From: Candidatus Saccharimonadota bacterium | GTDB lineage: Bacteria; Patescibacteriota; Saccharimonadia; Saccharimonadales; Saccharimonadaceae | Assembly: GCA_027450165.1 (NCBI GenBank) | Contig: DAIDKE010000001.1 | Coordinates: 70,373-134,372, forward strand | Direction of reading: 5' to 3' | DNA length: 64,000 nt | Shown here: positions 1 to 64,000 of the stretch, one piece after another | Numbering within the stretch: position 1 is the first letter of the stretch | Layout: every line of letters starts with the position of its first letter | Program-made: the position numbers and the translations under genes | Notes under the pieces: generated by a model | The model's input: the letters and a program-made list of their open reading frames with translations, nothing else | Databases searched by the model: none | What the model was told of the DNA's origin: nothing

Positions 1-125
1 CAAAATCACTCACACCTGGCACGCACTGCGCCGCTGACACACACGTCCGCCAAGGACACAGAAAGCCCGGCTTTTCCTGGTCAACTAGACCTCGAGAAGC
101 CGGGCGATTTCTGTTTTAAATGGCT

Positions 126-563
126 CTATGAAGATTTGTACTCGCGGAAGGCCACACCTTGCCTCTTAAAGTGCTCTACTGTATCTAAGTCGAGTTTGCA
201 GCTAGTAAATATTGAGCAAGCCGCCTCACCACTGTCGCGTTCAGCCAGAACAGTATCATCGTCATATAGCATACCGGTAAAGTCACTATCACGCGCTTCA
301 ATCACAACATTAGCCCCTCGAAGATCCAAGCCCCTTGCGGTGCACTCTTCTATAGCAATAGGCTGACCAGATAACCCACTAGCGCCATTTAGTTCACAAC
401 TTTTAAAGGCCGTAAATCCAAGAGAAAATTTACTAAAATCTACACCGCTTAAATCTTCCCATGCTATAGTCAACCATTCACCTTCACCTATATGTGGGTA
501 CCTTGCTTCCTGATAATCCTCAAGACTGTTATTCCTGAATGCATCGGCTATTTCATGTATCAT
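126..563 (-). CDS. pentapeptide-repeat protein (hypothetical)
   Basis: 145-aa ORF with consecutive pentapeptide-like units (LSGVDFSKFSLGFTAFKSCELNGASGLSG, ARGLDLRGANVVIEARDSDFTG). Confidence 0.5.
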   Translation of the reverse strand: MIHEIADAFRNNSLEDYQEARYPHIGEGEWLTIAWEDLSGVDFSKFSLGFTAFKSCELNGASGLSGQPIAIEECTARGLDLRGANVVIEARDSDFTGMLYDDDTVLAERDSGEAACSIFTSCKLDLDTVEHFKRQGVAFREYKSS

Positions 564-653
564 AATAACTCCTTACGTGCAGGTTATATTTGAGCAGTTT
601 TTGTTTAACCACAAGGGTTGGCAGACGTGCTCGGGTCTGCGTGTGAGTGGATT

Positions 654-899
654 TCAGTCCTGACGAGGGACGTCTACCCAGCCACTGTTGGCAGGAACAT
701 CAGCCAAGGTGCCGTCGGCGTTGAAAACCGCCGTGGAGTGATCTCCTCCATCTGCCTGGCTGACGTAGTACCCGCCGGGCGCACCGGGGTCGTTGGTGGA
801 GTTGACAGTGACAGTCGAGCCATCGCTGTTCGTCCACCGCTCACCATCGCGGTAGCCGCTCACATCGAGCACCTTTCCTGTGATCCGACGAGTCGCCAT
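654..899 (-). CDS. small hypothetical protein (81 aa) in a GC-rich islet
   Basis: ORF with GC-biased third codon positions inside a ~300-nt patch of ~62% GC (hand count). A 17% GC stretch follows at 900-1050. No clear SD and no recognisable family. Confidence 0.3.
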   Translation of the reverse strand: MATRRITGKVLDVSGYRDGERWTNSDGSTVTVNSTNDPGAPGGYYVSQADGGDHSTAVFNADGTLADVPANSGWVDVPRQD

Positions 900-1052
900 C
901 GGTGCGGAGCTGAATCGATTTATTCAACTCATTCTTATTTATAAAATAAATTATATCTTATGTAAATAGTATAGGTGTAAATGTGTTATATAATAATTGT
1001 AAAAATAACTACATAAAATTTTATTAATCTTAGTTCTAACAGCGTCTAGGGT

Positions 1053-1742
1053 TTAGGGTTGTATTAAGTGTTTCGTGAAGCCAGCGGCAATCAGTTGCTC
1101 ATACGCGCCCCAAACCGCTTCGGGAATGTCTTGTTCGATTTGATAACCAAGTTTTGGATATTCTTTGATACGCTGGAGGTCGCCGACCATAATATTAATG
1201 ACTAAGTCTTTGGGCATGTCATCGGTGAAATACTCATCATAAGAAATCTCTGGTGACGTAACACTAATTTGCGTCTCACTGTCTGGCCATTGTTTTTTAA
1301 AAGTTGCGTAAGTTCGGCGTTCCATGTACGGTTTTTGAACTAGAATAAACGATGCAAAAACGTGGCCTAGTTTATGTAATAGTTCATTAGTAAAACGAAT
1401 GTTTTCGCCCGTATTGGTTGACTGATTTTCAATAATAATTTTATCCTCGGGAACACCGTTCGCCGTCAATATATCAGCAAAAACTTCTGCTTCTGGTTTC
1501 GTGAAGCGATCTTTCGTGAGCACACCAAAACCGCCCGACACGATTACCCACGGCGCATAGCCTTGCGCGTACAGCTCGGCCGCGCGTTCAGCAACCCTTG
1601 TGTCCAGACTACAAAGTACAAAAATCGCATCCACTGGGTGCAAATCTTGACGCATATGCATATAGTTCCAGATTGTTATCGCCAGTTCATCGATATTCAT
1701 AAAATAATCATAACCCAGTATTAATGGGCTGATAAGCCCCAC
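1053..1742 (-). CDS. DUF218 / YdcF (ElyC-SanA) family protein
   Basis: 229 aa with typical DUF218 core motifs (AIFVLCSLDTRVAERAAELY, WVIVSGGFG, STNTGENI). Overlaps the upstream gene by 22 nt. An alternative start is M15 at 1700. Confidence 0.65.
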   Translation of the reverse strand: MGLISPLILGYDYFMNIDELAITIWNYMHMRQDLHPVDAIFVLCSLDTRVAERAAELYAQGYAPWVIVSGGFGVLTKDRFTKPEAEVFADILTANGVPEDKIIIENQSTNTGENIRFTNELLHKLGHVFASFILVQKPYMERRTYATFKKQWPDSETQISVTSPEISYDEYFTDDMPKDLVINIMVGDLQRIKEYPKLGYQIEQDIPEAVWGAYEQLIAAGFTKHLIQP

Positions 1743-2629
1743 TTTGGCGGCAGAAAGATATCTAGTTTTTGCGGGGTTTTGGTAAATTTAGTTTTGATTT
1801 TTACCCGCGCGCTGGCAAGTTCCGGCCTGGCGGCCCGTAAATATTTATCGGTTTCACAAAAGATATTTTGACAATCAATGGCCGTTAGTTTGCGCCCAAA
1901 CAGACCATGAAAATCATAACCCAGGCGATCAAACTCTGCGTCTTGGTGCTCGACCATCCACATAATTACCTGTTCTGGAGTTAAGCCACCGGTGTTGAGA
2001 AAAACTTTTTGAATACCGCGCAACGCACCTGGGCCAGCTTTGGTAAAATCGTTTTCCGAAAAGTTGATATAGGCCGAATAGTTCAGATCGATCGCAATCT
2101 GATAAGCCATGAAGTTGCCAATCGACGGAAAACTGTGCAGCAAATTATATATTTCTTGCAGTGACTCAGCAGTTAGCAGCTTTTTGCCTAGATTTTGGCT
2201 AATAAACATATCTTTGAGTAATTCAATGTGCCCAAGGTATTTTTTAGTTTGGCCATAAATCGTGGGCGGCGCCACAATAAAAGCATGGGTATATAGTTTG
2301 CCGTTTTGCTCTTCGGCTGCTTCAAGCGCGTGGCGGAATTTGCCAGTCACTAGATCATTCATAACCGGTGCACGGCCTAGAAAATCCGCCACCGTCTGCC
2401 AAGTTTCAATCAAACTAAAAAGTCGAAAGGCTACAACCTGGAAAAGCCGATCTTCGGGCGTATTTTGCTCAACGTTATAACATACCTCGCGAATCATGTA
2501 TTGGCTTACTCGGTCGAGTGCCCGGTAGGCATTGCAGAATTTATACTCCCCAAAAATAGGATCATCCGTCCACGGTTCCGATTCACCACGGAGACGCTTT
2601 TCAAAAAATCTGCTGCCTCTCATAGGCAA
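1721..2629 (-). CDS. putative DNA base-hypermodification protein (aGPT-Pplase-like), 5' end displaced by a frameshift
   Basis: 302-aa ORF containing PWTDDPIFGEYKFCNAYRALDRVSQY. The expected N-terminal segment (MNKLRPRPETYDTYWYFAYERQQIF) lies in another frame at 2604..2678. It joins the main ORF if one T of the T6 run (2603..2608) is removed. Confidence 0.5.
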   Translation of the reverse strand: MPMRGSRFFEKRLRGESEPWTDDPIFGEYKFCNAYRALDRVSQYMIREVCYNVEQNTPEDRLFQVVAFRLFSLIETWQTVADFLGRAPVMNDLVTGKFRHALEAAEEQNGKLYTHAFIVAPPTIYGQTKKYLGHIELLKDMFISQNLGKKLLTAESLQEIYNLLHSFPSIGNFMAYQIAIDLNYSAYINFSENDFTKAGPGALRGIQKVFLNTGGLTPEQVIMWMVEHQDAEFDRLGYDFHGLFGRKLTAIDCQNIFCETDKYLRAARPELASARVKIKTKFTKTPQKLDIFLPPKWGLSAH

Positions 2630-2711
2630 AGTACCAATAAGTATCGTAGGTTTCCGGCCGAGGGCGTAATTTATTCATCACTTTATTTTTATCAGAAAGT
2701 CCGAAGATAAC

Positions 2712-2738
2712 AAAAAATGCCCCGTGAAGGGCATTTTT
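2712..2738 (-). terminator. rho-independent terminator downstream of tRNA-Arg(TCG)
   Basis: aaaaaatgccc-cgtgaa-gggcattttt: a 5-bp GC stem extended by A/T pairs, with U-runs on both strands. Confidence 0.55.
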
Positions 2739-2748
2739 AAGTTCAATT

Positions 2749-2825
2749 TGGTACGCCCGGCAGGATTCGAACCTGCGACCTTTTGGTTCGAAGCCAAACA
2801 CTCTATCCAGCTGAGCTACGGGCGC
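2749..2825 (-). tRNA. tRNA-Arg(TCG), CCA encoded
   Basis: Reverse complement is GCGCCCGTAGCTCAGCTGGATAGAGTGTTTGGCTTCGAACCAAAAGGTCGCAGGTTCGAATCCTGCCGGGCGTACCA. It folds as a cloverleaf with anticodon loop CTTCGAA. Confidence 0.9.
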
Positions 2826-2867
2826 ATATCGGTGATTATCTTATCATAATCACCTCTTTAGCGCTAG

Positions 2868-3440
2868 TTAACGGCGCTTGCGCGACGTTGAGCGAGACGG
2901 ACGACCCGCTAACTGAGCGTGACTAAAGCCAAGCGCAGCCAGTACAGCAAAGACCACCGCACCACTAAGGGCAACAACCGATGCCCACCAGGCGACAACC
3001 GCCATTGTATCGAAAGCATAGGCGTTCAAAAGTACGCCGCGCAGCATTTCGCCCTTAAAGACTGTGTTAACCTTGCCAGCAAGCGCTGTATCAGACGGGT
3101 TGGCTAGCGATTCGGCACTTAGCTCAGAGTAAGTCTTGCCACCGCCAATGTTCTGCAGGTGGAAAGCGATGTAATTGTTGGCGAAGACGCCAGCCTGGGC
3201 GCCATTGACCAGCTGCTGTCCAGCGTATGGCTTAATAGCCGACTGGTCATTAGTTGGTAGTGCTTTATAGGCTTCGTCGGTGGTCTTCGGGAAATAAATC
3301 TTCTCGGCCGACAGCTGGTCATAAACTTGAGTATGAATAAAATCGTGCGCATAAATTAGCCCGGCGGCAGCTAGCGCCAAGATCAATGCCACGGCAACGC
3401 CCAGGCTAGAAACGATTTTATCAATAGTGCTTCTCTTCAT
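2868..3440 (-). CDS. hypothetical membrane protein (N- and C-terminal TM helices)
   Basis: 190 aa. Hydrophobic segment SSLGVAVALILALAAAGLIY near the N-terminus and AVVAWWASVVALSGAVVFAVLAALGF near the C-terminus, with a basic tail. Confidence 0.5.
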   Translation of the reverse strand: MKRSTIDKIVSSLGVAVALILALAAAGLIYAHDFIHTQVYDQLSAEKIYFPKTTDEAYKALPTNDQSAIKPYAGQQLVNGAQAGVFANNYIAFHLQNIGGGKTYSELSAESLANPSDTALAGKVNTVFKGEMLRGVLLNAYAFDTMAVVAWWASVVALSGAVVFAVLAALGFSHAQLAGRPSRSTSRKRR

Positions 3441-3518
3441 TTGTAAGGTTCCTGCTTATATTTATTTTCACTAAGTTTAGCTATATGATACCAGATTTTT
3501 GCTATACTCAAAATATCT

Positions 3519-4541
3519 ATGGATATTCATGCTGACATTCCTTTAAAAAACTTCACCACGTTCAAATTAGGCGGACCGGCCAAGGCTTTTGCCGAGATTC
3601 ACAGCGCCCAAGACGTTGTGCAGGCCTACCAATATGCTAAGGCAAATCAGTTACCGTTCTTTGTGCTGGGTGGCGGCAGTAATGTAATTGCCCACGACGA
3701 AGGCTACACCGGTTTAATTATGCATATGCGCATCGCCGGTTTCGAAGTGGTGGCCGACGATAGTTTTTCGACAACCATTAAAATCGGCGCCGGTGAAGCT
3801 TGGGACAGCGTGGTGCAACGCGCCATCCAAATGCGACTGGCCGGCATCGAGGCTATGTCCGGCATTCCGGGGACCGCCGGTGCGGCGCCGGTTCAGAATG
3901 TTGGCGCTTATGGCCAAGAAATCGCCGACACCCTGCAATCAGTCGACGCTTATGACACGCAGACTGAAACTTTTGTTACCCTGACGTCCGAGCAATGCGG
4001 TTTTTCATATCGCAACAGCATTTTTCGCAGCAGCGATATGGGGCGCTATATTATCATCAGCATCAGTCTTCGTCTGAGTAAAAGCGCGCCGCAACCACCG
4101 TTTTACGATAGCCTGCAAAAGTACTTTGACGACCATAAAATTACAATTTACACACTCGAGATTGTCCGCAATGCAGTGCTTGATATTCGCACCAGCAAAC
4201 TGCCAGACCCGAAAATACTGCCAAATGCCGGTTCATTCTTTAAAAATGCCATTGTTGAAGATTGGCAACTAACCGATATTCGGGCTCAATACCCTAATTT
4301 GCCGCTGTTTGATATGGGCGACGGTCACTTTAAGGTGCCAACCGGCTGGCTAATCGAACAAGCTGGGTTTAAGGGCAAACTACTCCACGGCATACGCGTC
4401 AACGATAAAAATAGCCTGGTTTTGATTAACGAAGCTGCTACTGGCTATGGCGACTTAGCCGCAGCACGCGATGAAATTATCGGTGCGGTGCGCGATACCT
4501 TTCGCATTCAAATTGAACAAGAACCGCTTGAGATAAGTTAG
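3519..4541 (+). CDS. murB: UDP-N-acetylenolpyruvoylglucosamine reductase
   Basis: 340 aa. N-terminal FAD-binding signature NFTTFKLGGPAKAF...FFVLGGGSNV, SGIPGTAGAAPVQNVGAYG, and a C-terminal MurB domain (PNAGSFFKN, PTGWLIEQAGFKG). Confidence 0.9.
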   Translation: MDIHADIPLKNFTTFKLGGPAKAFAEIHSAQDVVQAYQYAKANQLPFFVLGGGSNVIAHDEGYTGLIMHMRIAGFEVVADDSFSTTIKIGAGEAWDSVVQRAIQMRLAGIEAMSGIPGTAGAAPVQNVGAYGQEIADTLQSVDAYDTQTETFVTLTSEQCGFSYRNSIFRSSDMGRYIIISISLRLSKSAPQPPFYDSLQKYFDDHKITIYTLEIVRNAVLDIRTSKLPDPKILPNAGSFFKNAIVEDWQLTDIRAQYPNLPLFDMGDGHFKVPTGWLIEQAGFKGKLLHGIRVNDKNSLVLINEAATGYGDLAAARDEIIGAVRDTFRIQIEQEPLEIS

Positions 4542-4577
4542 CTTGTCAAAACCTCAAAAAATCCTTATGCTAATAAC

Positions 4578-5147
4578 ATGGCAAAAGGGCGTGGGTTTAC
4601 AATTATTGAACTGCTGATTGTGATGGCGGTGATGGCTATTTTGCTGGTCATTGGCGTTGTCGATGTCAGTAGCAGCCAGGTTCACGCTCGCGACAACGAG
4701 CGTAAAGCTGATGTTGAAACTTTAGCCACGGCGCTTGAAACTTTTTATGACGGTGCCTCTGGGACTCAGGGTCAATACCGCTACCCATCGACTTGTATGA
4801 TTCAGCTGCTTCATGCTGGCATTTACACCACCCTGCCAGATATTGACCAGAGCGCCCTGATTTCGCCAAGCAACACCGATGGCCCAGATGACACGTCCTG
4901 CACGGACACCAACCCGCCAGCCCAAAGCGGCGTTGTGATCAGTGTTGTGGCCGCCACCAACACCACGCAAACAACTAGTGGCGTTACACCCCAGCCATCG
5001 GGTATAAACGATATCTACGTTTACCAGCCGCTAGCTGCCGACGGCTCGTTGTGCGTCAGTGGCAGTACCGAATGCGTCAAATATAATATCTATTATTACC
5101 AGGAATCGGACAGCTCCGTTCATATGGTTACGAGTCGACATCAATGA
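4578..5147 (+). CDS. prepilin-type (type IV pilin-like) minor pilin
   Basis: N-terminal class III signal MAKGRG|FTIIELLIVMAVMAILL. Overlaps the next prepilin gene by 4 nt. Confidence 0.75.
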   Translation: MAKGRGFTIIELLIVMAVMAILLVIGVVDVSSSQVHARDNERKADVETLATALETFYDGASGTQGQYRYPSTCMIQLLHAGIYTTLPDIDQSALISPSNTDGPDDTSCTDTNPPAQSGVVISVVAATNTTQTTSGVTPQPSGINDIYVYQPLAADGSLCVSGSTECVKYNIYYYQESDSSVHMVTSRHQ

Positions 5148-7252
5148 TAAATAAATTAAGCCTAGTTAAATCATCTCAGACCAAAGCGCACGGTTTTACT
5201 TTAGTTGAAATTCTGGTTATTGCACCGATTGTTATCTTGGTCATCGGCGCCTTTATTGCCGTTACACTGTCAATGACCGGCGAGGTTCTGACGACCCGCG
5301 CCAGCGACACCTTGCTATATTCGGTCCAAGATTCGCTTAATCGCATGTCTAGTGACATTAGGGACAGCAATAACTTCTTAGCCACCAATAACGTCACACT
5401 TACCGCTCCGCAAGGTATCGATAATGGCACTGGCAGTTTCGTGAACGTTGGCGGAACCAATGGCCCGGAATTGATTCTAGATTCGACCGCCACCACCACC
5501 AACCCAAACCTACTCACCAGTCAACCAGACTACATGAAGGATTCGCCAAATGCCTGCACCAGCTCTGCGATCCAGCAAAACGCCACATTGCATTACAACA
5601 TCGTCTATTTCGTTAACAACAATACCTTGTATAGGCGCACACTCGCCGATTCCAATTTCTTGACCGCCGGTTGTTCTATACCTTGGCAGCGCCCGAGTTG
5701 TGCCAACGGTCAAATCGGCGCCCTGTGTAAAACGAACGACGAGGTGCTACTTACGAATGTCAGCAGCATTAGTCTGCAGGTTGACTATTACACCAGCCCT
5801 AACGACAGCAGTCCGGTGGCCGGCGCGACATCTGGCACAAATGATGTCCGCAATACAGCCCTGCAAACAACTAATACCGCCCAAATACAGCTAAGCGCCA
5901 CAACAACAGTTGCCGGCCACGATTTCACGCGCAGCGGTACTGCCAAGGCCGTTCGCCAATCGACCATAGCAACGTCGCAAACACCAAACCAGCTACCGGG
6001 CTACAATACTGTGCCTTCGGCACCGGTCATAACCGCCGCCTATGATTCGACAAGCGGAGTGACCTTCAACTGGCCAATGGTTTCACCGGCCGCCACTTAC
6101 ACTATTCAATATCAGCTTAATGGCGGCAGCTGGACAACGGCCAGTAGCAACACGACTAACACCTACTACAATCTGCCAATGACCACTATCTATAATGGTG
6201 AGACTATTGCCGTACAGGTCACCGCCAGCACCCAAGCCGGGTCGTCAACGGCCGGAACTTCGACGATTACGACCCCGTTATGGAACCGCTTTGACTACAC
6301 AAATGGCTGGCTCGATTATCCCGGTTATGCACAAGGTGGATACACCAAGACATCAGCGGGGCTCATTGTCTTAAGAGGATTGGTTATGAATACACTGTCG
6401 TCTGGTGCTATATCGTCAGTCATAACTGTCCTGCCACCGGCCTTCCGTCCGTCAGCAAGGCTTATATTTTACACCGCAACAAACAACTCAAGTACAGGGA
6501 ACGCACAAGGCAGGGCCGACATCGACGCTAGTGGAAACGTCATACCCGTGACCGGTGATGCTGGATGGTTCTCTTTGGATACTGTTGCTTACTTGCCAGC
6601 ATCGGCTGCCATGACGGCAGTTAGTACTTTCTATAATGGCTGGACAAACTATGGCGCGGGGTACGCTCCCATGCAATACGCTACTGACGGCGCCGGGCGC
6701 ACAGTTATAGAAGGTCTAGTTAACGGCGGGACCTACACGGACGGTACCCTAATTGCCGCTCCTCCGTCTAGCTTATTGCCATCCGCATACCAGCATATAG
6801 GCGAAGTCGGAGCCGGCACTACTTCAGGAATAGGCGTTAACGTTAGCGGCAGTGGTATATTATCTAAAGGCTATGGATTCTCATCTCCCAGTTGGCTGTC
6901 GACCAACGCCGTATTTTACCCCGCCTCCTCGGCTGCGTCTTGGATAAATTTAACACTTCAAAACGGCTGGGTTTATTTAGGTAATGGATTTTCAACACCC
7001 CAATACATCAAGGGGTCGGACGGCATAGTCCACCTTAAGGGCCTTCTTAGCAGCGGCACAACCACGAGTGGAACCATTGTTACGACTCTACCTGCAGGGT
7101 ATAGACCAAGTCAGCGATTACTCTACGCGTGTCTTTCTGCCGGTGCATTTTGTAGATTTGATATCTTGCCAACCGGAGAGGTTGAAACTATAGGAACCGT
7201 TAGTAATGCCTGGTTATCGCTAGACAATATTCACTTTTTGGGCGAACAGTAG
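5144..7252 (+). CDS. large prepilin-type protein with FN3 domain and three C-terminal repeats (candidate pilus-tip adhesin)
   Basis: 702 aa. Prepilin signal KAHG|FTLVEILVIAPIV. FN3-like segment PSAPVITAAYDSTSGVTFNWPMV...YTIQYQLNGGSW. Three ~100-aa repeats carry NGW-x-(N)Y-G...G-x-V-x-L-x-GL...LP-x-(G/A)-(Y/F)-RPS. Confidence 0.7.
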   Translation: MINKLSLVKSSQTKAHGFTLVEILVIAPIVILVIGAFIAVTLSMTGEVLTTRASDTLLYSVQDSLNRMSSDIRDSNNFLATNNVTLTAPQGIDNGTGSFVNVGGTNGPELILDSTATTTNPNLLTSQPDYMKDSPNACTSSAIQQNATLHYNIVYFVNNNTLYRRTLADSNFLTAGCSIPWQRPSCANGQIGALCKTNDEVLLTNVSSISLQVDYYTSPNDSSPVAGATSGTNDVRNTALQTTNTAQIQLSATTTVAGHDFTRSGTAKAVRQSTIATSQTPNQLPGYNTVPSAPVITAAYDSTSGVTFNWPMVSPAATYTIQYQLNGGSWTTASSNTTNTYYNLPMTTIYNGETIAVQVTASTQAGSSTAGTSTITTPLWNRFDYTNGWLDYPGYAQGGYTKTSAGLIVLRGLVMNTLSSGAISSVITVLPPAFRPSARLIFYTATNNSSTGNAQGRADIDASGNVIPVTGDAGWFSLDTVAYLPASAAMTAVSTFYNGWTNYGAGYAPMQYATDGAGRTVIEGLVNGGTYTDGTLIAAPPSSLLPSAYQHIGEVGAGTTSGIGVNVSGSGILSKGYGFSSPSWLSTNAVFYPASSAASWINLTLQNGWVYLGNGFSTPQYIKGSDGIVHLKGLLSSGTTTSGTIVTTLPAGYRPSQRLLYACLSAGAFCRFDILPTGEVETIGTVSNAWLSLDNIHFLGEQ

Positions 7253-7339
7253 TGAGGCTTCTTGTAAAAAGCTTGTGTTTATAAAATTAACCTTGTATAT
7301 TTGAAGCATAGGTAAAAAATTAGGAGGGCAATAATAGAA

Positions 7340-7918
7340 ATGGTATTTGGCAAACTTAAAGATAGAAGGCAAGATAGCGGCTTCACACTGGTCGAGCTTT
7401 TGATCGTTATCGTGGTGATTGCTATTTTGGCGGCCATTACGATTGTTGCCTATGGTAATATTTCGGCCCGAGCTAAGACCACCCAGGGCGCAACCGCAAC
7501 AGCTAACACGGTCAAGGTCGCCGAGGCAATTAACGCCGACAACTCAAAATATCCTGATCTTTATTCAGACCTTACGACCGGTTCAACATCAACTAAATTG
7601 CCTAGCGGCCTTACCGTAGTCCAACTCAATAACTACGCGACCGTTATTCCAGCTACGGCCACAGCACTAAGCACTCTGTTTGCGAACAGTACCACCGTTT
7701 TTGGTAGCACGGCCCCTAGTAGTGGCAACACAGTTGTCGTAGTGCCGATCTGTAGTGCTGCTGGCGCAGTCCAGGGTGGTGCCGTTTACGGTTACGACTT
7801 TACATCTCCAAGCACCAAAGTAAGCGTTTCTTACTACGGCAGCGTGAATGGATCGACTACTGTTAGCACCGGTTCTTACCCGAAAACAGTTGACGCCACC
7901 GCTAGCACCCACTGTTAG
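7340..7918 (+). CDS. type IV pilin (major-pilin candidate, copy 1)
   Basis: 192 aa. Signal DSG|FTLVELLIVIVVIAILAAITIVAYG. AGGAGG SD upstream. C-terminal Cys pair (PICSAAG ... STHC). Confidence 0.8.
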   Translation: MVFGKLKDRRQDSGFTLVELLIVIVVIAILAAITIVAYGNISARAKTTQGATATANTVKVAEAINADNSKYPDLYSDLTTGSTSTKLPSGLTVVQLNNYATVIPATATALSTLFANSTTVFGSTAPSSGNTVVVVPICSAAGAVQGGAVYGYDFTSPSTKVSVSYYGSVNGSTTVSTGSYPKTVDATASTHC

Positions 7919-7938
7919 TAGTTAACTTGCATCATTAA

Positions 7939-7972
7939 TACGACCGCTCTCTTGTGGGCGGTCGTATTTTTT
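7939..7972 (+). terminator. rho-independent terminator after pilin copy 1
   Basis: acgaccgc-tctcttgtg-gcggtcgt followed by attttttg. Confidence 0.7.
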
Positions 7973-8044
7973 GGACTTGTGTTTAGAGTTGCAACCTTGT
8001 ATATTTATAGCATAAGCAAAAACAATTAGGGGGCAGAATAAGAT

Positions 8045-8581
8045 ATGATTAATAGTAAACTTAAAGGCCGAAGCAGCAGCGGTTTTACACTGGTTGAGCT
8101 TTTGATTGTTATCGTGGTGATTGCCATCTTGGCAGCCATTACAATCGTCGCCTACGGCAACATTAGCGCTCGCGCCAAGACCACCCAAGGTTCAACAGCC
8201 GCCGCCAACGTAGTCAAGGTTGCCGAAGCAATTAACGCCGACAACTCAGCTTACCCTATCAACACAGCAGCTTTCGCTGCCGGGTCAACATCAACCAAGT
8301 TGCCTAGCGGTATTACACTGCAAGACCCAACAGGCACCGCTCCAACGACCGGTAACCTGAACTCACTAGCGGCCTTTGCTGCCGCCCCATCAAGCGGTAA
8401 CACTGTCGCTGTCGCATTGGTTTGTAGTGCATCTGGCGTCGCCGCTGGTGGTGCCGTCTACTGGTACGACTTTAGTACCCCAAGCACCATTCACGTTACC
8501 TACTTCGGTAGTGTTGGTGCCACAACCACCGTCTCATCTGCGTATCCGACGTTGGTCAAATGGGTCACTGCCGGTTGTTAA
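8045..8581 (+). CDS. type IV pilin (major-pilin candidate, copy 2)
   Basis: 178 aa. The N-terminal ~60 aa are nearly identical to copy 1 (SSG|FTLVELLIVIVVIAILAAITIVAYGNISARAKTTQG). C-terminal Cys pair (LVCSASG ... TAGC). Confidence 0.8.
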   Translation: MINSKLKGRSSSGFTLVELLIVIVVIAILAAITIVAYGNISARAKTTQGSTAAANVVKVAEAINADNSAYPINTAAFAAGSTSTKLPSGITLQDPTGTAPTTGNLNSLAAFAAAPSSGNTVAVALVCSASGVAAGGAVYWYDFSTPSTIHVTYFGSVGATTTVSSAYPTLVKWVTAGC

Positions 8582-8597
8582 TCAACTAGCAAATAAA

Positions 8598-8629
8598 AAT
8601 ATGACCGTTTCGGCGGTCATATTTTATTT
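8598..8629. terminator. bidirectional terminator between pilin copy 2 and glyA
   Basis: aaaaatatgaccg-tttcg-gcggtcatattttattt: a hairpin flanked by A- and T-runs. Confidence 0.65.
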
Positions 8630-8651
8630 GCGTAGCTATTTACAGTTTAGG

Positions 8652-9929
8652 TTACTTATCTGACGGTAGCGGGAACTGCAGCGCAAACTGTTCAACTTCG
8701 CTGCGTAGTCGGCTGAGTTCGGCTTCATTGTCGCGATTATCAATCGCCTGCTTCATCCAGCTTGCTAACTGCGCCATATGCTCCTCGCGTAGACCGCGGG
8801 TGGTCACGGCTGGCGTGCCCAAACGAATGCCGCTCGGTTTAAATGGCGGTAGCGGATCGTCAGCCACCACATTGGCGTTCAAAGTTAGGCCAATCTTATC
8901 AAGCGCCTGCTCGACAACTTTGCCGTCAAGTCCAAAGCTCTTGTAAACATCGGCTAAAATCAAATGGTTACTTGTACCACCGGTAATCAGCTGAAAGCCC
9001 TGTTTTTGCATTTCATCGGCCAGCGCGGCCGCATTCTTAACAATTTGGGCGGCGTAATCTTTAAAGTCTGGCTGCAGAGCCTCGTAAAAGGCTACGGCCT
9101 TGGCGGCAATAACATGCATATGCGGACCGCCTTGCATACCAGGAAAGACCGCGCGATCAATCAAGGTTGGAATGTTTTCGAGAGTTTTCTCGGGCGCCTT
9201 GAGCGGATTGCCAACCACACCTTTACTCAAAATCAGGCCGCCACGTGGACCGCGCAAAGTTTTGTGGGTCGTGGTAGTCATAACGTGAAAACCATAATCG
9301 AGCGGGTTTTTGGCCACGCCACCGGCAATCAAGCCAGCAATATGTGCCATATCGGCCATCAATAAGGCTCCCACTTCTTGACCAATAGCGGCAAATTTGG
9401 AATAGTCTAGCTCGCGCGGATAAGCGCTAAAGCCAGCCAGAATAATCTTTGGCTTATGTTCAAGCGCTAGGCGGCGAAGTTCATCGTAGTCGATCTCGCC
9501 AGTTGAAATATCCTTCATCTTGTAGCGCACAAAGTTATACAGATGAGCGCTACGCGTTACTGGCGCCCCGTGGGTTAAGTGACCACCGTGCGACAAGTCC
9601 ATCGCTAACACCGTATCGCCCGGCTCTAGCCAGGCACTATAGACAGCCTCGTTGGCCGGCGCGCCGGAGTGCGGCTGCACATTGGCGTGGTCAGCGTGAA
9701 ACAGCTGCTTGGCGCGGTCGATCGCTAATTGTTCAACTTGGTCGGTAAACTCCTGGCCGCCATAATAGCGCCGACCCGGGTAACCTTCAGAGTATTTATT
9801 GGTGAGAACACTGCCAAGCGCCGTCAACACCTCGCGGCTGACATAATTTTCACTTGGAATAAGCTCCAAACCCTTGCGCTCGCGCTGTTCTTCACCGGCA
9901 ATCAAAGCCATAATTTGTTCGTCATTCAT
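8652..9929 (-). CDS. glyA: serine hydroxymethyltransferase
   Basis: 425 aa. LELIPSENYVS, YSEGYPGRRYYGG, and the PLP-lysine region TTTTHKTLRGPRGG. Confidence 0.95.
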   Translation of the reverse strand: MNDEQIMALIAGEEQRERKGLELIPSENYVSREVLTALGSVLTNKYSEGYPGRRYYGGQEFTDQVEQLAIDRAKQLFHADHANVQPHSGAPANEAVYSAWLEPGDTVLAMDLSHGGHLTHGAPVTRSAHLYNFVRYKMKDISTGEIDYDELRRLALEHKPKIILAGFSAYPRELDYSKFAAIGQEVGALLMADMAHIAGLIAGGVAKNPLDYGFHVMTTTTHKTLRGPRGGLILSKGVVGNPLKAPEKTLENIPTLIDRAVFPGMQGGPHMHVIAAKAVAFYEALQPDFKDYAAQIVKNAAALADEMQKQGFQLITGGTSNHLILADVYKSFGLDGKVVEQALDKIGLTLNANVVADDPLPPFKPSGIRLGTPAVTTRGLREEHMAQLASWMKQAIDNRDNEAELSRLRSEVEQFALQFPLPSDK

Positions 9930-9982
9930 GTGTTTTTCTCCGTTACAACTAGTATAACACCTTACAAAAATCTTGTTGACTT

Positions 9983-10000
9983 TATATCATACGTGATATA
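9983..10000. promoter_or_regulatory. 18-bp perfect palindrome abutting the HTH-murA start codon (candidate operator)
   Basis: tatatca-tacg-tgatata (7-bp arms, 4-nt spacer). It ends 2 nt before the ATG at 10003 and lies downstream of a TTGACT -35-like hexamer. Confidence 0.35.
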
Positions 10001-10002
10001 TC

Positions 10003-11544
10003 ATGGTGGTTATGGAAACAGCACCCTATAAATCAAAAATTGGAACCCTAATTCAAGAGACACGACAGGCCCGGGGCCTGACCCAGTCGCAGCTGGCACA
10101 AGCCTTAAACACCAGCCAAAGCGCGATTAATCGCATCGAAAAAGGCGGTCAAAATATCAGCCTTGAGATGTTGGCGCGCATTAGTGACGTTTTGTCAAGT
10201 CAAATTATTAGCCTTAACCAACCCGGTTCGATTAACTTCCGTGTCGAGGGCGGTTACCAACTATCCGGCAGCATCGACGTTAAAACCAGCAAAAACGCCG
10301 CCGTTGCCCTGCTCTGCGCTTCGCTATTAAATCGCGGCACGACGACCTTCAAACACGTTGCCCGAATCGAAGAGGTCAATCGTATCCTAGAGGTGTTGAA
10401 TAGTATCGGCGTTAAAAGCCGCTGGTTCAACGACAACGATCTTGAACTTATTCCGCCAGCCCGGCTCAAACTTGAAAACATGGATATCGAGGCCGCCAAA
10501 AAGACGCGTTCGATCATCATGTTCCTTGGGCCACTAATGCACCGTTACAAAAACTTCCGCCTACCATACGCCGGTGGCTGTACGCTTGGCGAGCGCACCG
10601 TTGAGCCGCACATGGATGGCCTCAAGCCGTTTGGCCTGCAAGTTGATACCGTAACTGGTTATTACGATGCCAAATCAAACACTGTTCAGCCAGAAAAGAC
10701 AATCGTCCTGTCCGAGCGCGGCGACACCGTAACCGAAAACATCATCATGGCCGCCGCTTTGAATGATGGCGTAACGGTTATTCACAATGCCAGCCCGAAC
10801 TACATGGTCCAAGACCTTTGTTTCTTCCTCGAAAAGTTAGGTGTCAAAATTGACGGCATCGGCACCACCCGTCTGACAATCAAGGGCGTTCACGACATCA
10901 ATAAAAATGTCGAATACTACCCTAGCGAAGACCCGATCGAGGCTATGAGCTTTATCGCCGCCGCCATCGTGACCAAATCGGAAATTACCGTCCGCCGGGC
11001 ACCAATTGAATTCCTAGAAGTCGAGCTTAAGACTCTCGAAACTATGGGCTTCGAATACGAGCTGTCGAAAATCTACGCCGCCAACAACGGCCGCACCCAG
11101 CTGGTCGACATCACGACCAAAGTTAGCGAACTACACGCGCCAGTTGATAAAATTCACCCACTACCATTCCCGGGCCTGAATATCGACAACCTGCCGTTCT
11201 TTGCCGTGATTGCTGCTACCGCTAAAGGTCGCACGCTGATTCACGACTGGGTTTACGAGAACCGCGCCATTTACTTGATTGAATTAACCAAGCTAAACGC
11301 CAATGTTCAGCTGCTCGACCCACACCGCCTGTACGTCGAAGGACCGACCAAGTGGAAGCCAGCCGAAATTGTCACTCCACCGGCCCTACGCCCCGCTGTT
11401 GTGTTGCTATTAGCCATGCTAGCCGCCCCTGGCGTCTCGAGCATGCGCAACGTCTACTCAATCAACCGCGGCTACGAAGATCTGGCCAACCGTCTAAATA
11501 CCCTGGGTGCGCACATTACTGTTCTGCGCGACATTGCCGAGTAA
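10003..11544 (+). CDS. murA: XRE-type HTH domain fused to UDP-N-acetylglucosamine 1-carboxyvinyltransferase
   Basis: 513 aa. Residues ~10-70 form an HTH_3/XRE domain (IGTLIQETRQARGLTQSQLAQALNTSQSAINRIEKGGQNISLEMLARI). The remainder is MurA: TSKNAA (Lys22 equivalent), AGGCTLGERTVEPHMDGL (catalytic Cys), YENRAIY, INRGYEDL. Confidence 0.85.
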   Translation: MVVMETAPYKSKIGTLIQETRQARGLTQSQLAQALNTSQSAINRIEKGGQNISLEMLARISDVLSSQIISLNQPGSINFRVEGGYQLSGSIDVKTSKNAAVALLCASLLNRGTTTFKHVARIEEVNRILEVLNSIGVKSRWFNDNDLELIPPARLKLENMDIEAAKKTRSIIMFLGPLMHRYKNFRLPYAGGCTLGERTVEPHMDGLKPFGLQVDTVTGYYDAKSNTVQPEKTIVLSERGDTVTENIIMAAALNDGVTVIHNASPNYMVQDLCFFLEKLGVKIDGIGTTRLTIKGVHDINKNVEYYPSEDPIEAMSFIAAAIVTKSEITVRRAPIEFLEVELKTLETMGFEYELSKIYAANNGRTQLVDITTKVSELHAPVDKIHPLPFPGLNIDNLPFFAVIAATAKGRTLIHDWVYENRAIYLIELTKLNANVQLLDPHRLYVEGPTKWKPAEIVTPPALRPAVVLLLAMLAAPGVSSMRNVYSINRGYEDLANRLNTLGAHITVLRDIAE

Positions 11545-11545
11545 C

Positions 11546-12244
11546 TTAGAACTCGTCTTTAGTATAAAACTGCGTTTTTTCGATAAACGATTCTTTGCCG
11601 ATACCAAGACCGGTCTCAATGTCGGTGCTGGTATATTTCTTGTCGATTTTGGCCAATTCTTGCAGCGACAGCAAGGCGTTACGGCCACCCTCAAAATCAA
11701 CCTTTAGTTCACCGCTTGGCTTCTCGGCGCCAACCACGTGAAAGATTTTATCCTCTAAAATCTCATCATTTTCAGCCGACCGAACGTGCTCGTGATAAAC
11801 ACCGCGATAAACTAGACTTGCTCGCAGGCCGGTTTCTTCTTCAAGCTCGCGCCCAGCCGCCTCAAGGATTGTTTCACCCCAGCGGATCTTACCACCCGGA
11901 TAACCCCAAAACCCGAAGTACGGATGTTTCAGCCTTTCTTGCACCAACACACGATCGCCATCTTTCAGGACAATGATGACGGCGCTTTTCGGCTGTCGCT
12001 CGATCACGTTTTTATCGGTGTCAATTTTATTAGCATATTCCTTACCCGCAACCGTTAACCTATAAGCGCCTTCGGCGGTCTTTTCGATATAGCCGACTTC
12101 TAGCAAACGGGCAATGTGAAATTTAAAATGGTCGCTTTCAAGCCCGGTTTTCTTGCGCAAGAAAGAATAACGGGCCGATGGCGCAAAAAGTAATTCGCGC
12201 AAAATTACCGTTTGAGCTTCATGGATTTTAACTTCGTGTGACAT
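11546..12244 (-). CDS. winged-HTH + NUDIX hydrolase domain protein
   Basis: The ATG at 12244 is preceded by AGGAGG; the track's 12262 start is a TTG. N-terminal wHTH-like segment, then Nudix box GGKIRWGETILEAAGRELEEETGL. Confidence 0.7.
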   Translation of the reverse strand: MSHEVKIHEAQTVILRELLFAPSARYSFLRKKTGLESDHFKFHIARLLEVGYIEKTAEGAYRLTVAGKEYANKIDTDKNVIERQPKSAVIIVLKDGDRVLVQERLKHPYFGFWGYPGGKIRWGETILEAAGRELEEETGLRASLVYRGVYHEHVRSAENDEILEDKIFHVVGAEKPSGELKVDFEGGRNALLSLQELAKIDKKYTSTDIETGLGIGKESFIEKTQFYTKDEF

Positions 12245-12304
12245 ATTACCTCCTGAGCCCAAAATATATGCAACTAAAAAATAAATCTAGGGAAGATAAA
12301 TTCC

Positions 12305-13120
12305 CTACTTTAGACCACTTAGATCAACCGGTATCCAATTGGCCTGTTCAGCCTCATCCTTAATCATGGTCGCAAATTGATCAACATAAATTTGGCGAAA
12401 CCTGGCAAGCATTTCTTCTTTCCCGTCAGACGGCAGACCTTTCCTGTGACTCAAGGCGATCAGATAATCGGCCGTACGGTCCAGGCCAGCAGCAACCACG
12501 TGCGCCGACCGAGCAAAAACCTCGCCTTTGGCGCGCATCACCTCTAGAATTATATCTGACGCTGGTTGCTGTAAGGCTATAGAAGACGCCGCAAACATGT
12601 TATCGTCATGCTGCGCCAGCCAAATAATGAGCGAATCGACCGATACCAAGGCGCCGTTTTCGGCTAATTCAATCTTGTATTTATCAGGTCTGATCGTTAG
12701 TAAAGGATATTTTCTAAAAATATCACCAACCAGATATGGATTCCGCATTCTGGTTAGAACCTTTTTTACGTAATTTGTATTACCCTCGGTACCGACCAGA
12801 GGAGCCAGGACGCCGTCAAGCATCTGAAGCTTCGAGGCAATATCAGCAGCTTGGTATTGCTCACCCAAAACATCACCCAACTCAGCACAAGCATCAATCA
12901 GCTTACGGCTTGCTGGCTGCTTTTCGGGCCGACCACCATCAACCCTGTCAGGCTCTATGCGTGAGGCAATCTTAAAATATTCAACAGCCGCCAAACCAAG
13001 ATCGCGTTCTGCCATTGTGCGATATTTAGCAACAAGACCTTCATGACCATGGGCACTGGTCTCCATGGCAAATAAAATATCGTCCACCGCGTCCCACGAA
13101 TCACTTACGCCCAATTCCAT
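12305..13120 (-). CDS. hypothetical protein (271 aa)
   Basis: Long ORF with no competing frame. No motif recognised. Confidence 0.5.
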   Translation of the reverse strand: MELGVSDSWDAVDDILFAMETSAHGHEGLVAKYRTMAERDLGLAAVEYFKIASRIEPDRVDGGRPEKQPASRKLIDACAELGDVLGEQYQAADIASKLQMLDGVLAPLVGTEGNTNYVKKVLTRMRNPYLVGDIFRKYPLLTIRPDKYKIELAENGALVSVDSLIIWLAQHDDNMFAASSIALQQPASDIILEVMRAKGEVFARSAHVVAAGLDRTADYLIALSHRKGLPSDGKEEMLARFRQIYVDQFATMIKDEAEQANWIPVDLSGLK

Positions 13121-13164
13121 AGCTTAAAACTATATGTCCCCCACACCTTAGAAGCAAGCATAAA

Positions 13165-13191
13165 CAAAAAAGACACCAGATTGGCGTCTTT
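13165..13191 (-). terminator. terminator downstream of tRNA-Arg(CCG)
   Basis: Minus-strand RNA is AAAGACGCC-AAUC-UGGUGUCUUUUUUG (6-bp stem with one G-U, then a U6 run). Confidence 0.6.
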
Positions 13192-13203
13192 GATTAGTGC
13201 GCG

Positions 13204-13280
13204 TGGTACGCCCGATAGGATTCGAACCTACGGCCTTTGGTACCGGAAACCAACGCTCTATCCAGCTGAGCTACGGGCGC
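13204..13280 (-). tRNA. tRNA-Arg(CCG), CCA encoded
   Basis: Reverse complement is GCGCCCGTAGCTCAGCTGGATAGAGCGTTGGTTTCCGGTACCAAAGGCCGTAGGTTCGAATCCTATCGGGCGTACCA. Anticodon loop TTCCGGT. Confidence 0.9.
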
Positions 13281-13338
13281 ATAGGATCTATGATAGCCTG
13301 CCGACCATAAAAATCCAAATGCACCCGCAGACACTCAA

Positions 13339-13548
13339 CTAATGCGAGTAGTTCAGCTTGTAGTCCGGAATATCGGTCAAATCCATGTCACCTTGGCGCC
13401 AGGTGCGCAAGTTGCTTCCCGCCAAGGACTCCAACCTATGTTTTAGCTGTTCGCTTTCGTGATTGAAAGCTTGGAGTTGGACTTTTTTCATGTATTTTTT
13501 CTCTAACCGATCAATAAACGCTCGTCGGCTATTGCGGTTCCTTCGCAT
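13339..13548 (-). CDS. small basic hypothetical protein
   Basis: 69 aa from the ATG at 13548, which is preceded by GGGAGAAGG. The track start at 13563 is 5 codons upstream. No family recognised. Confidence 0.35.
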   Translation of the reverse strand: MRRNRNSRRAFIDRLEKKYMKKVQLQAFNHESEQLKHRLESLAGSNLRTWRQGDMDLTDIPDYKLNYSH

Positions 13549-13664
13549 GTTACCTTCTCCCATCTAACTTAATGTTGGTAACCTTAGTATATGGCCTATG
13601 CGGATTGCTGTCTGTTCGCCGCATCATACAATTTGTGTTATGGCAGCTACCAAAAATATGTGAT

Positions 13665-14333
13665 ATGTGCCACAATAAAAATGTGAAGATATTCACCGCT
13701 GCTTCGATCAAACGGTCATTTCCCAGCGCGATAGAACGCGTTTACGAAGCCGGCCAGGTGGTGGTGTATCACGGCGATAAACCAGATCATGTGATGTTTA
13801 TCAAAAGCGGTGCCGTGAAATTCTATGATACTGACGTCGATGGCAATGAAAAAATTCTGCACATCGGCAGCACGGGCAGCTTTTTCCCGCTGTTCTTTCC
13901 GCTCGAAGACAAGGACGCGGTTGATGCCTTTTACGCGACAATTACAAAAACCGAGGTTATTATGGTGCCGCTGAGCGAATTCCGCGACCATATTCGAGCT
14001 TCGGCCGATTATTCATTTCAAGTTTTGCGCTGGTACGTTCAAGAAGTTGATCATATCGTTTTGCGCCTAAAAAGCATGGAAAAGAGTTCCGCCAAACAGC
14101 GACTTTTACACGCTTTTTATTACCTATGCAGCGAGCATGCCGTGCATAAAGTTAACTCAACTTGGTGCAAGGTGAATTTTCCTCTGACCCAACAAATTTT
14201 AGCCGATCTAACCGGCCTAACGCGCGAAACCGTTAACGTAACTTTAAAAGACACCGATATTCAGCGGCTAGTAAAAACCAAGCACCAAGTTTACGAGATC
14301 AACGAAGCTAAAGTAAGGGCCTTACTGCACTGA
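13665..14333 (+). CDS. Crp/Fnr family transcriptional regulator
   Basis: cNMP-binding beta-barrel (YEAGQVVVYHGDKPDHVMFIKSGAVKFY) plus C-terminal HTH (LTQQILADLTGLTRETVNVTLKD). Start chosen at MCHNKN; the track ORF begins at 13572. Confidence 0.75.
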   Translation: MCHNKNVKIFTAASIKRSFPSAIERVYEAGQVVVYHGDKPDHVMFIKSGAVKFYDTDVDGNEKILHIGSTGSFFPLFFPLEDKDAVDAFYATITKTEVIMVPLSEFRDHIRASADYSFQVLRWYVQEVDHIVLRLKSMEKSSAKQRLLHAFYYLCSEHAVHKVNSTWCKVNFPLTQQILADLTGLTRETVNVTLKDTDIQRLVKTKHQVYEINEAKVRALLH

Positions 14334-14340
14334 TCTAGCA

Positions 14341-14808
14341 CTACCCTGCAGTAGTCAGACGGTCGTAGATGTACGTACTATTTTTACCGTCGGTATAGGC
14401 TTTGATGTCAATCTCCGACAAAAACGCCGGTAGAATATAGGTTTCCTTCGGGTCAACAAACTCGACGCGGCTAATCTCAATCAAACCGTGTGAAGTTTTT
14501 GTAATGTCAATCTTGTCGAATTCACTGGAATCTTCGACCTGAAAGAATAACTCGAGCTCTTCGTCCCACCCGTCGCGATCGGATATAAATTGCTGGACAA
14601 ATAGTAGCTTGCCGGGCTTCACCTTAATACCAAGCTCTTCGAAAAATTCGCGCTTAATACAGTCGGCAAAACTTTCCATCCGCTCCAGCCCGCCACCTGG
14701 CGTTGCCCAGTACTTAGCCTCTTCACCTTTTTCGTTTTTATTTTTGACGGCCAAAATTTTACCGTCTCGCAGCACGACACCGCGGACGTTAACACGTCGT
14801 TTATTCAC
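14341..14808 (-). CDS. NUDIX hydrolase
   Basis: 155 aa. Nudix box GGGLERMESFADCIKREFFEELGI. Confidence 0.8.
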   Translation of the reverse strand: MNKRRVNVRGVVLRDGKILAVKNKNEKGEEAKYWATPGGGLERMESFADCIKREFFEELGIKVKPGKLLFVQQFISDRDGWDEELELFFQVEDSSEFDKIDITKTSHGLIEISRVEFVDPKETYILPAFLSEIDIKAYTDGKNSTYIYDRLTTAG

Positions 14809-15031
14809 TTTTGACTCCTTATAAATTATTGCTGTTATTAGGAGCGTGAGTGGTTCGGCCCGTCCGAACGTTCAGCGCGTAGAGGAACACACTGGTTCAT
14901 AGTAAAATAATTATTGCACGCGCAAACTACGAAAGTCAAACAATTTTATTAACAATATCAGCCATAATCACGGCGATGAGCAAACATAAACTTTATGGTA
15001 TGATAGTATTAACCATTCAAAAAATAAACAT

Positions 15032-15736
15032 ATGCCTAACACCATACATGTCTACTCTCGTCGTCAAGCGGCCGTAGCGCCCATTAAAAAGCACCATTAT
15101 AAACGGTGGGGTATTTCACTTTTACTTATAGGTATGCTGACTATACCGCCGCTAGTAAAGCCGCGAGCCGTTGAAGCGACCAAAACTAAATCGACAGCAG
15201 TAATCGCCATACAGGAATCTTATGCCGCACAAACCAAGCTGCTCAACCAGGTGTCCACTAGGGGGCTTGACTCGGTACAGCTTCAGTTACTGCAGCTTGC
15301 CAAACAGCAGTTTGCCACCCACGCCACATCTTATGATTCTACGGTTATGGAATATACGCAGGGTTCCCAAGAATCATGGTGTTCTGACTTTATTAGCTGG
15401 CTACGCAACCAAGCGGGCGTACCGTTTATTAACCCGACCAGTGGCTCATGGCGTATCCCGGGCGTCGATACGCTGCAAGATTATTACCAACAATACAATG
15501 CATACTATGCCGTGGGCGACTATACGCCAAAACTGGGCGATGTGGCTTTTTATAACGACACTAATTTGAGCGGAGACAACACGGCTCATGTGGCGATGGT
15601 ATTAGGCGTAAGCGGCAATAACGTGATTACTATCGGCGGCAATGAGGGCACCGGAGATGGAACCATTCAAGTGCGTAGCGACCCGCTCCAAGACGGATAT
15701 CTTGGTCTTAGTGGATTTGGTGATTCCACCCTCTAG
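15032..15736 (+). CDS. membrane-anchored CHAP-domain peptidoglycan hydrolase
   Basis: 234 aa. N-terminal TM anchor (WGISLLLIGMLTIPPLV). CHAP-like Cys (ESWCSDFISW) and His (NTAHVAMVLG ... ITIGGNEG). Confidence 0.65.
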   Translation: MPNTIHVYSRRQAAVAPIKKHHYKRWGISLLLIGMLTIPPLVKPRAVEATKTKSTAVIAIQESYAAQTKLLNQVSTRGLDSVQLQLLQLAKQQFATHATSYDSTVMEYTQGSQESWCSDFISWLRNQAGVPFINPTSGSWRIPGVDTLQDYYQQYNAYYAVGDYTPKLGDVAFYNDTNLSGDNTAHVAMVLGVSGNNVITIGGNEGTGDGTIQVRSDPLQDGYLGLSGFGDSTL

Positions 15737-15788
15737 AAGAGCCCCACAAAATTACTGATAGTGTTCAAAATAGGATAAATTCGCAAAA

Positions 15789-15865
15789 TGGTACCCCGGG
15801 CTGGAATTGAACCAGCGACCTTAGGCTTAGAAGTCCTCTGCTCTATCCAACTGAGCTACCGGGGC
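15789..15865 (-). tRNA. tRNA-Arg(TCT), CCA encoded, weak anticodon stem
   Basis: Reverse complement is GCCCCGGTAGCTCAGTTGGATAGAGCAGAGGACTTCTAAGCCTAAGGTCGCTGGTTCAATTCCAGCCCGGGGTACCA. Anticodon loop CTTCTAA. Pairs 27-43 (G/A) and 31-39 (A/G) are mismatched. Confidence 0.8.
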
Positions 15866-15919
15866 GAACCTAATACAATATTACCATGAACATCGCCTCT
15901 TACAGAGATAATGTGTAAT

Positions 15920-17281
15920 TTAGAACAGCGATATCAGCAGCGCAATCGCAGCCAAGAACATCACCACAAAGGCGACCCACAGACCTAGTCTTGACCAGAA
16001 GCGGCTCCTATAGTCGCCCATAACCTTTTGGCTGCTTGATACGCGCGCGATCAAGAAAATCAGCGGCACGGCCACTATACCGTTAAACACCGCCGTCATA
16101 ACTAGGGCTTTAATTGGATCAAAGCCGATGAAGTTAAACAGCAGGCCAACAACCGTTCCGATGATAATGACTAGATAAAACTCACGCGCTTGTTTAAATT
16201 TGCGGAACAAACCTTCGCGCCAGTTAAATGTCTCGGCAATCGCATATGACGACGATCCAGCCAAAACCGGAATGCTCATCAGACCGATGCCAACAACACC
16301 AACTGCGAATATTAGCTGCGCCAAAAGTCCGGCGTTCGGGAAGGTGTGAACGAGCGGCACTAGCGCCTTGGCGGCGTCGGCGGCCGTCACAATGTTGGTA
16401 ATACCGGCATGATTCAGCACGACCGCACCAACTACAATGATGAACCAAGCCGTCACACTCGAAAACAGCATACCAACAACCGTATCGATGCGCAGCCGCT
16501 TTAGATACGGCCGACTAAGGTGCGGAATACCACCTCTTTGAGGCATGCGGTGTTCGGTAATCTCGTCTTCAACAACATTGCTGGTTTGCCAAAAGAACAG
16601 GTACGGCGAGATCGTTGTACCAAATATAGCCACGATCACAAACAGAAAGCCCTGGTTTAGATCAATGTGCGGCATAACCGTTGCCGATAGTGCGTCGGCC
16701 CATGGCACGTTCACGATAAACGCCGTGATGATGTAAGAAAATAGCGCCAGTGCCAGCCATTTAAGGATGCGCACGTAAGTTCGATAAGATATAAAAACCT
16801 CTAAAAGAATGATAATTGTGGCAAAACAGACCGCCAGCAAACCAAACGGCACCGCCGGTAGTAACAGCTGCGTGCTGGCCGCCATGGCACCAATGTCAGA
16901 TCCAATGTTAAAGGTGTTAGCCAGAACAACCAGCAGCACAATCGGATAAAGTATCTTTTTAGGATAATTGTCACGTATTATGGCCGCCAGGCCCTTGCCG
17001 GTAACCGCGCCGATACGCATCACTGCCTCTTGCACCGCAACCATCAGCGGGAAGGTAAAGACCATAGTCCATGGCATGTGAAAGCCAAACTGTGCGCCAG
17101 CCTGCGAGTATGTCGCAATTCCCGACGGATCATCATCAGCCGCTCCGGTAATAATACCTGGACCCAAAATACGTAGAAAGCGGCCAATCTTCTTCTTCTT
17201 TTTCGGCTGACGGCGAAATATGCGAAGACCCTTAATCAGTTCCTCGGCTTCGGCGATCTGCTCGTCGGGAAAATTAACCAT
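15920..17281 (-). CDS. NRAMP-related metal-ion transporter (non-canonical binding-site motifs)
   Basis: 453 aa and multi-TM. TM1 region is GPGIITGAADDDPSGIATYSQAGAQFG, with DPSG where canonical NRAMP has DPGN. The TM6 region FGTTISPYLFFWQ lacks the canonical Met. Confidence 0.7.
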   Translation of the reverse strand: MVNFPDEQIAEAEELIKGLRIFRRQPKKKKKIGRFLRILGPGIITGAADDDPSGIATYSQAGAQFGFHMPWTMVFTFPLMVAVQEAVMRIGAVTGKGLAAIIRDNYPKKILYPIVLLVVLANTFNIGSDIGAMAASTQLLLPAVPFGLLAVCFATIIILLEVFISYRTYVRILKWLALALFSYIITAFIVNVPWADALSATVMPHIDLNQGFLFVIVAIFGTTISPYLFFWQTSNVVEDEITEHRMPQRGGIPHLSRPYLKRLRIDTVVGMLFSSVTAWFIIVVGAVVLNHAGITNIVTAADAAKALVPLVHTFPNAGLLAQLIFAVGVVGIGLMSIPVLAGSSSYAIAETFNWREGLFRKFKQAREFYLVIIIGTVVGLLFNFIGFDPIKALVMTAVFNGIVAVPLIFLIARVSSSQKVMGDYRSRFWSRLGLWVAFVVMFLAAIALLISLF

Positions 17282-17325
17282 ATCCTCGTATACTATACTG
17301 TCTGCAGGTTCATTTCAACATGTAA

Positions 17326-18165
17326 TCAATAATGCTTGAGTTTTGCGAGCTGACTATATTTAAATATTTGGCGCTCCGTCCATAAATCGGACTCTCGATA
17401 TTGGTCAGCGTCAACAAATTGCACCTCATCGCCGTCGATTCCAGACTTGAATATCATAGAACTCGGCCGAACAATAAATGTTATCCTCATCTGATATAAG
17501 TTATGGGTGTTTAAATAGCGAGGATCCTCAACGAGCAGTGGCTCAAACTCAAAGTCACCACTTAGCGAGACTTCTTCGTTCAGCTCTCGCGCCAATGCCT
17601 CTTTTATAGTTTCGCCGTGCTCGAGTCCGCCGCCGGGAATATCCCACCAATCACGACCACGCTCCTTGACGACCAAAATCTGCTGCCGCTCATTGAAGAT
17701 CACGGCCTTTAAAGAGGCCCTGAAAAGACTGTCTTTTCGTAGATGTTCGCCGGGGTGAATAATAGCTCCATAGACAGTATCAGGATTGCCTGGCCGATAG
17801 TTATCAATCAATTTCAAGTCACGTAAATCTTTGTCTTGGCCACGTCGCCGCTTCCATTCATAAACCTCATTCAGGCTTAAATACGGCACACCGTCAATAA
17901 TTTGCGCCCGTTTCAATAAATCTTCGGTGTGCTCGCCATACCAATCTTTGCCGACGTCAAAAACACCGTCTTGTAAAACAACCTTTTCGCCCCACTTACC
18001 GTGTTGCCAACCTAACTTTTCAACCTTGTCGTAAGCTTCTTCGGTCACGACTAAGTCAATGTCACTCGATTCACGTATACCAAGCGCGCCTAAGATGCCG
18101 CTACCGACAACTACATAACTATTTTCTGGCAAATTTAACTCGGCGATTCGTTGTTTGAAATCCAT
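17326..18165 (-). CDS. nucleotidyltransferase-fold domain fused to NUDIX hydrolase domain
   Basis: 279 aa. N-terminal Pol-beta-type NTase pattern VVVGSGILGALGIRESSDIDLVV. C-terminal Nudix box GGGLEHGETIKEALARELNEEVSL. Confidence 0.6.
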   Translation of the reverse strand: MDFKQRIAELNLPENSYVVVGSGILGALGIRESSDIDLVVTEEAYDKVEKLGWQHGKWGEKVVLQDGVFDVGKDWYGEHTEDLLKRAQIIDGVPYLSLNEVYEWKRRRGQDKDLRDLKLIDNYRPGNPDTVYGAIIHPGEHLRKDSLFRASLKAVIFNERQQILVVKERGRDWWDIPGGGLEHGETIKEALARELNEEVSLSGDFEFEPLLVEDPRYLNTHNLYQMRITFIVRPSSMIFKSGIDGDEVQFVDADQYRESDLWTERQIFKYSQLAKLKHY

Positions 18166-18193
18166 AACACAATAATAGCAAAGTTACGCAGAT

Positions 18194-18631
18194 CTAAGAT
18201 TTGTCACTAAAATGAGCGTCGTCAGGGTTTTCGAGAGTTTTAACCATAAAAACAAAGTCATATCCGGAATCAACAGCATAATCCATTAGATCGTCGACTC
18301 GCTCGGGCTTCTGATAAATAGCGGCGCCCTTCACGGGACTCGCCGACTCAAATTCGATAGTATGTTGCGGCTTAACAAAATCCCATTTATCATGGCCCAG
18401 ATAATCAGTAAAGATGTCTTTTATATAGTCTATACCCGACACATAATCTTCGGCGTACAAATAGTAGATGGCGTCGCCTAAAAACAGCTTCCACATAAAA
18501 GAATCGGGACCAATCACTTCAAATCTTAATACGTCCAGCTGCGATTTCTCGGCCGCATAGTCAAGCTTAAATCGCCGCAGAACTTCTTCGATCTGATCAG
18601 CTGCCGGATTGTATTGAAAATCTCTTAGCAT
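18194..18631 (-). CDS. hypothetical protein (145 aa, acidic)
   Basis: Clean ORF between the HIT and NTase-NUDIX genes. No motif recognised. Confidence 0.45.
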   Translation of the reverse strand: MLRDFQYNPAADQIEEVLRRFKLDYAAEKSQLDVLRFEVIGPDSFMWKLFLGDAIYYLYAEDYVSGIDYIKDIFTDYLGHDKWDFVKPQHTIEFESASPVKGAAIYQKPERVDDLMDYAVDSGYDFVFMVKTLENPDDAHFSDKS

Positions 18632-18674
18632 ACTATTATTTTAACAGTTAAAGAATTAAGGCAACAAAAACTAG

Positions 18675-19133
18675 CTACAGACTAGATTGGACCGTTAGCC
18701 TAATGTTTTCTAGCAACTCAGGACTAACGACGTTCGACTGCCCGCTGTCATAATGATGACCGAACAGCGGGTCAACAAATTCCTGACCCTCAAATATAAT
18801 CGGCTTTTCATAACGCGGCCGAACGTGCCAATGTACATGCGGCAAGGCGGGGCTAACTTGAAAAGCATTGTTCATCAGGCAACTCCAGTTAAAAAGCGTC
18901 GCCCCAAAGGCTTGCCGAATTCCAGCTTCGAGTTTCTTCACAACCTCGGCAAATTCCAACCATTCATCAGTTGTGAGCTCGGCCATATCTGACTTATGTT
19001 GCTTCAACGTAACATAGCAGCGCCCCAGATAACCCTGGTCGGCGGCCAGCGATATCGCCCATTTGTCAGTTTCGAATAACGTCTTGTTAGTTGGCAAAAA
19101 TGCACATACTTCACAGTTGTCGATATTTTTCAT
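18675..19133 (-). CDS. HIT-family nucleotide hydrolase/transferase
   Basis: Histidine-triad motif PHVHWHVRPRY. Start set at MKNIDNC (19133), because the track's longer ORF runs through a terminator into tRNA-Gly. Confidence 0.75.
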   Translation of the reverse strand: MKNIDNCEVCAFLPTNKTLFETDKWAISLAADQGYLGRCYVTLKQHKSDMAELTTDEWLEFAEVVKKLEAGIRQAFGATLFNWSCLMNNAFQVSPALPHVHWHVRPRYEKPIIFEGQEFVDPLFGHHYDSGQSNVVSPELLENIRLTVQSSL

Positions 19134-19150
19134 ACTAATTATATGATAAC

Positions 19151-19176
19151 AAAAAGCGCCAATTCTAGCGCTTTTG
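19151..19176 (-). terminator. terminator downstream of tRNA-Gly
   Basis: Minus strand reads ccaaaagcgc-tagaattg-gcgcttttt. Confidence 0.55.
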
Positions 19177-19184
19177 GTAATCTT

Positions 19185-19259
19185 TGGTGCGGGCGGCGAG
19201 AATCGAACTCGCATCACATGCTTGGAAGGCACGTATATTAGCCATTATACGACGCCCGC
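19185..19259 (-). tRNA. tRNA-Gly(TCC), CCA encoded
   Basis: Reverse complement is GCGGGCGTCGTATAATGGCTAATATACGTGCCTTCCAAGCATGTGATGCGAGTTCGATTCTCGCCGCCCGCACCA. Anticodon loop CTTCCAA. Confidence 0.9.
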
Positions 19260-19331
19260 GAACTCGACCTATTATATCAGCAGTTGACGTCTTTTAAAAT
19301 CACCTTCTATCTGTTAGAATTGATTAGTCTT

Positions 19332-19409
19332 GGCGAATGTAGCTCAGTTGGTTAGAGCGCCTGATTGTGGTCCAGGAGGTCGTGGGTTCAATTCCCGTCA
19401 TTCGCCCCA
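19332..19409 (+). tRNA. tRNA-His(GTG) with genome-encoded G-1 and CCA
   Basis: G-GCGAATGTAGCTCAGTTGGTTAGAGCGCCTGATTGTGGTCCAGGAGGTCGTGGGTTCAATTCCCGTCATTCGC-C-CCA. The extra 5' G pairs with C73. Anticodon loop TTGTGGT. Confidence 0.9.
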
Positions 19410-19412
19410 AAT

Positions 19413-19446
19413 AAAAAACCCGCTTCACTAGTAAGCGGATTTTTTA
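19413..19446. terminator. bidirectional terminator between tRNA-His and the Clp-like gene
   Basis: aaaaaacccgctt-cactagt-aagcggattttttatt. Confidence 0.65.
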
Positions 19447-21891
19447 TTTGGTAGTATCTTCGCCGCTCATAATGGCAGTGGCCAGCCGATTTTTATCCAG
19501 AATTGACTTCACCTGTTCCAGATCGATTTGCACCGTGTCACCTGGCTGAGCGTTACCGGATAGCACCTCTTTAGCGACAATATTTTCAACGGCTTTTTGA
19601 ATTACTCGGCGCATTGGGCGCGCGCCCAGACGGGGATCGTAACCAGACTCCACCAGATATTGTTTTGCCTCCGGACTGACGGCAACGGCCACTTTTTGAC
19701 TTTCGAGTGTTTTGTTAACGCCCGCCAAAATCAAATCAACAACCCGCAACAGCTCGCTCTTGCTGAGCGGCGAAAAGACGACGATTTCGTCGAAACGGTT
19801 CAAAAACTCCGGGTGAAAAATATGGCTGCTGATCAGTTCATTTATAAACTGTTCTTCGAACTGCTCTAGTTTATAACCGCGACCCACGTATTCACTGATT
19901 CGTTCAGCCCCGGCATTGCTGGTGGCAATAACAATCGCATCGCGGAAGTTAACTTCGTTATTATTAACGTCGCGCATAATGCCTTCGTCTAACATCTGCA
20001 GCAAAGCCGTCAGTACACTAGAATGCGCCTTCTCTATTTCGTCCAGCAAAATCACGCTAAATGGCTGCTTGGCGACTTGGGCTGTCAGGCTGCTCGGATC
20101 ATTGGCGCCATCAGCAATCAAGCGGCCGGCATCTTCGGCCATCACAAATTCATTCATATCTAGACGAATCAAACGGTCTTCACCGCCAAAGTAAACCGCC
20201 GCTAAAGATTTAGCTAGTTCAGTCTTGCCCACGCCAGTCGGACCAAGGAATAGGAAAGTACCAATCGGTCGATTCTGGTTACGCACACCGGCACGCGCTC
20301 GACGCAAAGCATCACTGACGGCGTCAACCGCTCGCTCTTGACCGATCATTCGTTCGTGGATTAGCTTCTCCAGGTTAAGTAAGGTGTCGCGTTCGTCAGC
20401 GCCATTTGCCGTACCGACCTTAACATTCAATGTCTTCTCAATCGCCGCGCGCACTTCGGCCGTGCCGACGATTTTGTCCTGAGTATAGTTCGAGGCACTT
20501 TCGAGTAACTTCAGCGCCCGACCAGGCATCGCCAAATCTTGGACATAGCGCTCGGCCAAACTGTATGACTCTTTCAGGGCCTGGTACATGTAAATCGTTT
20601 TGTAGCGATACTCCAGCATAATCAGCTGGTCTTGCATAATCGCCATTGTCTCGTCGGCGGTCGACGGCTTAAGCATAATCCGGTTCAAGCTGCCGGCTAG
20701 GTCTGGCGTTCGCTTTTCGATCTGCAAATAACGCTGCTCGTCCATCGTCAAAATCATCGGTAGGCGACCAGCATTCAGAATCGGCAATAAGATATTCGAC
20801 AGGTCAACCGAGCCAACACCATCTTCAAAAAACAGCTGCGCATTGTCTAAACAAACGATGATGTTTTTAGCGGCGTAGGCCTCGCCCAGTAGTTGGTCGA
20901 CTAAGCTTTCAAGCTTACCGCGACCGCTAGCCACCGAAATTAAAGAAGCAGCGTCCAGCAAAAACACCTGCTGGTAATGCAGCTCGGGCGGCAAGTCATC
21001 GTCCGGCGACATCAAGCGCGACGCCAAGGCGTAGACGAGCTCTGTCTTACCACTACCAGATTTGCCGATTAACGCCGCGTTGCGCTTACCGTCGCCACTC
21101 AATGTTTTAACCAGCTGTTCAAATTCATCTTTATGCGACTCAAGTTCAATTGCCGATCCAGCACCGTCACTAATATTGGCACCGAAGTGCGACAGATTCG
21201 GTATCCAGCCAAACGCCCAGTCACGGCCAATCCCACCAGGATGTTTAACGATTTGGTGCTGTCGATGAATAACGGCTATCAAACGGTCGTACCAACGGAT
21301 ACCGGCTACTAAATCATCGTCGTCAAGCTGCAAGTGGGCCAGCAGATTGCTGTGCTGCGGCAATTGAAGCACCAAAGCCGCCATTAAAGTGCCGCCATGA
21401 AGTGTTCGGCTCGCCGCTTTTGACCTGAGGTCAAGCGCCGACCGCCAAACTTGAGCCATGTCGTCGCGTGAATCGGTGATTAATTGCTCAACAAATCCCG
21501 GCCCCACGCCCATACGCGCCGCAAAAAACTGACCACTGTGGCTAGCCCGGATTGCGCCTAGCAGCTGCTTGGGCGTGGCCTGAGGCGGGATATGCCCCAA
21601 AATATCGGCATCGAGTAAATCATCGACACGTTCACCATTTTCGACGATCGGTAAATTATGCAAATAATCTTTGTACCAGCGAACGATCATCGCCGGAATT
21701 GCCGCCACCCCAATCAACGCCCAGCCCAGATAAGACTCAAACGCCAAGGCCGCCAAGCCAGCAACAATCAACAGCACAGCCCCCACCTCAAACGAAACAA
21801 TCCACGGCGCCAGCCCAACCGCAATCCGGGCTTTATGCGCCCGCGGGCTGGAATATCGGAACAGTTTGTCTATTTCCATGCCGGCATCCAC
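19444..21891 (-). CDS. membrane-anchored Clp/Hsp100-family double-AAA+ ATPase
   Basis: 815 aa. Two N-terminal TM helices (VGLAPWIVSFEVGAVLLIVAGLAALAF, GWALIGVAAIPAMIV), then a Clp_N-like region. D1 has Walker A GKSGSGKT and Walker B IIVCLDNAQ. D2 has Walker A GPTGVGKT and Walker B ILLDEIEKA. C-terminal D2-small domain (GARPMRRVIQ). Confidence 0.75.
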   Translation of the reverse strand: MDAGMEIDKLFRYSSPRAHKARIAVGLAPWIVSFEVGAVLLIVAGLAALAFESYLGWALIGVAAIPAMIVRWYKDYLHNLPIVENGERVDDLLDADILGHIPPQATPKQLLGAIRASHSGQFFAARMGVGPGFVEQLITDSRDDMAQVWRSALDLRSKAASRTLHGGTLMAALVLQLPQHSNLLAHLQLDDDDLVAGIRWYDRLIAVIHRQHQIVKHPGGIGRDWAFGWIPNLSHFGANISDGAGSAIELESHKDEFEQLVKTLSGDGKRNAALIGKSGSGKTELVYALASRLMSPDDDLPPELHYQQVFLLDAASLISVASGRGKLESLVDQLLGEAYAAKNIIVCLDNAQLFFEDGVGSVDLSNILLPILNAGRLPMILTMDEQRYLQIEKRTPDLAGSLNRIMLKPSTADETMAIMQDQLIMLEYRYKTIYMYQALKESYSLAERYVQDLAMPGRALKLLESASNYTQDKIVGTAEVRAAIEKTLNVKVGTANGADERDTLLNLEKLIHERMIGQERAVDAVSDALRRARAGVRNQNRPIGTFLFLGPTGVGKTELAKSLAAVYFGGEDRLIRLDMNEFVMAEDAGRLIADGANDPSSLTAQVAKQPFSVILLDEIEKAHSSVLTALLQMLDEGIMRDVNNNEVNFRDAIVIATSNAGAERISEYVGRGYKLEQFEEQFINELISSHIFHPEFLNRFDEIVVFSPLSKSELLRVVDLILAGVNKTLESQKVAVAVSPEAKQYLVESGYDPRLGARPMRRVIQKAVENIVAKEVLSGNAQPGDTVQIDLEQVKSILDKNRLATAIMSGEDTTK

Positions 21892-22259
21892 CCTACCGAT
21901 GTCAAAATTAGTCCAGCTATCGGCAAAATCGGCACCACCAGCCAGAAAACAATAATAATCGCGCTATAAATCACCACAATAAGCAAAGTAATAACACCAA
22001 TGACAATAAAAATCGACCGAAAAACTGCCCCGAAAACCCTTGAAAAGCTGCGGTCAAAAAACGCCCTCATCTGTACGCCGATTGGACCACTCACCTGGCC
22101 GGCTGAAATCTGCCTAAAAGGTGCGAACAGGGTGCTGGCCAGCTGGCCAAGCGAAAAGAAACCAGCCGTTGCCGACAGATAGCCCTGGGCACGCCGCCAC
22201 TGCAAGCGCCACCCTTCGCCGTACCACCAGTTCAGTAGTCCCACCAAAAACATATGCAT
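21870..22259 (-). CDS. hypothetical membrane protein, overlapping the Clp-like gene start
   Basis: 129 aa with a hydrophobic C-terminal half (IFIVIGVITLLIVVIYSAIIIVFWLVVPILPIAGLIL). There is a 22-nt overlap with the downstream AAA+ gene. Confidence 0.5.
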   Translation of the reverse strand: MHMFLVGLLNWWYGEGWRLQWRRAQGYLSATAGFFSLGQLASTLFAPFRQISAGQVSGPIGVQMRAFFDRSFSRVFGAVFRSIFIVIGVITLLIVVIYSAIIIVFWLVVPILPIAGLILTSVGWMPAWK

Positions 22260-22296
22260 TTATTGTAACACTGTAAAATCAGCTATAATAGACCAT

Positions 22297-23568
22297 ATGT
22301 TTCAACCCTTGGTTACTGTTCTTGGAAAAGCCGTTCGTTCGGCGGCTCGCCTTCGCGGCGGCGGATCGGCTTTACCGGGGTTATTTGTCGAAAAAATTAG
22401 TCCAGATTTCATTAGCCGCACCTTATCCGACCTACCCTACGGCACAGTAGTCATCAGCGGCACCAACGGCAAAACCACCACCACCAAGATGGTAGTTGAA
22501 CTACTCGAAAGCCAGGGGCTCAAAGTCTTTACCAACCGCACCGGCAGCAATTTTACCCGCGGCGTGGCGGCGGCTCTACTTGGTGAAGTGTCGCTGAGCG
22601 GCAAACTAGTCGCCGACATTGCTGTGCTTGAGCTTGACGAAGCTCACGCCGTAAAATTTGTGAGCCAAATCAAGCCGCGCTACAGTCTGTTATTAAATGT
22701 CATGCGCGACCAGCTTGATCGCTTTGGCGAGATTGACGCCACGGCCGCACTTTTGACTAAAATCGCTGAGGCCACCACTGAAGGTGTTGTCTTAAACCGC
22801 GAAGATCGCCGGGTTGCTAAAATCAAAGATTCGCTCACCAGCCAGCAGGTTAGTTACTTCGGTCTGAGCGATGATTTGCTAGCCACCTTCCCTACCGACG
22901 ACGAACTTCACGGCGGCAAACGAGCAGCCGCTAAGCGACCGGCCGCCAGCGTCACCCTAGAAAAAATTGAGCCGCACCAGGCAACATTTGGTATCGGCAA
23001 CAAGCAATTCTCGACCCCGCTAAAATTAGCCGGCCTTTATAATATTTTTAACGCCGCTGCCGCCCTGGCCTTGGTGGCAATGATTACCAAGTCTAAGCTC
23101 GACCAACCTAACTTAATTAAAGCTCTGTCGAATGTCCAGCCAGCTTTTGGTCGTGGCGAAGTTTTGACAATCGGCGGGCAACCACTTGAGTTGGTTCTAG
23201 TCAAAAACCCGTCTGGGTTTCGGCTCGGCCTAGCCTCTTTTCCACCAGCTGGTTACGCCACCATGATCGCCATCAACGACAATTATGCCGACGGCCGCGA
23301 CATGTCTTGGCTATGGGACGTTGATTTTAGCAGTCTGGCCGAAAACGGCGTAGCTGAGGTGTCGGGCATTCGCGCTTACGACATGGCCCTGCGGCTTGAT
23401 TACGACAATATTGCGGTCGAGCAAATTGAAACCGATCTAGCAAAAGCTCTGCGCGACTTTATCGACCGCCACCCGGCCACCCCAAAGCGAATTTACTGCA
23501 CCTACACCGCCATGCTAGCCCTCAGGCGTGAACTGGCAAAAATCACCGAAGTTGAGGTTATATCATGA
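22297..23568 (+). CDS. murT: lipid II isoglutaminyl synthase, Mur-ligase-like subunit MurT
   Basis: 423 aa. P-loop ISGTNGKTTTTKMV, the MurT-typical NVMRDQLDRFGEID, and a DUF1727-like C-terminus. ATGA overlap with gatD. Confidence 0.85.
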   Translation: MFQPLVTVLGKAVRSAARLRGGGSALPGLFVEKISPDFISRTLSDLPYGTVVISGTNGKTTTTKMVVELLESQGLKVFTNRTGSNFTRGVAAALLGEVSLSGKLVADIAVLELDEAHAVKFVSQIKPRYSLLLNVMRDQLDRFGEIDATAALLTKIAEATTEGVVLNREDRRVAKIKDSLTSQQVSYFGLSDDLLATFPTDDELHGGKRAAAKRPAASVTLEKIEPHQATFGIGNKQFSTPLKLAGLYNIFNAAAALALVAMITKSKLDQPNLIKALSNVQPAFGRGEVLTIGGQPLELVLVKNPSGFRLGLASFPPAGYATMIAINDNYADGRDMSWLWDVDFSSLAENGVAEVSGIRAYDMALRLDYDNIAVEQIETDLAKALRDFIDRHPATPKRIYCTYTAMLALRRELAKITEVEVIS

Positions 23569-24284
23569 GTCAGGTCATTACAATTCTGCAACTATATCCG
23601 CGCGACATGAACATTTACGGTGACCACGGTAACTTATTGGTATTAACGCGCCGGCTAGAGCGCTACGGCTACGAGCCAAAAGTAATTGAATATAATCCCG
23701 GCGACAACTTCCCGGCTAAAGTCGACCTAGTGGTTGGCGGCGGCGGCCAAGACAGCGGACAAAGCAAGATTCAAGATGATTTGTTAAAAATAGGCCCGCA
23801 ATTAAAAACCATGGCCGAAGCCGGCACGCCGATGTTAATGGTTTGCGGCCTGTATCAACTATTTGGCAAATTCTTTAAAACCAAAGACGGCGAAATCATC
23901 AAAGGCATAGGTGTTTTAGATATCGAAACCTACGGCAAATCGGAGCGCTTGATTGGTAATATAATCACCGAAAGCCCATTCTTTGGCCAAATTGTCGGTT
24001 ACGAAAATCATAGCGGCCAAACTTACCTCAGTGGCGACACGAAGCCTCTCGGCTTGGTTATGCTTGGCGCCGGTAATAACACCGACGACGGCCACGAGGG
24101 TGCTCGTTACAAAAACGTTATTGGCACTTATCTGCACGGATCGGTTTTACCAAAAAACCCTCAGCTGGCCGATTTTCTAATCAAACAAGCGATCATTAGT
24201 CGCTACGGTGAATTCACCAAGCCGCCGCTTGATGATTCATTGGCCGAAAAAGCCCGCGCCGCCGCCATGAAGCGCCCTCGCTAA
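23565..24284 (+). CDS. gatD: lipid II isoglutaminyl synthase, glutaminase subunit GatD (CobQ-type GATase)
   Basis: 239 aa. LYPRDMNIYGDHGN, nucleophile Cys in MVCGLYQLFG, His in TYLHGSVLPKNP. Confidence 0.85.
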   Translation: MSQVITILQLYPRDMNIYGDHGNLLVLTRRLERYGYEPKVIEYNPGDNFPAKVDLVVGGGGQDSGQSKIQDDLLKIGPQLKTMAEAGTPMLMVCGLYQLFGKFFKTKDGEIIKGIGVLDIETYGKSERLIGNIITESPFFGQIVGYENHSGQTYLSGDTKPLGLVMLGAGNNTDDGHEGARYKNVIGTYLHGSVLPKNPQLADFLIKQAIISRYGEFTKPPLDDSLAEKARAAAMKRPR

Positions 24285-24426
24285 TTTGACCGCTCCGGTG
24301 AGCGGAGGTTATAATAAAAGTATCCAGTGAGGCCGTCACTACCGATTACCTGCCCGGCTTACTTGTCTATAATCTAACATGCATATTTACCCCAGCGCGT
24401 TACTTAACAAGCAAAGGAGGTGAAAA

Positions 24427-24687
24427 ATGGCAGGCGTTAGCCCCATGCGAGTTCAACAGTTCATTAGAGGATTGGTTTTTCCGGCCAGCACCGGTGAGAT
24501 TATTGCCTACGCCGGAGAAAGTGGCGCCGACGAAGACGTTCTCGATACGCTTCGTTCACTACCCGATGAGAGTTTTCAGACCCCGTCAGAAGTTAGCGAC
24601 GCCATCGATAAACTCGATCAATACGAATTTAACCCCGAAGACGAAGTCGAAGAAATCGACCTAGAAGAAGAGGATGGTGATATATAG
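24427..24687 (+). CDS. DUF2795-like small protein with acidic tail
   Basis: 86 aa. VQQFIRGLVFPASTGEIIAYAGESGADEDVLDTLRSLPDESFQTPSEV resembles DUF2795. GGAGG SD upstream. Confidence 0.55.
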   Translation: MAGVSPMRVQQFIRGLVFPASTGEIIAYAGESGADEDVLDTLRSLPDESFQTPSEVSDAIDKLDQYEFNPEDEVEEIDLEEEDGDI

Positions 24688-24743
24688 CTGCCCGTTTTTT
24701 GTTTGCGACACCAAAACGCTAGTGTTAAAATGATTACATAATT

Positions 24744-25112
24744 ATGAAGATATATAAACAGCGCCGCGCTACGGGTTTTACGCTGGTTGAACTGATTTTA
24801 GTCATCGCTGTTATTGGTATCTTGGCGGCTATCACCATCATTGCTTATGGCTCCTGGAAGCAAAATACCGCTGCTAATGTTTTGAAAAGCGACCTGAATG
24901 GCGCTGCTGCTGCCATGGAAGACGCTCGCAACTGGGGCTCTGGTTATCCTACATCAGTTCCAACCAGCTTCAAGCCATCAGACGGCACCACCTTAACTGG
25001 GGGCAGCAGTGACGGCAAAACATTCTGCATTCAAGACACCAGCACAACCTATCCAACGCTAATTTTTCATCTTACAAACGGTGGATCAACCACCACTGGC
25101 GCCTGCCCTTAG
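24744..25112 (+). CDS. prepilin-type (type IV pilin-like) protein
   Basis: 122 aa. Signal RRATG|FTLVELILVIAVIGILAAITIIAYG. Confidence 0.75.
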   Translation: MKIYKQRRATGFTLVELILVIAVIGILAAITIIAYGSWKQNTAANVLKSDLNGAAAAMEDARNWGSGYPTSVPTSFKPSDGTTLTGGSSDGKTFCIQDTSTTYPTLIFHLTNGGSTTTGACP

Positions 25113-25136
25113 ATAATCCGATCATCGTATAAAAAT

Positions 25137-25170
25137 AATCCTTACGATATTTCGCAAGGATTTCTTGTTC
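25137..25170. terminator. hairpin terminator between the pilin-like gene and tRNA-Pro
   Basis: aatcctt-acgatatttcgc-aaggatt followed by tcttgttc. Confidence 0.45.
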
Positions 25171-25171
25171 T

Positions 25172-25248
25172 TGGTCGGGGTGAAAGGACTCGAACCTTCG
25201 ACCTCACGCTCCCAAAGCGCGCGCGCTAGCCAACTGCGCCACACCCCG
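25172..25248 (-). tRNA. tRNA-Pro(TGG), CCA encoded
   Basis: Reverse complement is CGGGGTGTGGCGCAGTTGGCTAGCGCGCGCGCTTTGGGAGCGTGAGGTCGAAGGTTCGAGTCCTTTCACCCCGACCA. Anticodon loop TTTGGGA. Confidence 0.9.
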
Positions 25249-25272
25249 ACATGTTACCACAACTGACGCGCG

Positions 25273-25305
25273 GCGCTAGCCTAATAACCAGACGCCACAC
25301 CCCGA
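25273..25305 (-). pseudogene. degenerate duplicate of the 5' acceptor/D-arm of tRNA-Pro
   Basis: gcgctagcc-N11-cgccacaccccga repeats gcgctagcc-N5-cgccacaccccga of the intact gene (25223..25249), about 56 nt away. There is no anticodon or T arm. Confidence 0.5.
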
Positions 25306-25379
25306 TGTGTGGTTTACTCGGCATATTATAGCCCATTCGGCTATTTTTTTCTAGAGGCGAACGGTTTATAATTAGTACC

Positions 25380-25841
25380 GTGAAGCAAACGCCGTATCAA
25401 GCACCAACTTTCACGTTGCCAAACGAATCGGGCAAAGCGGTTTCGCTGACTGATTTTAGCGGCAAGTGGGTGGTGCTGTACTTTTATCCAAAAGATGAAA
25501 CACCCGGCTGTACAACCGAAGCCTGCAGCATGCGCGATGCTCGTGACGGTTTAACCGACCTTGGTGCCGAAGTTATTGGTGTAAGTATGGACGATGCCGC
25601 CTCGCATGAAAAATTCAAAACTAAATACAATTTGAATTTCACATTGCTGACGGATAAAGACAGCAAAGTGCTCCGCGAATATGGTGCATGGGGCAAAAAG
25701 ATGTTTGGCCGCGAGGGAATCTTGCGCAAAACGTTCATCATCAACCCCGAGGGTCAAGTGGTCAAGGTTTATGGCCGCGTCACGCCGCTTGGGCATGGCG
25801 ACCAGGTCATAGCTGAGCTTAAGCAGCTCCAGCGTCTGTAA
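25380..25841 (+). CDS. bcp: thiol peroxidase Bcp/PrxQ-type peroxiredoxin
   Basis: 153 aa with a GTG start. Active-site motif YFYPKDETPGCTTEAC. Confidence 0.85.
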   Translation: MKQTPYQAPTFTLPNESGKAVSLTDFSGKWVVLYFYPKDETPGCTTEACSMRDARDGLTDLGAEVIGVSMDDAASHEKFKTKYNLNFTLLTDKDSKVLREYGAWGKKMFGREGILRKTFIINPEGQVVKVYGRVTPLGHGDQVIAELKQLQRL

Positions 25842-25845
25842 TTGT

Positions 25846-25922
25846 CGGGGTGTAGCGCAGCTCGGTAGCGCGCGCCGTTCGGGACGGCGAGGTCATGGGT
25901 TCAAATCCCGTCACCCCGACCA
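25846..25922 (+). tRNA. tRNA-Pro(CGG), CCA encoded
   Basis: CGGGGTGTAGCGCAGCTCGGTAGCGCGCGCCGTTCGGGACGGCGAGGTCATGGGTTCAAATCCCGTCACCCCGACCA. Anticodon loop TTCGGGA. Confidence 0.9.
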
Positions 25923-25933
25923 AGATTTTTTGT

Positions 25934-26458
25934 ATGACAGTCACTGTTGAACAAACACACACAATCGAAACTAAACCTGCAACAAACGGTGACGGCCTTG
26001 AAGCTGTCGCAGTTTTTGAATATGGCGGTAAGCACGGACTCATGGATTTGATCCAGCGCAGTGTTGCCCGAACACTTGACCTGCGTGGCGCCGACCAAGC
26101 CAAGACTTTTGTCGAAATCTTAGATAATTACCCAGATCCAGCCGAGCGGCAACGCAAGATCGAAGAAGTCGGCGGACAATTCGATGAGGCGCTGGTTAAT
26201 TTTGTAGCTTGCTCAATGCTTGCTAGCCGACGGCCCAAAACCATTATTCGGGCTAGTAGTAGCGAAGGTTTTGACGGTTACCTGCCATGGCAAACCACCC
26301 TAGATGAACGACTGAAAGCCATGGCGGATTACGGCCTGCAAGGACTACAGGTTGTGGTTGAAAGATTTACACCGGATACCGACAACGTATTGACTATACC
26401 GACCCAAAGAAAGAGCAACGGTCTCCCTGACGATCAAGAGCTTGAACTAAGCGCATAA
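25934..26458 (+). CDS. hypothetical protein (174 aa)
   Basis: Start moved to MTVTVEQ, because the track ORF start (25895) lies inside tRNA-Pro(CGG). No motif recognised. Confidence 0.45.
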   Translation: MTVTVEQTHTIETKPATNGDGLEAVAVFEYGGKHGLMDLIQRSVARTLDLRGADQAKTFVEILDNYPDPAERQRKIEEVGGQFDEALVNFVACSMLASRRPKTIIRASSSEGFDGYLPWQTTLDERLKAMADYGLQGLQVVVERFTPDTDNVLTIPTQRKSNGLPDDQELELSA

Positions 26459-27675
26459 CAGGCGTGTTTGCCTAAAAACTTTAGCAAAATATGATTGAGT
26501 CGGCTAGCGATTGGTAAGCCGGTTAAATCATCTTTGACCAACATATGTTCTTCGTCCAAATCATCGCCGTAGCCGTACCATTTAAAGATAAATTCCTCGC
26601 TAAAATCGGCCGCCACTTCCGGCTTCTCTTCATCCGCGATAACAGCCTCTTGATCTATTAGTTCTTCAACGGAACGAACTGTCGACTCAATCCCCAACTC
26701 CGCGTCCAATTCATTATCTTCGAACACATAGTCATCGACCGGTTCACTCTCCGCCGCTTCAGCCGCCTGTTCGTCTTCACCGAATTCAACAACCTTAATA
26801 ACATCGCTTTGTGCTTCACTGTTTTGGATTGTGATCAAAACATCTTCCGGTGTCTCATCGTCTACTACCGTCTCGACAACAAGCTCTGTCAGACTAACTT
26901 TTGGCGCGGCGGTAACATATTCTTCACTCACTTCAGGCTCCGGCGCTAGCACTACTTCTGGCTCGAGTTGGGGCTCTGGCTGCAATTGCTGCGGCTCAAC
27001 AATATCATCGCTCAAGGCTAGCTCTTTAAGATTAGTTTGGATAGCCGGCTCTTTCGCATCGGTGACTGGATCCGCCTCAAACTCTTCGTGGACAGCCTCT
27101 AGCTTAATCTCCGCAACAACTTCGACCGGTGATGGTTTTACTGGCGTCAGAACCTCAACTGGCGCCGCTTCGTCGACAATCGTGACTGCAACCGGCTCCT
27201 CTACCGGTAACTCGTCTATATGAACCTCGTTCACAATCGGCTGACGCAAATTTTGCGCCACCACCACCTCAACGCTATCGTCGAGCAACTCACGCAGATA
27301 CGAACGTGGCTCTGGTGCTTCTTGCTCGACTACGACCGGCTGCGCTATTTCGGATTTAGTCTCCGGCGCAGAATCCACAGCCTGAGTTTCGTCGGTTACT
27401 ATAATTTCTTCTTCGGCCGAGACCAATGTTATGTCAAAATCACCCAAATCATGGGTTACCGGCGTTTCTACTTCAGCGCTCCGGGCACTCGGACAAAAAT
27501 TAACCAGTGGACAGCCGGCGCACAAAATCGCCGCGCAGCCAATCGCCCGCTGGCTTAGCGGACTCTCTGCTTCGGCCGCAGCTTCCACCGCCTTAACTTC
27601 TTCGGCGGTAGCAAGGTTCTCATCTACCGACGCAACTTCGATATCGGTCAGCCGCTCTAGAGTTATCTCGCTCAT
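26434..27675 (-). CDS. highly acidic E/V/P/D-rich protein with N-terminal CX5CX2CX5C motif
   Basis: 413 aa from the ATG at 27675, which lies 2 nt after the stop of the upstream flavoprotein gene. Motif GCAAILCAGCPLVNFCPSA, followed by a long low-complexity acidic region. Confidence 0.55.
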   Translation of the reverse strand: MSEITLERLTDIEVASVDENLATAEEVKAVEAAAEAESPLSQRAIGCAAILCAGCPLVNFCPSARSAEVETPVTHDLGDFDITLVSAEEEIIVTDETQAVDSAPETKSEIAQPVVVEQEAPEPRSYLRELLDDSVEVVVAQNLRQPIVNEVHIDELPVEEPVAVTIVDEAAPVEVLTPVKPSPVEVVAEIKLEAVHEEFEADPVTDAKEPAIQTNLKELALSDDIVEPQQLQPEPQLEPEVVLAPEPEVSEEYVTAAPKVSLTELVVETVVDDETPEDVLITIQNSEAQSDVIKVVEFGEDEQAAEAAESEPVDDYVFEDNELDAELGIESTVRSVEELIDQEAVIADEEKPEVAADFSEEFIFKWYGYGDDLDEEHMLVKDDLTGLPIASRLNHILLKFLGKHACYALSSSS

Positions 27676-27677
27676 CG

Positions 27678-28367
27678 CTAAGCCGCTCCAAAAAATGTCT
27701 CGGTTGTAATCTGGTCGCTCGACACGCCGCAATCGACCAACTGCCGCCACATCGACTTTACAAAATCAGCCGAGCCGCAAACATAAAAACAATGCGTATC
27801 TTTGTGACTGACGGCGTCTTTTAAAATATCGATTCGCCGGTGCTTAGCGTCACTAGCGCCTGGCGCCCGGGTAATAAAATGATCAACCACAAAATTATCG
27901 TTCGCATCCGCCAGCGCTTGTAGCTCCCGGCCAAAAACCACGTCGCCCGGCGTGCGGTTACTATATAACAAACGGATTGGCCGGCCGGTTTGACGCATAG
28001 TCTCGTCTTGAATAACACTCCAAATTGGCGAAATGCCGGTTCCGGCAGCAATCGCTAAAATCGGTTCATCATCAAAAGCGTTGAACGATCCATACGGCTG
28101 GCTAATGGTCAGCTCTTCGCCAACTTTCAGCTCATGGAGCTTGCCCGAAAACAGGCCAATTTTCTTGACCGTAATCGTCGATTCGACCGCCCCGGGCACG
28201 CTCGACAAACTATAGGCCTTGCCCTCGGTCACATCGGTATCATCAAAATAAACTGTTATATACTGCCCCGCCCGATGCGTTAGCGCCTCGCCGTCCACCT
28301 TAAAACCAATCGTCACGGTATCTGGCGTATTGATAGTTCGACTGGTGATAACGGCTGTTTGCTTCAT
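27678..28367 (-). CDS. FNR-like FAD/NAD(P)-binding oxidoreductase
   Basis: 229 aa. FAD motif RAGQYITVYF...KAYSLSS. NAD(P) motif LAIAAGTGISPIWSV, plus YVCGS. 4-nt overlap with nrdG. Confidence 0.75.
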   Translation of the reverse strand: MKQTAVITSRTINTPDTVTIGFKVDGEALTHRAGQYITVYFDDTDVTEGKAYSLSSVPGAVESTITVKKIGLFSGKLHELKVGEELTISQPYGSFNAFDDEPILAIAAGTGISPIWSVIQDETMRQTGRPIRLLYSNRTPGDVVFGRELQALADANDNFVVDHFITRAPGASDAKHRRIDILKDAVSHKDTHCFYVCGSADFVKSMWRQLVDCGVSSDQITTETFFGAA

Positions 28368-29053
28368 CGCACTAAACAGTAATCAACGTACTGCTCCATT
28401 TGTTTACGGATATCTTCGAATTCCTCGTCGCTATAAGTAGTTTCGCGCCGAAAAGCCGGGCTTAAAGTTCGACCGCTGCGAAACTTTTGCAGTGCATAAC
28501 GCGACGCGCCGCGCAGCATCTCGCCAATGGCCTTAAAATCATCAACCGGAATCTGCGACTTCACAACCGTGGTGCGAAACTCATAATCAACACCCGATTT
28601 TTTAATCATCTCAATACTGCGCATAATCGCATCCATATCGATTGGGTAGGCAGCGATCATTTGGTATGAATCTGGCGTGCCCTTAATATCCATCGACACA
28701 TAATCGAGCAGCTTATCGTCGTACATCTGCCGCAGCATGTCCGGGTGCGTGCCATTGGTGTCTAATTTAATCGTAAAACCAAGCTGCTTGATGCTAGCAA
28801 TCAGCTGCGGCAGGTCGTCGTGAACTGTCGGCTCACCACCGCTAATCACCACACCCTCCAGTTTGCCGACGCGCGTCGCCAAAAAAGCTAGCACGTCGTC
28901 AACCGGAATGGCGTCTCCGTAGCGTTCTGGCAAGACAAGTTCAGGATTGTGGCAGTAGCCGCAACGCATATTACAGCCAACTGTGAAAATCACTGCACTG
29001 GCCTTGCCCGGGTAGTCAATTAAAGATACTTTTTGAACGCCGCCGATTCTCAT
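28364..29053 (-). CDS. nrdG: anaerobic ribonucleoside-triphosphate reductase activating protein (radical SAM)
   Basis: 229 aa. Radical-SAM cluster CNMRCGYCHNPE and SAM motif VVISGGEP. 4-nt overlap with nrdD. Confidence 0.85.
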   Translation of the reverse strand: MRIGGVQKVSLIDYPGKASAVIFTVGCNMRCGYCHNPELVLPERYGDAIPVDDVLAFLATRVGKLEGVVISGGEPTVHDDLPQLIASIKQLGFTIKLDTNGTHPDMLRQMYDDKLLDYVSMDIKGTPDSYQMIAAYPIDMDAIMRSIEMIKKSGVDYEFRTTVVKSQIPVDDFKAIGEMLRGASRYALQKFRSGRTLSPAFRRETTYSDEEFEDIRKQMEQYVDYCLVR

Positions 29054-31158
29054 AGCGCCTTAACGCGTGCTCGATCGACATCGATCTTCTTGCGCATATC
29101 AAACTCGGCACGTTTGCCGTTGTTCCAGCGGTGCGTAGGGGTTAGGAAGCCAACCACACGCGAGTAAACTTCACAGACTTCTTCACACTTCGGACAGAAT
29201 TCGTGTTCACCAGCCAAGTAGCCATGGTTCTTGCAGATACTAAAGCTTGGACTAAACGTAAAGTATGGCAAGCGGTAGTTAGTACAAACCGTTCGGACTA
29301 GCTTCTTCAGAATTTGCGGATCATTGATGCGCTCACCCAAGAAGAAGTGAATCACGGTGCCACCGGTGTACTTGGTCTGTAGTTCGTCTTGTAGTTCCAA
29401 AAGCTCAAACAAGTCATCGGTAAAGTTAACCGGCAGGTGAGTCGAGTTGGTGTAAAACGGCGCCGGCACATCTTTACCAATGCCGTTGGCAAAGTGCGCT
29501 TCAGGAAAGTCTTTTTGGTCGATCTGCGCCAAACGGTAAGTCGTACCCTCGGCTGGTGTCGCCTCAAGGTTATAGTTGTTGCCTGTTTCTTCCTGGAATT
29601 CAATCAGCTTGTCGCGCATGTAGTCCAGCACTTCTTCGGCAAACTTACGACCTTCATCGCTACCAATCGTTGTATCAAGCAGATTTTCGATCGCTTCGTT
29701 CATACCGACCAAACCAATGGTTGAGAAGTGATTCTTCCAATATTGGTCAAAGCCTTGCTTGATGTTGCGCAGATAGTACTTGGTGTACGGGTACAGCCCG
29801 GCGTCGGTCAATCGTTCCAAAGTTTTGCGCTTGATCTCTAGGCTCTCTTTGGCCATTTCCATCAAATCGGTCAGGCCGGCCATGAACTCTTCTTTGTTGT
29901 GTGCTTTCAGAGCTAAGCGCGGCAGGTTAATTGTTACTACGCCCACCGAACCGGTCATTGGGTTGGCGCCGAACAAACCACCGCCGCGGTATTCCAACTT
30001 GCGGTTGTCGATGCGCAAACGGCAGCACATCGAACGAGCATCCTCTGGGTTCATGTCGCTGTTAACGAAGTTCGAGAAGTACGGAATACCATATTTAGCC
30101 GAAGCTTCCCAAAGATTCTCAACCACCGGGTTATCCCAATCAAAATCCTTGGTAATGTTGTAGGTTGGAATTGGGAAGGTAAAGACACGGCCAGTCGAGT
30201 CACCTTCTACCATCACTTCGAGCAGCGCCTTGTTAAAGACATTCATCTCTTTTTGGTAGTCGCCGTAGTTGGTCTCTTGCATTTCACCGCCAATAATCAC
30301 CGGAATGCCAGCAAAGTATTCTGGCGGGGTCAAATCGAGCGTAATGTTGGTAAACGGTGTCTGAAAACCAACTCGTGTTGGCACGTTGACGTTAAAGATA
30401 AACTCCTGCAACGCCTGCTTGACCTCTTTGTGTGTCAGCCCGTCAGCGCGGATAAACGGCGCCAGTAAAGTATCGAAGTTCGAAAAAGCCTGTGCGCCAG
30501 CCGCTTCGCCCTGCAAGGTGTAAAAGAAGTTGACGATTTGACCCAGCGCCGAGCGTAAGTGCCTGGCTGGCTTACTGGAAATCTTGCCCTGAACACCGGT
30601 AAAGCCCTCACGTAGCAGGTCCATTAAGTCCCAGCCAACGCAGTAAACCGACAGCAAGTTCAAGTCATGAATATGGAAATCACCAGCCCGGTGTGCATCG
30701 CCAATTTCTTTAGGATAAATCTTGTCCAGCCAGTAATTCTTGCTGACCTCTGACGAAATGTAATTGTTCAGCCCCTGCAGCGAATAGCCCATATTGGAGT
30801 TTTCTTTGACCTTCCAGTCCAGATTGCCCAAATATGAGTCAACCAAATCAATCTGCATATTGCTGGTGATGTCACGTAGACGCTGGTGCTGGTCGCGGTA
30901 AAGAATGTAAGCCTTAGCCGTCTTGTTGTAGGTCGAGTTGATGAGTACATTTTCAGCAATATCCTGAATCTGTTCGACCGTCGGTACTTTTTCGGTCAGT
31001 TCGGTCTCGGCGCGCGAAATCACTTTATTCGCCAAACGCTTGGCGGTTGTTTCGTTGAATTCCCCTGTTGCCTCGCCGGCTTTGATCAATGCCGCTTCGA
31101 TTTTTGCGGGATCGAATTTGACGCGACGTCCGTCGCGCTTTTTGATTGAGTTGTACAT
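29050..31158 (-). CDS. nrdD: anaerobic ribonucleoside-triphosphate reductase (class III), with ATP-cone
   Basis: 702 aa. ATP-cone at the N-terminus (IKKRDGRRVKFDPAKI). C-terminal Zn-ribbon cysteines (CKNHGY...CPKCEEVC) and a glycyl-radical-like RVVGFLT. AAGGGGG SD upstream. Confidence 0.9.
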   Translation of the reverse strand: MYNSIKKRDGRRVKFDPAKIEAALIKAGEATGEFNETTAKRLANKVISRAETELTEKVPTVEQIQDIAENVLINSTYNKTAKAYILYRDQHQRLRDITSNMQIDLVDSYLGNLDWKVKENSNMGYSLQGLNNYISSEVSKNYWLDKIYPKEIGDAHRAGDFHIHDLNLLSVYCVGWDLMDLLREGFTGVQGKISSKPARHLRSALGQIVNFFYTLQGEAAGAQAFSNFDTLLAPFIRADGLTHKEVKQALQEFIFNVNVPTRVGFQTPFTNITLDLTPPEYFAGIPVIIGGEMQETNYGDYQKEMNVFNKALLEVMVEGDSTGRVFTFPIPTYNITKDFDWDNPVVENLWEASAKYGIPYFSNFVNSDMNPEDARSMCCRLRIDNRKLEYRGGGLFGANPMTGSVGVVTINLPRLALKAHNKEEFMAGLTDLMEMAKESLEIKRKTLERLTDAGLYPYTKYYLRNIKQGFDQYWKNHFSTIGLVGMNEAIENLLDTTIGSDEGRKFAEEVLDYMRDKLIEFQEETGNNYNLEATPAEGTTYRLAQIDQKDFPEAHFANGIGKDVPAPFYTNSTHLPVNFTDDLFELLELQDELQTKYTGGTVIHFFLGERINDPQILKKLVRTVCTNYRLPYFTFSPSFSICKNHGYLAGEHEFCPKCEEVCEVYSRVVGFLTPTHRWNNGKRAEFDMRKKIDVDRARVKAL

Positions 31159-31205
31159 GAACCTACCCCCTTGTTTTTATCTGTATACACGGTGCCCGTG
31201 CATAT

Positions 31206-31221
31206 GCGCTATATATAGCGT
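31206..31221. promoter_or_regulatory. NrdR-box-like palindrome upstream of nrdD
   Basis: g-CGCTATATATAGCG-t is a 14-bp perfect palindrome. Its core CTATATATAG matches my recollection of the NrdR-box core CwAtATaTwG. It lies 49-63 nt upstream of the nrdD ATG. Confidence 0.4.
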
Positions 31222-31309
31222 ATATGCTTCATACTAGTACCATACATGTAGGGTAGTCTGTGCGCAATGTCACATTATTGGTAAATTGTAAAATTCTACA
31301 ACAACTATA

Positions 31310-32821
31310 CTATTTAGCGTATTCGATGGCGCGGGTTTCACGGATAACATTCACCTTAATCGTGCCCGGGTATTGCATTGTGCTTTCAATCTTGTCGGCG
31401 ATGTCACGTGCCAATTTAATGGCGCTGAGGTCATCAATTGACTCCGGCTGAACAATCACGCGCACTTCACGGCCAGCGCTGATGGCGTAAGCCTTGTCGA
31501 TACCCTTGAAGCTGACAGCAATATTCTCTAGCTCACGCATACGCTCGGCAAAGTTCTCGGCGCTGATATTACGGGCGCCAGGTCGAGCCGCGCTTAGCGC
31601 GTCACAGATACGGACAATTATGGCTTCTGGAGTGGTTGCCTCAACATCGTCGTGGTGGGCTTCAATCGCGTGGGCAATTTCTTCACTCATACCATATTTA
31701 CGCGCTAGAGCAGCCGCAATGTGGTGATGCTTGCCTTCAATCTTGTGTGTGACAGCCTTGCCGCTATCGTGCAGCAAAGTAGCGATTTTAGTGGTGCGAA
31801 CGTCGGCACCAATCTCTTCGGCAATCATTCCGGCCATGTGGGCCATTTCAACACTGTGCATCAAGACGTTTTGACCGTAACTGGTGCGGTACTTCAGCTC
31901 GCCCAACAGGTGCAACATTTCTTTAGGAATGCCGACAACGCCAACTTCACGAGCAGCGTCTTCACCGGCACGAACGACTTCTTTTTCGATTTCTTTTTGA
32001 GCCTTGGCAACAACTTCCTCAATACGGCCAGGGTGAATGCGGCCGTCCTTCATCAGGATTTCAAGACTCAAACGAGCCACTTGGCGCCTTAGCGGATCAA
32101 AGCTCGAAAGGATAATCATGCCCGGGGTGTCGTCAACCAAAATATCAACACCGGTCGCCCTCTGCAAAGCTTGAATGTTACGACCCTCTTTACCGATGAT
32201 GCGGCCCTTCATTTCATCGTCAGTAAGCTTCAAAGCCGTGACTGTTCGCTCGGCTGTTACCTCTGAACTCATGCGCTCCATGGCGCTAACCAAAATCATC
32301 TGCGAACGCTCTTCGGCGTCGTCAACGGCATCTTTCTCGAGCTTGCTAACCAAACCAACCAAATCGTCTTTAACGTCGCGTTCGGTCATTTGCATCAGTT
32401 TTTCGGCCGCTTCTTGCTTCTTTAGACCGGCAATTTTCTCGAGTTTTTCTTGCTGTTTAGTGCGGATGTCGCGAATTTCCGACTTCAAACTTTCAACTTC
32501 ATCTTCTTGGGCGCGTAATGCCTCGGCGCGCTTGTCTAGCTCGTCTAGCTTCTTATCTAGGTTGCCTTCGCGCTCCGCCAAACGAGTTTCGGTCTTTTCC
32601 TGCGCTTTGCGGCGCTCGGCCTCTTCTTTTTTGGCATCTTCGGCCAGTTTCAAAGCTTCATCTTTGGCTTTTAAAACAATATCGCCAGCCTTGGTCTTGG
32701 CATCAGCGATAATGTGATCGGCCTTGAGCTTGCTTTGGCCAGCCTTACCGCGGTCATAAACAACTTTTCCGCCAACGCCAGCAACAACTGCGACGATAGC
32801 AGTAATAATTACCTCTAACAT
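31310..32821 (-). CDS. rny: ribonuclease Y
   Basis: N-terminal TM helix, K/E-rich coiled coil, KH domain (IIGKEGRNIQALQRATGVDILVDD), HD domain (LLHDSGKA...HH). Start set at the ATG at 32821, preceded by GAGGAAGGA. Confidence 0.9.
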   Translation of the reverse strand: MLEVIITAIVAVVAGVGGKVVYDRGKAGQSKLKADHIIADAKTKAGDIVLKAKDEALKLAEDAKKEEAERRKAQEKTETRLAEREGNLDKKLDELDKRAEALRAQEDEVESLKSEIRDIRTKQQEKLEKIAGLKKQEAAEKLMQMTERDVKDDLVGLVSKLEKDAVDDAEERSQMILVSAMERMSSEVTAERTVTALKLTDDEMKGRIIGKEGRNIQALQRATGVDILVDDTPGMIILSSFDPLRRQVARLSLEILMKDGRIHPGRIEEVVAKAQKEIEKEVVRAGEDAAREVGVVGIPKEMLHLLGELKYRTSYGQNVLMHSVEMAHMAGMIAEEIGADVRTTKIATLLHDSGKAVTHKIEGKHHHIAAALARKYGMSEEIAHAIEAHHDDVEATTPEAIIVRICDALSAARPGARNISAENFAERMRELENIAVSFKGIDKAYAISAGREVRVIVQPESIDDLSAIKLARDIADKIESTMQYPGTIKVNVIRETRAIEYAK

Positions 32822-32991
32822 AACTGTTTCCTTCCTCAGCCTCGGCGCCGCCAAGTGTTCATCTTGACGCGAAAATTTATCATACGCCCAAACTGAAAAT
32901 TCAAAAAATATATAAATCGGTCGCTAAATATTAACGGACTTAGCAGACTTAAATTTATTGTAGCGCTTTTTATAACATGCGCGCAAGCACA

Positions 32992-33378
32992 CTATTTGCG
33001 CGGCTTGGTAATATTGGCTTCGCCGCCATACTCCGGCATAACGATTTGATCATTGCGGCCGGCCGCCAGAGCATCAAGTACATCTCGCTGCCAGTTTTCA
33101 CCAATCCCACCAACAATCGGCAAACTTAGACTATCGGCCAAAGTGTTTAATACCGTAATGCCAATCCTAAGCCCAGTAAAGCTGCCTGGACCCTTGAAAA
33201 TACCCAGGCCAGTCAAATCGTTGATCGTTTTGCCATTTTCGGCTAGTCGATCAGTTAAATAGCGCAGTAAATCTTTTGCCAGACTGCGATCGGCTGGCCA
33301 CTCGTAATCGCGGCGCAAATCGCCATCCACCAAACTAAGCTTGCACACGGGTGTCGATGTATCTAAAAGAATGATCAT
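32992..33378 (-). CDS. tsaB: tRNA t6A biosynthesis protein TsaB (short form)
   Basis: 128 aa. MIILLDTST...GLGIFKGPGSFTGLRIGITVLNTLA. Only the N-terminal ASKHA-like half of a typical ~230-aa TsaB is present. Confidence 0.7.
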   Translation of the reverse strand: MIILLDTSTPVCKLSLVDGDLRRDYEWPADRSLAKDLLRYLTDRLAENGKTINDLTGLGIFKGPGSFTGLRIGITVLNTLADSLSLPIVGGIGENWQRDVLDALAAGRNDQIVMPEYGGEANITKPRK

Positions 33379-33824
33379 AATTGACTAATTAACTCCTCTG
33401 GTCCGGTAATTTCGAGTCGACGGGCGGTGCTGCTCGGTGCTGTTATTATTATGCGGATTCGTTCCGGCGGCAAAATGCCTTCAACGACCGCGGCCCACTC
33501 AATAATCGTAATCGATGATGGGTCGTGAATCGTTTCGTGCAGCTCATTAGCCATAATACCGGCGTCGTTTAAGCGATAAAAATCGTAATGCGCCAGGCTT
33601 AAACCACCGCGCGCACTGTAGACCCGACTAATCGTAAAGCTTGGACTTTGAACATCTTCGTCGACATCTAGCCCGCGAGCTATACCCTTAGTAAGGGTGG
33701 TCTTGCCAGCACCGACGTCGCCAATTAGCTCCAAAACTTCGCCGCCCTTTAATAGGCGTCCGAGTTTTTCGCCAAAAGCTCGCATTTCAAATTCGCTGTT
33801 TACCTCTTTAATCATCGTCCACAA
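33375..33824 (-). CDS. tsaE: tRNA t6A biosynthesis ATPase TsaE
   Basis: 149 aa. Walker A GDVGAGKTTLTKGIARGL, SPSFTISRVY, HYDFYRL. Confidence 0.85.
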   Translation of the reverse strand: MWTMIKEVNSEFEMRAFGEKLGRLLKGGEVLELIGDVGAGKTTLTKGIARGLDVDEDVQSPSFTISRVYSARGGLSLAHYDFYRLNDAGIMANELHETIHDPSSITIIEWAAVVEGILPPERIRIIITAPSSTARRLEITGPEELISQL

Positions 33825-33898
33825 TTATAACATGACGCGACGCGAGATGATGTGCTGGAACTTTTTGTCAGTCTAATTTACAATAGAGCGTAAGCATT

Positions 33899-35686
33899 AT
33901 GCGTATTTCCGATGATACAATCGAAAAACTACTAGGACGCGCCAAATTAGCGACGCCCGATCAAATTCAAACCCTTAAAGAAGAGGCCACTCGGCTTAAA
34001 TTGCCGCTCCAAGATATTGTCTTGCAGCAGCAAGTTGCTACCGATCGCGACCTGGTCAAGGCGTTTTCTGACTTTGCCCAAATTCCATTTGTTGAACTAG
34101 ACCCGCAAAACATATCTAGTGATGTCTTAAATCAAATCCCAGAGCGTATCGCCAGACAATATAACGCCGTTCTATTTAAGATTGACGACGATGGCACGCG
34201 CCACTTGGCCATGGAAGACCCAGATGACGTCCAGGCGGTCAACTTCTTGCAAAAAGAAGTCGGTATTAATACCAAAATCTACATTGCCACTCGTCAAAAC
34301 ATCCTTTCTGCCCTTGAGAACTACCGCGGCGACGTTAACCAAGAGCTCAGCAGCGTCGTTGAATCACAGGAAGAAGAAACTCCAGCCGCCAGTCAAGCGA
34401 CCGTTAGCGAGCAAGATATCACCGAAGATTCTCCGATTGCTCAAACCGTCAACTTATTACTTGAATACGCCATTCGCTCGCATGCCAGTGACGTACACAT
34501 TGAACCGCGTGAGGATTTTGTGCGGGTCCGTTATCGTATCGACGGTGTTTTGCGTGAAGTAAACCGCCTACCATCAAATGTGATTGGGCCGTTAATTAGT
34601 CGCATAAAGATTTTGGCCAACCTAAAAATTGACGAACACCGTGTGCCGCAAGACGGACGATTTAAGATTACCGTCGGCGGCAAGGCCTATGCCCTGCGTG
34701 TCAGCGTGATGCCGGTCACCGATGGCGAAAAGATTGCGATGCGTATCCTGGATGAGTCCAGCCAAGCTGTGACGCTTGAGCAGCTGGGCTACTGGGGTTA
34801 CTCGCTTAAAACCATCAAACAAACGATGGTCGAACCGAACGGTATGGTCCTGCTAACCGGTCCAACTGGTAGTGGTAAGTCGACCAGCTTGTTTAGTATT
34901 TTGTCGATCCTCAACACCCCAGAGGTCAACATTTCGACCATTGAAGACCCGGTTGAGTACAAGATCATCGGCGTCAACCAGACCCAGGCCAACACCAAAG
35001 CCGGCATGACCTTCGCCAACGGCCTGCGTGCGATGCTGCGTCAAGACCCGAACATTATTATGGTTGGTGAGATTCGCGACTCTGAAACTGCCGACTTGGC
35101 AATCCAGGCCGCTCTAACCGGACACATGGTCTTTTCGACCCTGCACACCAACAACGCCGCCGGATCACTGCCGCGTCTGCTAGATATGGGCATCGAGCCG
35201 TTCTTGATAGCTAGCACTGTTCGCTCAACCGTTGGTCAGCGCTTGGTCCGACGCTTGCACCGAGCGTCTCGACAGGCCTACAATCCGACGCCCGAAGAAC
35301 AGCAAGAGATCATCAAACTGTTTGGCTTCCCGACCGATTCCGCTTTCAAAATGATTCACGAACTTGAAAAACAAGCCGCAGACGCAGGTATTGGAGGCGA
35401 CACGCCGCTTAGTACCGATGAAAATGGCATCAAGACGCTTTATCACGCCGATTCCAACTTTAACGAAGACGAGGCTAGCGACGGCTTCAAAGGACGCGTC
35501 GGTATCTACGAGACTCTATATAATTCACCAACTATCCAAAAAATGATTATTGCGCGCGCCACTAGTGCCCAGCTCCAAGAGCAAGCCATCAGCGAAGGCA
35601 TGATGACGATGCTGACCGATGGTTTAGTGAAGGCTCTGCGCGGCGAGACAACGATCGAAGAAGTTCTAAGGGTTAGTCGAGAATAA
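33899..35686 (+). CDS. pilB: type IV pilus assembly ATPase PilB (GspE family)
   Basis: 595 aa. T2SSE N-terminal domain, Walker A LLTGPTGSGKSTS, Asp box, Walker B IIMVGEIRD, His box TGHMVFSTLHTN. Confidence 0.9.
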   Translation: MRISDDTIEKLLGRAKLATPDQIQTLKEEATRLKLPLQDIVLQQQVATDRDLVKAFSDFAQIPFVELDPQNISSDVLNQIPERIARQYNAVLFKIDDDGTRHLAMEDPDDVQAVNFLQKEVGINTKIYIATRQNILSALENYRGDVNQELSSVVESQEEETPAASQATVSEQDITEDSPIAQTVNLLLEYAIRSHASDVHIEPREDFVRVRYRIDGVLREVNRLPSNVIGPLISRIKILANLKIDEHRVPQDGRFKITVGGKAYALRVSVMPVTDGEKIAMRILDESSQAVTLEQLGYWGYSLKTIKQTMVEPNGMVLLTGPTGSGKSTSLFSILSILNTPEVNISTIEDPVEYKIIGVNQTQANTKAGMTFANGLRAMLRQDPNIIMVGEIRDSETADLAIQAALTGHMVFSTLHTNNAAGSLPRLLDMGIEPFLIASTVRSTVGQRLVRRLHRASRQAYNPTPEEQQEIIKLFGFPTDSAFKMIHELEKQAADAGIGGDTPLSTDENGIKTLYHADSNFNEDEASDGFKGRVGIYETLYNSPTIQKMIIARATSAQLQEQAISEGMMTMLTDGLVKALRGETTIEEVLRVSRE

Positions 35687-36918
35687 TGGCAAACTTCAGC
35701 TACATCGCGCTTGATAGTCGCCAGCAGCCAGTCAACGGCAAGCTTGACGAACCAGATCGCGCCAGTGCTATTGCGGCCCTTGTCAAAGAGGGTTTAAGGC
35801 CGATCAGCCTTCACGAGATCACACTCGGCAGTAAATTTAGTTTTGATTTTCGAAAATACTTCGGTTCGCGCAAAGTCAAAGCCGACAATCTAGTCATGAT
35901 GACTAGGCAGCTCAGCGCCATGATCGGTGCTGGCGTGCCGCTTTTGCGGGCGCTTAACTCGCTGCAAGCTCACTCCGAGGACCCAGCCCTGTCAAAAGTG
36001 TTGGTAGTCGTTATCAAGGATGTTCAAGGCGGTATGTCACTGGGTGATGCTCTATCCAGGCACCCCGAAACCTTCAACGACGTCTACGTCAACATGGTCC
36101 GGGCCGGAGAGTCGGCCGGTATTCTAGACGACATCTTAAAGCGCCTGGCCTACCAGCAGGAAAAAAACTCTTCAATCCTCAAAAAGGTTCGCGGCGCCAT
36201 GGCCTACCCGACAGTTATTTTTTCTGTGACAGTCCTCGCATTTTTCGGCTTAATGATCTTCATTATTCCGCAAATTGGCAAAATCCTAACCGATTTGGGC
36301 GGCCCTAACGCTCACCTTCCGGGCATTACGCTCGTCATGCTTGGCATTAGCCATATTGTTGTTAACTTTTGGTTTATTATCTTTCCGGCACTTGGTGGTG
36401 CAATCTATGGTGTAATTCACTATGTCCACACCCCGCGCGGCCGTAACCAGCTGCACCATTTGGTTCTAAAGATACCCGGAATTAGTCCAATTGTGCGCAA
36501 AGTCGCCGTAGCCAGGTTCGCACGAACCTTTTCGGCCCTGATGGGCGCCGGCGTTGCCGTTCTAGAGTGTCTGCATGTGACAGCGCGCGCTATTGGTAAT
36601 GTGGTTTACGAAGAAGCCCTTAACGACGCCGCCAAACAGGTAAAAAACGGTAAACAATTATCGAACGTAGTCGCCAATAACCCCTTATTCCCACCAATCG
36701 TGTCACAGATGCTAGCCGTTGGTGAGGAGACCGGACAGACCGACGCTGTATTGGTTAAGGTGGCCGACTTTTACGAAGAAGAAGTCGACAACGCCATCAA
36801 TAGTCTTAGCTCGATTATCGAGCCAGTTATCATTATTTTAATGGGTAGCATGGTCGGATTAATTGCCGCCAGCGTTATGCTGCCAATTGCCGAACTTTCG
36901 ACGAGTATTCAGCAGTAG
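35686..36918 (+). CDS. pilC: type IV pilus platform protein PilC (GspF family)
   Basis: 410 aa. Two T2SSF repeats (LTRQLSAMIGAGVPLLRAL and FARTFSALMGAGVAVLECL) and 3 TM segments. Confidence 0.9.
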   Translation: MANFSYIALDSRQQPVNGKLDEPDRASAIAALVKEGLRPISLHEITLGSKFSFDFRKYFGSRKVKADNLVMMTRQLSAMIGAGVPLLRALNSLQAHSEDPALSKVLVVVIKDVQGGMSLGDALSRHPETFNDVYVNMVRAGESAGILDDILKRLAYQQEKNSSILKKVRGAMAYPTVIFSVTVLAFFGLMIFIIPQIGKILTDLGGPNAHLPGITLVMLGISHIVVNFWFIIFPALGGAIYGVIHYVHTPRGRNQLHHLVLKIPGISPIVRKVAVARFARTFSALMGAGVAVLECLHVTARAIGNVVYEEALNDAAKQVKNGKQLSNVVANNPLFPPIVSQMLAVGEETGQTDAVLVKVADFYEEEVDNAINSLSSIIEPVIIILMGSMVGLIAASVMLPIAELSTSIQQ

Positions 36919-36973
36919 CAAAGCCATAATGCTCATGCTACAATAGACAGGAATACTCTATTTGTGGGCATCA

Positions 36974-38029
36974 ATGGCAAAATTATTTTATACAAATAAA
37001 CCGGTTATTGGCCTTGATATCAGTACGACTGGTCTGAAGGTTATGTCGATCGACCCCAAAAGGTGGTTAGTACTTGGTTATGGGTCAATTGACCTAGATC
37101 CAGGCAAACTCAAGGAATCGCTTGAGACCAATACCACTTACCTGGCCGATAATATTCGGTTGCTGATGACCGAAAAAATCGTCGGCTCGCTGAACAGTAG
37201 TCGCGTCGTCATTGGTGTTCCAACGGCACGTACTTTTTCGCGTACCTTCACCCTGCCCGTATCAGCCGAAAAGACTCTCAAAGACGCCGTTGAGCTCGAG
37301 GCCGATCAGTACATTCCGCTGCCTAGCGAGACTCTTTACATGGATCACCAAGTGATTGAGCGCGGCAAGGACAATCTGACTGTTTTGATGAGTGCCATCG
37401 CCCGAGTGGTGATTGATAATATTATGTCAGCAGCCGATTCAGCCGACTTGATGCCAGTTCTGATTGAGCCTAGCATTAGCTCGGTCGGCCGCGTTTTGAC
37501 CGCTACCGAGGAAGGCAACCTGCCAACCGTCATCGTCGACATCGGCCCCGCCAGCACTGACATTGCAATCCTCGACAAAGGCAGCATTCGGGTCACCGGT
37601 GGCGTCGCCATCGGCGGCAACACTTTCACGCTCGATATCGCCAAACATTTAGGCGTCACTCTTGAGAATGCCCATCAGTTAAAGGTTCTTAACGGATTGG
37701 CAGCCGGACCGCGCCAGCAAAAATTATCGGCAGCACTTGAGCCAAGCCTTGAGCGTATCTTGGCCGAGACAAAGAAAGTTATCCGCTACTACAACGAGCG
37801 TATCTCACAAGACCGTAAACTTGAGCAACTGTTAGTAGTCGGTAGCGGCAGCAACTTGCCAGGCATCGGTGAATACTTCACCAACAGCTTAGTTATCGCC
37901 GCCCGAGTCGCTAGTCCATGGCAAAAGCTAGATTTCGGTAAGCTGCAAGAGCCACCAAAACAATTCCGCTCGCGTTACATTACAGTTGCCGGCCTTGCCA
38001 GCGTATTGCCCGGGAGTATCTGGAAATGA
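36974..38029 (+). CDS. pilM: type IV pilus assembly protein PilM (actin-like ATPase fold)
   Basis: IGLDISTTGLKVM, VIVDIGPASTDIAIL, LLVVGSGSNLPGIGEYF. The ATG at 36974 is preferred over the TTG at 36962. Confidence 0.8.
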   Translation: MAKLFYTNKPVIGLDISTTGLKVMSIDPKRWLVLGYGSIDLDPGKLKESLETNTTYLADNIRLLMTEKIVGSLNSSRVVIGVPTARTFSRTFTLPVSAEKTLKDAVELEADQYIPLPSETLYMDHQVIERGKDNLTVLMSAIARVVIDNIMSAADSADLMPVLIEPSISSVGRVLTATEEGNLPTVIVDIGPASTDIAILDKGSIRVTGGVAIGGNTFTLDIAKHLGVTLENAHQLKVLNGLAAGPRQQKLSAALEPSLERILAETKKVIRYYNERISQDRKLEQLLVVGSGSNLPGIGEYFTNSLVIAARVASPWQKLDFGKLQEPPKQFRSRYITVAGLASVLPGSIWK

Positions 38030-38598
38030 TCAACCTTCTGCCTTACGAAGAAAAACGCCAGATTCGCGCCTCACGACTGAATTCAATTTTGATGCGGTAT
38101 TTCGTCATTCTGTGGATAGGCGGATTCTTTGTGGCAGCCGTTTTTGGAACCTCGTACGTCACCCTTACTATGACAAAGACCAGCGCCGAATCACTCCTAA
38201 GCCAGAACCAAAGCAAGGCCTCGGCCTACACGTCGGTTCAGCAGCAAGCCGCCCAAATCAACGCCAACATTGCCGCGGCACGCAACGTTTTGTCGCAGCA
38301 GATCCTATATAGCAAGGTGCTGACCGGCATAGCTCAGGCCACACCTCAAGGTGTAATAATCGACAAGCTTAGCCTATCGCCGAGCACGTTCGGTACCGCA
38401 ATGTCCCTGCAAGCTTACGCGCGCAATTCTGACGCCGCCTTGGCCCTTAAAAACGCTTACCAAAGCTCACCAATCTTTTCAAACGTCAGCATCCAGAGTC
38501 TATCCGGCGGCACTAGCGGCAGTGGTAGTAGCCCGGTTCCGAATTACCCTGTCAGCATCACCTTAAACGTAACCATAAATAAGTATGCAGCCATATGA
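38026..38598 (+). CDS. pilN: PilN-like pilus assembly protein
   Basis: 190 aa. N-terminal INLLPYEEKRQ motif typical of PilN, then a single TM. ATGA overlap with pilM. Confidence 0.7.
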   Translation: MINLLPYEEKRQIRASRLNSILMRYFVILWIGGFFVAAVFGTSYVTLTMTKTSAESLLSQNQSKASAYTSVQQQAAQINANIAAARNVLSQQILYSKVLTGIAQATPQGVIIDKLSLSPSTFGTAMSLQAYARNSDAALALKNAYQSSPIFSNVSIQSLSGGTSGSGSSPVPNYPVSITLNVTINKYAAI

Positions 38599-39155
38599 GA
38601 AGTAATAAAAAATCAATGAGAGCCACTAGTCTGCGTAATACCTTGATCTTCTTGGTTTTATTGACCGTGGCAATCGCCATAGGCAGCTTCTATTTCGGCA
38701 GCATTTGGATTCATGACTACGCCGTTAGCGTCAATCAAACCGTCGCGAGCGCTACAAACTCAAAAACCGACGACGCATCCCTAAAAAAGCTGCAGAGCGA
38801 TATTGCCCAACAGCAATCAATTATCACCAAAACCCAGGCGCTGTTTACCGACCAAACAAGCTATCAAACACAGGTAGTTCAAGACGTTAGCCGTTATGCT
38901 GCCCAGCTGGGCATGCCAACACCTAGCTTTTCGTTCCAGACGGCCGGCACCGCAGCCGGCGCCACCAAGACAGCACCGGGTAACACGGTGACTGTAGCCG
39001 TCCAAAGTCCAATCGCTTACACAACCCTGCTAAAGTTCATCATGGCGATTGAGCAAAACATTCCAAAATTGCAGATCACCGGTATCAGTATTGGTCGTGC
39101 AGATGCCGGACAGGTTACGACCGACTCATTAACGATTCAGGTATTTACGAGGTAA
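38595..39155 (+). CDS. pilO: PilO-like pilus assembly protein
   Basis: 186 aa, single N-terminal TM, coiled-coil region. The position after pilN and the 4-nt overlap support the call. Assignment rests on context. Confidence 0.5.
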   Translation: MRSNKKSMRATSLRNTLIFLVLLTVAIAIGSFYFGSIWIHDYAVSVNQTVASATNSKTDDASLKKLQSDIAQQQSIITKTQALFTDQTSYQTQVVQDVSRYAAQLGMPTPSFSFQTAGTAAGATKTAPGNTVTVAVQSPIAYTTLLKFIMAIEQNIPKLQITGISIGRADAGQVTTDSLTIQVFTR

Positions 39156-39157
39156 AA

Positions 39158-39445
39158 ATGAAGACTTCAGTCAACCTATCGTCATTTTTCAAATCAATCT
39201 GGCACACAGTCGGACGTTTCAACATGACAATATTCATTTTGATAATTTTGAGCGCCCTAATCTATACGGTCATATCGGTCAATAACATTCTCAATCAGGC
39301 CGCCAACGACTCTAACTACACCAACAATACTTCCGTTAGTAGTATCGATTCATCGGTCGTAAATCAAATCAATCAACTTCACACCAGCGACACACCGCTA
39401 AATATTACGCTGCCCGACGGTCGCATTAATCCATTCAGTGAATAA
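39158..39445 (+). CDS. small single-TM protein of the pilus operon (PilP-like C-terminal R-x-NPF)
   Basis: 95 aa. Starts 2 nt after pilO-like. TM segment MTIFILIILSALIYTVI. Ends ...LPDGRINPFSE. Confidence 0.45.
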   Translation: MKTSVNLSSFFKSIWHTVGRFNMTIFILIILSALIYTVISVNNILNQAANDSNYTNNTSVSSIDSSVVNQINQLHTSDTPLNITLPDGRINPFSE

Positions 39446-39481
39446 GTTGCTCGCCCCGGCTAAAATGCATATACTAGGGTT

Positions 39482-40069
39482 ATGCTAATTCTTGGTTCAC
39501 GTCTTAATTCTACCCCCATCATGAGTCTTCAGACTGGTGCGCGTTTGGCTGTAACCGCCCGACCAATTATTGACCCCGGCACGCTCAAAATCTACGCCTA
39601 TGAGCTCGCTGGGCCGCTTTTGACGCATACGCCATCGTACCTGCGCACCGAAGATGTGCGCGAGCTTGGCCAAATTGGCATGATTGTCGACAGCAGCGAT
39701 GAATTTGTTACACCCGAAGATATTATTAAATTGCGCGAACTGATTGACCTAGGCTTTCCGCTGGTCGGCATGAATGTGGTTGACGATTTCAAGCGCAAGC
39801 TCGGCAAGGTCGAGGATTACACCATCGACACCAAAAGCTTTATGGTACAGCAATTAAACGTCCGCCGTGGCTTTTTGCGCGGCATAACCGACACCGGACT
39901 ATTGATTCATCGGTCACAAATTGTCGAGATTAACGATGACGCAATTATCGTGCACACTAACGCTCGACAGGTCAAACAACGGGCAAGCGACGAATTGCGC
40001 CAGGCCTTTGTTAACCCATTTCGCAACGAACAGCCGTCAACCCAAGCCGACCCGACTAGTCGTCGTTAG
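39482..40069 (+). CDS. PRC-barrel-like domain protein
   Basis: 195 aa. The N-terminus LGSRLNSTPIMSLQTGARLAVTARPIIDPGTLKIYAYEL resembles PRC-barrel proteins, and a second similar segment occurs at residues ~95-150. Confidence 0.4.
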   Translation: MLILGSRLNSTPIMSLQTGARLAVTARPIIDPGTLKIYAYELAGPLLTHTPSYLRTEDVRELGQIGMIVDSSDEFVTPEDIIKLRELIDLGFPLVGMNVVDDFKRKLGKVEDYTIDTKSFMVQQLNVRRGFLRGITDTGLLIHRSQIVEINDDAIIVHTNARQVKQRASDELRQAFVNPFRNEQPSTQADPTSRR

Positions 40070-40700
40070 TATCTGAGGCTAGGGCCGTTCGCACATCATC
40101 ATAACTAAAGCCTTGGCGAACTAAATAGGCCATCAACTTCTGGTCATCGGCATAGCGATTGCGTTTCTTGGCTATTACCTTTTGCAGTTCTTCACCGTCG
40201 CTGCGGCCGGTTTCTTCCAGTAAACGATTGATAAGCGCCGACTCAACACCTTTGGCGCGCAGCTCGGCCTGCAGCTTACGACGGCTAATTCCTTTGATTT
40301 GATTGCGATTTTCAATCCAAAATTGGGCGAATTTTTCATCGTCAATATAGCCCTTGGCGCTTAGCCGATCAAAGACCCTGGCGGTTAGCCGCGGAGTCGC
40401 GCCTTTCTTGACATCGCCAGTCTTAGTTCGAGTGTCGCGCGTCTTACGGTATAGATAATCGCGAACTTCTTTGGTCGATCGCGGCCGCGCCAAGGCATAT
40501 TCCAGGGCGCGCGTATAAATCTTGCCGAACTGGCTTTCTTCTTCAAGGGCCGCCATTTCGACGTCGGTATACTCCCGGCCAACTTTAATACCCAAATCGC
40601 CAAGCTGTAAGATGTCCAAAGAAAAGCGAAACTTACCGTCAACCATAATGTTGACGCGGTCCTTATCACGAATTTGTGCGGTAATAGCGGTGATTTTCAT
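40056..40700 (-). CDS. recX: recombination regulator RecX
   Basis: 214 aa, immediately downstream of recA. Three-helix repeats (ALEYALARPRSTKEVRDYL, VFDRLSAKGYIDDEKFA, AYLVRQGFSYDDV). Confidence 0.8.
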   Translation of the reverse strand: MKITAITAQIRDKDRVNIMVDGKFRFSLDILQLGDLGIKVGREYTDVEMAALEEESQFGKIYTRALEYALARPRSTKEVRDYLYRKTRDTRTKTGDVKKGATPRLTARVFDRLSAKGYIDDEKFAQFWIENRNQIKGISRRKLQAELRAKGVESALINRLLEETGRSDGEELQKVIAKKRNRYADDQKLMAYLVRQGFSYDDVRTALASDTNDD

Positions 40701-40725
40701 AGATTAACCACCCAGCGAAAGTTAA

Positions 40726-41805
40726 CTAAGCTTCGGTCTCGTCGGCCGCAGGCTTAACTTCATCTTCTGTAGCTTCGGCGCTTACCTTGGCGCGAACTTT
40801 CTTGTCAATTTCATCAAGAACTTTTCGATTTTCAGCCAGATATTGTTTGGCGGCTTCACGGCCCTGGCCAATCTTACCGTCGTTGTAGTCAAACCAAGCA
40901 CCAGATTTACCGACAATACCGTGCTGAACGGCTAGATCAAGCACGTCACCAGTGCGCGAAATACCTTCGTTATACATGATGTCGAACTCAGCGGCGCGGA
41001 ATGGTGGCGCAATCTTGTTCTTCACCACCTTAACCTTTGTCCGGTTACCTATCACCTCTTCGCCAACCTTAATTTGGCCGGTGCGGCGAATGTCCATACG
41101 TACCGAGGCGTAAAACTTCAAAGCATTACCACCGGTGGTTGTCTCTGGATTGCCAAACATCACACCAATCTTCATACGGATCTGGTTAATGAAGACAACG
41201 ATCGTCTTGGACTTATTGATGATACCGGTCAGTTTACGTAGCGCCTGGCTCATCAAACGAGCCTGCAAGCCCATGTGGCTGTCGCCCATATCACCTTCGA
41301 TTTCAGCCTGCGGTACCAAGGCGGCGACTGAGTCAACCACCACGATATCAACAGCGTTCGAGCGTACCAATGTCTCAACGATCTCAAGAGCCTGCTCGCC
41401 GTTATCTGGCTGCGAAACCAGCAGATTATCGGTATCAACACCAACACGGCGCGCATAAGCTGGGTCAAGCGCGTGCTCGGCATCGATAAAGGCTGCTGTA
41501 CCGCCCTGCTTTTGAATCTCGGCGATCGCATGCAAGGTCAAAGTTGTTTTACCAGAACTCTCTGGACCATAAATTTCGATGATTCGGCCCTTTGGATAGC
41601 CTCCGCCCAACGCCAAATCGAGGCTCAAAGCCCCACTGCTCACTAACTCAACGTTCACCGTGGTTGTGTCACCTAAACGTCGAATTGCCCCATCCCCAAA
41701 TTGCTTATTAATTTGTTCTTGCGCCAAACCAAGAGCTTTAAGCTTGCCCTCAGCTGCGATTGGTTTAGCGGTCGTGTCAGGTGTCCCTGCTTTTTTGGAT
41801 GGCAT
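40726..41805 (-). CDS. recA: recombinase RecA
   Basis: 359 aa. [30 protein letters not shown], and the L1/L2 regions ([19 protein letters not shown]). Confidence 0.97.
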
Positions 41806-41895
41806 GTTGTTCCCTCGCTTTATTAACTCCTATTATTGTATCACGCACCCCCGTGACGTAGCAAATAGTGACCGTGTGTTATATACTATAATTTA

Positions 41896-42285
41896 ATGAA
41901 GCAAAAAGGCTTTACTGTTATTGAGTTGTTGTTTGTCGTGGTGCTGCTTGCCGGTGCCAGTATTTTGTTTTTTGTTCAAAAAAATAATATCCAAACCGCC
42001 GCTGCCGACAATCAGCGCAAGACGGCCATTAACGCGATCTACTACTCGCTTGAAGAGGTATATTACCCGGCCCACAAAGCCTACCCGCAAACCGTCAACG
42101 AAAAAGTCTTGCCATCAGTTGACCCTAGCTTATTTACCGACCCTAACGGCAAAAAGATTGGCGACGGCCAAAGCAACTATAGCTATAAACCAACCAACTG
42201 CACCGACGGCCAGTGCCAAAGCTACACCTTATCGACGACACTGCAAAACGAAGCCGACTACGTTAAGACAAATCGCAGCCACTAA
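41896..42285 (+). CDS. prepilin-type (type IV pilin-like) protein
   Basis: 129 aa. Signal MKQKG|FTVIELLFVVVLLAGASILF. Cys pair (TNCTDGQC). Confidence 0.7.
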   Translation: MKQKGFTVIELLFVVVLLAGASILFFVQKNNIQTAAADNQRKTAINAIYYSLEEVYYPAHKAYPQTVNEKVLPSVDPSLFTDPNGKKIGDGQSNYSYKPTNCTDGQCQSYTLSTTLQNEADYVKTNRSH

Positions 42286-42291
42286 ATTGAT

Positions 42292-42978
42292 TTATAAATC
42301 GACGTCGACCGGTCGGCCGTTTTTATAATCTTCGACGGCGTCATTAAGGCGCGCCACTTGGTCTCTTGGCGAGGCTACAAAGCTATAACGATAAGTATTC
42401 TCATCGCCAATTGTACTCAGGCGAAGCGAACCATAGTCAAAAATCATCTGTAAAATGCCGCTCTGGCTGTAACTGACATCTTCGATGTTAGCCAAATTAA
42501 TCGTTTGCTCACGGCGGCTAAACAAGCTCGTCTGAATCTCTTGAACGACAGTCTCATTGGTCAAAAAGAATTTGTTCTGCAGATAAACATAGCAGGCAAT
42601 AAACCCGCCAAGGGCGACCAGCAGCATAAACAGCGCAAAAGGCACAAAGACCGATGCTGCCGATGGCAAATCGGTAGAGTGTAGGCCAATCATCTCGGGG
42701 TTGGTCGCCAAACCAGAGTACCAGCCATAGAATATGCTGGCAGCCACCATCAGGATGGCCGTCAAAAATAAGACGCCGATTAGCCCAATTGGGTGGCGCC
42801 GCACCGAAGCAACAACATATTCACCCTCGCTTAAATTCAAAAAAGGATAACGCAGCTTTGAAACCTCATGCTTCCTGCGGACGGCATCGCTAATTTCAGG
42901 CTTCGCCGGTTCCAGCGAATGCTCCAAATGGACAACCTGCGGCTCCGCATGGGTGGTGTTCACATCTGCATCACTCAT
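42292..42978 (-). CDS. membrane protein with bacterial PH (bPH_2/YdbT-like) domain
   Basis: 228 aa. Two TM helices after LSEGEYVVASVRRHPIG, then a C-terminal PH-like segment. Confidence 0.5.
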   Translation of the reverse strand: MSDADVNTTHAEPQVVHLEHSLEPAKPEISDAVRRKHEVSKLRYPFLNLSEGEYVVASVRRHPIGLIGVLFLTAILMVAASIFYGWYSGLATNPEMIGLHSTDLPSAASVFVPFALFMLLVALGGFIACYVYLQNKFFLTNETVVQEIQTSLFSRREQTINLANIEDVSYSQSGILQMIFDYGSLRLSTIGDENTYRYSFVASPRDQVARLNDAVEDYKNGRPVDVDL

Positions 42979-43000
42979 AGTTATATTGTAGCATTATTTT

Positions 43001-44026
43001 TCACTTTTCAGCGGTATCAGATGGCGGCGTTTTGCCCATGTGTTTGTAGGCTTTGTGGGTAACCCTACGGCCGCGTGGCGTGCGCTCAATAAAACCAATC
43101 TGCAGCAAATAAGGCTCATAGAAATCCTCGATCGTCGACGCTTCGTCGCCGGTTAACGCGGCAATTGTCGTTAAGCCAACTGGGTTGGCGCCATAGTTCT
43201 CTATCATATTAGCTAGCAGGTTGCGGTCGCCCGAATCCAGACCAAGTTCGTCAATTTCGAGCAGCGCCAGAGCTTTGGTGGCGGTCGGTGCGTCAATGAT
43301 TCCATCACCATTAACATCGGCATAGTCGCGCACTCGCTTTAACAGGCGATTAGCTACTCGCGGTGTTAAACGTGCCCGTGTTGATAATAGTGCCGCGGCT
43401 TTTTCATCAATCGGCGTGTTCAAAATCTTTGATGCCCGGGCGATAATCCGGCCAATTTCATCTGGAGTATAAAATTCCAGGCGGTACAAATGCCCAAACC
43501 GGTCGCGAAGCGGTGCCGCTAAAGCACCAGTCCTGGTGGTGGCGCCAATCACCGTAAACTTCGGCAAATCCAAACGTACGCTGCGCGCCGCCGGACCCTT
43601 GCCGATCATAATATCAAGCTTGTAATCTTCCATGGCTGCATAAAGCACCTCTTCAACCGTGCGGCTTAAACGGTGAATTTCGTCGATGAATAAAATGTCG
43701 CCGTCTTGCAGGTTGGTCAGAATACTAGCTAAATCACCTGCCCGTTCAATCGCCGGTCCGGCTGTAATGCGAATGTTAGCGCCCATTTCATTGGCGATCA
43801 CCGCCGCCATGGTGGTTTTACCCAGTCCTGGCGGGCCATATAACAAAATATGATCAAGCGGTTCACCGCGTTTTTTGGCAGCCGCAATAGCCAGCTGAAG
43901 ATTTTTCTTCAACCGCTCCTGGCCGACATATTCACTAAAACTACCCGGTCGTAATGTAACTTCGATCAGGCGCTCGTCGTCATCTTCGGCATGTCCAGAC
44001 GTATCAACAATTCGTTCGATTGCCAT
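43001..44026 (-). CDS. ruvB: Holliday junction branch-migration ATPase RuvB
   Basis: 341 aa. [46 protein letters not shown]. Confidence 0.95.
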
Positions 44027-44050
44027 TACTTAATAGTATAACACCTCAGT

Positions 44051-44791
44051 TTAGAAGCTGCTCAGAACCTGATGCAGCGGACGACGTTTTTTGGCCTTTA
44101 TCTCCAGGTCGCGTACATTATCGACAAAAACCCGCCAAGCCACCAAGGCCTCACCGGCGACATTTTTTGAATAAGTGCAGCATAATTCATAAGCTTCAAT
44201 TATCACATTTTCAAACGACGGATCGGTATAGATAAAAGGGCGATTCAATACCATACAAACCTCATCAAACGCCAGCCAAACATTAATCACATTTTGCCCA
44301 ACCATTTCATCTACGGCTTCAACCAGCTCCAAAAAATACAATCGGCAATCTTCCGGATTACAAACCATACGATAAAAAATTGGACGCGTAATCTGACGCA
44401 TCTTGTGTTTAGCCTGGCGCGACGCATCAAAGTGTGTCACGTAGCAGTTCTCGATGGACTTTAGGCGTTGGCGCAATTGCTTTTGCCAGTTTTTAGAACT
44501 GGTCTTATTCGGCAGATCCTGATACTCCAATTGGCAAATGTCTACCAAAAGCGCACACAGTTCGTCCTTAAAACCGGTTTTTGTGATATGCGAATTATAG
44601 ACGACGTGCTGTGTAGTAACCGCCATGTCGGTAATTCTATTAGCCATTGATTCACGCTCATCGAGCATGCTAATTAGTTCGCGCGTCAGTTCAATTAAGC
44701 TGACAATCAAATCATTCTCGGTGTATCTTTCGCGCATCCTTTGACCGGCATAACGAATCGTTTGCCTAGGTATCGGCGGTAGTCGAATCAT
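44051..44791 (-). CDS. hypothetical protein inserted between ruvA and ruvB
   Basis: 246 aa. ATGA overlap with the ruvA stop. About 40% GC in two hand-counted 60-nt lines, versus roughly 50% in flanking genes. No recognisable motif. Confidence 0.5.
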   Translation of the reverse strand: MIRLPPIPRQTIRYAGQRMRERYTENDLIVSLIELTRELISMLDERESMANRITDMAVTTQHVVYNSHITKTGFKDELCALLVDICQLEYQDLPNKTSSKNWQKQLRQRLKSIENCYVTHFDASRQAKHKMRQITRPIFYRMVCNPEDCRLYFLELVEAVDEMVGQNVINVWLAFDEVCMVLNRPFIYTDPSFENVIIEAYELCCTYSKNVAGEALVAWRVFVDNVRDLEIKAKKRRPLHQVLSSF

Positions 44792-45366
44792 TTACCCGCG
44801 TCTCGAAGTGCCAACGTCACCCGCTTGGCTGTTGGCAAGTCCGTCGCTATATCTTCAAGCGCCTTACTGGCGTCATTCAAGCTATAACCGAGAGCCATCA
44901 GTGCTTCGAGTGCTTCATCGTTAACATTTAATTCAGTTTGCACTGGGGCGCCTTCATAGTGCACCGCCAGGCCGACCTTGTCGGACAAGTCTACAATCAC
45001 CCGCTCTGCAGTACGTTTACCAACGCCGCTAGCTTTTGATACAAAAGCTGTGTCACCGTTTGCAATCGCGTTGCGGACTAATTCACTTTCACCCAGACTC
45101 AAAATCGCCAGTGCCGCTTTTGGCCCAACGCCCTGCACGGTAATTAAAAGTTCAAATAATTTCTTGGCCGCTAAACTCGAAAAACCATATAGTTCCTGAG
45201 CCTGCTCACGGATATGATGATACGTGTAAAATTTAACGGTCTCGCCCAATAGCGCGTGTTCAAAATCTGGCGCCGCTACCTGTATTTCATAGCCAATATC
45301 ATGGACATCAACAATCACTGAATTATTGAACTTTTCGGCAACTACCCCTAAGACATGTGCAATCAT
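44788..45366 (-). CDS. ruvA: Holliday junction DNA helicase subunit RuvA
   Basis: 192 aa. OB domain (GYEIQV), HhH motifs (LITVQGVGPKAALAIL, VSKASGVGKRTAERV), and C-terminal domain III. Confidence 0.9.
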   Translation of the reverse strand: MIAHVLGVVAEKFNNSVIVDVHDIGYEIQVAAPDFEHALLGETVKFYTYHHIREQAQELYGFSSLAAKKLFELLITVQGVGPKAALAILSLGESELVRNAIANGDTAFVSKASGVGKRTAERVIVDLSDKVGLAVHYEGAPVQTELNVNDEALEALMALGYSLNDASKALEDIATDLPTAKRVTLALRDAGK

Positions 45367-45373
45367 AAACGTA

Positions 45374-45850
45374 TTATACTCGACTCATTAGTGAATGGGT
45401 AATGGCGGCTGCTAAAGCATCGGCGCAATCATCGGGCTTTGGCACTTCTTTTAGGCCAAGTTGTAAGCGCACCATTTCCTGAACCTGCTTTTTGTCGGCC
45501 TTGCCATAACCAGTTAAGGTTTGCTTGATCTGCATCGGCGTGTATTCAGCGATTGGAATACCGGCTTTACGGGCTACTAACAAAGCTACGCCGCGCGCTT
45601 CGGCAACGGTCATAGCTGTGGTGATATTCTTTGTAAAAAATAGTTTCTCAACTGACATAATCTCCGGCTTGGTCTCGGCAATAATATCGGTTAAATTATC
45701 AAAGATATCTTCAAGACGCTCGTCGTGTGGCGTATGGGCTGGCGTTGTAATCACGCCGGCGTCAACCATTTTAGGCTTGCCGGTCTTGTCAAAATCAACC
45801 ACACCAAAACCCAAAATACCCGTGCCAGGATCTATCCCAATAATGCGCAT
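45374..45850 (-). CDS. ruvC: crossover junction endodeoxyribonuclease RuvC
   Basis: MRIIGIDPGTG start (the track's longer form begins 12 codons upstream). EKLFF, and catalytic D in PKPDDCADALAAAI. Confidence 0.9.
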   Translation of the reverse strand: MRIIGIDPGTGILGFGVVDFDKTGKPKMVDAGVITTPAHTPHDERLEDIFDNLTDIIAETKPEIMSVEKLFFTKNITTAMTVAEARGVALLVARKAGIPIAEYTPMQIKQTLTGYGKADKKQVQEMVRLQLGLKEVPKPDDCADALAAAITHSLMSRV

Positions 45851-45864
45851 GGCCTTAGTATAGG

Positions 45865-47631
45865 TTATTTCCGGTGCCATTTCCACGCTCCTAGACGCCT
45901 AAATAAAGCAACAATCTCACCGCGCCATTCAAAGACCGCGTACACAGCACCAAAAGCCAGAACCCCGCCAATCAACCACCAGCTAAGCTTTGAACCGGCA
46001 GTTTTTTCTGTCTTTGCACCAGCCACGGCGTAATCAGCGGTCGTCATAGCCTGAACATTACGGCAGCGATTTGTCTCCGGGTTACGTTCTTGACCCGGCT
46101 TACAAGGCGCAAGCTCAGTCGTAGCTACGGCAATTGCTCGACAGCGATTCGTTTCTGGGTTACGCTCCTGGCCAGGATCACAGGGAGTTAAGCTGTTCGT
46201 ATTTGTGGCTAGTAGTGATTTACACCTACCGGTATCCGGGTTACGGTATTGGCCAGCCGGACAAGGGGACGGAGTTTCGACGACAGCTATCTTACGGCAG
46301 CGATTTGTAACAGCATTTCTTTCCTGGCCCTCAGGACAGGGCTGTAAATCACCAGCTAAGGTCGCGGTTTCGTTATTGCCGGCTATAAGCGAAGCCAAAT
46401 TAGACGCACCTGGCGTTACTTGATTGGTGTACTGCCATACACCACTAACCTTGGCCCAAGACAGCCCATCTTTAGGGCTTAGATAAGATGAGCTATCGAC
46501 CAATGAACCGTTCAATAACAAGCGCACTTGCCCAGCGGAGTTAACCATGGTAAAGCTGTAGTTGTCATTTGTTAGTACCATATATCCGCCAGCGACGATT
46601 AATTCTTTATCGAAGCTGACCGCCAAATTTTCGTCGACAAATAGCTGATAGCCATTTAGGCCTATTTCGGTACTATTAGGGTTATAGAGCTCAATAAATT
46701 CATGTCCACTGTCGGCACCGCTTGGATTAGGCAAGATTTCGGATAATTCAACCGGTACTAAAGCATGATCACCATCGGCAACTTCGCCTCCGCCATCTGG
46801 CGGTTGGTTACCGCCCTCATCAACCGGGTGGCAATTGCCCGCTTCATCAACCGTATCGCCTTGGGGGAGCGCCAGCTGAACGCCGTCGATATTGAGGCAG
46901 ACATCTACCGACAGCGGCGAGCAATTACCTTTCTCGTCCGAGCTATGTTCGGGCGGCACCTCCGTCTGTATACCAGCAAGATTTAGACAGAGGTCAAAAA
47001 CATATTGGGCTGAGCTTCGGTAGTTTGGAGCAGGGGAGACTAGCCGAAAATCATTGGCCGCACTCCCCGTCCACTGTAATTGCCCATCCCCTAATTCTAT
47101 GCGCTCAATAACATTACTACCGACACCGCTGTCACCGCCGACCAAGTCCGGGCCGATACCCCAGCCAATCCTGTCGGCCTGTTCGTTGGACTGGTTAAAT
47201 AATGCGATGTATCCGGCAGTGTTACTTAGTGATGCTTTAAAAATAAAATCATAACCGTCTGCTTGATTATGTAACTGCAGATACTCGGTAGTGGCGATTA
47301 TCGCTCGTCCATGCTCTGGCAGTAGAACATGTCCATTGTCACCGTTAGGCGCGAAACACCCCAATAATCTGAAACTATCTGGCGAATCGGTGCTAGCGTA
47401 TTTTAAACACCAGCCGGTTATATCAACCGTCGACGAACTATTATTAGCTACTTCGATAAATTCGCTCGAGCTATTAGTTGAGCTGTCGGTAGCGACGTCA
47501 CGCACTTGTACGCGACTTATCAAAACATCAGGCGCAGACTGCGCCCAAGCCGTCTGGCCAATAAACATCATCCAAGATAAACCGAATGCCGCAAACGCAA
47601 ATTTAAATATTCTTAGAAAATGCTTATGCAT
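45865..47631 (-). CDS. secreted, C-terminally membrane-anchored protein with two lamin-tail (LTD) domains and 4 Cys-bracketed repeats
   Basis: 588 aa with a signal peptide (FAFAAFGLSWMMFIGQTAWAQS). LTD-like segments EFIEVANNSSSTVDITGW and LSEILPNPSGADSGHEFIELYNPNSTEIGLNGYQL. Four copies of C-x-x-GQ-x-RN-x-x-T-x-RC-(K/R). C-terminal TM WWLIGGVLAFGAVYAVF. Confidence 0.65.
   Translation of the reverse strand: MHKHFLRIFKFAFAAFGLSWMMFIGQTAWAQSAPDVLISRVQVRDVATDSSTNSSSEFIEVANNSSSTVDITGWCLKYASTDSPDSFRLLGCFAPNGDNGHVLLPEHGRAIIATTEYLQLHNQADGYDFIFKASLSNTAGYIALFNQSNEQADRIGWGIGPDLVGGDSGVGSNVIERIELGDGQLQWTGSAANDFRLVSPAPNYRSSAQYVFDLCLNLAGIQTEVPPEHSSDEKGNCSPLSVDVCLNIDGVQLALPQGDTVDEAGNCHPVDEGGNQPPDGGGEVADGDHALVPVELSEILPNPSGADSGHEFIELYNPNSTEIGLNGYQLFVDENLAVSFDKELIVAGGYMVLTNDNYSFTMVNSAGQVRLLLNGSLVDSSSYLSPKDGLSWAKVSGVWQYTNQVTPGASNLASLIAGNNETATLAGDLQPCPEGQERNAVTNRCRKIAVVETPSPCPAGQYRNPDTGRCKSLLATNTNSLTPCDPGQERNPETNRCRAIAVATTELAPCKPGQERNPETNRCRNVQAMTTADYAVAGAKTEKTAGSKLSWWLIGGVLAFGAVYAVFEWRGEIVALFRRLGAWKWHRK
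46058..46345 (-). repeat. four in-frame tandem repeats (~75-81 nt) encoding the CPxGQxRNPxTxRC modules
   Basis: DNA units cggcagcgatttgt...ccgggttacg... recur near 46061, 46139, 46218 and 46296. The peptides are CPEGQERNAVTNRCRK, CPAGQYRNPDTGRCKS, CDPGQERNPETNRCRA and CKPGQERNPETNRCRN. Confidence 0.7.
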
Positions 47632-47674
47632 AATCTAAGAATATATTAATTAAAAACTTAATGCAAGCTTAATT

Positions 47675-48397
47675 TTATTCAATTTCGGCCGTAATATCGG
47701 CATTGGTGTGGACATTCACCACATCATCCAAATCATCAATGGCGTCCATCAAGCGCATAACCTTGGCTGCCACCTCTGGGTCGCTAACTTCAACAGGCAT
47801 ATTTGGCACATATTGCAGTTCGGCGCTGGTAACTTCCAGACCGGCCTCAATAATTGCCGTTCGAACCTTCGCTAAGTCCTTTTGTTCGGTATAGACAATA
47901 ATCTCGCCTTCTTCTTCAATGGCATCCTCGGCGCCGGCATCAAGAATTGTCAGCAAAGCATCTTCACCGGTAGCGGCGACGTTAATTACACCCTTACGTG
48001 TAAACTGAAACGCCACACTACCAGCATCGGCAATACGACCACCATTTTTAGTCAAAGCGGTACGAACTTCAGGAAAGGTGCGATTCTTATTGTCGGTGGC
48101 TACCTCGATGATAATACCAACACCACCAGGACCCATGGCTTCATAAGTCGCTTCTTCTAGAACGGCGGCGTTTTTATCGGCCACACGGTCGATGGCGCGT
48201 TGAATATTAGCTGCCGGCATATTGGCTTGCTTGGCTTTTTCGATAGCCAGCGCCAAGGCCGAGTTCATGGTTGGGTCAATACCACCGCGAGCCGCGATGG
48301 CAATTTGGTTGCCGATTTTCGTAAAAACAGCACCGCGCTTAGCGTCTTTGGCGCCTTTTTCACGTTTAATGGTTGACCACTTGCTGTGTCCTGACAT
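47675..48397 (-). CDS. yebC: YebC/PmpR-family transcriptional regulator
   Basis: 240 aa. MSGHSKWSTIKREKGAKDAKRG signature. Confidence 0.9.
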   Translation of the reverse strand: MSGHSKWSTIKREKGAKDAKRGAVFTKIGNQIAIAARGGIDPTMNSALALAIEKAKQANMPAANIQRAIDRVADKNAAVLEEATYEAMGPGGVGIIIEVATDNKNRTFPEVRTALTKNGGRIADAGSVAFQFTRKGVINVAATGEDALLTILDAGAEDAIEEEGEIIVYTEQKDLAKVRTAIIEAGLEVTSAELQYVPNMPVEVSDPEVAAKVMRLMDAIDDLDDVVNVHTNADITAEIE

Positions 48398-48452
48398 AAA
48401 GAAATCTCCGTTTAAGTTCGGTATGGTTTTCTATATTATAACAGATACGGCG

Positions 48453-49898
48453 TCATTCGACTATACTTGCCGACCGTAGATTAAAGTGACTAACTCGCCA
48501 CATATAAACGCCGACTAAAATCATAGCGACATAGCTCACAATCACCAGCCAAGCGCTTGGCTGGAATTCGGTCTGCGCCCAAGGCAGACCGGCCGATACC
48601 TGAACCGTATTTACCATATAACCAAGTAGCCAGCTCGCCGGTAGAGCGATAGTTTGAGCTACAATCGGCACAATTAAAGCCGCCAGTCCAGCTATAAAAG
48701 TCAGTAGCATCGCTAAAGGCACCAAAGGTAAAACCAATAGATTTGAAAAGATAGCGACATTCGACAAAGTACCGAACGACAGCATAATCACCGGAGCCGT
48801 CACTAAATGCGCCGCCATCGTCTCACCCAAGATTTGTCGTACCGTTCCTGGTGGCTTATCACCAAAAAAATAAGCCTGCCCAATCGGCCCAACCAGCATC
48901 ACACCAGCGAAGGCCAAAAAACTCAGCATCCAGCCCAAATCGCCCCAAACGTAAGATGGGTTAAATAGGGTCGTCAGCGCCGCAGCTAGGGCTAATAAAA
49001 TTAATGGATGAAATTGACGGCCATAATACCATGTCAATAAGCTAAGGCCCGACACCAACCCGGCTCGCGACATGCTTGGGCTCAAACCGGTTACCGCCAT
49101 AAAGCACGCAATTAAACAGCCCGAACCAAAGGCTGCCATAAATTTAGAGATCCGACCGAACGCTCGCCGCGACAATCTCACCAAAATTGTTAGATTATAG
49201 CCACTAGCGACCACAGCGTGCGTCAAGCCAGCAACCTTCAAGGCTTCAGTTAGGTCACTCGGCAAGGCACTTTTTTGCCCAACCAGATACCCTAGTCCCA
49301 AGCTAGCCTGTGGCTCAGGAATCACTCGCCTAACCGCCGCCGCAAACCAGTCGCGCACCCGCCTGGCTACATCACCAGGTACAGGTTCAACGACTTTATC
49401 GATTTTAACTCTGTAAATCACACCCGCATAGCTACCAAATCCGGCAGTCAATTTGCCGCTAACTGTCAGCAAATCACCGCGCTTAGCAGTCGTCGAACCG
49501 ACAGTCAAGCGAATCTTACCCGGTAAAGAACGGCCAATTTTAACCTTGCTAAGTGTCACTACAGCCTGGCCGCCGCTATCGGTCACGTCGTCACCAACAG
49601 TTCCAGTGACAGTCACAGTACGGCCGTAATATGGTTGATATTGCGCCAAACTCACCCGCTCAAATGATCCGCGCCAAGCACCCAAAATTCCGCCCGCTAG
49701 AACCGCCAACAAAACTAGCCAAACTTGCCGTTTATAAAACACATCAGCCAATAACATCAACGCCAAAATCAGCCAGCCAATATCAGCAAAAAATCCGCCA
49801 GCTAACTGAACTAAGCTGCAGCCAATCAGTATACCGAAACTAACTGCCGCCACCAACCACGAGGCGTGCAAGCGCCGCTTCAACACCCACCAATTCAT
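48453..49898 (-). CDS. comEC: ComEC/Rec2 DNA-uptake channel (DUF4131 + competence domain, no metallo-beta-lactamase domain)
   Basis: 481 aa and multi-TM. OB-like N-terminal part (GRTVTVTGTV...VTLSKVKIG), then a competence domain (AGLTHAVVASGYNLTILV). The length leaves no room for the ~250-aa MBL domain. Confidence 0.75.
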   Translation of the reverse strand: MNWWVLKRRLHASWLVAAVSFGILIGCSLVQLAGGFFADIGWLILALMLLADVFYKRQVWLVLLAVLAGGILGAWRGSFERVSLAQYQPYYGRTVTVTGTVGDDVTDSGGQAVVTLSKVKIGRSLPGKIRLTVGSTTAKRGDLLTVSGKLTAGFGSYAGVIYRVKIDKVVEPVPGDVARRVRDWFAAAVRRVIPEPQASLGLGYLVGQKSALPSDLTEALKVAGLTHAVVASGYNLTILVRLSRRAFGRISKFMAAFGSGCLIACFMAVTGLSPSMSRAGLVSGLSLLTWYYGRQFHPLILLALAAALTTLFNPSYVWGDLGWMLSFLAFAGVMLVGPIGQAYFFGDKPPGTVRQILGETMAAHLVTAPVIMLSFGTLSNVAIFSNLLVLPLVPLAMLLTFIAGLAALIVPIVAQTIALPASWLLGYMVNTVQVSAGLPWAQTEFQPSAWLVIVSYVAMILVGVYMWRVSHFNLRSASIVE

Positions 49899-49976
49899 GG
49901 GTGTGATTATAGCATATTGTTTAAGCTTATTATAAGAATAGCTATACGACAGTGTGGTTAGATAGCAAGTTATTTG

Positions 49977-50237
49977 CTAGTCGCCAAGTTCTCGTTGCAT
50001 TGATTGCTTAGATTGTTCAGCCCAACCCGAATCCTGTTTACCTTTTGCGATCTCGGCCAGCTCAAACGAGTACTCCGAAGCAGCAAAGGCTACACCATTG
50101 TCATCAAAGCCCGACCACTCTAATACTAATGCTGCTATCTTGTGTAACCGCTCAAGTGCGCCAGGATCGGTGGTTCGCTCAAGTAACGGCACAAGCTCTT
50201 TAGCAAATTGTCGTTGCTGTTCTCTGGTAAGTTCCAT
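49977..50237 (-). CDS. hypothetical protein (86 aa)
   Basis: ORF with GGAG-like SD context. No family recognised. Confidence 0.35.
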   Translation of the reverse strand: MELTREQQRQFAKELVPLLERTTDPGALERLHKIAALVLEWSGFDDNGVAFAASEYSFELAEIAKGKQDSGWAEQSKQSMQRELGD

Positions 50238-50326
50238 ATTTTCTCCTAATAACTTCAGGGATAATGAGCAGTTTTACACCATACTCGGGGTGGTATTACG
50301 ACCTAGGACAGGCCGTGACGGTTACT

Positions 50327-50566
50327 TCAGTGGCCAGGGCCGGTGTACTGACCGCGGTCGGTACCGTTGCCGTTCGGACCGTTGCCCGATCCGTAGTGGT
50401 CGTGATTGGCCGAGTCCATGAAGTTGCCCTCGCTCCGGTCACCATCACCGATGAGGGTCTCACCCTCGCGGTTCCCCCATCCGAACGCGACGGTGATGGG
50501 ATTGCCGGCCGAGTCGCTGCCACCCATGGGCTCGCTGAACCCGCCCTGGTGGTTACCGCTGCTCAC
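50327..50566 (-). CDS. small Gly/Asn/Asp-rich hypothetical protein in a GC-rich islet
   Basis: 79 aa. The GTG start is preceded by TTAGGAGGTAACC. Third codon positions are strongly G/C, and the patch is ~65% GC by hand count. No family recognised. Confidence 0.45.
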   Translation of the reverse strand: MSSGNHQGGFSEPMGGSDSAGNPITVAFGWGNREGETLIGDGDRSEGNFMDSANHDHYGSGNGPNGNGTDRGQYTGPGH

Positions 50567-50655
50567 GGTTACCTCCTAATGATCGTGGCATTCCTGCCAT
50601 TTCGGCGAGTCGCTCGCCGTAGCGAGGTCGCGTAGATTTGCTCGACCTACACCTA

Positions 50656-50683
50656 TCTATATTAAAATATTGGTATATGTCAA
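50656..50683 (-). promoter_or_regulatory. near-consensus sigma70-type promoter for the GC-rich small ORF
   Basis: Minus strand reads TTGACA-N16-TATAGA (50683..50656), about 90 nt upstream of the GTG start. Confidence 0.4.
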
Positions 50684-50705
50684 TAGTCGGCCTGTTATTA
50701 CCAAC

Positions 50706-50736
50706 GAAAAACGCCGTCTCATTAAGATGACGGCGA
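50706..50736 (-). terminator. terminator downstream of tRNA-Lys
   Basis: Minus strand reads cgccgtc-atcttaatga-gacggcg followed by ttttt. Confidence 0.65.
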
Positions 50737-50743
50737 TTTTCGT

Positions 50744-50820
50744 TGGTGGGTTCGGTGAGACTTGAACTCACGACATCCTGCTTAAAAGGCAGGCGCTCTA
50801 ACCAGCTGAGCTACGAACCC
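50744..50820 (-). tRNA. tRNA-Lys(TTT), CCA encoded
   Basis: Reverse complement is GGGTTCGTAGCTCAGCTGGTTAGAGCGCCTGCCTTTTAAGCAGGATGTCGTGAGTTCAAGTCTCACCGAACCCACCA. Anticodon loop CTTTTAA. Confidence 0.9.
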
Positions 50821-50859
50821 AAACAACTCCTTGCATGATACAGCAACAGGGGTAAACTG

Positions 50860-51351
50860 TCAACGCTTGTCGCGGTGATGTTCATGGTGCTCCGGCGGCC
50901 GCGTCAGAAACATATCAACTACCGCTACAATCAAACCAATGCCGATAATCATCTGTTTGTTGGCATTTAGCCAATTATAGGCCTCAATACCTGTTTGATT
51001 GGTCAGCGGCAAGCTGTAACCCAGCGGTTCAACCAAAAGGGCCAGCGCCAGCACGGTAAACATCAGCGCCCCAATCAGTCGCATCAACGGACTGTGATAT
51101 TTCGCACCATGCAGCAAAATTAAAACCGCCGGCGCCAGCACAATCGCCGACAAAACAAACGAATTGGTCAGCGAATTCATCACCACAAAACCATGCACCG
51201 ATATCATTTTGGTAATCGTCGGCGCCCAAATCGTACTAAGCATTGAACCGGCGGCCAGCGCCAGCCCCAGCAAGCCAAATCGCCGTTTGGTCAAATACGA
51301 CCACAAAAACAGCGCTACGCCGATGACCGCAAATGTAACGACAACGTTCAT
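50860..51351 (-). CDS. hypothetical integral membrane protein
   Basis: 163 aa with 4-5 hydrophobic helices and a His-rich C-terminal tail (PPEHHEHHRDKR). Confidence 0.5.
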   Translation of the reverse strand: MNVVVTFAVIGVALFLWSYLTKRRFGLLGLALAAGSMLSTIWAPTITKMISVHGFVVMNSLTNSFVLSAIVLAPAVLILLHGAKYHSPLMRLIGALMFTVLALALLVEPLGYSLPLTNQTGIEAYNWLNANKQMIIGIGLIVAVVDMFLTRPPEHHEHHRDKR

Positions 51352-51383
51352 GACCTAATTGTAGCAGAATTTAAGACTTTAGC

Positions 51384-52295
51384 TTAAGCACCAACGCGGT
51401 CTTTACGAACGCGGCGTTTGGCATTTTGCTCAACATATTCGATGATTTTTTCAGCCACATTGCGGCCGGTAACTTTTTCGATACCAAATCCCGGGCTGGC
51501 GTTAACTTCCAAGATCAGCGGACCACGCTCTGAGCGCATCATGTCGACACCGGCAACGTTCAGGCCCATCGCTTTAGCGGCCTTGATCGCCATCTTTTTT
51601 TCTTCATCGGTCAATTTGATCGCCGTACCCTCGCCGCCCTTGTGCAGGTTTGATCGAAAATCGTCGTCCAGACTCTGGCGTTTCATGCTGGCAACTACCC
51701 GACCGCCAACTACAAAGGCACGAATGTCGGTACCGGCTGATTCAGACACGAACTCTTGTAACAAAATGTTGGTGCCGTCTTCGTTGTGCAAGTAAAGTGC
51801 CTGCAGGGTCGACTTAGCGGCTTTTTTAGTTTCTGCTAGCACCACACCATTGCCGTGCGTACCACTAGCCAATTTGATGATCACCGGCGTGCCACCAATT
51901 TTCTCAATCAGGTCGTCAATGTCTATTGTGTTGCGCGAAAAGACCGTCTTTGGAATACCAACACCAGCCTTAGCCAGCAGCTGCAGTGAACGCAGCTTGT
52001 CGCGCGAACGAGTAATTGCGATTGAGCTCGACACGGTGTAAACACCCTGCATTTCCAGCTGACGTACGATGGCCGTACCATATTTGGTCATATAACTGGC
52101 AATACGCGGAATAACTGCGTCGAATTTACCCAGGTCTTCACCCTTATAACTCACCGTTGGGTTACTTTTTTCAATCGAAGCATAGCAATCACGATATTTA
52201 ATAATCTTGACTTCGTGGCCGCGTTTTTCGGCCTCTTCTTTTAGGCGTTTGGTTGAGTAGTTACCATTGCCGTTCGAAAGGATAGCTATTCTCAT
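51384..52295 (-). CDS. rimK: RimK-type ATP-grasp ligase (ribosomal protein S6 glutamate ligase family)
   Basis: 303 aa. MRIAILS...STKRLKEEAEKRGHEV, PVIIKLASGTHGNGV, DIRAFVVGGRV, AGVDMMRSERGPLILEVNASPG. Confidence 0.85.
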   Translation of the reverse strand: MRIAILSNGNGNYSTKRLKEEAEKRGHEVKIIKYRDCYASIEKSNPTVSYKGEDLGKFDAVIPRIASYMTKYGTAIVRQLEMQGVYTVSSSIAITRSRDKLRSLQLLAKAGVGIPKTVFSRNTIDIDDLIEKIGGTPVIIKLASGTHGNGVVLAETKKAAKSTLQALYLHNEDGTNILLQEFVSESAGTDIRAFVVGGRVVASMKRQSLDDDFRSNLHKGGEGTAIKLTDEEKKMAIKAAKAMGLNVAGVDMMRSERGPLILEVNASPGFGIEKVTGRNVAEKIIEYVEQNAKRRVRKDRVGA

Positions 52296-53632
52296 TATCG
52301 TTTCAACTCCTTATCTATAAATCGAGCGAACTCTTTTTCTTTATCTTCAATGAACGCACCGGTGCGCAGTTGCGGCGAGTTGTTAACCTCTAGGATATAC
52401 CATTGTTCGGTAATATTATCCCGCAGCAGGTCAACACCCGCAATCTGTCTATCTAGGCACATCGCGCCGCGAACGGCTAACTCAAGCAGTGATGACGGTA
52501 AATCATTAACCGACACTTCGCTGGCATTAACGCCACCGCTCGGCTTATTCAGATGCTGTTTCAAAGGATCGGCGTGCGGATGACTGCCACGAAAAACTGC
52601 TAGCGTCGCGTCTTTGCCAAAAACATTGATTCGATAAAAACCGTCGTTTTGAATATATTTCTGTGCCAAATAAACTGTTTCAGCGTCTGCTTCATCAAGC
52701 AAAGCGTGGAAAGTTTCGCTGTTTGGCACAAAGAAATTATCACGACCACGATCGGCTGTCGACGATTTAAAGACTAACGGAAAACCAATTTCCGATTCAA
52801 TCAAATCAATCTTGTCGCCAAGTAATTTCGGATAACCAGCAATCGTGCGCGGTATGGCAATATCGTGGGTCGCCAGACGCATCGCCTCGGATAATTTGCT
52901 GCGCGAGGTATACGTGCCGATTTCGGTATCAAAAAACGGACGGTTATAGTAAATCAGATATTCCGCCAGAGCGGCCGCCAGTTCAGGATAATGCCAGTGT
53001 GATTTAACGTAAGTTAACGCATATTGAGCGATGTCAGTGTCATTGTCGGCAGCGTTAAGAACTCGTGTCAAACGACCATTGATATCAAATAAAATCGTAT
53101 CAAATGTCGTTGCGACATACTCCACCGGCTCGTCGTTAAACTGACCAACCTCATCTAGAAACTGCTTCATTTCTTGCGGGTGTTTTGTAATCACAAAGAC
53201 CTTTTTTACGGCCTTCGGGGCATGGACGTTGCTTTGCGTCACGTCGACAACAAAGCGGTTTTCAAGAAAGTTTTTACCAAGCAAAATCGGGTAGGTGTTA
53301 TTCGAACGATCAGCCAGCGAAAACCACCGAGTAATTTCTTGGTTACCAATTAGCACCTTTACTAACACCTTGTAGCGCACTTCTTCGTGGCCAAACGAAT
53401 TTTTAACAGACGTCACCTTAAAGCGCTTAGTTTTGTGACGCGTACCACTGTAATAAATTGAACCAGGCGCAAAAAAGGCGTAACTTAATACACCATCGTC
53501 TTGCTCGATATCGCTAGCCCAGATAGCTGAACTATCGGCACCAGTATCGATTTTGGCCGGATAAAGATCCTTACCTTCGCGAGGCAGTGATATATAATCG
53601 GTCGTTCCAATTAGCGTCTGTTTCATGCTCAC
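52295..53632 (-). CDS. DUF785 (retropepsin-like 'ATP-dependent zinc protease') domain fused to a RimK-like ATP-grasp domain
   Basis: 445 aa. N-terminal YPAKIDTGADSSAIWASDI...YPILLGKNFLENRFVVDV. C-terminal ATP-grasp-like FPLVFKSSTADRGRDNF...AGVDLLRDNITEQWYILEVNNSPQL. 1-nt overlap with rimK. Confidence 0.6.
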   Translation of the reverse strand: MSMKQTLIGTTDYISLPREGKDLYPAKIDTGADSSAIWASDIEQDDGVLSYAFFAPGSIYYSGTRHKTKRFKVTSVKNSFGHEEVRYKVLVKVLIGNQEITRWFSLADRSNNTYPILLGKNFLENRFVVDVTQSNVHAPKAVKKVFVITKHPQEMKQFLDEVGQFNDEPVEYVATTFDTILFDINGRLTRVLNAADNDTDIAQYALTYVKSHWHYPELAAALAEYLIYYNRPFFDTEIGTYTSRSKLSEAMRLATHDIAIPRTIAGYPKLLGDKIDLIESEIGFPLVFKSSTADRGRDNFFVPNSETFHALLDEADAETVYLAQKYIQNDGFYRINVFGKDATLAVFRGSHPHADPLKQHLNKPSGGVNASEVSVNDLPSSLLELAVRGAMCLDRQIAGVDLLRDNITEQWYILEVNNSPQLRTGAFIEDKEKEFARFIDKELKR

Positions 53633-53718
53633 CTTATTATAGTTGTTTCTAACGTTAAATTATACCATATAACACTTATGGTGTCAATGTATTTAGGCCT
53701 GCGGCAACGTGCAGCGCG

Positions 53719-54786
53719 TTAAAATTCTTCGAGGATTTGGCGCTGTTTGCGGCTGAGTTTAGTTGGAATATCAACGACAATACTGACGATGTGTGGGCCG
53801 CGTTTGTCACCTTTTAGATGTGGCACGCCATGACCAGATAGTTTGAAGTCGGTGCCGCTTTGAGTGCCTGACGGAACTTTCATGCGAATGCGGCCGTCAA
53901 CGGTCTCGACGTCGATTTCAGTACCCAGGGCGGCATCGATCATCGAGATATGTTCTTCACTTAATATAATGTCGCCTTCGCGAGTGAAGCGCTTGTGGGC
54001 CTTAACGCGAATGTGAACATATAAGTCGCCTTTTTCACCCTGAGCCATAGCTTCACCGCGACCGGCCAAGCGAATAGTAGCGCCGTCATCGATACCAGCT
54101 GGAACCTTAAGGTTAATTGTCTCTTTATAGCGCTCGGTGCCCTTGCCGCGACAAACCGAACAAACTTTTTCCGAAACCTTGCCGCGACCATCACAAGTCG
54201 GACAAATGCCGTTTTGCTGGATTTGTCCAAAAATGGTATTAACTACTTGTTTAACCTGGCCGGCACCATGACAAGTTTCGCAGGTTTTCAGCTCGTAGCC
54301 CGGCTCAACGGTCGTGCCGTGACAGTGGCGACATTCCTGGTCTAGGTCGAGTTCAAGTTTATGCTCAATGCCGAAGATCGCCTCTTCAAAGCTTAGCTGC
54401 AGGCTGACTTCGACATCGCGACCTCGACGCGGAGCTTGGGTGCGCGAACCGCCGCCAAAAAATTGGCTAAAAATATCGCCCAGTCCGCCGTCGCCAAAGT
54501 CAAAGTTAACGTTTTGGCCGCCAAAACCGCCAAAACCTTCAAACGGATTACCGCCGCCACCACCGTTGCCGCCAACACCGGCATGGCCAAATTGGTCGTA
54601 GCGCTGGCGCTTTTTGTCGTCCTTTAAAACGTCGTAAGCTTCGCTAACCTCTTTAAATTTAGCCTCGTCACCACCTTCTTTGTCGGGGTGGTATTTTACC
54701 GCCAAGCGGCGATAGGCCTTTTTAATTTCGTCAGCACTGGCGCCTTTGGACACGCCCAAAACTTCATAGTAATCGCGTTTGTTCAT
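53719..54786 (-). CDS. dnaJ: molecular chaperone DnaJ
   Basis: 355 aa. J domain (DYYEVLGV...KYHPDK), G/F region, four CxxCxGxG zinc motifs. Confidence 0.95.
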
Positions 54787-54804
54787 CTATTCCAGTATAG
54801 ATTC

Positions 54805-54831
54805 TTAGCACTCTATAATCAAGAGTGCTAA
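54805..54831. promoter_or_regulatory. CIRCE operator (perfect) upstream of dnaJ
   Basis: TTAGCACTC-tataatcaa-GAGTGCTAA. Confidence 0.85.
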
Positions 54832-55190
54832 GAGTACATTATAATGCCGACAACCACTGCCACATCGACCACCACCCAGGCGGCGTTAGGGATAATGATT
54901 GGAATTAGGCGATGAACCAGGCCGTAGGTTAGTGTGATGCCATTAAATAGCACGAACATCCCCCACGACAGTAGTGAAACGCTGCCAGCGCTGTGAGTTA
55001 CAAAAATTTGAATCGCCTGCGCGAGACCAGTTACCGGCCCTACGATACCCATCACCATGACGGCAATGTCTAAGAACATTAGCGTACGGTTGTGACGGCG
55101 TGGAAATTTAGCAAAAAAATGCTTCTTTGGCTTTGATTTAGAGCTGACCGTCGCCTTGTGAGTGGGTTTAGTTTTTGTTTTGGTTGCCAT
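54828..55190 (-). CDS. small 3-TM membrane protein, PQ-loop/SemiSWEET-like
   Basis: Start set at MATKTKTK (55190). A basic N-terminus, then three helices with GPVTGLAQAIQIF, SLLSW...NGITLTYGL and IIPNAAWVVVDV, which resembles the SemiSWEET layout. Weak call. Confidence 0.35.
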   Translation of the reverse strand: MATKTKTKPTHKATVSSKSKPKKHFFAKFPRRHNRTLMFLDIAVMVMGIVGPVTGLAQAIQIFVTHSAGSVSLLSWGMFVLFNGITLTYGLVHRLIPIIIPNAAWVVVDVAVVVGIIMYS

Positions 55191-55246
55191 TTCTAGGCCA
55201 GTATAACATATTGCCGGCACCAAACGGCAGGCCTATAATTGGCGGC

Positions 55247-55900
55247 ATGGGTCTTGATTTAATTCTTGTCGTTTTAGCGCGACTCATCGGACCGCTGCTA
55301 ATCCTGCGCCTGCCGTTAATAGGCCTGGGCGTGTCGATTTTTCTAGACTGGGGTGACTTCTATTTCATCGGGCATTATAGCTTTTACCAAGAGGTCGATA
55401 AGTGGCTCGACCTCTATTATTTGGCACTGTGTTTAATTGTCGCCTGGCGCTGGAGTCAAGATCAAATTGCCCGTCGACTGGCAATCGGGCTGTTCGCCTA
55501 TCGCCTAGTTGGCGTCGCGGCGCTTAGTATTTGGCAAGCGCAATGGTTGCTGCTAATTTTTCCGAATATGTTTGAGCCGTGGTTTATGTTCTGCCTGCTA
55601 TTAATGTATCTGGGCGGTCAGAAGCAGATGTTTACCAAATGGCGGCAAACTATATTACCGCTGATTTTATTGCTGATTCCAAAGATGTTACAGGAGTATA
55701 TTTTGCACTTTTACCAGCCGTATCCGAAGCTGCGTCCGGCCTGGGTTGTCCAAGTTGCTAATACCTGGCCGCAACTGCTTATTTACACGGTCGTCTTGTT
55801 GCCATCGATTATAGTATTAGTAGTTTACGCCGTGCGCCTACGCCGCCAAGCCAAATTGAATACCCCGCCGCTGGCTGCGACGGGGCTTCAGAAAGGCTAG
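55247..55900 (+). CDS. hypothetical integral membrane protein
   Basis: About 217 aa from MGLDLILVV, with 6 or more hydrophobic segments. The track start at 55175 would overlap the opposing gene. Confidence 0.45.
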   Translation: MGLDLILVVLARLIGPLLILRLPLIGLGVSIFLDWGDFYFIGHYSFYQEVDKWLDLYYLALCLIVAWRWSQDQIARRLAIGLFAYRLVGVAALSIWQAQWLLLIFPNMFEPWFMFCLLLMYLGGQKQMFTKWRQTILPLILLLIPKMLQEYILHFYQPYPKLRPAWVVQVANTWPQLLIYTVVLLPSIIVLVVYAVRLRRQAKLNTPPLAATGLQKG

Positions 55901-56565
55901 GGCAACTCGACGTTGCTGTGGGCCCACTTGAGTGCTTCGAGCGTCCGCTGGCGCGCTTCACGCTGCGCCTTGGTCGGGCGCTCACCGTGGAACCACTGCG
56001 ACCAGAACGGCTCGTTCGGGTTGAGGCATTCCAGGTTGTCCTGGTGGCGCAGCTGGCCGTTGACGAACACGGTGTTGTGCTCGGTGTAGACCAGGTTGTA
56101 GCCGGAACGCTCCAGAGCCTTGCGGCTGCCGCCGTTGGCCTGAATGACGGCCGACTTGATCCGGTGCAGGCCAAGCTGCTCGAAGGCGTACAGCGTGCGC
56201 GCCTTGTGGGCAGCGCTGGCGATACCCTTCCCCCAGTACTCCTGGCGGAAGATCATCGACCCGCTGACCGCCTGGTGGACGTGTCCGCGCTCGATGTGCT
56301 CAAGCGCGCTGTTACCGATGATCGTCCGACCGCCATCTTCCAGCAGCCAGATACCCCAGATTAGGGAATCTTTGGCGCTGCGTGTCTTGTCGTACCACTC
56401 CTGCTCAGTCTCGATGACGGGGGCCGAGTCCATCCCGATGTACTGAGTAATACTGTGCTGTTGCATGCCGGGATTCACAAACTCCCCCAGCACCTCTCGC
56501 GTCACGGGCGCCAGCTCAATCTCGAGCCCGCTGACCTTGAAACGCATAATCGGTCCGAACGCCAT
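55897..56565 (-). CDS. GNAT-family N-acetyltransferase (RimJ/RimL-like), GC-rich
   Basis: 222 aa. Acetyl-CoA motif region RQEYWGKGIASAAHKARTLYAFEQLGLHRI...NGGSRKALERSGY. About 60% GC with GC-rich third positions. Confidence 0.65.
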   Translation of the reverse strand: MAFGPIMRFKVSGLEIELAPVTREVLGEFVNPGMQQHSITQYIGMDSAPVIETEQEWYDKTRSAKDSLIWGIWLLEDGGRTIIGNSALEHIERGHVHQAVSGSMIFRQEYWGKGIASAAHKARTLYAFEQLGLHRIKSAVIQANGGSRKALERSGYNLVYTEHNTVFVNGQLRHQDNLECLNPNEPFWSQWFHGERPTKAQREARQRTLEALKWAHSNVELP

Positions 56566-56631
56566 GGTTCTAGTCCTTTCTGTTATGGTCTCGCTTTTCG
56601 AGACCGGATCAGCCCCTGATTCTTTGGTTGT

Positions 56632-56657
56632 AAAAAGCCTCCGATTTCGGGGGCTTA
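56632..56657 (-). terminator. rho-independent terminator inside the GC-rich block
   Basis: Minus-strand RNA is AAGCCCCCG-AAAU-CGGAGGCUU followed by UUUAC (9-bp stem including one G-U). Confidence 0.55.
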
Positions 56658-56821
56658 TCTGGTTTCAATAAGTTGTCGAGATTTACAGATAAGCCATATC
56701 AATGCCAGCAATGCCACCGGCCATGACGCCTGCGACCTTGACTTGACGAAGATATGAATCAAATCTGTTCATAAACCAACAATAATATATTCTTCAACTG
56801 TATGCAAGCATAAAATTATTT

Positions 56822-56860
56822 AAAATGAAGAACGGCCACCCCCAATTAAGGGAGTGGCCG
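56822..56860 (-). terminator. terminator after the CDP-alcohol phosphatidyltransferase gene
   Basis: Minus strand reads cggccac-tcccttaattgggg-gtggccg followed by ttcttcatttta. Confidence 0.45.
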
Positions 56861-56867
56861 CACCTCA

Positions 56868-57539
56868 TCACTTCGTCTCGGCGAGTTCTGCCGGCTTGGC
56901 TCGCTCGGCCTGAAGCGCGACGACGAACTTCTGGTAGTAATCGATCCACGACCAGATGCTCGTCGCCAGTGCTGCAATCGTCAGAACCAACTGGATGACC
57001 CACCACGGGCTCCAGTAGTGTCCGATCGGAAGCAGCAGGCTCGCCACCATGCAGGACTGCACGGTCATCTTGACCTTGCCGCTCCAAGCAGCCGGGATTG
57101 GCGTGTCGGTCAGAATGCGCAACTTCAACGTGACATGAACCTCGCGCACGACCATGATGATGCTCGCGGCAACCACCACCCACTGCAGCCACCACGGTGA
57201 GGTGGGGCGCCAGCAGACCGCGAACAGCATCAAGAACACCAAGAGCTTGTCGGCCACGGGGTCCATGAAGATACCCATCTTGGTGATCTCGTTGCGACGA
57301 CGCGCCAGCTCACCGTCGAGCCGATCGGTCAGCGCCACCAGAGCGAAGATGCCTGCCGCCAGCCACTGTGCCCAAACGCTCTCGCGAAAGGCCAGCAGCA
57401 GCCAGAACGGCACCCACAGCAGCAGTAGCCGAGTGAGTGTCACCAGGTTGGGCGCCTTGCGCCAGTCGTGGCGCCAGTCACCCAACCACTTGGTCAGCTT
57501 CTCGTCGAAGCCCACCAACCACAGGTTGAAACTGAACAT
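56868..57539 (-). CDS. CDP-alcohol phosphatidyltransferase (PgsA-like), GC-rich
   Basis: Start at MFSFNLW (57539), preceded by GGAG. Signature D-x2-DG-x2-AR-x8-G-x3-D-x3-D is present as TDRLDGELARRRNEITKMGIFMDPVADK. Up to ~70% GC in a hand-counted line. Confidence 0.75.
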   Translation of the reverse strand: MFSFNLWLVGFDEKLTKWLGDWRHDWRKAPNLVTLTRLLLLWVPFWLLLAFRESVWAQWLAAGIFALVALTDRLDGELARRRNEITKMGIFMDPVADKLLVFLMLFAVCWRPTSPWWLQWVVVAASIIMVVREVHVTLKLRILTDTPIPAAWSGKVKMTVQSCMVASLLLPIGHYWSPWWVIQLVLTIAALATSIWSWIDYYQKFVVALQAERAKPAELAETK

Positions 57540-57565
57540 CGCGGGCTCCTTCCGGGAGCAGAGAC

Positions 57566-57607
57566 AAAAAATGAGGTGCACATCCCCACCGATGCTGCAC
57601 CTCATTG
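57566..57607 (-). terminator. dnaK terminator
   Basis: Minus strand reads aatgaggtgca-gcatcggtggggatg-tgcacctcatt followed by tttttgt. Confidence 0.7.
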
Positions 57608-57628
57608 TACACCTAGTTACAGGGTTTG

Positions 57629-59524
57629 CTACTTTTTATCGTCTACAACTTCACCTTCGACGGGTTCGTCGGTCTTGTTGTCGCCAGAGTCGTCGGAGCC
57701 TTCCGACTTCGACTCTTCTTTGCTGGCAGCTTCGTAAAGCTTGGCACCGATTGGCATAATGGCGTCGTTCAGGGCTTTAATGGCCGCTTCGAGCTCATCT
57801 TTGTCGGTAGCATCTTTGTGCTTTTTAGCCTCATCGACAGCCTCGGTAATTTTCTTTTTGTCATCATCCGAGATTTTGTCTTTAAATTCATCCGGCATTT
57901 TTTCGGCCTGGTAGATGGTGTTTTCTAGACGGTTACGAGCATCGACGGCGTCGCGCTTGTTCTTGTCTTCTTCGGCGTGAGCCTCGGCCTCTTTTTGAGC
58001 CTTTTCAATGTCTTCTTTACTTAGGTTACCGCTATTCTGAATAGTAATAGATTGCTCTTTACCGGTTCCCTTATCCTTGGCGGTGACGTTCAAAATACCG
58101 TTGGCGTCTAGGTTAAACGTAACTTCAATCTGTGGCACGCCACGAGGCGCCGGGGCAATACCATCCAAAATGAAGCGGCCCAGTGATTTGTTGTCGCCAG
58201 CCATCTCGCGCTCACCTTGCAGCACGTGAATTTCAACTTGCGGCTGGTTGTCGGCAGCGGTCGAGAAAGTCTCTGATTTACTGGTAGGAATGGTCGTGTT
58301 GCGCTCGATCAGTTTGGTCGATACGCCACCCATGGTCTCGATACCTAGGCTCAACGGCGTCACGTCGAGCAGCAAGACGTCTTTGACGTCGCCGGCCAAA
58401 ACACCACCTTGAATCGCCGCACCAACGGCCACGACCTCGTCTGGGTTAACGCCCTTGAGCGGGTCTTTGCCAAATAGGGCCTTCACCTTTTCAACGACAG
58501 CCGGCATACGAGTCATACCACCAACCAGCACAACTTCGTTGATTTCGCTTGGTTGCAAGCCGGCGTCTTTCAAAGCTTTTTGAACTGGGTCAGCCAAACG
58601 ATCAATCAGGTCTTTGACCATTTCTTCCAATTTGGCGCGGGTTAATTTGTACTCAAAGTGCTTTGGACCATCAGCATCGGCGGTTAAGAACGGCAGGTTA
58701 ACTTCGTATTCATTAGTGCTCGAAAGCTCTTTTTTCGCCTTTTCTGCCTCGTCCTTCAAGCGCTGCATGGCGGCATTGTCACCCTTTAGGTCGATGCCCG
58801 ATTCTTTCTTGAATTCCTCTAGGAAGTAGTTAACGATACGGTTGTCGAAATCTTCACCACCAAGGTGCGTATCACCATTGGTTGAGCGAACTTCAAACAC
58901 GCCATCACCAAGTTCAAGCACCGAAACATCGAACGTACCACCACCAAGGTCGAAGACGACGATTTTTTCGTCTTTTTTGCTTTCCAAACCGTAGGCTAGG
59001 GCAGCGGCGGTTGGTTCGTTAATAATACGTTTGACTTCAAGGCCGGCAATTTTACCAGCATCTTTAGTGGCCTGACGCTGCGAGTCGTCGAAGTAAGCCG
59101 GCACCGTAATGACGGCTTCAGTAACTTTTTCGCCCAGGAAGGCCTCGGCGTCAGCCTTTAGCTTGCTCAAAATCATGGCCGACACTTCTTCAGGGGTGTA
59201 ATCTTTGTCGCCCATTTTAACAGCCACGCCATCGCCCTTTTTGACGATTTCGTAAGGCATAATATCAAGGTCTTTTTGAACTTCTTTGTCGCTAAACTTG
59301 CGACCGATTAAACGCTTAACACCATAAATAGTGTTTTTGGCGTTGGTAACGCGCTGGCGCTGAGCCACCTGGCCGACCAAACGCTCACCTGATTTGTTAA
59401 TCGCTACCACACTTGGTGTCGTACGATTACCTTCGGCGTTGGCAATCACATCTGGCTTGCCTGCCACCATGTAAGCAACCGCTGAGTTGGTTGTACCAAG
59501 GTCAATACCGATAATTTTACCCAT
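57629..59524 (-). CDS. dnaK: molecular chaperone DnaK (Hsp70)
   Basis: 631 aa. [30 protein letters not shown], and an acidic C-terminal tail. Confidence 0.98.
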
Positions 59525-59568
59525 TTTTTGTAACTCTCCTTTTAGATAACTTCTTCGCTGAATCTATT

Positions 59569-59595
59569 TTAGCACTCCTCGCTGTGTAGTGCCAA
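59569..59595. promoter_or_regulatory. CIRCE-like operator (2 mismatches) proximal to dnaK
   Basis: TTAGCACTC-ctcgctgtg-TAGTGCCAA. Confidence 0.55.
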
Positions 59596-59616
59596 ACATG
59601 TATCTAGTGTAAAAAA

Positions 59617-59643
59617 TTAGCACTCACGTGTCAAGAGTGCTAA
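59617..59643. promoter_or_regulatory. CIRCE operator (perfect) upstream of dnaK
   Basis: TTAGCACTC-acgtgtcaa-GAGTGCTAA. Confidence 0.85.
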
Positions 59644-59659
59644 TTAAGAATTTTATTAA

Positions 59660-59686
59660 CAAAAAGAGCACCGTGATGGTGCTCTA
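59660..59686 (-). terminator. terminator ending the hrcA-grpE-ORF133 transcript
   Basis: Minus strand reads agagcacc-atca-cggtgctct followed by ttttgtt. Confidence 0.65.
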
Positions 59687-59751
59687 ATAATTTCAGAAGT
59701 GCTCCTTTGACTATCCGTCCGGACCGCCCGGCCTCTTCTGTAATAATAATA

Positions 59752-60153
59752 CTATTTTGGGCGAATAAGTTCAATGACATTACCCGGCTTGTTAATAAGC
59801 AGCACAACTTTAATACTTGGCCGCCATTTCAACTCCCGTAAGATACTGGCAGTCACGACAGAGTCCGACAAACGAGTGTGCCTGCTATCAATAACGATAT
59901 ATTTGGATTGTTTTGATGCGCGGCGGACTTGATTACCTACAGTCGTTCTACTATGCCCATTCAGGTTCTTTATTTCCCATAACCTTCCATTAATTTTAAC
60001 GTCCGGTGTTTTACGCTTATAGTCGTCGACCGGCAGTAGAAATTCGACATCAGACTTGAAGTGACGCGCCAAAATCCAAGCGGCTTCAAGTTCGTGCTCT
60101 TCGGGCAACGGACTTAAATCAGCAGGAATAATAACGTTTGGTTGAGATCTCAT
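59752..60153 (-). CDS. PD-(D/E)xK nuclease-fold protein resembling polymorphic-toxin (CdiA-CT/Tox-REase-type) domains
   Basis: 133 aa. HELEAAWILARHF...KTPDVKINGRLWEIKNL (a D-x9-E-x-K motif), followed by NQVRRASKQSKYIVIDSR. Confidence 0.4.
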   Translation of the reverse strand: MRSQPNVIIPADLSPLPEEHELEAAWILARHFKSDVEFLLPVDDYKRKTPDVKINGRLWEIKNLNGHSRTTVGNQVRRASKQSKYIVIDSRHTRLSDSVVTASILRELKWRPSIKVVLLINKPGNVIELIRPK

Positions 60154-60217
60154 AACTTAAGTTAAACTTAAGTATAGCACAAACTTAAAAAACGACTGTC
60201 GCTATAGGTGGTAGAGA

Positions 60218-60691
60218 TTATCTCTTGGTAACCTTTACCATCGCGTGACGAATAACTTGGTCGCCCAGTTTGTAACCAGCTTGCAGTTCTTCGGCAATCA
60301 CCTCTTGGTCGCCTTCGGCCGACTCATCAAATTGAATCGCTTCATGAATTTCTGGGTCAAAAACAGTTCCCGGGGCGGCGTCGATGCGTTTTAGGTTCAA
60401 ACTATCGAGTGATTTTTCCAGATTCTTAACCAGCCCAGCCACACCTTGCGCCCATTTGTTGTCACGCAAATCTTCGGGCATGTAATTTACGGCGCGCTCA
60501 ATATTGTCGATGACCGGCAATAGATGTAAAATCGCCCCGGCGCGGCCAGATTCGCGGGCAAATTGTTTTTCACCGTCGACGCGTTTGCGATAGTTTTCAA
60601 AATCGGCGCGGGTACGCTGCAAATCAGCGGTTAATTCAGCAATTTGTTGCTCAAGTTCAAGTTCTTTTTTGGTTGGTTTTTTGTCGGTCAT
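60218..60691 (-). CDS. grpE: nucleotide exchange factor GrpE
   Basis: 157 aa. ELTADLQRTRADFENYRKR...LLPVIDNIERA...FDPEIHEAI. Confidence 0.92.
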   Translation of the reverse strand: MTDKKPTKKELELEQQIAELTADLQRTRADFENYRKRVDGEKQFARESGRAGAILHLLPVIDNIERAVNYMPEDLRDNKWAQGVAGLVKNLEKSLDSLNLKRIDAAPGTVFDPEIHEAIQFDESAEGDQEVIAEELQAGYKLGDQVIRHAMVKVTKR

Positions 60692-60692
60692 T

Positions 60693-61409
60693 TTACAAAA
60701 TTTCCTCTAACATGGCGCCGGTTTGACGCACTAAATTCATTACGCGGGCATAACTTTGGCGGGTTGGCCCAAGCACGCCAATATAACTGCGGTCACTAAA
60801 TGGTGAACGAAAACGGCTAACAATTAACGTTGCGCCACTACTCTTGCCAATCGGGTTTTCACTACCAATAAAAACATTGAGCGGCTCATTTGGTGCGGCC
60901 TCGCGCAGCCACGGTTCTAGGTTGTCGAGCAGCATCGCCACAGCTTGCGTGTGGGCGCCATTCATAAATTCCGGATGGCTAAACAGGTTACCAATACCGC
61001 TCATATAAAGTTCGTCGCCGATAGTCGCTAGCCCCAGGTTGTGCGTTAAATCAACTAAGCTGTCGACAGCACTGCGAATTGCCCGATCGGCATGGTTCTG
61101 GTAATTAGCGACACGAGCTTCGATTGCCCGAGCGCTGCGATCCAGCCCCTGAAGTTGTGGCTGTTCGCCAGAGCCAGACTCGGTTAAGTGATTAACGTAA
61201 CATCGGTAACCGGCATCGGTCGGCACGCGGCCAGCACTAGTGTGAGGCTGTTCAATCATGCCCATTTCTTCAAGCCGCACCATTTCGCTGCGGATTGTCG
61301 CGCTAGAAACACCGAACAATTTTGCCAGCATCACACTGCCAATTGGCACGGCGACTTCGGCATACTGCTCAATAATTGCTGCTAAAATCTGAAATTGACG
61401 CTCCGTCAT
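60693..61409 (-). CDS. hrcA: heat-inducible transcription repressor HrcA (short form)
   Basis: Start at MTERQFQIL (61409). wHTH region PIGSVMLAKLFGVSSATIRSEMVRLEEMGMIEQPHTSAGRVPT. About 238 aa, versus ~340 aa for B. subtilis-type HrcA. Confidence 0.85.
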   Translation of the reverse strand: MTERQFQILAAIIEQYAEVAVPIGSVMLAKLFGVSSATIRSEMVRLEEMGMIEQPHTSAGRVPTDAGYRCYVNHLTESGSGEQPQLQGLDRSARAIEARVANYQNHADRAIRSAVDSLVDLTHNLGLATIGDELYMSGIGNLFSHPEFMNGAHTQAVAMLLDNLEPWLREAAPNEPLNVFIGSENPIGKSSGATLIVSRFRSPFSDRSYIGVLGPTRQSYARVMNLVRQTGAMLEEIL

Positions 61410-61429
61410 GGGCACATTATAGCAAGAAT

Positions 61430-61456
61430 TTGGCACTCTTTCAAACCGAGTGCTAG
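61430..61456. promoter_or_regulatory. CIRCE-like operator (1 mismatch per arm) upstream of hrcA
   Basis: TTGGCACTC-tttcaaacc-GAGTGCTAG. Confidence 0.7.
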
Positions 61457-61457
61457 A

Positions 61458-62186
61458 TTAAGCGTGCTGGCTTTTGATTTCTTCAAGCAGGTGAGCAGCT
61501 AACTCGCGAATTTCGACATCTTTATGGTGCATCGATTCTGGCTTGCGCGCAATCTCTTCGGCCACCCGCACCGTTCGTTCTAAATCATCATTGATAATGA
61601 AGTGGTAATACGGCGTAGCAATGGCTTTTTCGAGTTCCATAATGGCACTTTCGTGGCGCCGCGGAAACTCGGCCTCGAATTCTTCAGCCGACGCATAACG
61701 GTGCGACAAACGCTCACGCCAAACATCATAACTTGGCGGCAAAATAAAGATTGCGATCACTTGATCAGACATGTTTTTATATTCGGCTACACCCTGAACG
61801 TCAACATCGGTAACCGCGATTTTATTCTCATCATGAATTCGCTGCACTTCGGCGACCGACGTCCCATAAACCGTGCCGTGAACAAACTTAACCTCGATAA
61901 ATTCATGATTATCAACCATGCGCTCAGCCGTCTGAAGATCAACGAAGTGATAGTCAACGTCTTCAATTTCCGTCACGCCGTTGTTGCTGCGTGGCGCACG
62001 CGTAGTGTGCGAAACGACATCGCTAAAAATCGGCTTCTGCAATAAACGATGTTTAACCGTATCTTTACCGGCACCAGAAATCCCAACCAATAAGACAATT
62101 TTTGTGTTCTTAACTAATTCAGCAGCTTCGGGCGACGCCGCGTAATCAGTAATTTTTTGCTCTAAATCCATGACCAAGTATAGCAC
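61458..62186 (-). CDS. gmk: guanylate kinase family protein
   Basis: P-loop GISGAGKDT and SHTTRAPRSNNGVTEIEDVDYHFV. The track start (62186) is a GTG overlapping the lepA stop. An alternative ATG lies at 62171. Confidence 0.75.
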   Translation of the reverse strand: MLYLVMDLEQKITDYAASPEAAELVKNTKIVLLVGISGAGKDTVKHRLLQKPIFSDVVSHTTRAPRSNNGVTEIEDVDYHFVDLQTAERMVDNHEFIEVKFVHGTVYGTSVAEVQRIHDENKIAVTDVDVQGVAEYKNMSDQVIAIFILPPSYDVWRERLSHRYASAEEFEAEFPRRHESAIMELEKAIATPYYHFIINDDLERTVRVAEEIARKPESMHHKDVEIRELAAHLLEEIKSQHA

Positions 62187-63151
62187 TAGTCGCGCTTGAG
62201 CATCACCATAAACGCTTCAGAAGGAATATCAACCTTGCCGAAACGTTTCATACGCTTTTTACCCTTGGCCTGTTTGGCGAGCAGCTTCTTTTTACGCGAA
62301 ACATCACCGCCGTACAAATAGCCGGTCACGTCTTTGCGATAAGCGCCGATGTTTTCGCGGGCAATAAATTTACCGCCAATGCCAGCTTGCAAACTAACTT
62401 CAAAGCTCTGGCGCGGCACGACTTCTTTGAGTTTTTTAACAATATCGCGGCCAAGTGCCAACGATTCTGAACGGTGCGCCATCACCGAAAGTGCATCAAC
62501 CATTTCACCGGACACATAAAAATCAACCCGCACTAAATCTTCGGCGCGATAATCATCGAGCTCGTAGTTAAACGAACCGTAGCCACTAGTAATCGACTTT
62601 AGCTGATCATAAAAATCAGTTAGCAAATTGGCCAGCGGCGCTTCAAAACTAATCAGCGCCCGCTCGTCGATATAACTTAGATTGTTTTGGCGGCCGCGCT
62701 TGTTCACGATCAGCTGAATTACCGGACCAATAAATTGCTGCGGCACCACAATCTCACCCTTAATCCACGGCTCACGAATTTCGCGCACCTTTGAAACATC
62801 CGGCAACTCACTGGCGCTCTTGATATCCAGCTCTTCGCCGCTGGTCAGCGTCACTTGGTAATCGGTCGATGGGTTAGTGACCACCAAATCCAAATCATAT
62901 TCGCGCTCCAAACGTTCACGCACAATGTCCATGTGCAGCAAACCCAAGAAGCCAATTCGCACACCAAAACCAAGCACTGGCGAATTCTCAAGTTCAAACT
63001 GCAGCGCCGAATCGCTAAGGCTCAATTTCTCAACGGCGTCTTTTAAATCCTGATAATCGTCATTACTAACCGGAAAAAACCCGGCATAAACAAACGGTTT
63101 GACGTCTTTGTACCCAGGTAGCGGCTCAACGGCAGTACGCATTCCTATCAT
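62186..63151 (-). CDS. lepA: elongation factor 4 (LepA), C-terminal fragment (domains III-V and the LepA C-terminal domain)
   Basis: 321 aa. MIGMR-TAVEPLPGYKDVKPFVYAGFFPVSNDDYQDLKDAVEKLSLSDSAL...GFLGLLHMDIVRERLEREYDLDLV...YGGDVSRKKKLLAKQAKGKKRMK. Confidence 0.85.
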   Translation of the reverse strand: MIGMRTAVEPLPGYKDVKPFVYAGFFPVSNDDYQDLKDAVEKLSLSDSALQFELENSPVLGFGVRIGFLGLLHMDIVRERLEREYDLDLVVTNPSTDYQVTLTSGEELDIKSASELPDVSKVREIREPWIKGEIVVPQQFIGPVIQLIVNKRGRQNNLSYIDERALISFEAPLANLLTDFYDQLKSITSGYGSFNYELDDYRAEDLVRVDFYVSGEMVDALSVMAHRSESLALGRDIVKKLKEVVPRQSFEVSLQAGIGGKFIARENIGAYRKDVTGYLYGGDVSRKKKLLAKQAKGKKRMKRFGKVDIPSEAFMVMLKRD

Positions 63152-63558
63152 TGAATTTTCCCTAAATCTCCACCAATGACAACTGGTGCAAAGCCATGAA
63201 TTTCATCATATAAAATACCGTCCGGAATGTCGTTCCAAAGGAATATCGACTTGCCAAGTGAAAAAGCATCATACAATTCCAAAAATGTCGCACCACCGAT
63301 GTAATTAGCCTGTCCGTGTTTTTCGAAATTTAATGCCAAAACGGCATCAACCTCATTCGTTACCCTTCGGCTGCGCTCAAACATCTTTTTCTTGAACTCA
63401 CGATGAGCGTCTTCACTTAAGCTCTGCGATTCCTTTTCGGCGTTAGGGTTGTCGTAGCTATTAGGCAACGTAATCTCGTGGCCATGCTTTTCCAGCTCGT
63501 CTTTAATCGGCGGAATTTGGTCGTAGAAGGCTTTGGAGCAAATAACAAATATTTTCAT
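63148..63558 (-). CDS. 136-aa ORF inserted inside lepA (possible nucleoside 2-deoxyribosyltransferase-like / SLOG fold)
   Basis: GAGG SD overlaps the upstream TGA, and ATGA overlaps the downstream lepA fragment. MKIFVICSKAFYDQ...VDAVLALN...ANYIGGATFLELYDAFSLGKSIFLW looks like a Rossmann/flavodoxin-type layout. The fold call is weak. Confidence 0.55.
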   Translation of the reverse strand: MKIFVICSKAFYDQIPPIKDELEKHGHEITLPNSYDNPNAEKESQSLSEDAHREFKKKMFERSRRVTNEVDAVLALNFEKHGQANYIGGATFLELYDAFSLGKSIFLWNDIPDGILYDEIHGFAPVVIGGDLGKIQ

Positions 63559-63566
63559 CTATTACC

Positions 63567-64000
63567 TCAATAATACCTCTGTAGCGTTACCGTGTCACCA
63601 ACCTTAGCGTCGCGTGTGGTGTGCAGATTGGTTACTATATAGCCAATCTCACCAGTTCCAAGCCGCGGATCGGGTGTCATTTTTGGCGCTAAATGCCCAA
63701 CCTCAAGTGCCACGCCGCGGGCGTCGGTAGCCATCATGTGAATTTCATCGCTTTTGGCAATTGTGCCATCGACGACACGCACATACAAAACCACGCCACG
63801 GTAATCGTCAAAATAACTGTCGAAAATTAATGCCCGCGTCGGTTTATTTGAATCGCCTTTTGGAGCTGGGATTTTTTCGACAATCGTACGCAGCACTTCA
63901 TCAACACCAGCACCGGTTTTGGCGCTGATTTTAATAATATCTTCGGGCTTGCAACCTAATAGATTAATAACTTCGGCACTCACCCGTTCGACATCGGCCG
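63567..64000 (-). CDS. lepA: elongation factor 4 (LepA), N-terminal fragment (end of G domain + domain II); 5' end outside the window
   Basis: ...ADVERVSAEVINLLGCKPEDIIKISAKTGAGVDEVLRTIVEKIPAPKGD...ALIFDSYFDDYRGVV...AKVGDTVTLQRYY*. The reading frame is open to the window edge. Confidence 0.85.
   Translation of the reverse strand, partial: ADVERVSAEVINLLGCKPEDIIKISAKTGAGVDEVLRTIVEKIPAPKGDSNKPTRALIFDSYFDDYRGVVLYVRVVDGTIAKSDEIHMMATDARGVALEVGHLAPKMTPDPRLGTGEIGYIVTNLHTTRDAKVGDTVTLQRYY

Follow-up and report, generated by a model that had tools for sequence, protein, structure and literature searches.

A solitary PF18723 gene with its reading frame broken at a T6 tract in a Saccharibacteria contig

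The locus and its interrupted frame

The window is the whole 64-kb stretch of DNA that was analysed. The locus described here lies on its minus strand, and its features are listed in Table 1. It encodes a solitary member of Pfam family PF18723 (HMUDK_hel, formerly aGPT-Pplase clade 1), split into two pieces in different frames. Direct reading of the minus strand from the ATG at 2678 gives 25 codons, the last of which is TTT (2606-2604), and the next triplet is the stop. The T run at this point is exactly six bases long. The 302-aa ORF (1721-2629) is the continuation in the +1 frame, and an uninterrupted frame of about 320 codons is absent. The sequence-only reading had placed a +1 frameshift in this T6 run. 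Direct reading bears this out, and relatives are one T shorter.

Table 1. Features of the PF18723 locus (positions are those of the window)
Feature	Position	Strand	Basis
tRNA-Arg(TCG), immediately upstream	2749..2825	-	same tRNA precedes the gene in L001 and L002
Intrinsic-terminator-like hairpin and T run, 3' of the tRNA, 35 nt before the ATG	2713..2738	-	
Gene 5' piece: ATG and codons 1-25 (MNKLRPRPETYDTYWYFAYERQQIF), frame 0	2604..2678	-	sequence; N-terminal alignment with all relatives
T6 homopolymer (A6 on the + strand), one base in excess; T5 in relatives	2603..2608	-	sequence and relatives' contigs
Premature TGA, frame 0; with the preceding Phe codon, a UUU-UGA "shifty stop"	2601..2603	-	sequence
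Gene 3' piece, +1 frame: codons 26-318 and TAA; HhH-like motif (G187, D197), GPG 215-217, C274-E275-x-D-K	1721..2602	-	sequence, Pfam, alignment
DUF218 gene, downstream, 20 nt past the stop (overlaps if GTG at 1742 is used)	1053..1700	-	PF02698, 82 bits

When the two pieces are read through as one protein, the alignment with 12 relatives has no gap at the junction (...YWxFAYERQxIFExRLxGE...), and gap-free alignment also extends to over 6,000 homologs, 317-325 aa in length. With the upstream piece included, PF18723 scores 328.4 bits (2-280 of 281), against 302.2 bits (profile positions 17-280) for the 302-aa ORF alone. The upstream codons hold residues conserved in the family, namely R21 (83 of 86 diverse members) and W15 (72 of 86). 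Together, the conserved residues, the gain in Pfam score and the gap-free junction indicate that the upstream piece is part of the gene and not a chance frame. In the AlphaFold model it makes up most of a predicted helix, residues 10-29.

The DUF218 gene is probably co-transcribed with the PF18723 gene. This neighbor is not conserved: no homolog was found in L002 or at other loci, and L002 carries an MPG glycosylase gene instead. A second, weak hairpin with a T run (2629-2613) also resembles a terminator; it is absent in relatives and was taken as chance.

Family, predicted fold and conserved residues

Membership in PF18723 is close to certain. The match of the read-through is full length, against a cutoff of 25 bits. 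Homologs number more than 6,300, essentially all of 317-325 aa with PF18723 as the only domain, and the search yielded 4,313 clusters at 50% identity. Salmonella phage ViI gp160 belongs to the family too, as does the M6-type gene adjacent to the kinase. ViI gp160 was called "aG/PT-PPlase1" (PMC5889632), and aGPT-Pplase1 is the label of the homologous gene in M6-like phages (PMC9476957).

The sequence-only reading had assigned the gene to aGPT-Pplase. In substance this call stands, under an older name, because PF18723 is the current name of aGPT-Pplase clade 1 (ViI gp160, SP10 gp186C and the M6-type gene). An HMM search with aGPT-Pplase models had been proposed, with withdrawal of the family call if none was hit. 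PF18723 matched; no model named aGPT-Pplase did so, and the clade 2 profile (ADDT, PF18724) had no match at E<=10. Withdrawal on that ground would have been misleading, since the family now carries another model name. NCBIfam returned no matches, and a sequence search of the PDB found no relatives.

The AlphaFold model (pLDDT 87, pTM 0.87) contains 15 helices, and the protein is predicted to adopt an all-alpha, helix-hairpin-helix (HhH), DNA-glycosylase-like fold. The best viral structural match in BFVD was gp186 of Bacillus phage SP10, a 5-hmdU DNA kinase fusion, with a TM score of 0.80. Other BFVD matches (TM 0.58-0.77) were the PhiW-14 homolog and further entries annotated as PF18723 or "Pplase1 clade 1". 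In the PDB, the best match was PaMx11 gp46 (8z2n; probability 1.0, TM 0.45-0.48), followed by HhH glycosylases.

All family-wide residues are present here: R21, F47, N49, R52, D55, G187, Q193, D197, G215-P-G217, G221, C274, E275, K278 and R281, each found in 76-86 of 86 diverse members. From the fold and these motifs, we infer that the intact protein would bind DNA and flip out a C5-substituted pyrimidine. The flipped base may enter a pocket lined by the invariant D197 and the C274-E275 motif.

Profile-profile comparison links the protein only weakly to clade 2. Local hhalign on the deeper profiles gave a pairwise E of 0.007 at a probability of 5%. The weak alignment is collinear and brings together the HhH glycine, an Asp and a conserved Cys that falls within one column of ADDT Cys247, the catalytic residue in gp46 (PMC11472151). 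In ADDT a metal-binding Glu/Thr accompanies this Cys. C274-E275-T276 is conserved here; however, the order of the motif is unlike that of ADDT and the alignment to the Cys247 region is weak. A shallow 13-sequence profile (Neff 1.8) run against a single ADDT sequence gave no signal, and the alignment from hhalign in global mode was meaningless.

Relatives in phages and in cellular operons

PF18723 genes of phages lie beside, or are fused to, 5-hmdU DNA kinase genes in thymidine-hypermodification clusters, and those of bacteria occur in nucleotide-centered conflict systems. For phage clade 1, the reference set was ViI gp160, the M6-like Pseudomonas gene beside the kinase (SN1_020) and the C-terminal half of SP10 gp186. 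The protein described here shares with them the Pfam family (328 bits here, 279 for ViI gp160 and 190 for the PAC7 homolog), the predicted fold (the match to SP10 gp186 given above) and the residues R21, D55, G187, D197, GPG and C274-E275-x-x-K. However, its identity to the phage proteins is only 25-32%. The phage genes adjoin genes for a P-loop 5-hmdU DNA kinase, ADDT, PLP and rSAM enzymes, Nmad5 and dUMP hydroxymethylase, whereas the gene here stands alone behind a tRNA, with none of these partners in the 64 kb, and its copy is frameshifted.

A search for partner genes elsewhere in the genome had been suggested. A working DNA-hypermodification pathway is not supported by the 64 kb: no kinase, hydroxymethylase or other partner was found there, and the set of kinase (PF18748/PF18747), dUMP hydroxymethylase and ADDT is absent from the window. 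In tblastn of the 64 kb with the phage 5-hmdU DNA kinase, thymidylate-synthase homolog, ADDT and Nmad5 as queries, no hit fell below E=0.3. PADLOC reported no defense-system match.

Clade 2 comprises the amino-acid:DNA transferases (ADDT), for example PaMx11 gp46, M6 gp51 and ViI gp247. It provides the best match among solved structures, with the same HhH-type all-alpha fold. The differences are that the protein here has C-E-T-D-K where ADDT has E-T-x-x-C-K, and that the two families are joined neither by a PF18724 match nor by more than the low profile-profile probability given above. Transferase activity has been demonstrated for clade 2 only; clade 1 is without demonstrated pyrophosphorylase or transferase activity, and M6 gp55 is dispensable in vitro (PMC8989533).

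Among cellular systems, E. coli defense system DS-4 ("NTTI", DefensePredictor) combines a thymidylate-synthase homolog, a dNMP kinase, a PF18723 protein (WP_087900470.1), a TIR protein and Nmad2. DS-4 as a whole was validated experimentally against phages, so cellular PF18723 genes can belong to such systems (PMC13092281). Its PF18723 protein is likewise standalone and chromosomal, about 340 aa long, and shares the conserved D, C-E and K residues with the protein here. DS-4 is an operon of five genes; its other four members went undetected in the window.

The Actinomycetota operon contains MazG-MazG_C(-Nmad1), a TylF-like methyltransferase and PF18723, with Nmad2 nearby, and belongs to the "nucleotide modification" systems of the Aravind type. 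Its PF18723 copies are the closest cellular homologs outside Saccharibacteria (57-64% identity to the protein here). Between other Saccharibacteria copies and those of Actinomycetota, identity reaches 77%, and the copies of the two groups interleave in the tree. Partner content differs: a MazG-like partner is present at 45 of 82 loci and the methyltransferase at 31 of 82; nearly all Saccharibacteria loci, and the window, lack both. In tblastn of the 64 kb, the DS-4 partners (thymidylate-synthase homolog, dNMP kinase, TIR, Nmad2), MazG-MazG_C and the TylF-like methyltransferase gave nothing below E=0.1.

PF18723 is a large family without established function, with links to thymidine hypermodification in phages and to at least one validated defense system of E. 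coli. The solitary, strongly conserved Saccharibacteria copies offer a minimal one-gene setting for the question of what clade 1 does. For annotation, the gene should be labeled PF18723 / aGPT-Pplase clade 1, "frameshifted", and not be read as evidence that the organism hypermodifies DNA.

Origin of the extra T

The tract is T5 in 4 of 4 relatives: L001 and L002 (81-83% protein identity) and contigs X1 and X11 (about 91% and about 93% DNA identity), both of which are one base short at 2603. The ORF is intact at all 82 related loci. Against L001 and L002 the dN/dS was 0.05-0.06, and the gene has no second defect. Such a low ratio together with the lack of a second lesion means that the break is either very recent or not real. 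Public sequencing runs and contigs gave no same-strain coverage of the tract, as the same-strain fragments miss it; the diverged strains that cross it are all T5. A pattern scan of JGI metagenomes allowing T5 or T6 gave no match. Exact-product look-ups for the truncated protein, the 190-aa neighbor and the DUF218 protein found none on record. L085 (murB 90% cluster) stops at the tRNA terminator.

The reading we prefer, to which we give an even chance as a whole, is that of a solitary PF18723 protein with a putative base-flipping role, whose frame was broken after codon 25 by a genuine, very recent single-T insertion (T5 to T6) in this strain. As to the insertion by itself, we lean slightly, and with modest confidence, towards its being genuine and fresh. 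Ribosomes beginning at the true start would then stop once 25 residues had been made. The sole long product would begin at an internal start, which would cost it R21 and the greater part of helix 1; the gene is accordingly likely to be null or strongly hypomorphic. Occasional +1 slippage at UUU-UGA might still yield a little full-length protein; U-run "shifty stops" give low-level +1 frameshifting. The solitary gene is under strong purifying selection in the lineage, and its loss is therefore somewhat unexpected, which counts against a genuine mutation.

The serious competitor, which we rate a little short of an even chance, is an artefact of sequencing or assembly, in which the gene is intact with T5 in the organism itself and the sixth T was added by a homopolymer over-call in the consensus. 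A lone +1 in a homopolymer is the textbook form of consensus error, the gene is otherwise free of defects and under the strong constraint noted above, and T5 with an intact locus is found in every relative. The source is a 370,694-bp contig in an NCBI genome of an uncultured-type organism, and one homopolymer indel per 64 kb is also what would be expected of a lightly imperfect long-read assembly. Against this, the 64 kb contain no other broken gene despite 293 homopolymers of at least 5 nt, 77 of them of at least 6 nt. A mechanical screen raised 10 further homopolymer-frameshift candidates, all of which merge complete separate genes, for example DnaK with a CDP-OH transferase and an NrdG-like gene with an oxidoreductase. 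Nine complete genes syntenic with L085 match or nearly match in length. Comparison with near-identical independent contigs showed zero indel differences over 3.3 kb, a check of little power because it covers just 12 homopolymers of at least 5 nt. Current platforms do not typically err in the consensus by over-calling 5 as 6, and insertions at runs of 5-6 nt are uncommon on Illumina, HiFi and R10.

Whether freshly inactivated or mis-assembled, this is a gene of a known family, and the finding is an ordinary one. One accessory gene in one environmental genome carries little weight by itself.

It is improbable that the T6-UGA junction is functional, that is, a lineage-specific +1 recoding site or slippage switch that would throttle a solitary PF18723 enzyme of Actinomycetota origin in a Saccharibacteria-like (CPR) bacterium, the enzyme acting alone on DNA such as 5-hmU-containing phage DNA and dispensing with the kinase or MazG partners of other loci.

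Slipped-strand phase variation, in which the T tract would be an on/off contingency switch of a DNA-modification or defense function, was raised by the sequence-only reading and is now disfavored; we regard it as very improbable. A frameshift in a homopolymer, close to the 5' end of an accessory gene of the conflict type, is the layout usual for phase-variable genes, and the tract does differ in length, T6 in this strain and T5 in relatives. However, the tract is neither long enough for frequent slippage nor kept across relatives. T6 is unexceptional among the runs of at least 6 nt in the window, and the ancestral T5 simply spells the conserved Ile-Phe codons (ATT TTT). More distant homologs encode other residues at these positions, for example IL, VF or AF, which are incompatible with this T run; the tract is therefore not under maintenance. 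All four relatives carry the tract in its ON state, and none of the contigs showed heterogeneity.

Also very improbable is a programmed +1 ribosomal frameshift like that of prfB (RF2), with a pause at UGA and a slip of tRNA-Phe to the overlapping UUU yielding a regulated full-length protein. The sequence A-UUU-UUU-GA places UUU in the P site before UGA, and tRNA-Phe, on moving from T3T4T5 to T4T5T6, would re-pair perfectly and restore the conserved ...QIF-EKRL... exactly. In this respect it resembles CUU-UGA of prfB, where a slippery P-site codon precedes UGA and +1 re-pairing is likewise perfect. In prfB, +1 shifting is stimulated by a Shine-Dalgarno (SD)-like element at roughly 3 nt. In contrast, 9 nt separate the P-site codon from the only SD-like element upstream of it here, GAGAGG. 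Downstream, no structure was found, and the shift site is not conserved among orthologs, all relatives being T5 and in frame.

A sense reading of UGA, which some CPR lineages use (code 25), was considered and rejected. Frame 0 meets TGA, TGA and TAA within about 20 codons, and the housekeeping genes of the window are full length under code 11.

Structure of the interrupted gene

The minus-strand gene next to tRNA-Arg(TCG) is a damaged member of a known family, PF18723. Frame 0, opened by the ATG at its 5′ end, encodes MNKLRPRPETYDTYWYFAYERQQIF and is closed by a TGA directly after a T run of exactly six. The sequence then continues in the +1 frame as a 302-aa ORF, which bears out the frameshift proposed by the sequence-only reading. 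The read-through protein, with the shift removed, aligned with 12 relatives without a gap over the junction (residue numbers below refer to this protein). Its PF18723 score was 328.4 bits (profile positions 2-280 of 281), compared with 302.2 bits (17-280) for the ORF alone. The upstream piece also carries the family-conserved residues R21 (83 of 86 diverse members) and W15 (72 of 86). Given the gap-free junction, the gain in score and these conserved residues, the two pieces are, by sequence comparison, one gene.

UGA as a sense codon was ruled out, since TGA, TGA and TAA are met in frame 0 within about 20 codons. A 6-bp hairpin directly 5′ of the T6 run is a weak terminator-like motif within the coding region; it is not present in the close relatives L001 or L002 and was taken as chance.

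Translation in frame 0 yields only 25 residues. The longest other product would start at an internal ATG and is probably non-functional, because it would lack near-invariant R21 as well as most of helix 10-29 as predicted. Incidental low-level +1 slippage could make the allele leaky.

Coordinates of the features described in the text (window positions unless a related locus is named)
Feature	Position	Strand
5′ piece, from ATG at 2678	2604-2678	-
T6 run	2608-2603	-
TGA closing frame 0	2603-2601	-
302-aa ORF, +1 frame	1721-2629	-
Internal ATG	2623	-
6-bp hairpin	2613-2629	-
tRNA-Arg(TCG) and its terminator, then PF18723 gene, then DUF218 gene	1053-2825	
Same region in L001	L001:150-1653	
Same region in L002	L002:2383-4008	
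Same region in L085	L085:1-122	
Actinobacterial operon, examples	L081:3408-4985; L044:4997-5971; L015:7024-7653	
Type IV pilin/pseudopilin-like genes	4578-8581; 24744-25112; 41896-42285	
NrdD, then radical-SAM activase-like gene, then FAD/NAD oxidoreductase	27678-31158	-
Two overlapping ORFs	50098-50635	+

Cause of the break

Four relatives have T5 at the site: L001, L002 and two contigs of about 91% and 93% identity from sequencing runs X1 and X11, respectively. The ORF is intact in 82 of 82 related loci. Beyond the shift, 292 codons show dN/dS of 0.05-0.06 against L001 and L002, without a second lesion. It follows that the break either arose very recently or is not real. The exact strain was not found across the tract in the sequencing runs, contigs and metagenome records searched.

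We screened all 293 homopolymers of at least 5 nt in the window for one-base edits that merge ORFs. The T6 site and ten others were recovered; each of the ten others fuses genes that are separate and complete. Against L085, an independent 25-kb contig, nine complete syntenic genes have matching or near-matching lengths. Near-identical independent contigs showed zero indels over 3.3 kb containing 12 homopolymers of at least 5 nt. These results point to an accurate assembly and thus modestly favour a genuine mutation; we give a recent insertion at T6 an even chance. The same accuracy counts against an artefact in which T5 was over-called as T6, but a single error left in the 64 kb is still quite possible, and this explanation keeps a substantial probability, short of even.

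Phase variation through slippage of the T tract, one of three causes left open by the sequence-only reading, is very improbable. The tract is not long and does not stand out among the window's 77 runs of at least 6 nt, and it consists of codons for a conserved Ile-Phe where more distant homologs encode other residues. Programmed +1 ribosomal frameshifting at UUU-UGA has the right local geometry and would give back ...QIF-EKRL... exactly, but relatives do not share the shift site and no stimulator lies at the proper spacing; this reading is likewise very improbable.

Family identity and function

A Pfam profile search to E≤10 returned no family besides PF18723, except a chance DUF match. The PHROGs match was phrog_2396 (function unknown), and NCBIfam and PADLOC searches of the gene gave no match. 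Pfam now names PF18723 HMUDK_hel and PF18724 ADDT, so searches for 'aGPT-Pplase' models return nothing.

Five lines of evidence identify PF18723 as the family once called aGPT-Pplase clade 1. By tblastn, 485 phage records contain homologs of 25-32% identity, among them ViI-like Ackermannviridae, M6-like Pseudomonas phages and Bacillus phages. The ViI homolog Vi01_130c (note "orf00160") scores 279 bits with PF18723; ViI gp160 is listed as "aG/PT-PPlase1" and SP10 gp186 as a kinase(N)-PPlase1(C) fusion (PMC5889632 Table 3), hence the present Pfam name. In the M6-like phage PAC7 the cluster order is ADDT, PLP enzyme, rSAM, P-loop 5-hmdU kinase (PF18748), PF18723, Nmad5 and thymidylate-synthase homolog, in agreement with the order published for phage SN1: aGPT-Pplase2, PLP, rSAM, kinase, aGPT-Pplase1, Nmad5 (PMC9476957). 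The AlphaFold model of the read-through (pLDDT 87, pTM 0.87) matches the SP10 "5-hmdU DNA kinase" at TM 0.80, and also the PhiW-14 homolog and two entries labelled "Pplase1 ... clade 1". Among solved structures its best match is the clade 2 enzyme PaMx11 gp46 (probability 1.0, TM 0.45-0.48), with HhH DNA glycosylases ranking next.

On this evidence the protein truly belongs to clade 1, and its kinship with clade 2 (ADDT) is distant and structural, no more. A profile-profile alignment links the two clades weakly (pairwise E 0.007, probability 5%, collinear over 226 columns); it pairs the HhH glycine and an Asp, and brings the conserved Cys within one column of ADDT Cys247. The aGPT-Pplase call made from sequence alone was right under the older nomenclature, and the PF18723 match does not contradict it. 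For phage M6, a 2018 paper gives gp51 as PPlase1 and gp55 as PPlase2 (PMC5889632 Table 3), whereas a 2021 paper gives gp51 as clade 2 and gp55 as clade 1 (PMC8989533 Table 1). The SN1 and PAC7 gene orders agree with the latter.

Demonstrated activity is confined to clade 2, an amino-acid:DNA transferase acting on 5-phosphomethyl-dU via a catalytic Cys (PMC8989533, PMC11472151); M6 gp55 was dispensable in the reconstituted reaction (PMC8989533). E. coli DS-4 ("NTTI") is a validated five-gene anti-phage defence system (PMC13092281) that encodes a thymidylate-synthase homolog and a dNMP kinase together with PF18723, TIR and Nmad2 proteins. NCBI names its PF18723 member "putative DNA base hypermodification protein". 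In a set of 86 diverse members that takes in ViI gp160 and the DS-4 protein, D197 is invariant, G187, Q193, G215-P-G217 and G221 are near-invariant, and C274, E275 and K278 each occur in 80. Conservation of this degree argues for an enzyme, not a passive DNA-binding module. Recurrent partners are real or predicted kinases: a P-loop kinase is fused to PF18723 in SP10 and adjacent in M6-like phages, the dNMP kinase gene adjoins it in DS-4, and in Actinomycetota MazG-MazG_C is fused or adjacent. The protein is probably of a base-flipping HhH type and would either act on a C5-substituted pyrimidine or present one.

Fusions of PF18723 among P0143, P0137, P0151, P0222, P0238 and P0256 involve MazG + MazG_C, NADAR + N6/N4 DNA methylase, MT-A70 methylase and glycosyltransferase. 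Many members are ~550-600 aa, with an N-terminal extension of ~240-300 aa that carries no Pfam annotation.

Genomic setting

The nearest labelled homologs are from Saccharimonadales MAGs (63-64% identity), and the window looks Saccharibacteria-type in its homologs and gene content, which includes NrdD/NrdG and many genes resembling type IV pilins. In the closest relatives, L001 (83% identical) and L002 (81%), the gene likewise follows tRNA-Arg(TCG). On the upstream side, synteny with both L002 and L085 is kept at 85-93% and takes in murB, a 190-aa gene and pilins. The downstream genes differ: DUF218 in the window, MPG (PF02245) glycosylase in L002 and NHL-repeat pseudopilin in L001. L085 stops exactly at the tRNA terminator. 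With the tRNA constant and the downstream genes variable, this is compatible with a strain-variable spot beside the tRNA.

In Actinomycetota (L006-L082), PF18723 lies in a conserved same-strand operon. MazG + MazG_C (PF18722) + Nmad1, fused or as split genes, were found in 45 of 82 loci; 31 of 82 have a TylF-like methyltransferase, and PF18723 comes after these genes. Nmad2 (PF18753) is often just downstream on the opposite strand, and TIR and SLOG genes lie close to the operon. No partner of actinobacterial or phage type was detectable in the 64-kb window, which therefore lends no support to a DNA-hypermodification pathway in this organism, the function implied by the sequence-only reading.

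Saccharibacteria copies are almost always solitary. In an NJ tree without support values (L001-L082 plus the window gene), Saccharibacteria/Patescibacteria copies are split into at least 8 separate clades, with Actinomycetota copies interspersed, and several of the former have their best match, at 73-77% identity, in Actinomycetota. This pattern suggests that the gene was transferred repeatedly between the phylum of the epibionts and that of their usual hosts. Of greater value than the frameshift itself are these solitary, strongly constrained, interleaved copies, together with the conserved operon of Actinomycetota.

Elsewhere in the window, many type IV pilin/pseudopilin-like genes have N-terminal methylation motifs, one of them encoding 702 aa; they fit a Saccharibacteria-like epibiont lifestyle. 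In an otherwise empty 0.9-kb gap adjoining tRNA-Lys, two ORFs of 107 and 123 aa overlap on one strand but in different frames; neither has a Pfam match, and they could be a second split gene or simply non-coding sequence. The anaerobic ribonucleotide reductase NrdD (702 aa, ATP-cone + NRDD), the radical-SAM activase-like gene and the oxidoreductase are all intact.

Follow-up and report, generated by a model that had tools for sequence, protein, structure and literature searches.

A modular type IV pilin of Saccharibacteria carrying phage tail-like C-terminal repeats, a candidate for host recognition

Organization of the pilin genes and of the assembly machinery

Four adjacent pilin genes lie within positions 4578-8581 of the stretch that we analyzed, a 64-kb window (64,000 nucleotides) of the genome of a Saccharibacterium. 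The second of them (5144..7252, + strand), an open reading frame with an ATG start, encodes a modular type IV pilin of 702 aa that we name X-pilin here. The first gene after murB encodes a small pilin of 189 aa (4578..5147, +), which matches both N_methyl (E 4.4e-6) and TIGR02532 (E 3e-6). Its TGA stop codon overlaps the start codon of X-pilin in the tetranucleotide ATGA at 5144-5147, so that the overlap with a preceding minor pilin gene reported in an earlier note on this DNA is indeed present. The 189-aa protein is likely the partner minor pilin of X-pilin. Related loci similarly present a pilin of 134-189 aa upstream of X-pilin, with zero to two further genes in between; at one locus (L009), murB is followed by a gene of 436 aa. 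Downstream of X-pilin, an AGGAGG ribosome-binding site precedes the gene of a 192-aa pilin (7340..7918, +; N_methyl E 8.5e-9), which is followed by its 178-aa paralogue (8045..8581, +; N_methyl E 1.7e-7). These two proteins are 62% identical to each other and are probably the major pilins. Scanning positions 3400-8800 for promoters and terminators yielded counts at chance level, and the single element that looks real is a hairpin at 8596-8625, where the pilin and glyA genes converge.

The gene cluster, which holds murB, the pilins, glyA and HTH-murA, is conserved. About 94 full-length orthologues of X-pilin (~700 aa) were found in Saccharibacteria, and the family occurs in many habitats. The orthologues share both their architecture and their chromosomal neighbors (murB, glyA and murA), with identities down to 33%.

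Genes of the T4P machinery are located further along the window (33899..39155, +): pilB, pilC, pilM and pilN, which span 33899-38598 and were assigned with the Pfam families T2SSE, T2SSF, PilM_2 and PilN, and a pilO-like ORF. A single T2SSE Walker motif is present in the window, and a motif search across its 64 kb detected neither pilT nor pilD (A24 prepilin peptidase). This pilBCMNO machinery probably assembles the pilins of the X-pilin cluster. Beside it lie recX and recA (40056..41805, - strand; Pfam RecX and RecA), a synteny marker shared with the second T4P locus of TM7x. A lone pilin adjoining recA (41896..42285, +; motif MKQKG/FTVIELL, with a slash marking the cleavage position here and below) corresponds in position to the single pilin of that TM7x locus.

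The pilB2C2M2N2O2-recAX pilus and the large minor pilin PilX2 are required for normal host binding in TM7x, where deletion of pilX2 halves host binding (PMC12206443). The pilX cluster of TM7x lies ~20 genes from a pilB-pilC-pilMNO-recAX locus without pilT, and the layout of our window is the same. Judged by synteny only, the machinery of the window thus appears to match the host-binding T4P-2 of TM7x. PilX2 and PilX1 of TM7x (Nanosynbacter lyticus; TM7x_02980 and TM7x_00475; Grossman et al. 2025, PMC12206443) are, like X-pilin, large minor pilins whose C-terminal domain is expanded; in neither of them did the authors predict a PilD signal, whereas the motif of X-pilin is canonical.

Domain architecture of X-pilin

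The N-terminus of X-pilin reads MINKLSLVKSSQTKAHG/FTLVEILVIAPIV, with Gly at position -1, Phe at +1 and Glu at +5. The features of a class III signal, i.e., a short, basic or neutral leader ending in Gly, about 20 hydrophobic residues and Glu at +5, are all found in this segment (MINKLSLVKSSQTKAHG/FTLVEILVIAPIVILVIGAFIAV). The leader peptide comprises residues 1-17 (5144..5194, +) and cleavage is predicted between Gly17 and Phe18. In an alignment of 48 X-pilin orthologues, G17, F18, T19 and E22 are conserved at 90% or more. The earlier note had described this segment as a genuine prepilin signal, which agrees with the canonical G17/F18 and E22 and with the conservation of their context in homologues. 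Despite these features, X-pilin scores only 10 bits against the Pfam family N_methyl (PF07963; E 0.69), under the cut-off of 21.2, and TIGR02532 is absent from its matches, whereas the three neighboring pilins exceed the cut-offs of the N-terminal methylation models. The sub-threshold N_methyl score is likely explained by an invariant Ala27-Pro28 within the helix.

The leader is followed by helix alpha1 (residues 18-75; 5195..5368, +), whose hydrophobic alpha1N part carries E22 at +5 and the invariant A27-P28; it is the best-conserved segment of X-pilin and is modeled by AlphaFold (AF2) as a helix at residues 20-74. The globular pilin head (residues 76-272; 5369..5959, +) is modeled as a beta-sheet domain with conserved cysteines at positions 138, 177, 186 and 195. 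Together these segments are predicted to adopt the lollipop fold of pilins, with the helix followed by beta strands at 110-270 (pLDDT 80-94). A flexible linker marks the module junction (residues 273-289; 5960..6010, +), with pLDDT below 50 at 274-285. The earlier note had proposed a structure prediction, and the resulting models are confident: the full-length model (pLDDT 87.8) presents the helix, the pilin head, the linker, an FN3 domain and three beta-domains in that order. By its sequence signal and these models, X-pilin is a modular type IV pilin with predicted prepilin-peptidase cleavage.

The FN3 spacer domain extends over residues 290-376 (6011..6271, +), close to the position where the earlier note had placed an FN3-like module (about 6013..6277). 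Pfam did not report fn3 for the single X-pilin sequence and returned Tissue_fac alone (E 0.0027). The family profile of the domain, searched against the PDB, matches FN3con, titin and the FN3 domain of a glucanase with E-values of 1e-6 to 1e-8, and Foldseek superposes the X-pilin domain on titin Fn3-90 with a TMt of 0.70 and an rmsd of 2.6.

The remainder of the protein consists of three repeat units, each a beta-domain of ~105 aa: R1 (residues 377-488; 6272..6607, +), R2 (489-595; 6608..6928, +) and R3 (596-702; 6929..7249, +). The claim of three divergent copies of about 100 aa held up when the internal repeat was assessed for significance, as suggested in the earlier note: pairwise BLASTP comparisons of the units gave E-values of 1e-7 to 1e-12 with 28-34% identity. 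The core motifs that had been listed for the copies (NGW, LKGL, LPxGYRP and WxSLD) correspond to conserved columns of the unit alignment. R2, the most divergent unit, has neither the RxD nor the SLD motif. A Pfam search of X-pilin returned no family over the triplet. Residues 377-702 were also modeled alone, because tandem FN3 matches swamped the repeats when the full-length model was compared to the PDB with Foldseek; this separate model reached a pLDDT of 91.2 and a pTM of 0.90.

An exhaustive search of 1.84 billion proteins identified the repeat unit in 23,434 representative proteins. Among the best 145 of these, 128 contain 3, 6, 9, 12, 15, 18 or 21 copies. The units are arranged as three abutting copies (gaps of 0-1 aa) followed by a spacer, and the triplet is also found fused to other, unrelated pilin N-termini. 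A pTM of 0.90, together with units that abut and copy numbers that are multiples of three, suggests that the triplet may pack with pseudo-threefold symmetry. We infer that the triplet of X-pilin may form a single-chain pseudo-trimeric head, which we offer as a proposal.

Relationship of the repeats to phage tail proteins

The earlier note had pointed to a likeness of the C-terminal repeats to phage tail-fiber and minor-tail proteins, and this likeness is confirmed by sequence and structure searches alike. The triplet matches phrog_13022 with an E-value of 8.1e-27 in three stretches, the best of which covers residues 595-702, and R3 is the unit that gives the strongest match to phage families. 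Further matches were obtained to phrog_1798, phrog_26792, phrog_5339 and phrog_14029 (E 3.5e-16 to 4.3e-9), including phrog_5339, annotated as a virion structural protein (E 2.6e-11). Using tblastn, the triplet was matched to the C-termini of Geobacillus phage PK3.5 gp16 (tail fiber/Tal), Streptococcus phage Dp-1 gp55 and the MS1 tail protein, as well as to Microbacterium phage proteins encoded directly after minor tail genes.

In some Microbacterium phages the likeness extends over the entire triplet. A3Wally gp101 is colinear with all three repeats of X-pilin (E 2e-23, 28% identity). Its units fit position-specific HMMs for R2 and R3, and the A3Wally R2' unit scores best with the R2-specific HMM. 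With Foldseek, the triplet superposes on the minor tail protein of Microbacterium phage Truong (A0A6M3SZL4) with an E-value of 1.6e-19, a TMq of 0.88 and an rmsd of 2.4 over 358 columns. These phage proteins (Truong A0A6M3SZL4, A3Wally gp101 and Big4 gp90) thus present the same whole R1-R2-R3 order as X-pilin and differ from it at the N-terminus, which is a phage tail attachment region in the former and a pilin in the latter. Their annotation is either hypothetical protein or minor tail protein. To our knowledge, no receptor has been demonstrated for any phage protein that resembles the triplet at the sequence level. Taken together, these results show that the X-pilin repeat and the C-terminal domains of phage tail proteins are homologous.

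The Foldseek comparison of the C-terminal repeats, another check proposed in the earlier note, also revealed matches to the receptor-binding heads of the phages PSA, TP901-1 and p2. Single units match PSA gp15 (6r5w) and TP901-1 (3da0) with a Foldseek probability of 1.0 (TMt 0.47-0.51, rmsd 2.9-3.5) and the p2 RBP with a probability of 0.9-0.97. For these experimentally defined receptor-binding heads the E-values of the PDB matches are moderate (2e-3 to 3e-2), with TM values of about 0.5. When the unit profile was compared to PDB sequences, PSA gp15 was recovered marginally (E 0.2, profile positions 7-102) and the Pa223 tail needle with an E-value of 0.0058.

The heads of PSA, TP901-1 and p2 are homotrimers whose working unit is threefold (PMC7291167). 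The siphophage heads (Listeria PSA gp15, 6r5w; lactococcal TP901-1, 3da0; p2, 1zru/2bsd/2wzp) share with X-pilin a beta-barrel of ~100 aa in a C-terminal or distal position. They are, however, homotrimers with a neck or stem that dock to a baseplate, whereas X-pilin carries three diverged copies in one chain on a pilin and has no neck.

A candidate role in host recognition

Streptococcus sanguinis has modular pilins with a proven adhesin function, and such pilins are widespread, with examples that include candidate-phyla bacteria (PMC8179133). PilB and PilC of S. sanguinis, which carry a vWA and a lectin module, respectively (Raynaud et al. 2021, PMC8179133), are built as X-pilin is: a class III signal, a small pilin module, a linker and a bulky non-T4P module. 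The latter, according to prediction, lies exposed at the tip and would add adhesion to the filament, as we propose for X-pilin. In X-pilin, likewise, a short linker (274-285) is followed by the FN3 domain and the phage-shared triplet, and the module boundaries are mapped by relatives. Its effector is nevertheless unlike the vWA and lectin modules of S. sanguinis, and X-pilin is known from sequence and models. Modular pilins as such are already known; an FN3 domain and a phage RBP-head-like triplet on a pilin is a new variant. The triplet fell outside the InterPro-based survey of PMC8179133 because no Pfam family covers it, and our search of the literature found no paper linking pilins of Saccharibacteria or Patescibacteria with phage RBP or tail-fiber domains. 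A likeness in concept exists to the PilY1/PilC tip adhesins (T4aP) and to the Tad tip complexes of Myxococcus Kil (PMC12075869), which display exchangeable target-binding domains at the tip. PilY1 is, however, a non-pilin with a C-terminal beta-propeller, whereas X-pilin is a pilin in which neither Pfam nor the AF2 model revealed a propeller domain. The Kil tips belong to a Tad system and are multi-protein complexes of minor pilins (PMC12075869). The likeness is functional only and no homology is expected.

We consider it fairly probable that X-pilin is a modular pilin acting as a host adhesin; from the data above we infer this role, the ligand, the tip location and the cleavage by prepilin peptidase. 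After cleavage at G17/F18, helix alpha1 and the small head would insert X-pilin into a pilus made of the two neighboring major-type pilins and assembled by the pilBCMNO machinery 27 kb away. Because an appendage of 430 residues cannot pack in the filament body, X-pilin and the translationally coupled pilin of 189 aa would most probably occupy the tip. The linker and the FN3 spacer would then hold out an effector of three tandem ~105-aa beta-barrels, whose homologues are the C-terminal domains of phage distal-tail proteins and whose fold resembles the receptor-binding heads of Gram-positive siphophages. Phage heads are homotrimeric, whereas the pilin occurs as one chain, and we propose that the three repeats may fold as one pseudo-threefold head. 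The ligand of this head would be a glycopolymer in the cell envelope of the bacterium that hosts the epibiont (presumably an actinobacterium), and binding would tether the Saccharibacterium to the host cell. Framing X-pilin as a protein of an epibiont fits the source organism, which is a Saccharibacterium.

The comparison of relatives strengthens the adhesin reading, as does the T4P-2-like layout of the locus. Relatives at the syntenic locus share the same flanks (murB ... glyA, HTH-murA) and the same pilin module but carry different effector modules: FG-GAP, Gly_rich_2, lectin modules (Laminin_G_3, F5_F8_type_C or a sialidase-type lectin) or none, some relatives consisting of the pilin module alone (~280 aa). 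The pilin region of relatives with other or no C-terminal modules is 39-51% identical to that of X-pilin, and homology to the module-swapped relatives stops at residues 268-281, i.e., at the linker. The murB-glyA pilin cluster may thus act as a host-recognition cassette in which the carrier is kept and the effector is exchanged at the linker. The faster divergence of the triplet argues in the same direction. Relative to close relatives, the triplet is 56-66% identical and the pilin head and FN3 75-82%; relative to P0004, these values are 24-45% and 59-76%. In the comparison of variability suggested in the earlier note, the triplet thus diverges faster than its carrier among close relatives but is not hypervariable across distant orthologues.

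It is also conceivable, although we regard it as unlikely, that the pilus presents X-pilin to a target other than the host, such as polysaccharides of the environment or of biofilms, glycans of animals or plants, abiotic surfaces or, in the case of aggregation, further epibionts. The fold class is that of a generic glycan-binding beta-barrel, the lectin modules carried by relatives at the same locus are general ones, and passages of two reports link Saccharibacteria T4P to epithelial-cell interaction as well (PMC13194787, PMC12157433). Yet the nearest full-module relatives are envelope-recognizing tail proteins of phages infecting Actinobacteria and Firmicutes, the X-pilin family occurs in environmental Saccharibacteria of many habitats, and the TM7x PilX2 precedent consists of binding to a host bacterium (PMC12206443).

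Another alternative is that X-pilin is mainly a minor pilin for assembly or priming (a primer of the GspK, PilX or PilY1 type) whose C-terminal bulk would serve as a structural cap. Such a role was raised for PilX proteins by the TM7x authors (PMC12206443) and would agree with the fixed position of X-pilin beside a small minor pilin to which it is translationally coupled, while the relatives reduced to the pilin module imply that the carrier has a role without an effector. As the main function it appears quite improbable, because it leaves unexplained the repeated exchange of lectin-like and RBP-like modules on the same carrier, the faster divergence of the triplet than of this carrier and the occurrence of the triplet on phage tails and on unrelated pilins, to which it is likewise fused; priming and adhesion are, besides, not mutually exclusive.

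Finally, the homology of the C-terminal 326 aa to phage tail proteins could suggest a phage-derived or prophage tail remnant, or a mis-called fusion ORF, rather than a functional pilin, a reading that we reject as extremely improbable given the conserved chromosomal synteny of the orthologues, the lack of phage genes near the locus, the intact frame with its conserved prepilin motif and confident full-length model, and the absence of any confirmed relative in viral contigs searched with patterns from X-pilin. A competence (Com) pseudopilin was also considered, from JGI automatic names and the nearby recA, and was discarded: nothing in the module suggests DNA binding, and a passage on TM7x describing T4P-2 as dispensable for competence counts against it (PMC12206443). 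The CPR 'Pam' pilus (preprint) was set aside as an unrelated, chaperone-usher-like system.

X-pilin is therefore a strong and testable candidate for the recognition of a host bacterium by an epibiont. How ultrasmall CPR epibionts locate and hold the correct host cell is a central open question, for which TM7x PilX2 is so far the only pilus adhesin candidate with genetic support. X-pilin, for which about 94 orthologue clusters exist, would represent a second adhesin architecture, and a widespread one. The fragment of residues 377-702, being compact and modeled with confidence, can be expressed for binding tests. Because the effector is exchanged between lineages at the X-pilin locus, the type of module can be correlated with the host taxon. 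X-pilin would also link, in evolutionary terms, the attachment of epibionts with the adsorption of phages, which bears on receptor-driven co-evolution in Actinobacteria and on host-range engineering in cultivable Saccharibacteria.

A broader view, which we put forward tentatively and with some doubt, is that one pool of receptor-binding heads serves both Saccharibacteria and the phages that infect their Gram-positive hosts, the pilin triplet being a single-chain pseudo-trimeric RBP head that recognizes the same wall glycopolymer as the actinophages. A trimeric phage head may have become a single chain, allowing a monomeric pilin to carry it, an idea that draws support from the thousands of proteins in which the multiples-of-three rule is seen. 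If the pool is indeed a common one, the host range of the epibiont would be set by the module found at the X-pilin linker in the murB-glyA cassette, and epibionts would be in competition with phages for identical host receptors, which both would co-select.

Architecture of the X-pilin

The 702-aa modular type IV pilin studied here (X-pilin; 5144..7252, + strand) overlaps the upstream gene of a 189-aa pilin, as its ATG and the TGA of that gene share the sequence ATGA (5144-5147). Two paralogous pilin genes lie downstream (7340..7918 and 8045..8581), whose products are 62% identical to each other with near-identical N-termini. The last pilin gene ends at 8581 and the convergent glyA at 8652; a perfect hairpin of 12 bp (8596-8625) separates them and is likely a bidirectional terminator. 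A prepilin signal had been claimed for the X-pilin in an earlier note, and the claim holds: the N-terminus, MINKLSLVKSSQTKAHG followed after the predicted cleavage site by FTLVEIL, is a class III signal of canonical form (G at -1, F at +1, E at +5). Across 48 aligned orthologous sequences, conservation of G17, F18, T19 and E22 is 90% or more and A27-P28 is invariant. The curated prepilin HMMs remained below threshold on the X-pilin (PF07963, E = 0.69), whereas the three neighbouring pilins do pass them.

An AlphaFold2 model built from the 48-sequence alignment was confident overall (mean pLDDT 87.8). In this model, a disordered leader (1-20) precedes the alpha1 helix (20-74) and a beta-sheet pilin head, which extends to approximately residue 270 and for which the alignment reveals four conserved cysteines. 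A linker modelled with low confidence (274-285) connects the head to an FN3 domain (~290-376), and three beta-domains make up the C-terminal part. The FN3 assignment is based on family-profile matches to FN3con and titin (E = 1e-6 to 1e-8), and Foldseek agrees. The three beta-domains correspond to the repeats R1, R2 and R3 (residues 377-488, 489-595 and 596-702), which are mutually related with 28-34% identity (pairwise E = 1e-7 to 1e-12), so that the threefold internal repeat proposed previously is real; the motifs that had been named for it are conserved columns in an alignment of 32 units. We found no further copy of the unit within the window and no Pfam family covering the repeats. Modelled separately, the C-terminal 326 residues yielded a pLDDT of 91.2 and a pTM of 0.90. 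The prediction is thus of one rigid unit made of all three repeats, not of a string of separate beads.

Homology of the repeats to phage tail proteins

The likeness of the repeats to phage tail-fibre and minor-tail proteins, which the earlier note had suggested, was recovered by several searches. Among PHROGs, phrog_13022 matches the repeats in three stretches (E = 8e-27), and matches were also found to phrog_1798, 26792, 14029 and phrog_5339 ("virion structural protein"). When 50,697 phage genomes were searched with tblastn, the unit was found at the very C-terminal end of distal tail proteins. These include gp16 of Geobacillus phage PK3.5, an annotated putative tail fibre with a Prophage_tail (Tal) N-terminus whose gene follows that of the distal tail protein, gp55 of Streptococcus phage Dp-1, a tail protein whose gene follows that of a host-range protein, and a tail protein of MS1. 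Two Microbacterium phages, A3Wally and Big4, have the complete triplet, encoded by the gene that follows two minor tail protein genes. A3Wally gp101 is colinear with all three repeats (28% identity, E = 2e-23), and its second and third units are best matched by the R2-specific and R3-specific HMMs, respectively, which suggests that R1, R2 and R3 were passed on together as a triplet, by inheritance or by transfer.

Structural comparisons also led to phage tail proteins. A minor tail protein of Microbacterium phage Truong superposes on the triplet (E = 1.6e-19, TMq 0.88, rmsd 2.4 over 358 columns), and the units taken singly resemble numerous minor tail proteins from phages of Streptomyces, Arthrobacter, Bacillus, Staphylococcus and Listeria. 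PDB hits for single units are the receptor-binding heads of PSA gp15 from a Listeria phage and of the lactococcal phage TP901-1 (probability 1.0, TMt ~0.5), that of p2 (probability 0.9-0.97) and a podophage tail-needle protein. These PDB matches are weak by E-value (2e-3 to 3e-2), and so is the profile-sequence match between the unit and PSA gp15 (E = 0.2). Thus, the homology of the repeats to phage tail proteins is firm, but their likeness to receptor-binding heads defined by experiment does not go beyond the fold.

When 1.84 billion representative proteins were searched exhaustively with the unit profile (E <= 1e-3), the unit was identified in 23,434 of them. Among the best 145 of these, copy number was 3, 6, 9, 12, 15, 18 or 21 in 128. 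Multi-copy proteins present three directly abutting units followed by a spacer of 15-200 aa; in the relative P0174, for instance, successive inter-unit gaps are 1, -2, 42, 0, 1, 43, 2, 1, 43, and so on. Receptor-binding heads of the PSA, TP901-1 and p2 type are homotrimers in siphophages (PMC7291167). Together with the pTM of the modelled triplet and the multiples-of-three pattern, the homotrimeric state of these structural relatives points to a single-chain pseudo-trimer as the most parsimonious interpretation of the triplet. Such an arrangement would explain why three copies are present on the pilin, since a pilin joins the filament as one chain.

In giant proteins (P0173-P0187, P0194, P0195 and P0202; 2,300-6,500 aa) the unit is repeated 9-33 times, as triplets with spacers of ~15-45 aa. 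These proteins derive from short metagenome contigs and may be surface proteins of eukaryotes, giant viruses or CPR bacteria; the N-terminus is Lys-rich or Cys-rich in many of them. Others of ~1,000-1,070 aa (P0205, P0259, P0266, P0315 and P0238) possess six units, i.e., two triplets. P0205, P0259 and P0266 start with MPxxKYW, and these may be related to actinophage minor tail proteins, which they resemble in this respect.

A conserved locus with exchangeable effector modules

The sources of the X-pilin orthologues name Candidatus Saccharibacteria. The same architecture was found in ~94 full-length orthologue clusters (663-751 aa, 32-68% identity), and gene order is conserved: murB, a small pilin, the X-pilin, one to three major-type pilins, a convergent glyA and a murA with a fused HTH. 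In other lineages, the protein at exactly the same position retains the pilin module (39-51% identity) and differs in the effector module that follows the linker. This is FN3 and FG-GAP in P0098 (locus L008, 630 aa), Gly_rich_2 in P0100 (L009, 584 aa), a Laminin_G_3/sialidase-type lectin in P0111 (L010, 501 aa) and an NHL/SBBP propeller in P0136 (502 aa); P0124 (L011, 289 aa) has none. Homology to the X-pilin stops at residues 268-281 in all of these relatives, coinciding with the disordered linker, and reaches residues 310-326 in those that share FN3. Conversely, the triplet is fused elsewhere to unrelated pilin N-termini (P0188, P0198, P0232, P0251 and P0302). Among close relatives, the triplet diverges faster than the carrier: identity is 56-66% in the triplet against 75-82% in the pilin head and FN3, and the corresponding values for P0004 are 24-45% against 59-76%. 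Over larger distances, no such difference between the domains is seen.

One or two extra genes are inserted between the small pilin and the X-pilin in several related loci (L009, 4077-6937; L010, 5911-7014; L002, 9016-9999; L008, 5973-7001). They encode lectin-bearing proteins, of the Laminin_G_3 (327-342 aa), Gly_rich_2 (367 aa) and F5_F8_type_C (517 aa) types, and a 436-aa protein without a domain match. At least one of them, the 327-aa Laminin_G_3 protein of L002, carries a prepilin motif (N_methyl, E = 3.8e-4), so the murB-glyA cassette can accommodate more than one modular pilin. The assembly GCA_040384025.1 presents the locus twice with the same flanks, L002 and L011, on contigs of 759 kb (JAWVHG010000008.1) and 414 kb (JAWVHG010000032.1); one X-pilin has 694 aa and the triplet, the other 289 aa and no module. 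This bin probably mixes two related genomes.

The MurA (EPSP_synthase fold) with an N-terminal XRE-type HTH (~510 aa; 10003-11544, + strand, in the window; 7317-8861 in L001, 15294-16760 in L002 and 11408-12940 in L008) is kept beside glyA in every Saccharibacteria locus examined. It is uncommon for an enzyme of peptidoglycan synthesis to be fused to a domain that binds DNA.

Pilus machinery and proposed role

The machinery of a type IV pilus is encoded at 33899-39155 (pilB-pilC-pilM-pilN and a pilO-like ORF). Next come recX-recA (- strand) and a lone pilin (41896-42285); a PRC-barrel gene also lies within this cluster (33899-42285). No pilT or pilD motif was found in the window. This layout is that of "T4P locus two" of Nanosynbacter lyticus strain TM7x, which consists of pilB2, pilC2, pilM2N2O2, recAX and one pilin without a retraction ATPase, with pilA2, pilX2, pilW2, pilV2 and pilZ2 in a separate cluster ~20 genes away (PMC12206443). 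In TM7x, host binding falls to about half when either pilA2, which encodes the major pilin, or pilX2, which encodes the large minor pilin, is deleted (PMC12206443). The pilin cluster of the window and the X-pilin correspond to the TM7x cluster and PilX2 by position only, and the effector module is a different one. An orphan pilin gene (24744-25112, + strand; MKIYKQRRATG followed by FTLVELILVIAV) is located 3' of the murT/gatD pair (22297-24284), remote from both pilin clusters. A 587-aa protein with two Lamin Tail Domain stretches (45865-47631, - strand; LTD, E = 9e-25) may be another surface protein. The second 702-aa ORF of the window (29050-31158, - strand) is unrelated to the X-pilin and encodes NrdD, an anaerobic ribonucleotide reductase that has an ATP-cone; the gene of its radical-SAM activase comes next (28364-29053).

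We propose that the X-pilin would be processed between G17 and F18 and enter the pilus via alpha1, most likely at the tip, alongside the 189-aa pilin to which it is coupled. Linker and FN3 would together serve as a spacer, and the pseudo-trimeric head would bind a glycopolymer of the host envelope, thereby tethering the epibiont. It is unlikely that the ligand comes from a source other than the host, and a role mainly in assembly or priming appears slightly less probable still. That the gene is a phage remnant is effectively excluded by its synteny and conservation.

Modular pilins and pilus adhesins such as the one proposed here are a known kind of protein: adhesive modules on pilins are established in Streptococcus sanguinis (PMC8179133), and interchangeable pilus tips have been proposed for prey recognition in Myxococcus (PMC12075869). 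The architecture of the X-pilin and the very large family of triplet domains are unannotated, all database names being "hypothetical protein" or generic automatic pilin names, and our full-text literature search returned no paper linking pilins of Saccharibacteria or Patescibacteria with phage receptor-binding or tail-fibre domains. The X-pilin offers good experimental handles, and the pair of loci in GCA_040384025.1 would offer a natural case of close relatives that differ in their module.

Follow-up and report, generated by a model that had tools for sequence, protein, structure and literature searches.

The window, a 64,000-nucleotide stretch of a Candidatus Saccharimonadota genome, carries on its minus strand a single cassette of four genes in the order nrdD, nrdG, an FNR-like flavoprotein gene and a gene for a protein with four clustered cysteines, here termed Cys4 (Table 1). 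We consider it rather likely that the two genes following nrdDG provide an NAD(P)H-driven electron supply and a metal-centre partner dedicated to the [4Fe-4S] cluster of NrdG. All four open reading frames were confirmed, and the tight packing reported in a preliminary description of this DNA holds: the nrdD/nrdG and nrdG/FNR junctions are 4-nt ATGA overlaps, and the FNR stop is separated from the Cys4 ATG by 2 nt (TAG-CG-ATG). Promoter-like and terminator-like sites within the operon did not exceed the shuffled expectation. The same arrangement is seen again in dozens of species, and chance juxtaposition is therefore excluded.

Table 1. Genes and sequence motifs of the nrdDG-FNR-Cys4 cassette (positions in the window).
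Feature	Position	Strand	Description
nrdD	29050..31158	-	702 aa; class III (anaerobic) ribonucleoside-triphosphate reductase with N-terminal ATP-cone
nrdG	28364..29053	-	229 aa; radical-SAM activase for NrdD; start overlaps nrdD stop
FNR-like gene	27678..28367	-	229 aa; predicted FNR-fold NAD(P)H-flavin oxidoreductase; start overlaps nrdG stop as ATGA
Cys4 gene	26434..27675	-	413 aa from ATG, 2 nt past FNR stop; unnamed family
Cys4 motif CAAILCAGCPLVNFC	27493..27537	-	candidate metal-binding motif; Cys47, 52, 55, 61
Short linear motif RSYLRELLDDSVEVVVAQ	27253..27306	-	residues 124-141; conserved
C-terminal helix LPIASRLNHILLKFLGKHACYAL	26449..26517	-	residues 387-409; amphipathic or hydrophobic

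The assignments of the first two genes, made originally from the letters of the sequence, were borne out by family models. NrdD matches PF13597 (1.3e-201), the ATP-cone (7.7e-23) and NF006126 (1069 bits, cut-off 548), and has PDB relatives 8p23, 4coi and 1h78. It possesses a Zn-Cys cluster at the C-terminus, the glycyl-radical loop RVVGFL, and an SMCCR motif (Cys378/379) resembling the SCCR motif of T. maritima-type enzymes (PMC4493059). NrdG scores above the TIGR02495 (NrdG2) cut-off (206.5 bits, cut-off 131) and matches PF04055 (1.5e-23); the ligands of its [4Fe-4S] cluster are C27-x3-C31-x2-C34 in the motif CNMRCGYC. Among the ∼855 called genes of the genome, the radical-SAM signature CxxxCxxC was found solely in NrdG. 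The nrdDG genes constitute an accessory system: a class I/II ribonucleotide reductase (RNR) is additionally present in 63 of 68 relatives, and published work on mammal-associated Saccharibacteria describes their nrdD as acquired (PMC7427843).

The third gene product had been proposed to be a plant-type FNR-like oxidoreductase on account of its KAYSLSS and GTGISP motifs, in agreement with its domain content (PF00970 and PF00175, no fused Fe-S or haem domain) and the motifs GKAYSLSS (residues 49-56), AAGTGISP (107-114; GTGISP 109-114), CG (197-198) and C-terminal TETFF (222-226). Its orthologs form ∼100 clusters of 38-80% identity, beyond which scores fall sharply from 132 to 84 bits. Every catalytic motif is kept in the family alignment (A1), from which the invariant motifs were read. 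The AlphaFold2 model (pLDDT 93.5) depicts an intact enzyme with a confidently predicted FNR fold, and Foldseek aligned it with TM scores of 0.82-0.87 to the FAD/NAD domain of Hmp, BenC, NqrF, E. coli Fpr (0.82, 1fdr) and yeast Cbr1 (0.84, 7rom). Structural closeness to Fpr and Cbr1 equals that to the other FNR-fold members. No curated NCBIfam family reached its cut-off (best, Hmp with 102 bits vs 432; Fpr with 24 vs 390), and the protein lies far under the cut-offs of PyrK, Fpr and all others. The closest out-group sequences of the family bear a fused 2Fe-2S domain, which implies an Fe-S acceptor for the FNR-like protein.

The longest reading frame of the fourth gene (438 aa, from a GTG at 27750) overlaps the FNR-like gene. 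Translation more likely begins at the ATG at 27675, which agrees with the 'MSE...' N-termini in the family and with the close gene spacing in relatives. Pfam, NCBIfam and PDB searches with the protein gave no match. Its pI is 4.05, with 24.5% D+E; the composition of the acidic tail noted earlier is confirmed (328 aa; E 17.7%, V 13.4%, D 8.2%, P 7.3%), but this property is lineage-specific, since short family members (135-196 aa) possess basic or neutral linkers. The cysteine spacing, previously read as CX5CX2CX5C, has to be corrected to C-x4-C-x2-C-x5-C. The protein is disordered over most of its length and contains short conserved motifs. AlphaFold2 assigned a pLDDT of ∼55 to the cysteine module, so that independent folding is not predicted, and no structural or profile match to the module was found. 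The sole high-confidence segment (pLDDT 78-93) is RSYLRELLDDSVEVVVAQ, which aligns in long and short family members (D76 in the numbering of alignment A4 is invariant) and is probably a docking element. AlphaFold2 also predicts a helix at the place equivalent to LPIASRLNHILLKFLGKHACYAL.

The Cys4 proteins form a real, previously undescribed family of 41 unnamed clusters, which lacks a Pfam match. Its members share a CxxCPxxxxC core, a fourth cysteine of variable position, a YLxELLDD motif, a disordered linker that varies, and a helix at the C-terminus. Conservation of the cysteine motif was evident in 94 of 100 family sequences (CxxC-x5/6-C core), with proline after the second cysteine in 88; the fourth cysteine lies 2-10 residues upstream in 17 sequences and 5-12 residues downstream in 68. 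Four conserved cysteines of which one is mobile are more easily reconciled with metal ligation than with a dithiol redox pair. The C-terminal helix, found in all members, is transmembrane-like in some (L069, L071, L002, G256); in the short forms it is amphipathic and its end is basic. The family is restricted to this operon position: 62 of the 80 loci carry a member directly 3' of the FNR-like gene, and homologs also directly follow this gene in three further metagenome contexts.

By analyzing 80 species-level loci, we observed strict synteny of the FNR-like gene, which lies directly downstream of nrdD and/or nrdG on the same strand in 78 loci; in the remaining two, the contigs end inside nifS-nifU, and nrdD is cut by a contig end in three loci (L001, L002, L045). 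The nrdDG-FNR arrangement was also seen in G256 and on three metagenome contigs. In all informative loci the FNR-like gene accompanies nrdDG, a linkage that the preliminary description had proposed to test. In a sample of 301 Patescibacteria genomes, the FNR family was found in G000 and G256 only; these two are likewise the only ones of its 18 Saccharimonadia with NrdG.

The place of the Cys4 gene is taken by Fe-S assembly genes in part of the loci. In 16 loci the FNR-like gene is present but Cys4 is not, and NifS-NifU or SUF is encoded instead: the order is nrdD-nrdG-nifS-nifU-FNR in 15, with the FNR-like gene directly after nifU and often overlapping it, and the L016 copy lies immediately next to sufU-sufS-sufD-sufB. 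Cys4 and NifU/SUF exclude each other and were never seen together. At the genome level, where the genomes compared are not phylogenetically independent, NifU_N is present in 0/34 Cys4-type and 15/15 nifSU-type genomes, in the latter inside the operon, and SufBD in G316 only, abutting the FNR-like gene. The genome carrying the window has a NifS-like desulfurase and lacks NifU and SufBD. In view of the 16 loci without Cys4, the FNR-Cys4 pair is no obligatory two-step chain, and the idea that Cys4 is a required electron carrier between the flavoprotein and NrdG has to be abandoned. The replacement pattern fits a role of Cys4 as a cluster or iron donor, or as a scaffold, at least as well.

We further searched for canonical electron carriers. 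The genome carrying the window encodes no flavodoxin, no CxxCxxCxxxC(P) ferredoxin motif and no Fpr-type soluble reductase; two additional proteins with FNR domains, each belonging to a membrane system with ApbE and FMN_bind, could in principle serve as electron source. Using a screen of one 4Fe-4S motif and PF00258 only, we found the ferredoxin motif in 7 of 50 FNR-positive genomes (6 for a reversed-pattern control; only one match looks real) and flavodoxin in 3, compared with the motif in 72, and motif or flavodoxin in 78 (86%), of 90 NrdG-positive FNR-negative Patescibacteria (Fisher p ∼1e-14, uncorrected for phylogeny). The other 12 of these 90 genomes possess neither carrier nor an accessory gene adjoining nrdDG, so either NrdG can be served otherwise or the screen misses some carriers.

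Of the dedicated class III RNR module proposed initially, the linkage to nrdDG stands, and the function is what we infer here. The FNR-fold flavoprotein would bind flavin, take electrons from NAD(P)H and replace the ferredoxin/flavodoxin route. The CxxCPxxxxC(+C) module of Cys4 would bind a metal centre, the likeliest being a labile cluster of the [4Fe-4S] or [2Fe-2S] type or a single Fe, and act as carrier or as cluster/iron donor. Jointly, the two proteins would maintain the NrdG [4Fe-4S] cluster present and reduced (1+), and the reduced cluster would cleave SAM to place the glycyl radical on NrdD. In relatives without Cys4, NifS-NifU or SUF fills the same slot. That the electrons serve reductive activation of NrdG has, in our judgment, slightly better than even prospects, and that they serve cluster assembly or repair, slightly less than even prospects; both may be served. 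Against this reading, electron transfer from an FNR flavin to a radical-SAM cluster would be thermodynamically uphill, given textbook values of about -300 to -350 mV for the flavin.

The flavoprotein might alternatively act solely in Fe-S assembly, substituting for ferredoxin/ferredoxin reductase in a minimal line (NifS + NifU, SUF, or NifS + Cys4 scaffold) and supplying electrons for persulfide reduction or reductive coupling of clusters meant for NrdG, while the activating electron of NrdG comes from elsewhere. The FNR-like gene directly 3' of nifU or abutting the suf genes, and the mutual exclusion of Cys4 and NifU/SUF, are in line with this, and a ferredoxin of its own is found in the isc operon as well. 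However, the FNR family accompanies nifSU away from nrdDG in 0/80 loci and stays beside nrdG even with a complete SUF system, which carries its own flavin-dependent reduction; moreover, genomes devoid of ferredoxin and flavodoxin still need a reductant for NrdG, for which the FNR-like protein is the sole soluble candidate. We regard an assembly function alone as doubtful; it is compatible with the proposed supply of electrons to NrdG, the two being non-exclusive.

It is improbable that the FNR-like protein and Cys4, with its CxxC, re-reduce the NrdD active site at each turnover, in parallel to what is reported for the class III operon of Methanosarcina barkeri (see below), even though the SMCCR motif is typical of T. 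maritima/N. bacilliformis-type enzymes, which use a protein reductant and not formate (in T. maritima not firmly identified; PMC4493059). Enzymes of the FNR fold have no redox-active disulfide, the up- or downstream fourth cysteine points to metal ligation and not to two dithiol pairs, the 16 loci retain the FNR-like gene without Cys4, and genes for thioredoxin reductase (CATCD) and for an NrdH-like glutaredoxin (CVQC) are already present in the genome. Even less credit can be given to Cys4 as a membrane tether of RNR or as an Fe-S regulator of WhiB type that senses O2/NO, with the FNR-like protein keeping the Cys4 cluster reduced or having an unrelated housekeeping role. Cys4 shares its CxxCx5C spacing with Wbl proteins and with the cluster loop of Endo III, its terminal helix is like a membrane-targeting or tail-anchor helix, and the mostly disordered architecture with short conserved motifs would suit such a role. 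But the WhiB likeness suggested earlier is confined to this spacing: six family members gave no match to PF02467 at E<=10, nor did Cys4 to PDB profiles at E<=10, although structures of WhiB1 and WhiB7 exist; neither the G[VI]WGG turn nor the basic DNA-binding tail is conserved, the first-Cys spacing differs, and the complementarity with NifU/SUF is left unexplained.

Several known systems can be compared with the proposed NrdG support. E. coli Fpr and flavodoxin also comprise an FNR-fold flavoenzyme acting on NAD(P)H (TM 0.82) with the [4Fe-4S]2+ cluster of a glycyl-radical activase (NrdG, PFL activase) as end target; however, the FNR-like protein falls far short of the Fpr model, the partner in cassette genomes is an unrelated Cys4 or Fe-S scaffold instead of flavodoxin, and the E. 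coli system is a general one whose genes are unlinked, whereas the cassette genes are operon-encoded and dedicated. Methanosarcina barkeri reportedly has a class III RNR operon with its own electron-delivery proteins, an NrdH-like redoxin and a ferredoxin:disulfide reductase, in which NrdD is said to be re-reduced at each turnover by ferredoxin-dependent dithiol chemistry (work of Wei et al. in 2015); the cassette, in contrast, contains no ferredoxin, thioredoxin fold or FTR-like CPC/CHC motifs. YfaE ferredoxin (nrdAB operon), NrdI flavodoxin (nrdHIEF) and Fre are small redox proteins dedicated to RNR that maintain the radical-generating (di-metal/tyrosyl) cofactor of aerobic enzymes. Fre is also a minimal FNR-fold protein, close in size to the FNR-like protein (1qfj match), but the FNR family tracks nrdDG and not nrdAB, which is present in nearly all relatives. 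The ISC and minimal NifS-NifU (MIS-type) systems share with the cassette the need for electrons in cluster synthesis and, in the 15 loci, the gene order; unlike them, the cassette lacks a ferredoxin intermediary, its FNR family occurs only in nrdDG operons, and in Saccharibacteria Cys4 stands in place of a scaffold. With Wbl proteins of Actinobacteria, Cys4 shares the C-x2-C-x5-C core and the proline after the second cysteine, but not HMM similarity, the fourth-Cys position, architecture or genomic context.

The closest working counterpart of the FNR-like/Cys4 pair is yeast Cbr1-Dph3 (Kti11), in which an FNR-fold reductase (TM 0.84) and a small acidic Cys4 iron protein, giving electrons and an iron atom, reduce and re-metallate the [4Fe-4S] cluster of radical-SAM Dph1-Dph2 (PMC8251694). 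This double role matches the carrier-versus-donor ambiguity of our Cys4 protein. The Cys4 family shows no sequence kinship to Dph3 and no zf-CSL match, differs in cysteine spacing and fold, and bears a long linker, which is disordered, and a helix at the C-terminus; the cassette is also bacterial, operon-linked and aimed at a glycyl-radical activase. Dph3-like helpers for other radical-SAM enzymes were foreseen by the authors of that study (PMC8251694). In Saccharibacteria, the two extra genes are probably a private support system of NrdG.

The four genes occupy the positions assigned to them in the preliminary description, all on the minus strand. The nrdD/nrdG and nrdG/FNR-like junctions are ATGA overlaps, a 2-nt gap separates the FNR-like gene (the third in the cassette) from the Cys4 gene (the fourth), and no promoter-like or terminator-like site inside the operon exceeded shuffled expectation. 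The longest Cys4 open frame opens with a GTG within the FNR-like gene; the ATG at 27675 is the probable start, fitting the 'MSE...' N-termini of the family better than the GTG does. The genome (G000) comprises 794 kb in 7 contigs and is 99.5% complete, with the window on contig C1.

Features of the cassette, its surroundings and related loci elsewhere on contig C1 (window coordinates unless prefixed C1; features prefixed C1 lie outside the window)
Feature	Location	Strand	Product
nrdD	29050-31158	minus	702 aa
nrdG	28364-29053	minus	229 aa
FNR-like gene	27678-28367	minus	229 aa
Cys4 (Cys-motif) gene	26434-27675	minus	413 aa counted from ATG
C-terminal helix of the Cys4 protein	26449-26517	minus	
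Convergent ORF	25895-26458	plus	187 aa
Bcp/AhpC-type peroxiredoxin gene	25380-25841	plus	
Membrane electron-transfer gene set with an FNR module	C1:15419-18142		
Cysteine desulfurase (NifS-like) with neighbouring mnmA	C1:42513-45446		384 aa
Membrane electron-transfer gene set with an FNR module	C1:194482-197241		
nrdA	C1:272946-275420		
Acidic ORF between nrdA and nrdB	C1:275473-275652		59 aa
nrdB	C1:275683-276678		

NrdD is the catalytic subunit of a class III RNR. It matches NF006126 (1069 bits against a cut-off of 548), TIGR02487 (584 against 326) and PF13597 (1.3e-201), and carries a C-terminal RVVGFL glycyl-radical loop and a Zn-Cys cluster (C642/C655/C658/C662). NrdG is the radical-SAM activase, matching TIGR02495 (NrdG2) at 206.5 bits against a cut-off of 131.15; its C27, C31 and C34 form the single CxxxCxxC of the genome.

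The FNR-like protein matches both PF00970 (FAD_binding_6) and PF00175 (NAD_binding_1). The FNR superfamily was defined by a FAD_binding_6 beta-barrel with R/K-x-Y-S, a NAD_binding_1 Rossmann domain with GxGxxP, a CG and a C-terminal aromatic residue. The family alignment retains all catalytic motifs (GKAYS, GxGxxP, CG and the C-terminal TETFF), with G49, A51, Y52, S53, G109, G111, P114, C197 and G198 invariant and K50, F225 and F226 nearly so. The AlphaFold2 model (pLDDT 93.5, pTM 0.89) gave 314 Foldseek matches in PDB at E<=1e-3 with a top TM of 0.86-0.87, and its neighbours include the FAD/NAD domain of Hmp, BenC, NqrF, E. coli flavodoxin reductase (TM 0.82) and yeast Cbr1 (TM 0.84). By its motifs and predicted fold the protein can be assigned to the FNR superfamily, and its FNR fold is established at the level of the model.

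Within this superfamily the protein belongs to a distinct group. A search of 5.8 billion proteins recovered about 100 clusters of 221-247 aa sharing 38-80% identity, below which the score falls from 132 to 84 bits. Beyond the fall, a 2Fe-2S domain is fused to some out-group proteins (252-380 aa). The protein scores far under the cut-off of every curated FNR-type family. Membership of Hmp (102 bits against 432) and BenC was rejected on this ground, and so was identity with Fpr (NF008178, 24.3 bits against 390), the genome having neither PF00258 nor a ferredoxin motif. A PyrK-like role is excluded by low scores (NF000796, 67.8 bits against 224) and by the absence of the C-terminal 2Fe-2S cysteine cluster: the protein ends in TETFFGAA and has three cysteines in all, of which only C197 is conserved. 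It is not the only FNR-fold protein in the genome, since two membrane-system paralogues exist. One is fused to an RnfD/NqrB-like TM domain and has ApbE and FMN_bind proteins as neighbours; the other carries a C-terminal TM anchor and lies next to ApbE and a multi-pass membrane protein in which histidines are conserved. Both sets may be outward-directed flavin-based electron transfer systems; the genome that holds them has almost no other redox proteins.

Relatives of the FNR-like protein were sought in one genome per GTDB species, which yielded 229 loci, and the best 80 of these were analyzed. The association with nrdDG raised in the preliminary description is borne out by 78 of the best 80 of 229 loci, where nrdD and/or nrdG lies directly upstream on the same strand (at L001, L002 and L045 the contig stops before nrdD). 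In the other two, L061 and L065, only about 1.1 kb of contig precedes the FNR-like gene; because nifU is seen there, we regard them as cut-off copies of the type B arrangement described below. The same pattern recurs in G256, a genome from another genus of the same family, and in three independent metagenome contigs, and no relative was found in viral contigs. The gene layout shows strict synteny and translational coupling of the cassette.

Three arrangements were distinguished among the best 80 of 229 loci, two of which lack a downstream flank. Type A, with nrdD-nrdG-FNR-Cys4, accounts for 62 loci including the window. Type B, with nrdD-nrdG-nifS-nifU-FNR and no Cys4 gene, is found in 15 loci from records labelled Nomurabacteria, Parcubacteria, Patescibacteria or Saccharibacteria. 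Type C is represented by L016:4899-8166 (G316:C42) alone, where nrdD-nrdG-FNR is followed by convergent sufU-sufS-sufD-sufB. NifU_N is absent from all 34 type A genomes, present in 15/15 type B genomes, always within the operon, and present in the type C genome; in whole-genome searches SufBD was found in the type C genome only. The window's genome has no NifU_N at E<=1, no SufBD and no Fe-S scaffold gene anywhere. The three arrangements identify the FNR-like protein as the constant partner of nrdDG, and the slot beside its gene holds NifU, SUF or Cys4, never two together. The sole cysteine desulfurase of the window's genome lies beside mnmA (tRNA 2-thiouridylase).

The Cys4 protein (pI 4.05; D or E at 24.5% of residues) has no Pfam or NCBIfam match. 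Its cysteines had been described as CX5CX2CX5C; the actual spacing is C47-x4-C52-x2-C55-x5-C61. A tblastn search with this acidic protein matched L001 and L003 alone, and the resulting impression of poor conservation was overturned by reading the downstream ORFs for the motif: in 62 loci a Cys4 gene with the same N-terminal motif starts -1 to +17 nt from the FNR-like stop. The motif is therefore conserved among homologs, with a CxxC-x5/6-C core in 94 of 100 family sequences and a proline after the second cysteine in 88. Nearly all have a fourth cysteine, located 2-10 residues upstream in 17/100 (the window type) or 5-12 downstream in 68/100 (the Nanosynbacter type). The family further shares a short motif, (S)Y(L)xELLDDSxxxV(V)A, and a hydrophobic or amphipathic C-terminal helix, separated by a highly variable linker (total protein length 135-767 aa). 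This linker is acidic in long forms and basic or neutral in short ones, so the acidic tail, which had drawn attention in the preliminary description, is not a feature of the family. All 41 database clusters of the family are unnamed or 'hypothetical' and lack a Pfam domain. AlphaFold2 gives the Cys module no confident fold; in the model of a 152-aa member (35-sequence alignment, pLDDT 61.6) the LLDD segment alone is confident, and Foldseek returned no match for this model.

In some long forms the C-terminal helix has the look of a tail-anchor TM segment (e.g., ...LLGVVAVFTVVRRR), and equivalent C-termini occur in L002, L069, L071 and L082 (G256); in short forms the C-terminus (...VADVIMDMFGVNSIKKARAKK) has a basic end and resembles an amphipathic helix of the membrane-targeting kind. 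The character of this helix suggests that the Cys4 protein may be membrane-tethered. Downstream, the Cys4 gene shares its final 25 nt with the convergent 187-aa ORF, which is probably a real gene, because a homolog occupies the same position in L001 (2393-2929). Close to the cassette, within about 1-2 kb of its 3' end, the window has a Bcp/AhpC-type peroxiredoxin gene, as do at least two related loci (L001:3024-3482; L071:9375-9833); this gene may provide linked oxidative-stress defence for the oxygen-sensitive RNR. In short-form lineages, the Cys4 gene is followed by a conserved trio of PAP2 phosphatase, ~165-aa membrane protein and RmuC (L083, L085, L086 and many short-form loci, e.g., L009, L011, L020).

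A search of the window's genome for the canonical carriers, flavodoxin and ferredoxin, found none: it has no PF00258, and no CxxCxxCxxxC(P) motif, and matches to the plant-type ferredoxin motif are confined to the Cys4 protein and a deaminase zinc site. We then considered 301 evenly sampled Patescibacteria, of which 92 are NrdG-positive. In this sample G000 and G256 alone have the FNR family, and no other genome among its 18 Saccharimonadia is NrdG-positive. Flavodoxin alone proved a poor discriminator, being as frequent in NrdG-positive (19/90) as in NrdG-negative Patescibacteria, and the ferredoxin motif was therefore added to the screen. Among the NrdG-positive, FNR-negative genomes, 72/90 have a 4Fe-4S ferredoxin motif, the same 19 flavodoxin, and 78/90 at least one carrier. 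In 50 FNR-positive genomes the ferredoxin motif was matched in 7, against 6 for a reversed-pattern control, and one of the 7 reads like a ferredoxin; flavodoxin is present in 3/50. Carrier presence and the FNR family are thus anti-correlated (Fisher p ~1e-14, a value that overstates the evidence because the genomes are mutually related). Twelve NrdG-positive Patescibacteria (L088-L099) have neither carrier nor the FNR family, and no accessory gene beside nrdDG; either the screen overlooks some carriers or these genomes have another solution. An apparent NrdG fusion in genome G202 (440-aa open frame) turned out to be an artefactual upstream extension in GC-rich DNA.

Radical-SAM enzymes require an assembled [4Fe-4S] cluster together with an electron of low potential. 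The mechanism we propose as most likely starts from the identities of the genes, the exchange of Cys4 for scaffold genes, the absence of carriers and the conserved four-Cys module, all of which are directly established. The FNR-like protein, a predicted flavin enzyme, would oxidize NAD(P)H and hand electrons, one at a time, to an iron or iron-sulfur centre, as the nearest out-group relatives do to their fused 2Fe-2S domains. That centre would be held by the Cys4 module, for which metal binding is predicted, and the beneficiary would be the [4Fe-4S] cluster of NrdG, through reductive activation, assembly/repair, or both. The best working analog of the pair is found in yeast, where the FNR-fold Cbr1 and Dph3, a small acidic Cys4 iron protein, reduce and re-metallate the radical-SAM cluster of Dph1-Dph2 (PMC8251694). 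We found no description of the bacterial module in the searched literature.

The preliminary description had raised the two extra genes as a possible electron-supply module for the activase. Their dedication to the class III RNR system stands, given the synteny and the absence of carriers; the WhiB link and the significance of the acidic tail are not supported. The FNR-like gene is present without a Cys4 gene in 16 loci, where scaffolds stand in its place, which makes a cluster or iron donor at least as likely as a pure electron shuttle. The Cys4 protein is more aptly regarded as a metal-centre partner occupying the slot of the scaffolds. An assembly-only role for the FNR-like protein is a serious rival and is compatible with this main reading. 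A more specific proposal, which we put forward tentatively and consider rather unlikely in its full form, is that Cys4 is a minimal Fe-S or iron donor/scaffold that, with the NifS-type desulfurase and the FNR-like reductase, builds, repairs and reduces the NrdG cluster. It would do so by a module of 15-25 residues, CxxCPxxxxC(+C), on a largely disordered, perhaps membrane-tethered protein, serving what would be the only radical-SAM enzyme of a cell that has no ISC, SUF or NIF scaffold, ferredoxin or flavodoxin.

The pair could instead supply the turnover reductant for NrdD, whose SMCCR motif is of the thiol-protein-dependent type. However, a thioredoxin reductase and an NrdH-like CVQC redoxin are already encoded in the genome, disulfides are not substrates of FNR enzymes, and the mobile fourth cysteine of Cys4 fits metal ligation. 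It could also be speculated that Cys4 is a WhiB-like sensor or regulator, and a resemblance to WhiB had been pointed out from the sequence. The Wbl signature is a C-x(14-22)-C-x2-C-x5-C spacing with a G[VI]WGG turn; C-x2-C-x5-C is common to both families, whereas the remaining cysteine of Cys4 lies 2-10 residues upstream or 5-16 downstream, and the WGG turn occurs in 0/100 sequences. PF02467 was matched neither by six Cys4-family N-termini at E<=10, which gave no Pfam match of any kind, nor by the full protein at E<=0.01, and a profile of the family alignment (A4) found no PDB chain at E<=10. The resemblance is thus confined to the CxxCx5C spacing, and the sensor or regulator is without any sequence support. 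Other assignments are rejected as well. Cys4 is not a NifU/IscU scaffold (no match to PF01592), which it resembles in position and proposed function only, nor a member of Dph3/Kti11 (zf-CSL; no Pfam or PDB profile match), of which it would be a functional analog. A low-potential 4Fe-4S ferredoxin is rejected by the absence of CxxCxxCxxxCP from the protein and the lack of a Foldseek match.

The cassette has accessory status: class I/II RNR is present in 63/68 relatives, among them every NrdG-negative member of the Saccharimonadia but one, and the window's genome also has nrdA and nrdB. Its NrdA ends without the usual C-terminal Cys pair, and the acidic ORF between nrdA and nrdB, which ends in ...TMCEGCQ, might represent a redox tail detached from the class I RNR. 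Many Cys4-family members have a CEGCP similar to the CEGC of this ORF. McLean et al. reported that mammal-associated Saccharibacteria gained nrdD, with a discordant phylogeny, for low-oxygen niches, with no mention of the two extra cassette genes (PMC7427843). A recipient without ferredoxin, flavodoxin or scaffold would need the arriving cassette to bring its own support, and the gene content fits such an arrival. If the whole cassette moves as a unit, the working of an oxygen-sensitive enzyme in a recipient without supporting redox infrastructure would be accounted for.

These observations bear on how bacteria with reduced genomes and no ferredoxin, flavodoxin or known scaffold serve radical-SAM enzymes, for which the cassette is a concrete, self-contained and testable four-gene candidate answer. 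The authors of the yeast study predicted Dph3-like helpers for other radical-SAM enzymes (PMC8251694); should Cys4 turn out to donate clusters or iron, bacteria would provide a case of such a helper, and synthetic biology would gain a very small Fe-S module. If the fuller donor/scaffold proposal is true, the system would correspond in bacteria to Dph3/Cbr1 and would effectively add one more type of Fe-S delivery system. Cultivated lineages of Saccharibacteria, Nanosynbacter (L036) among them, carry the cassette.
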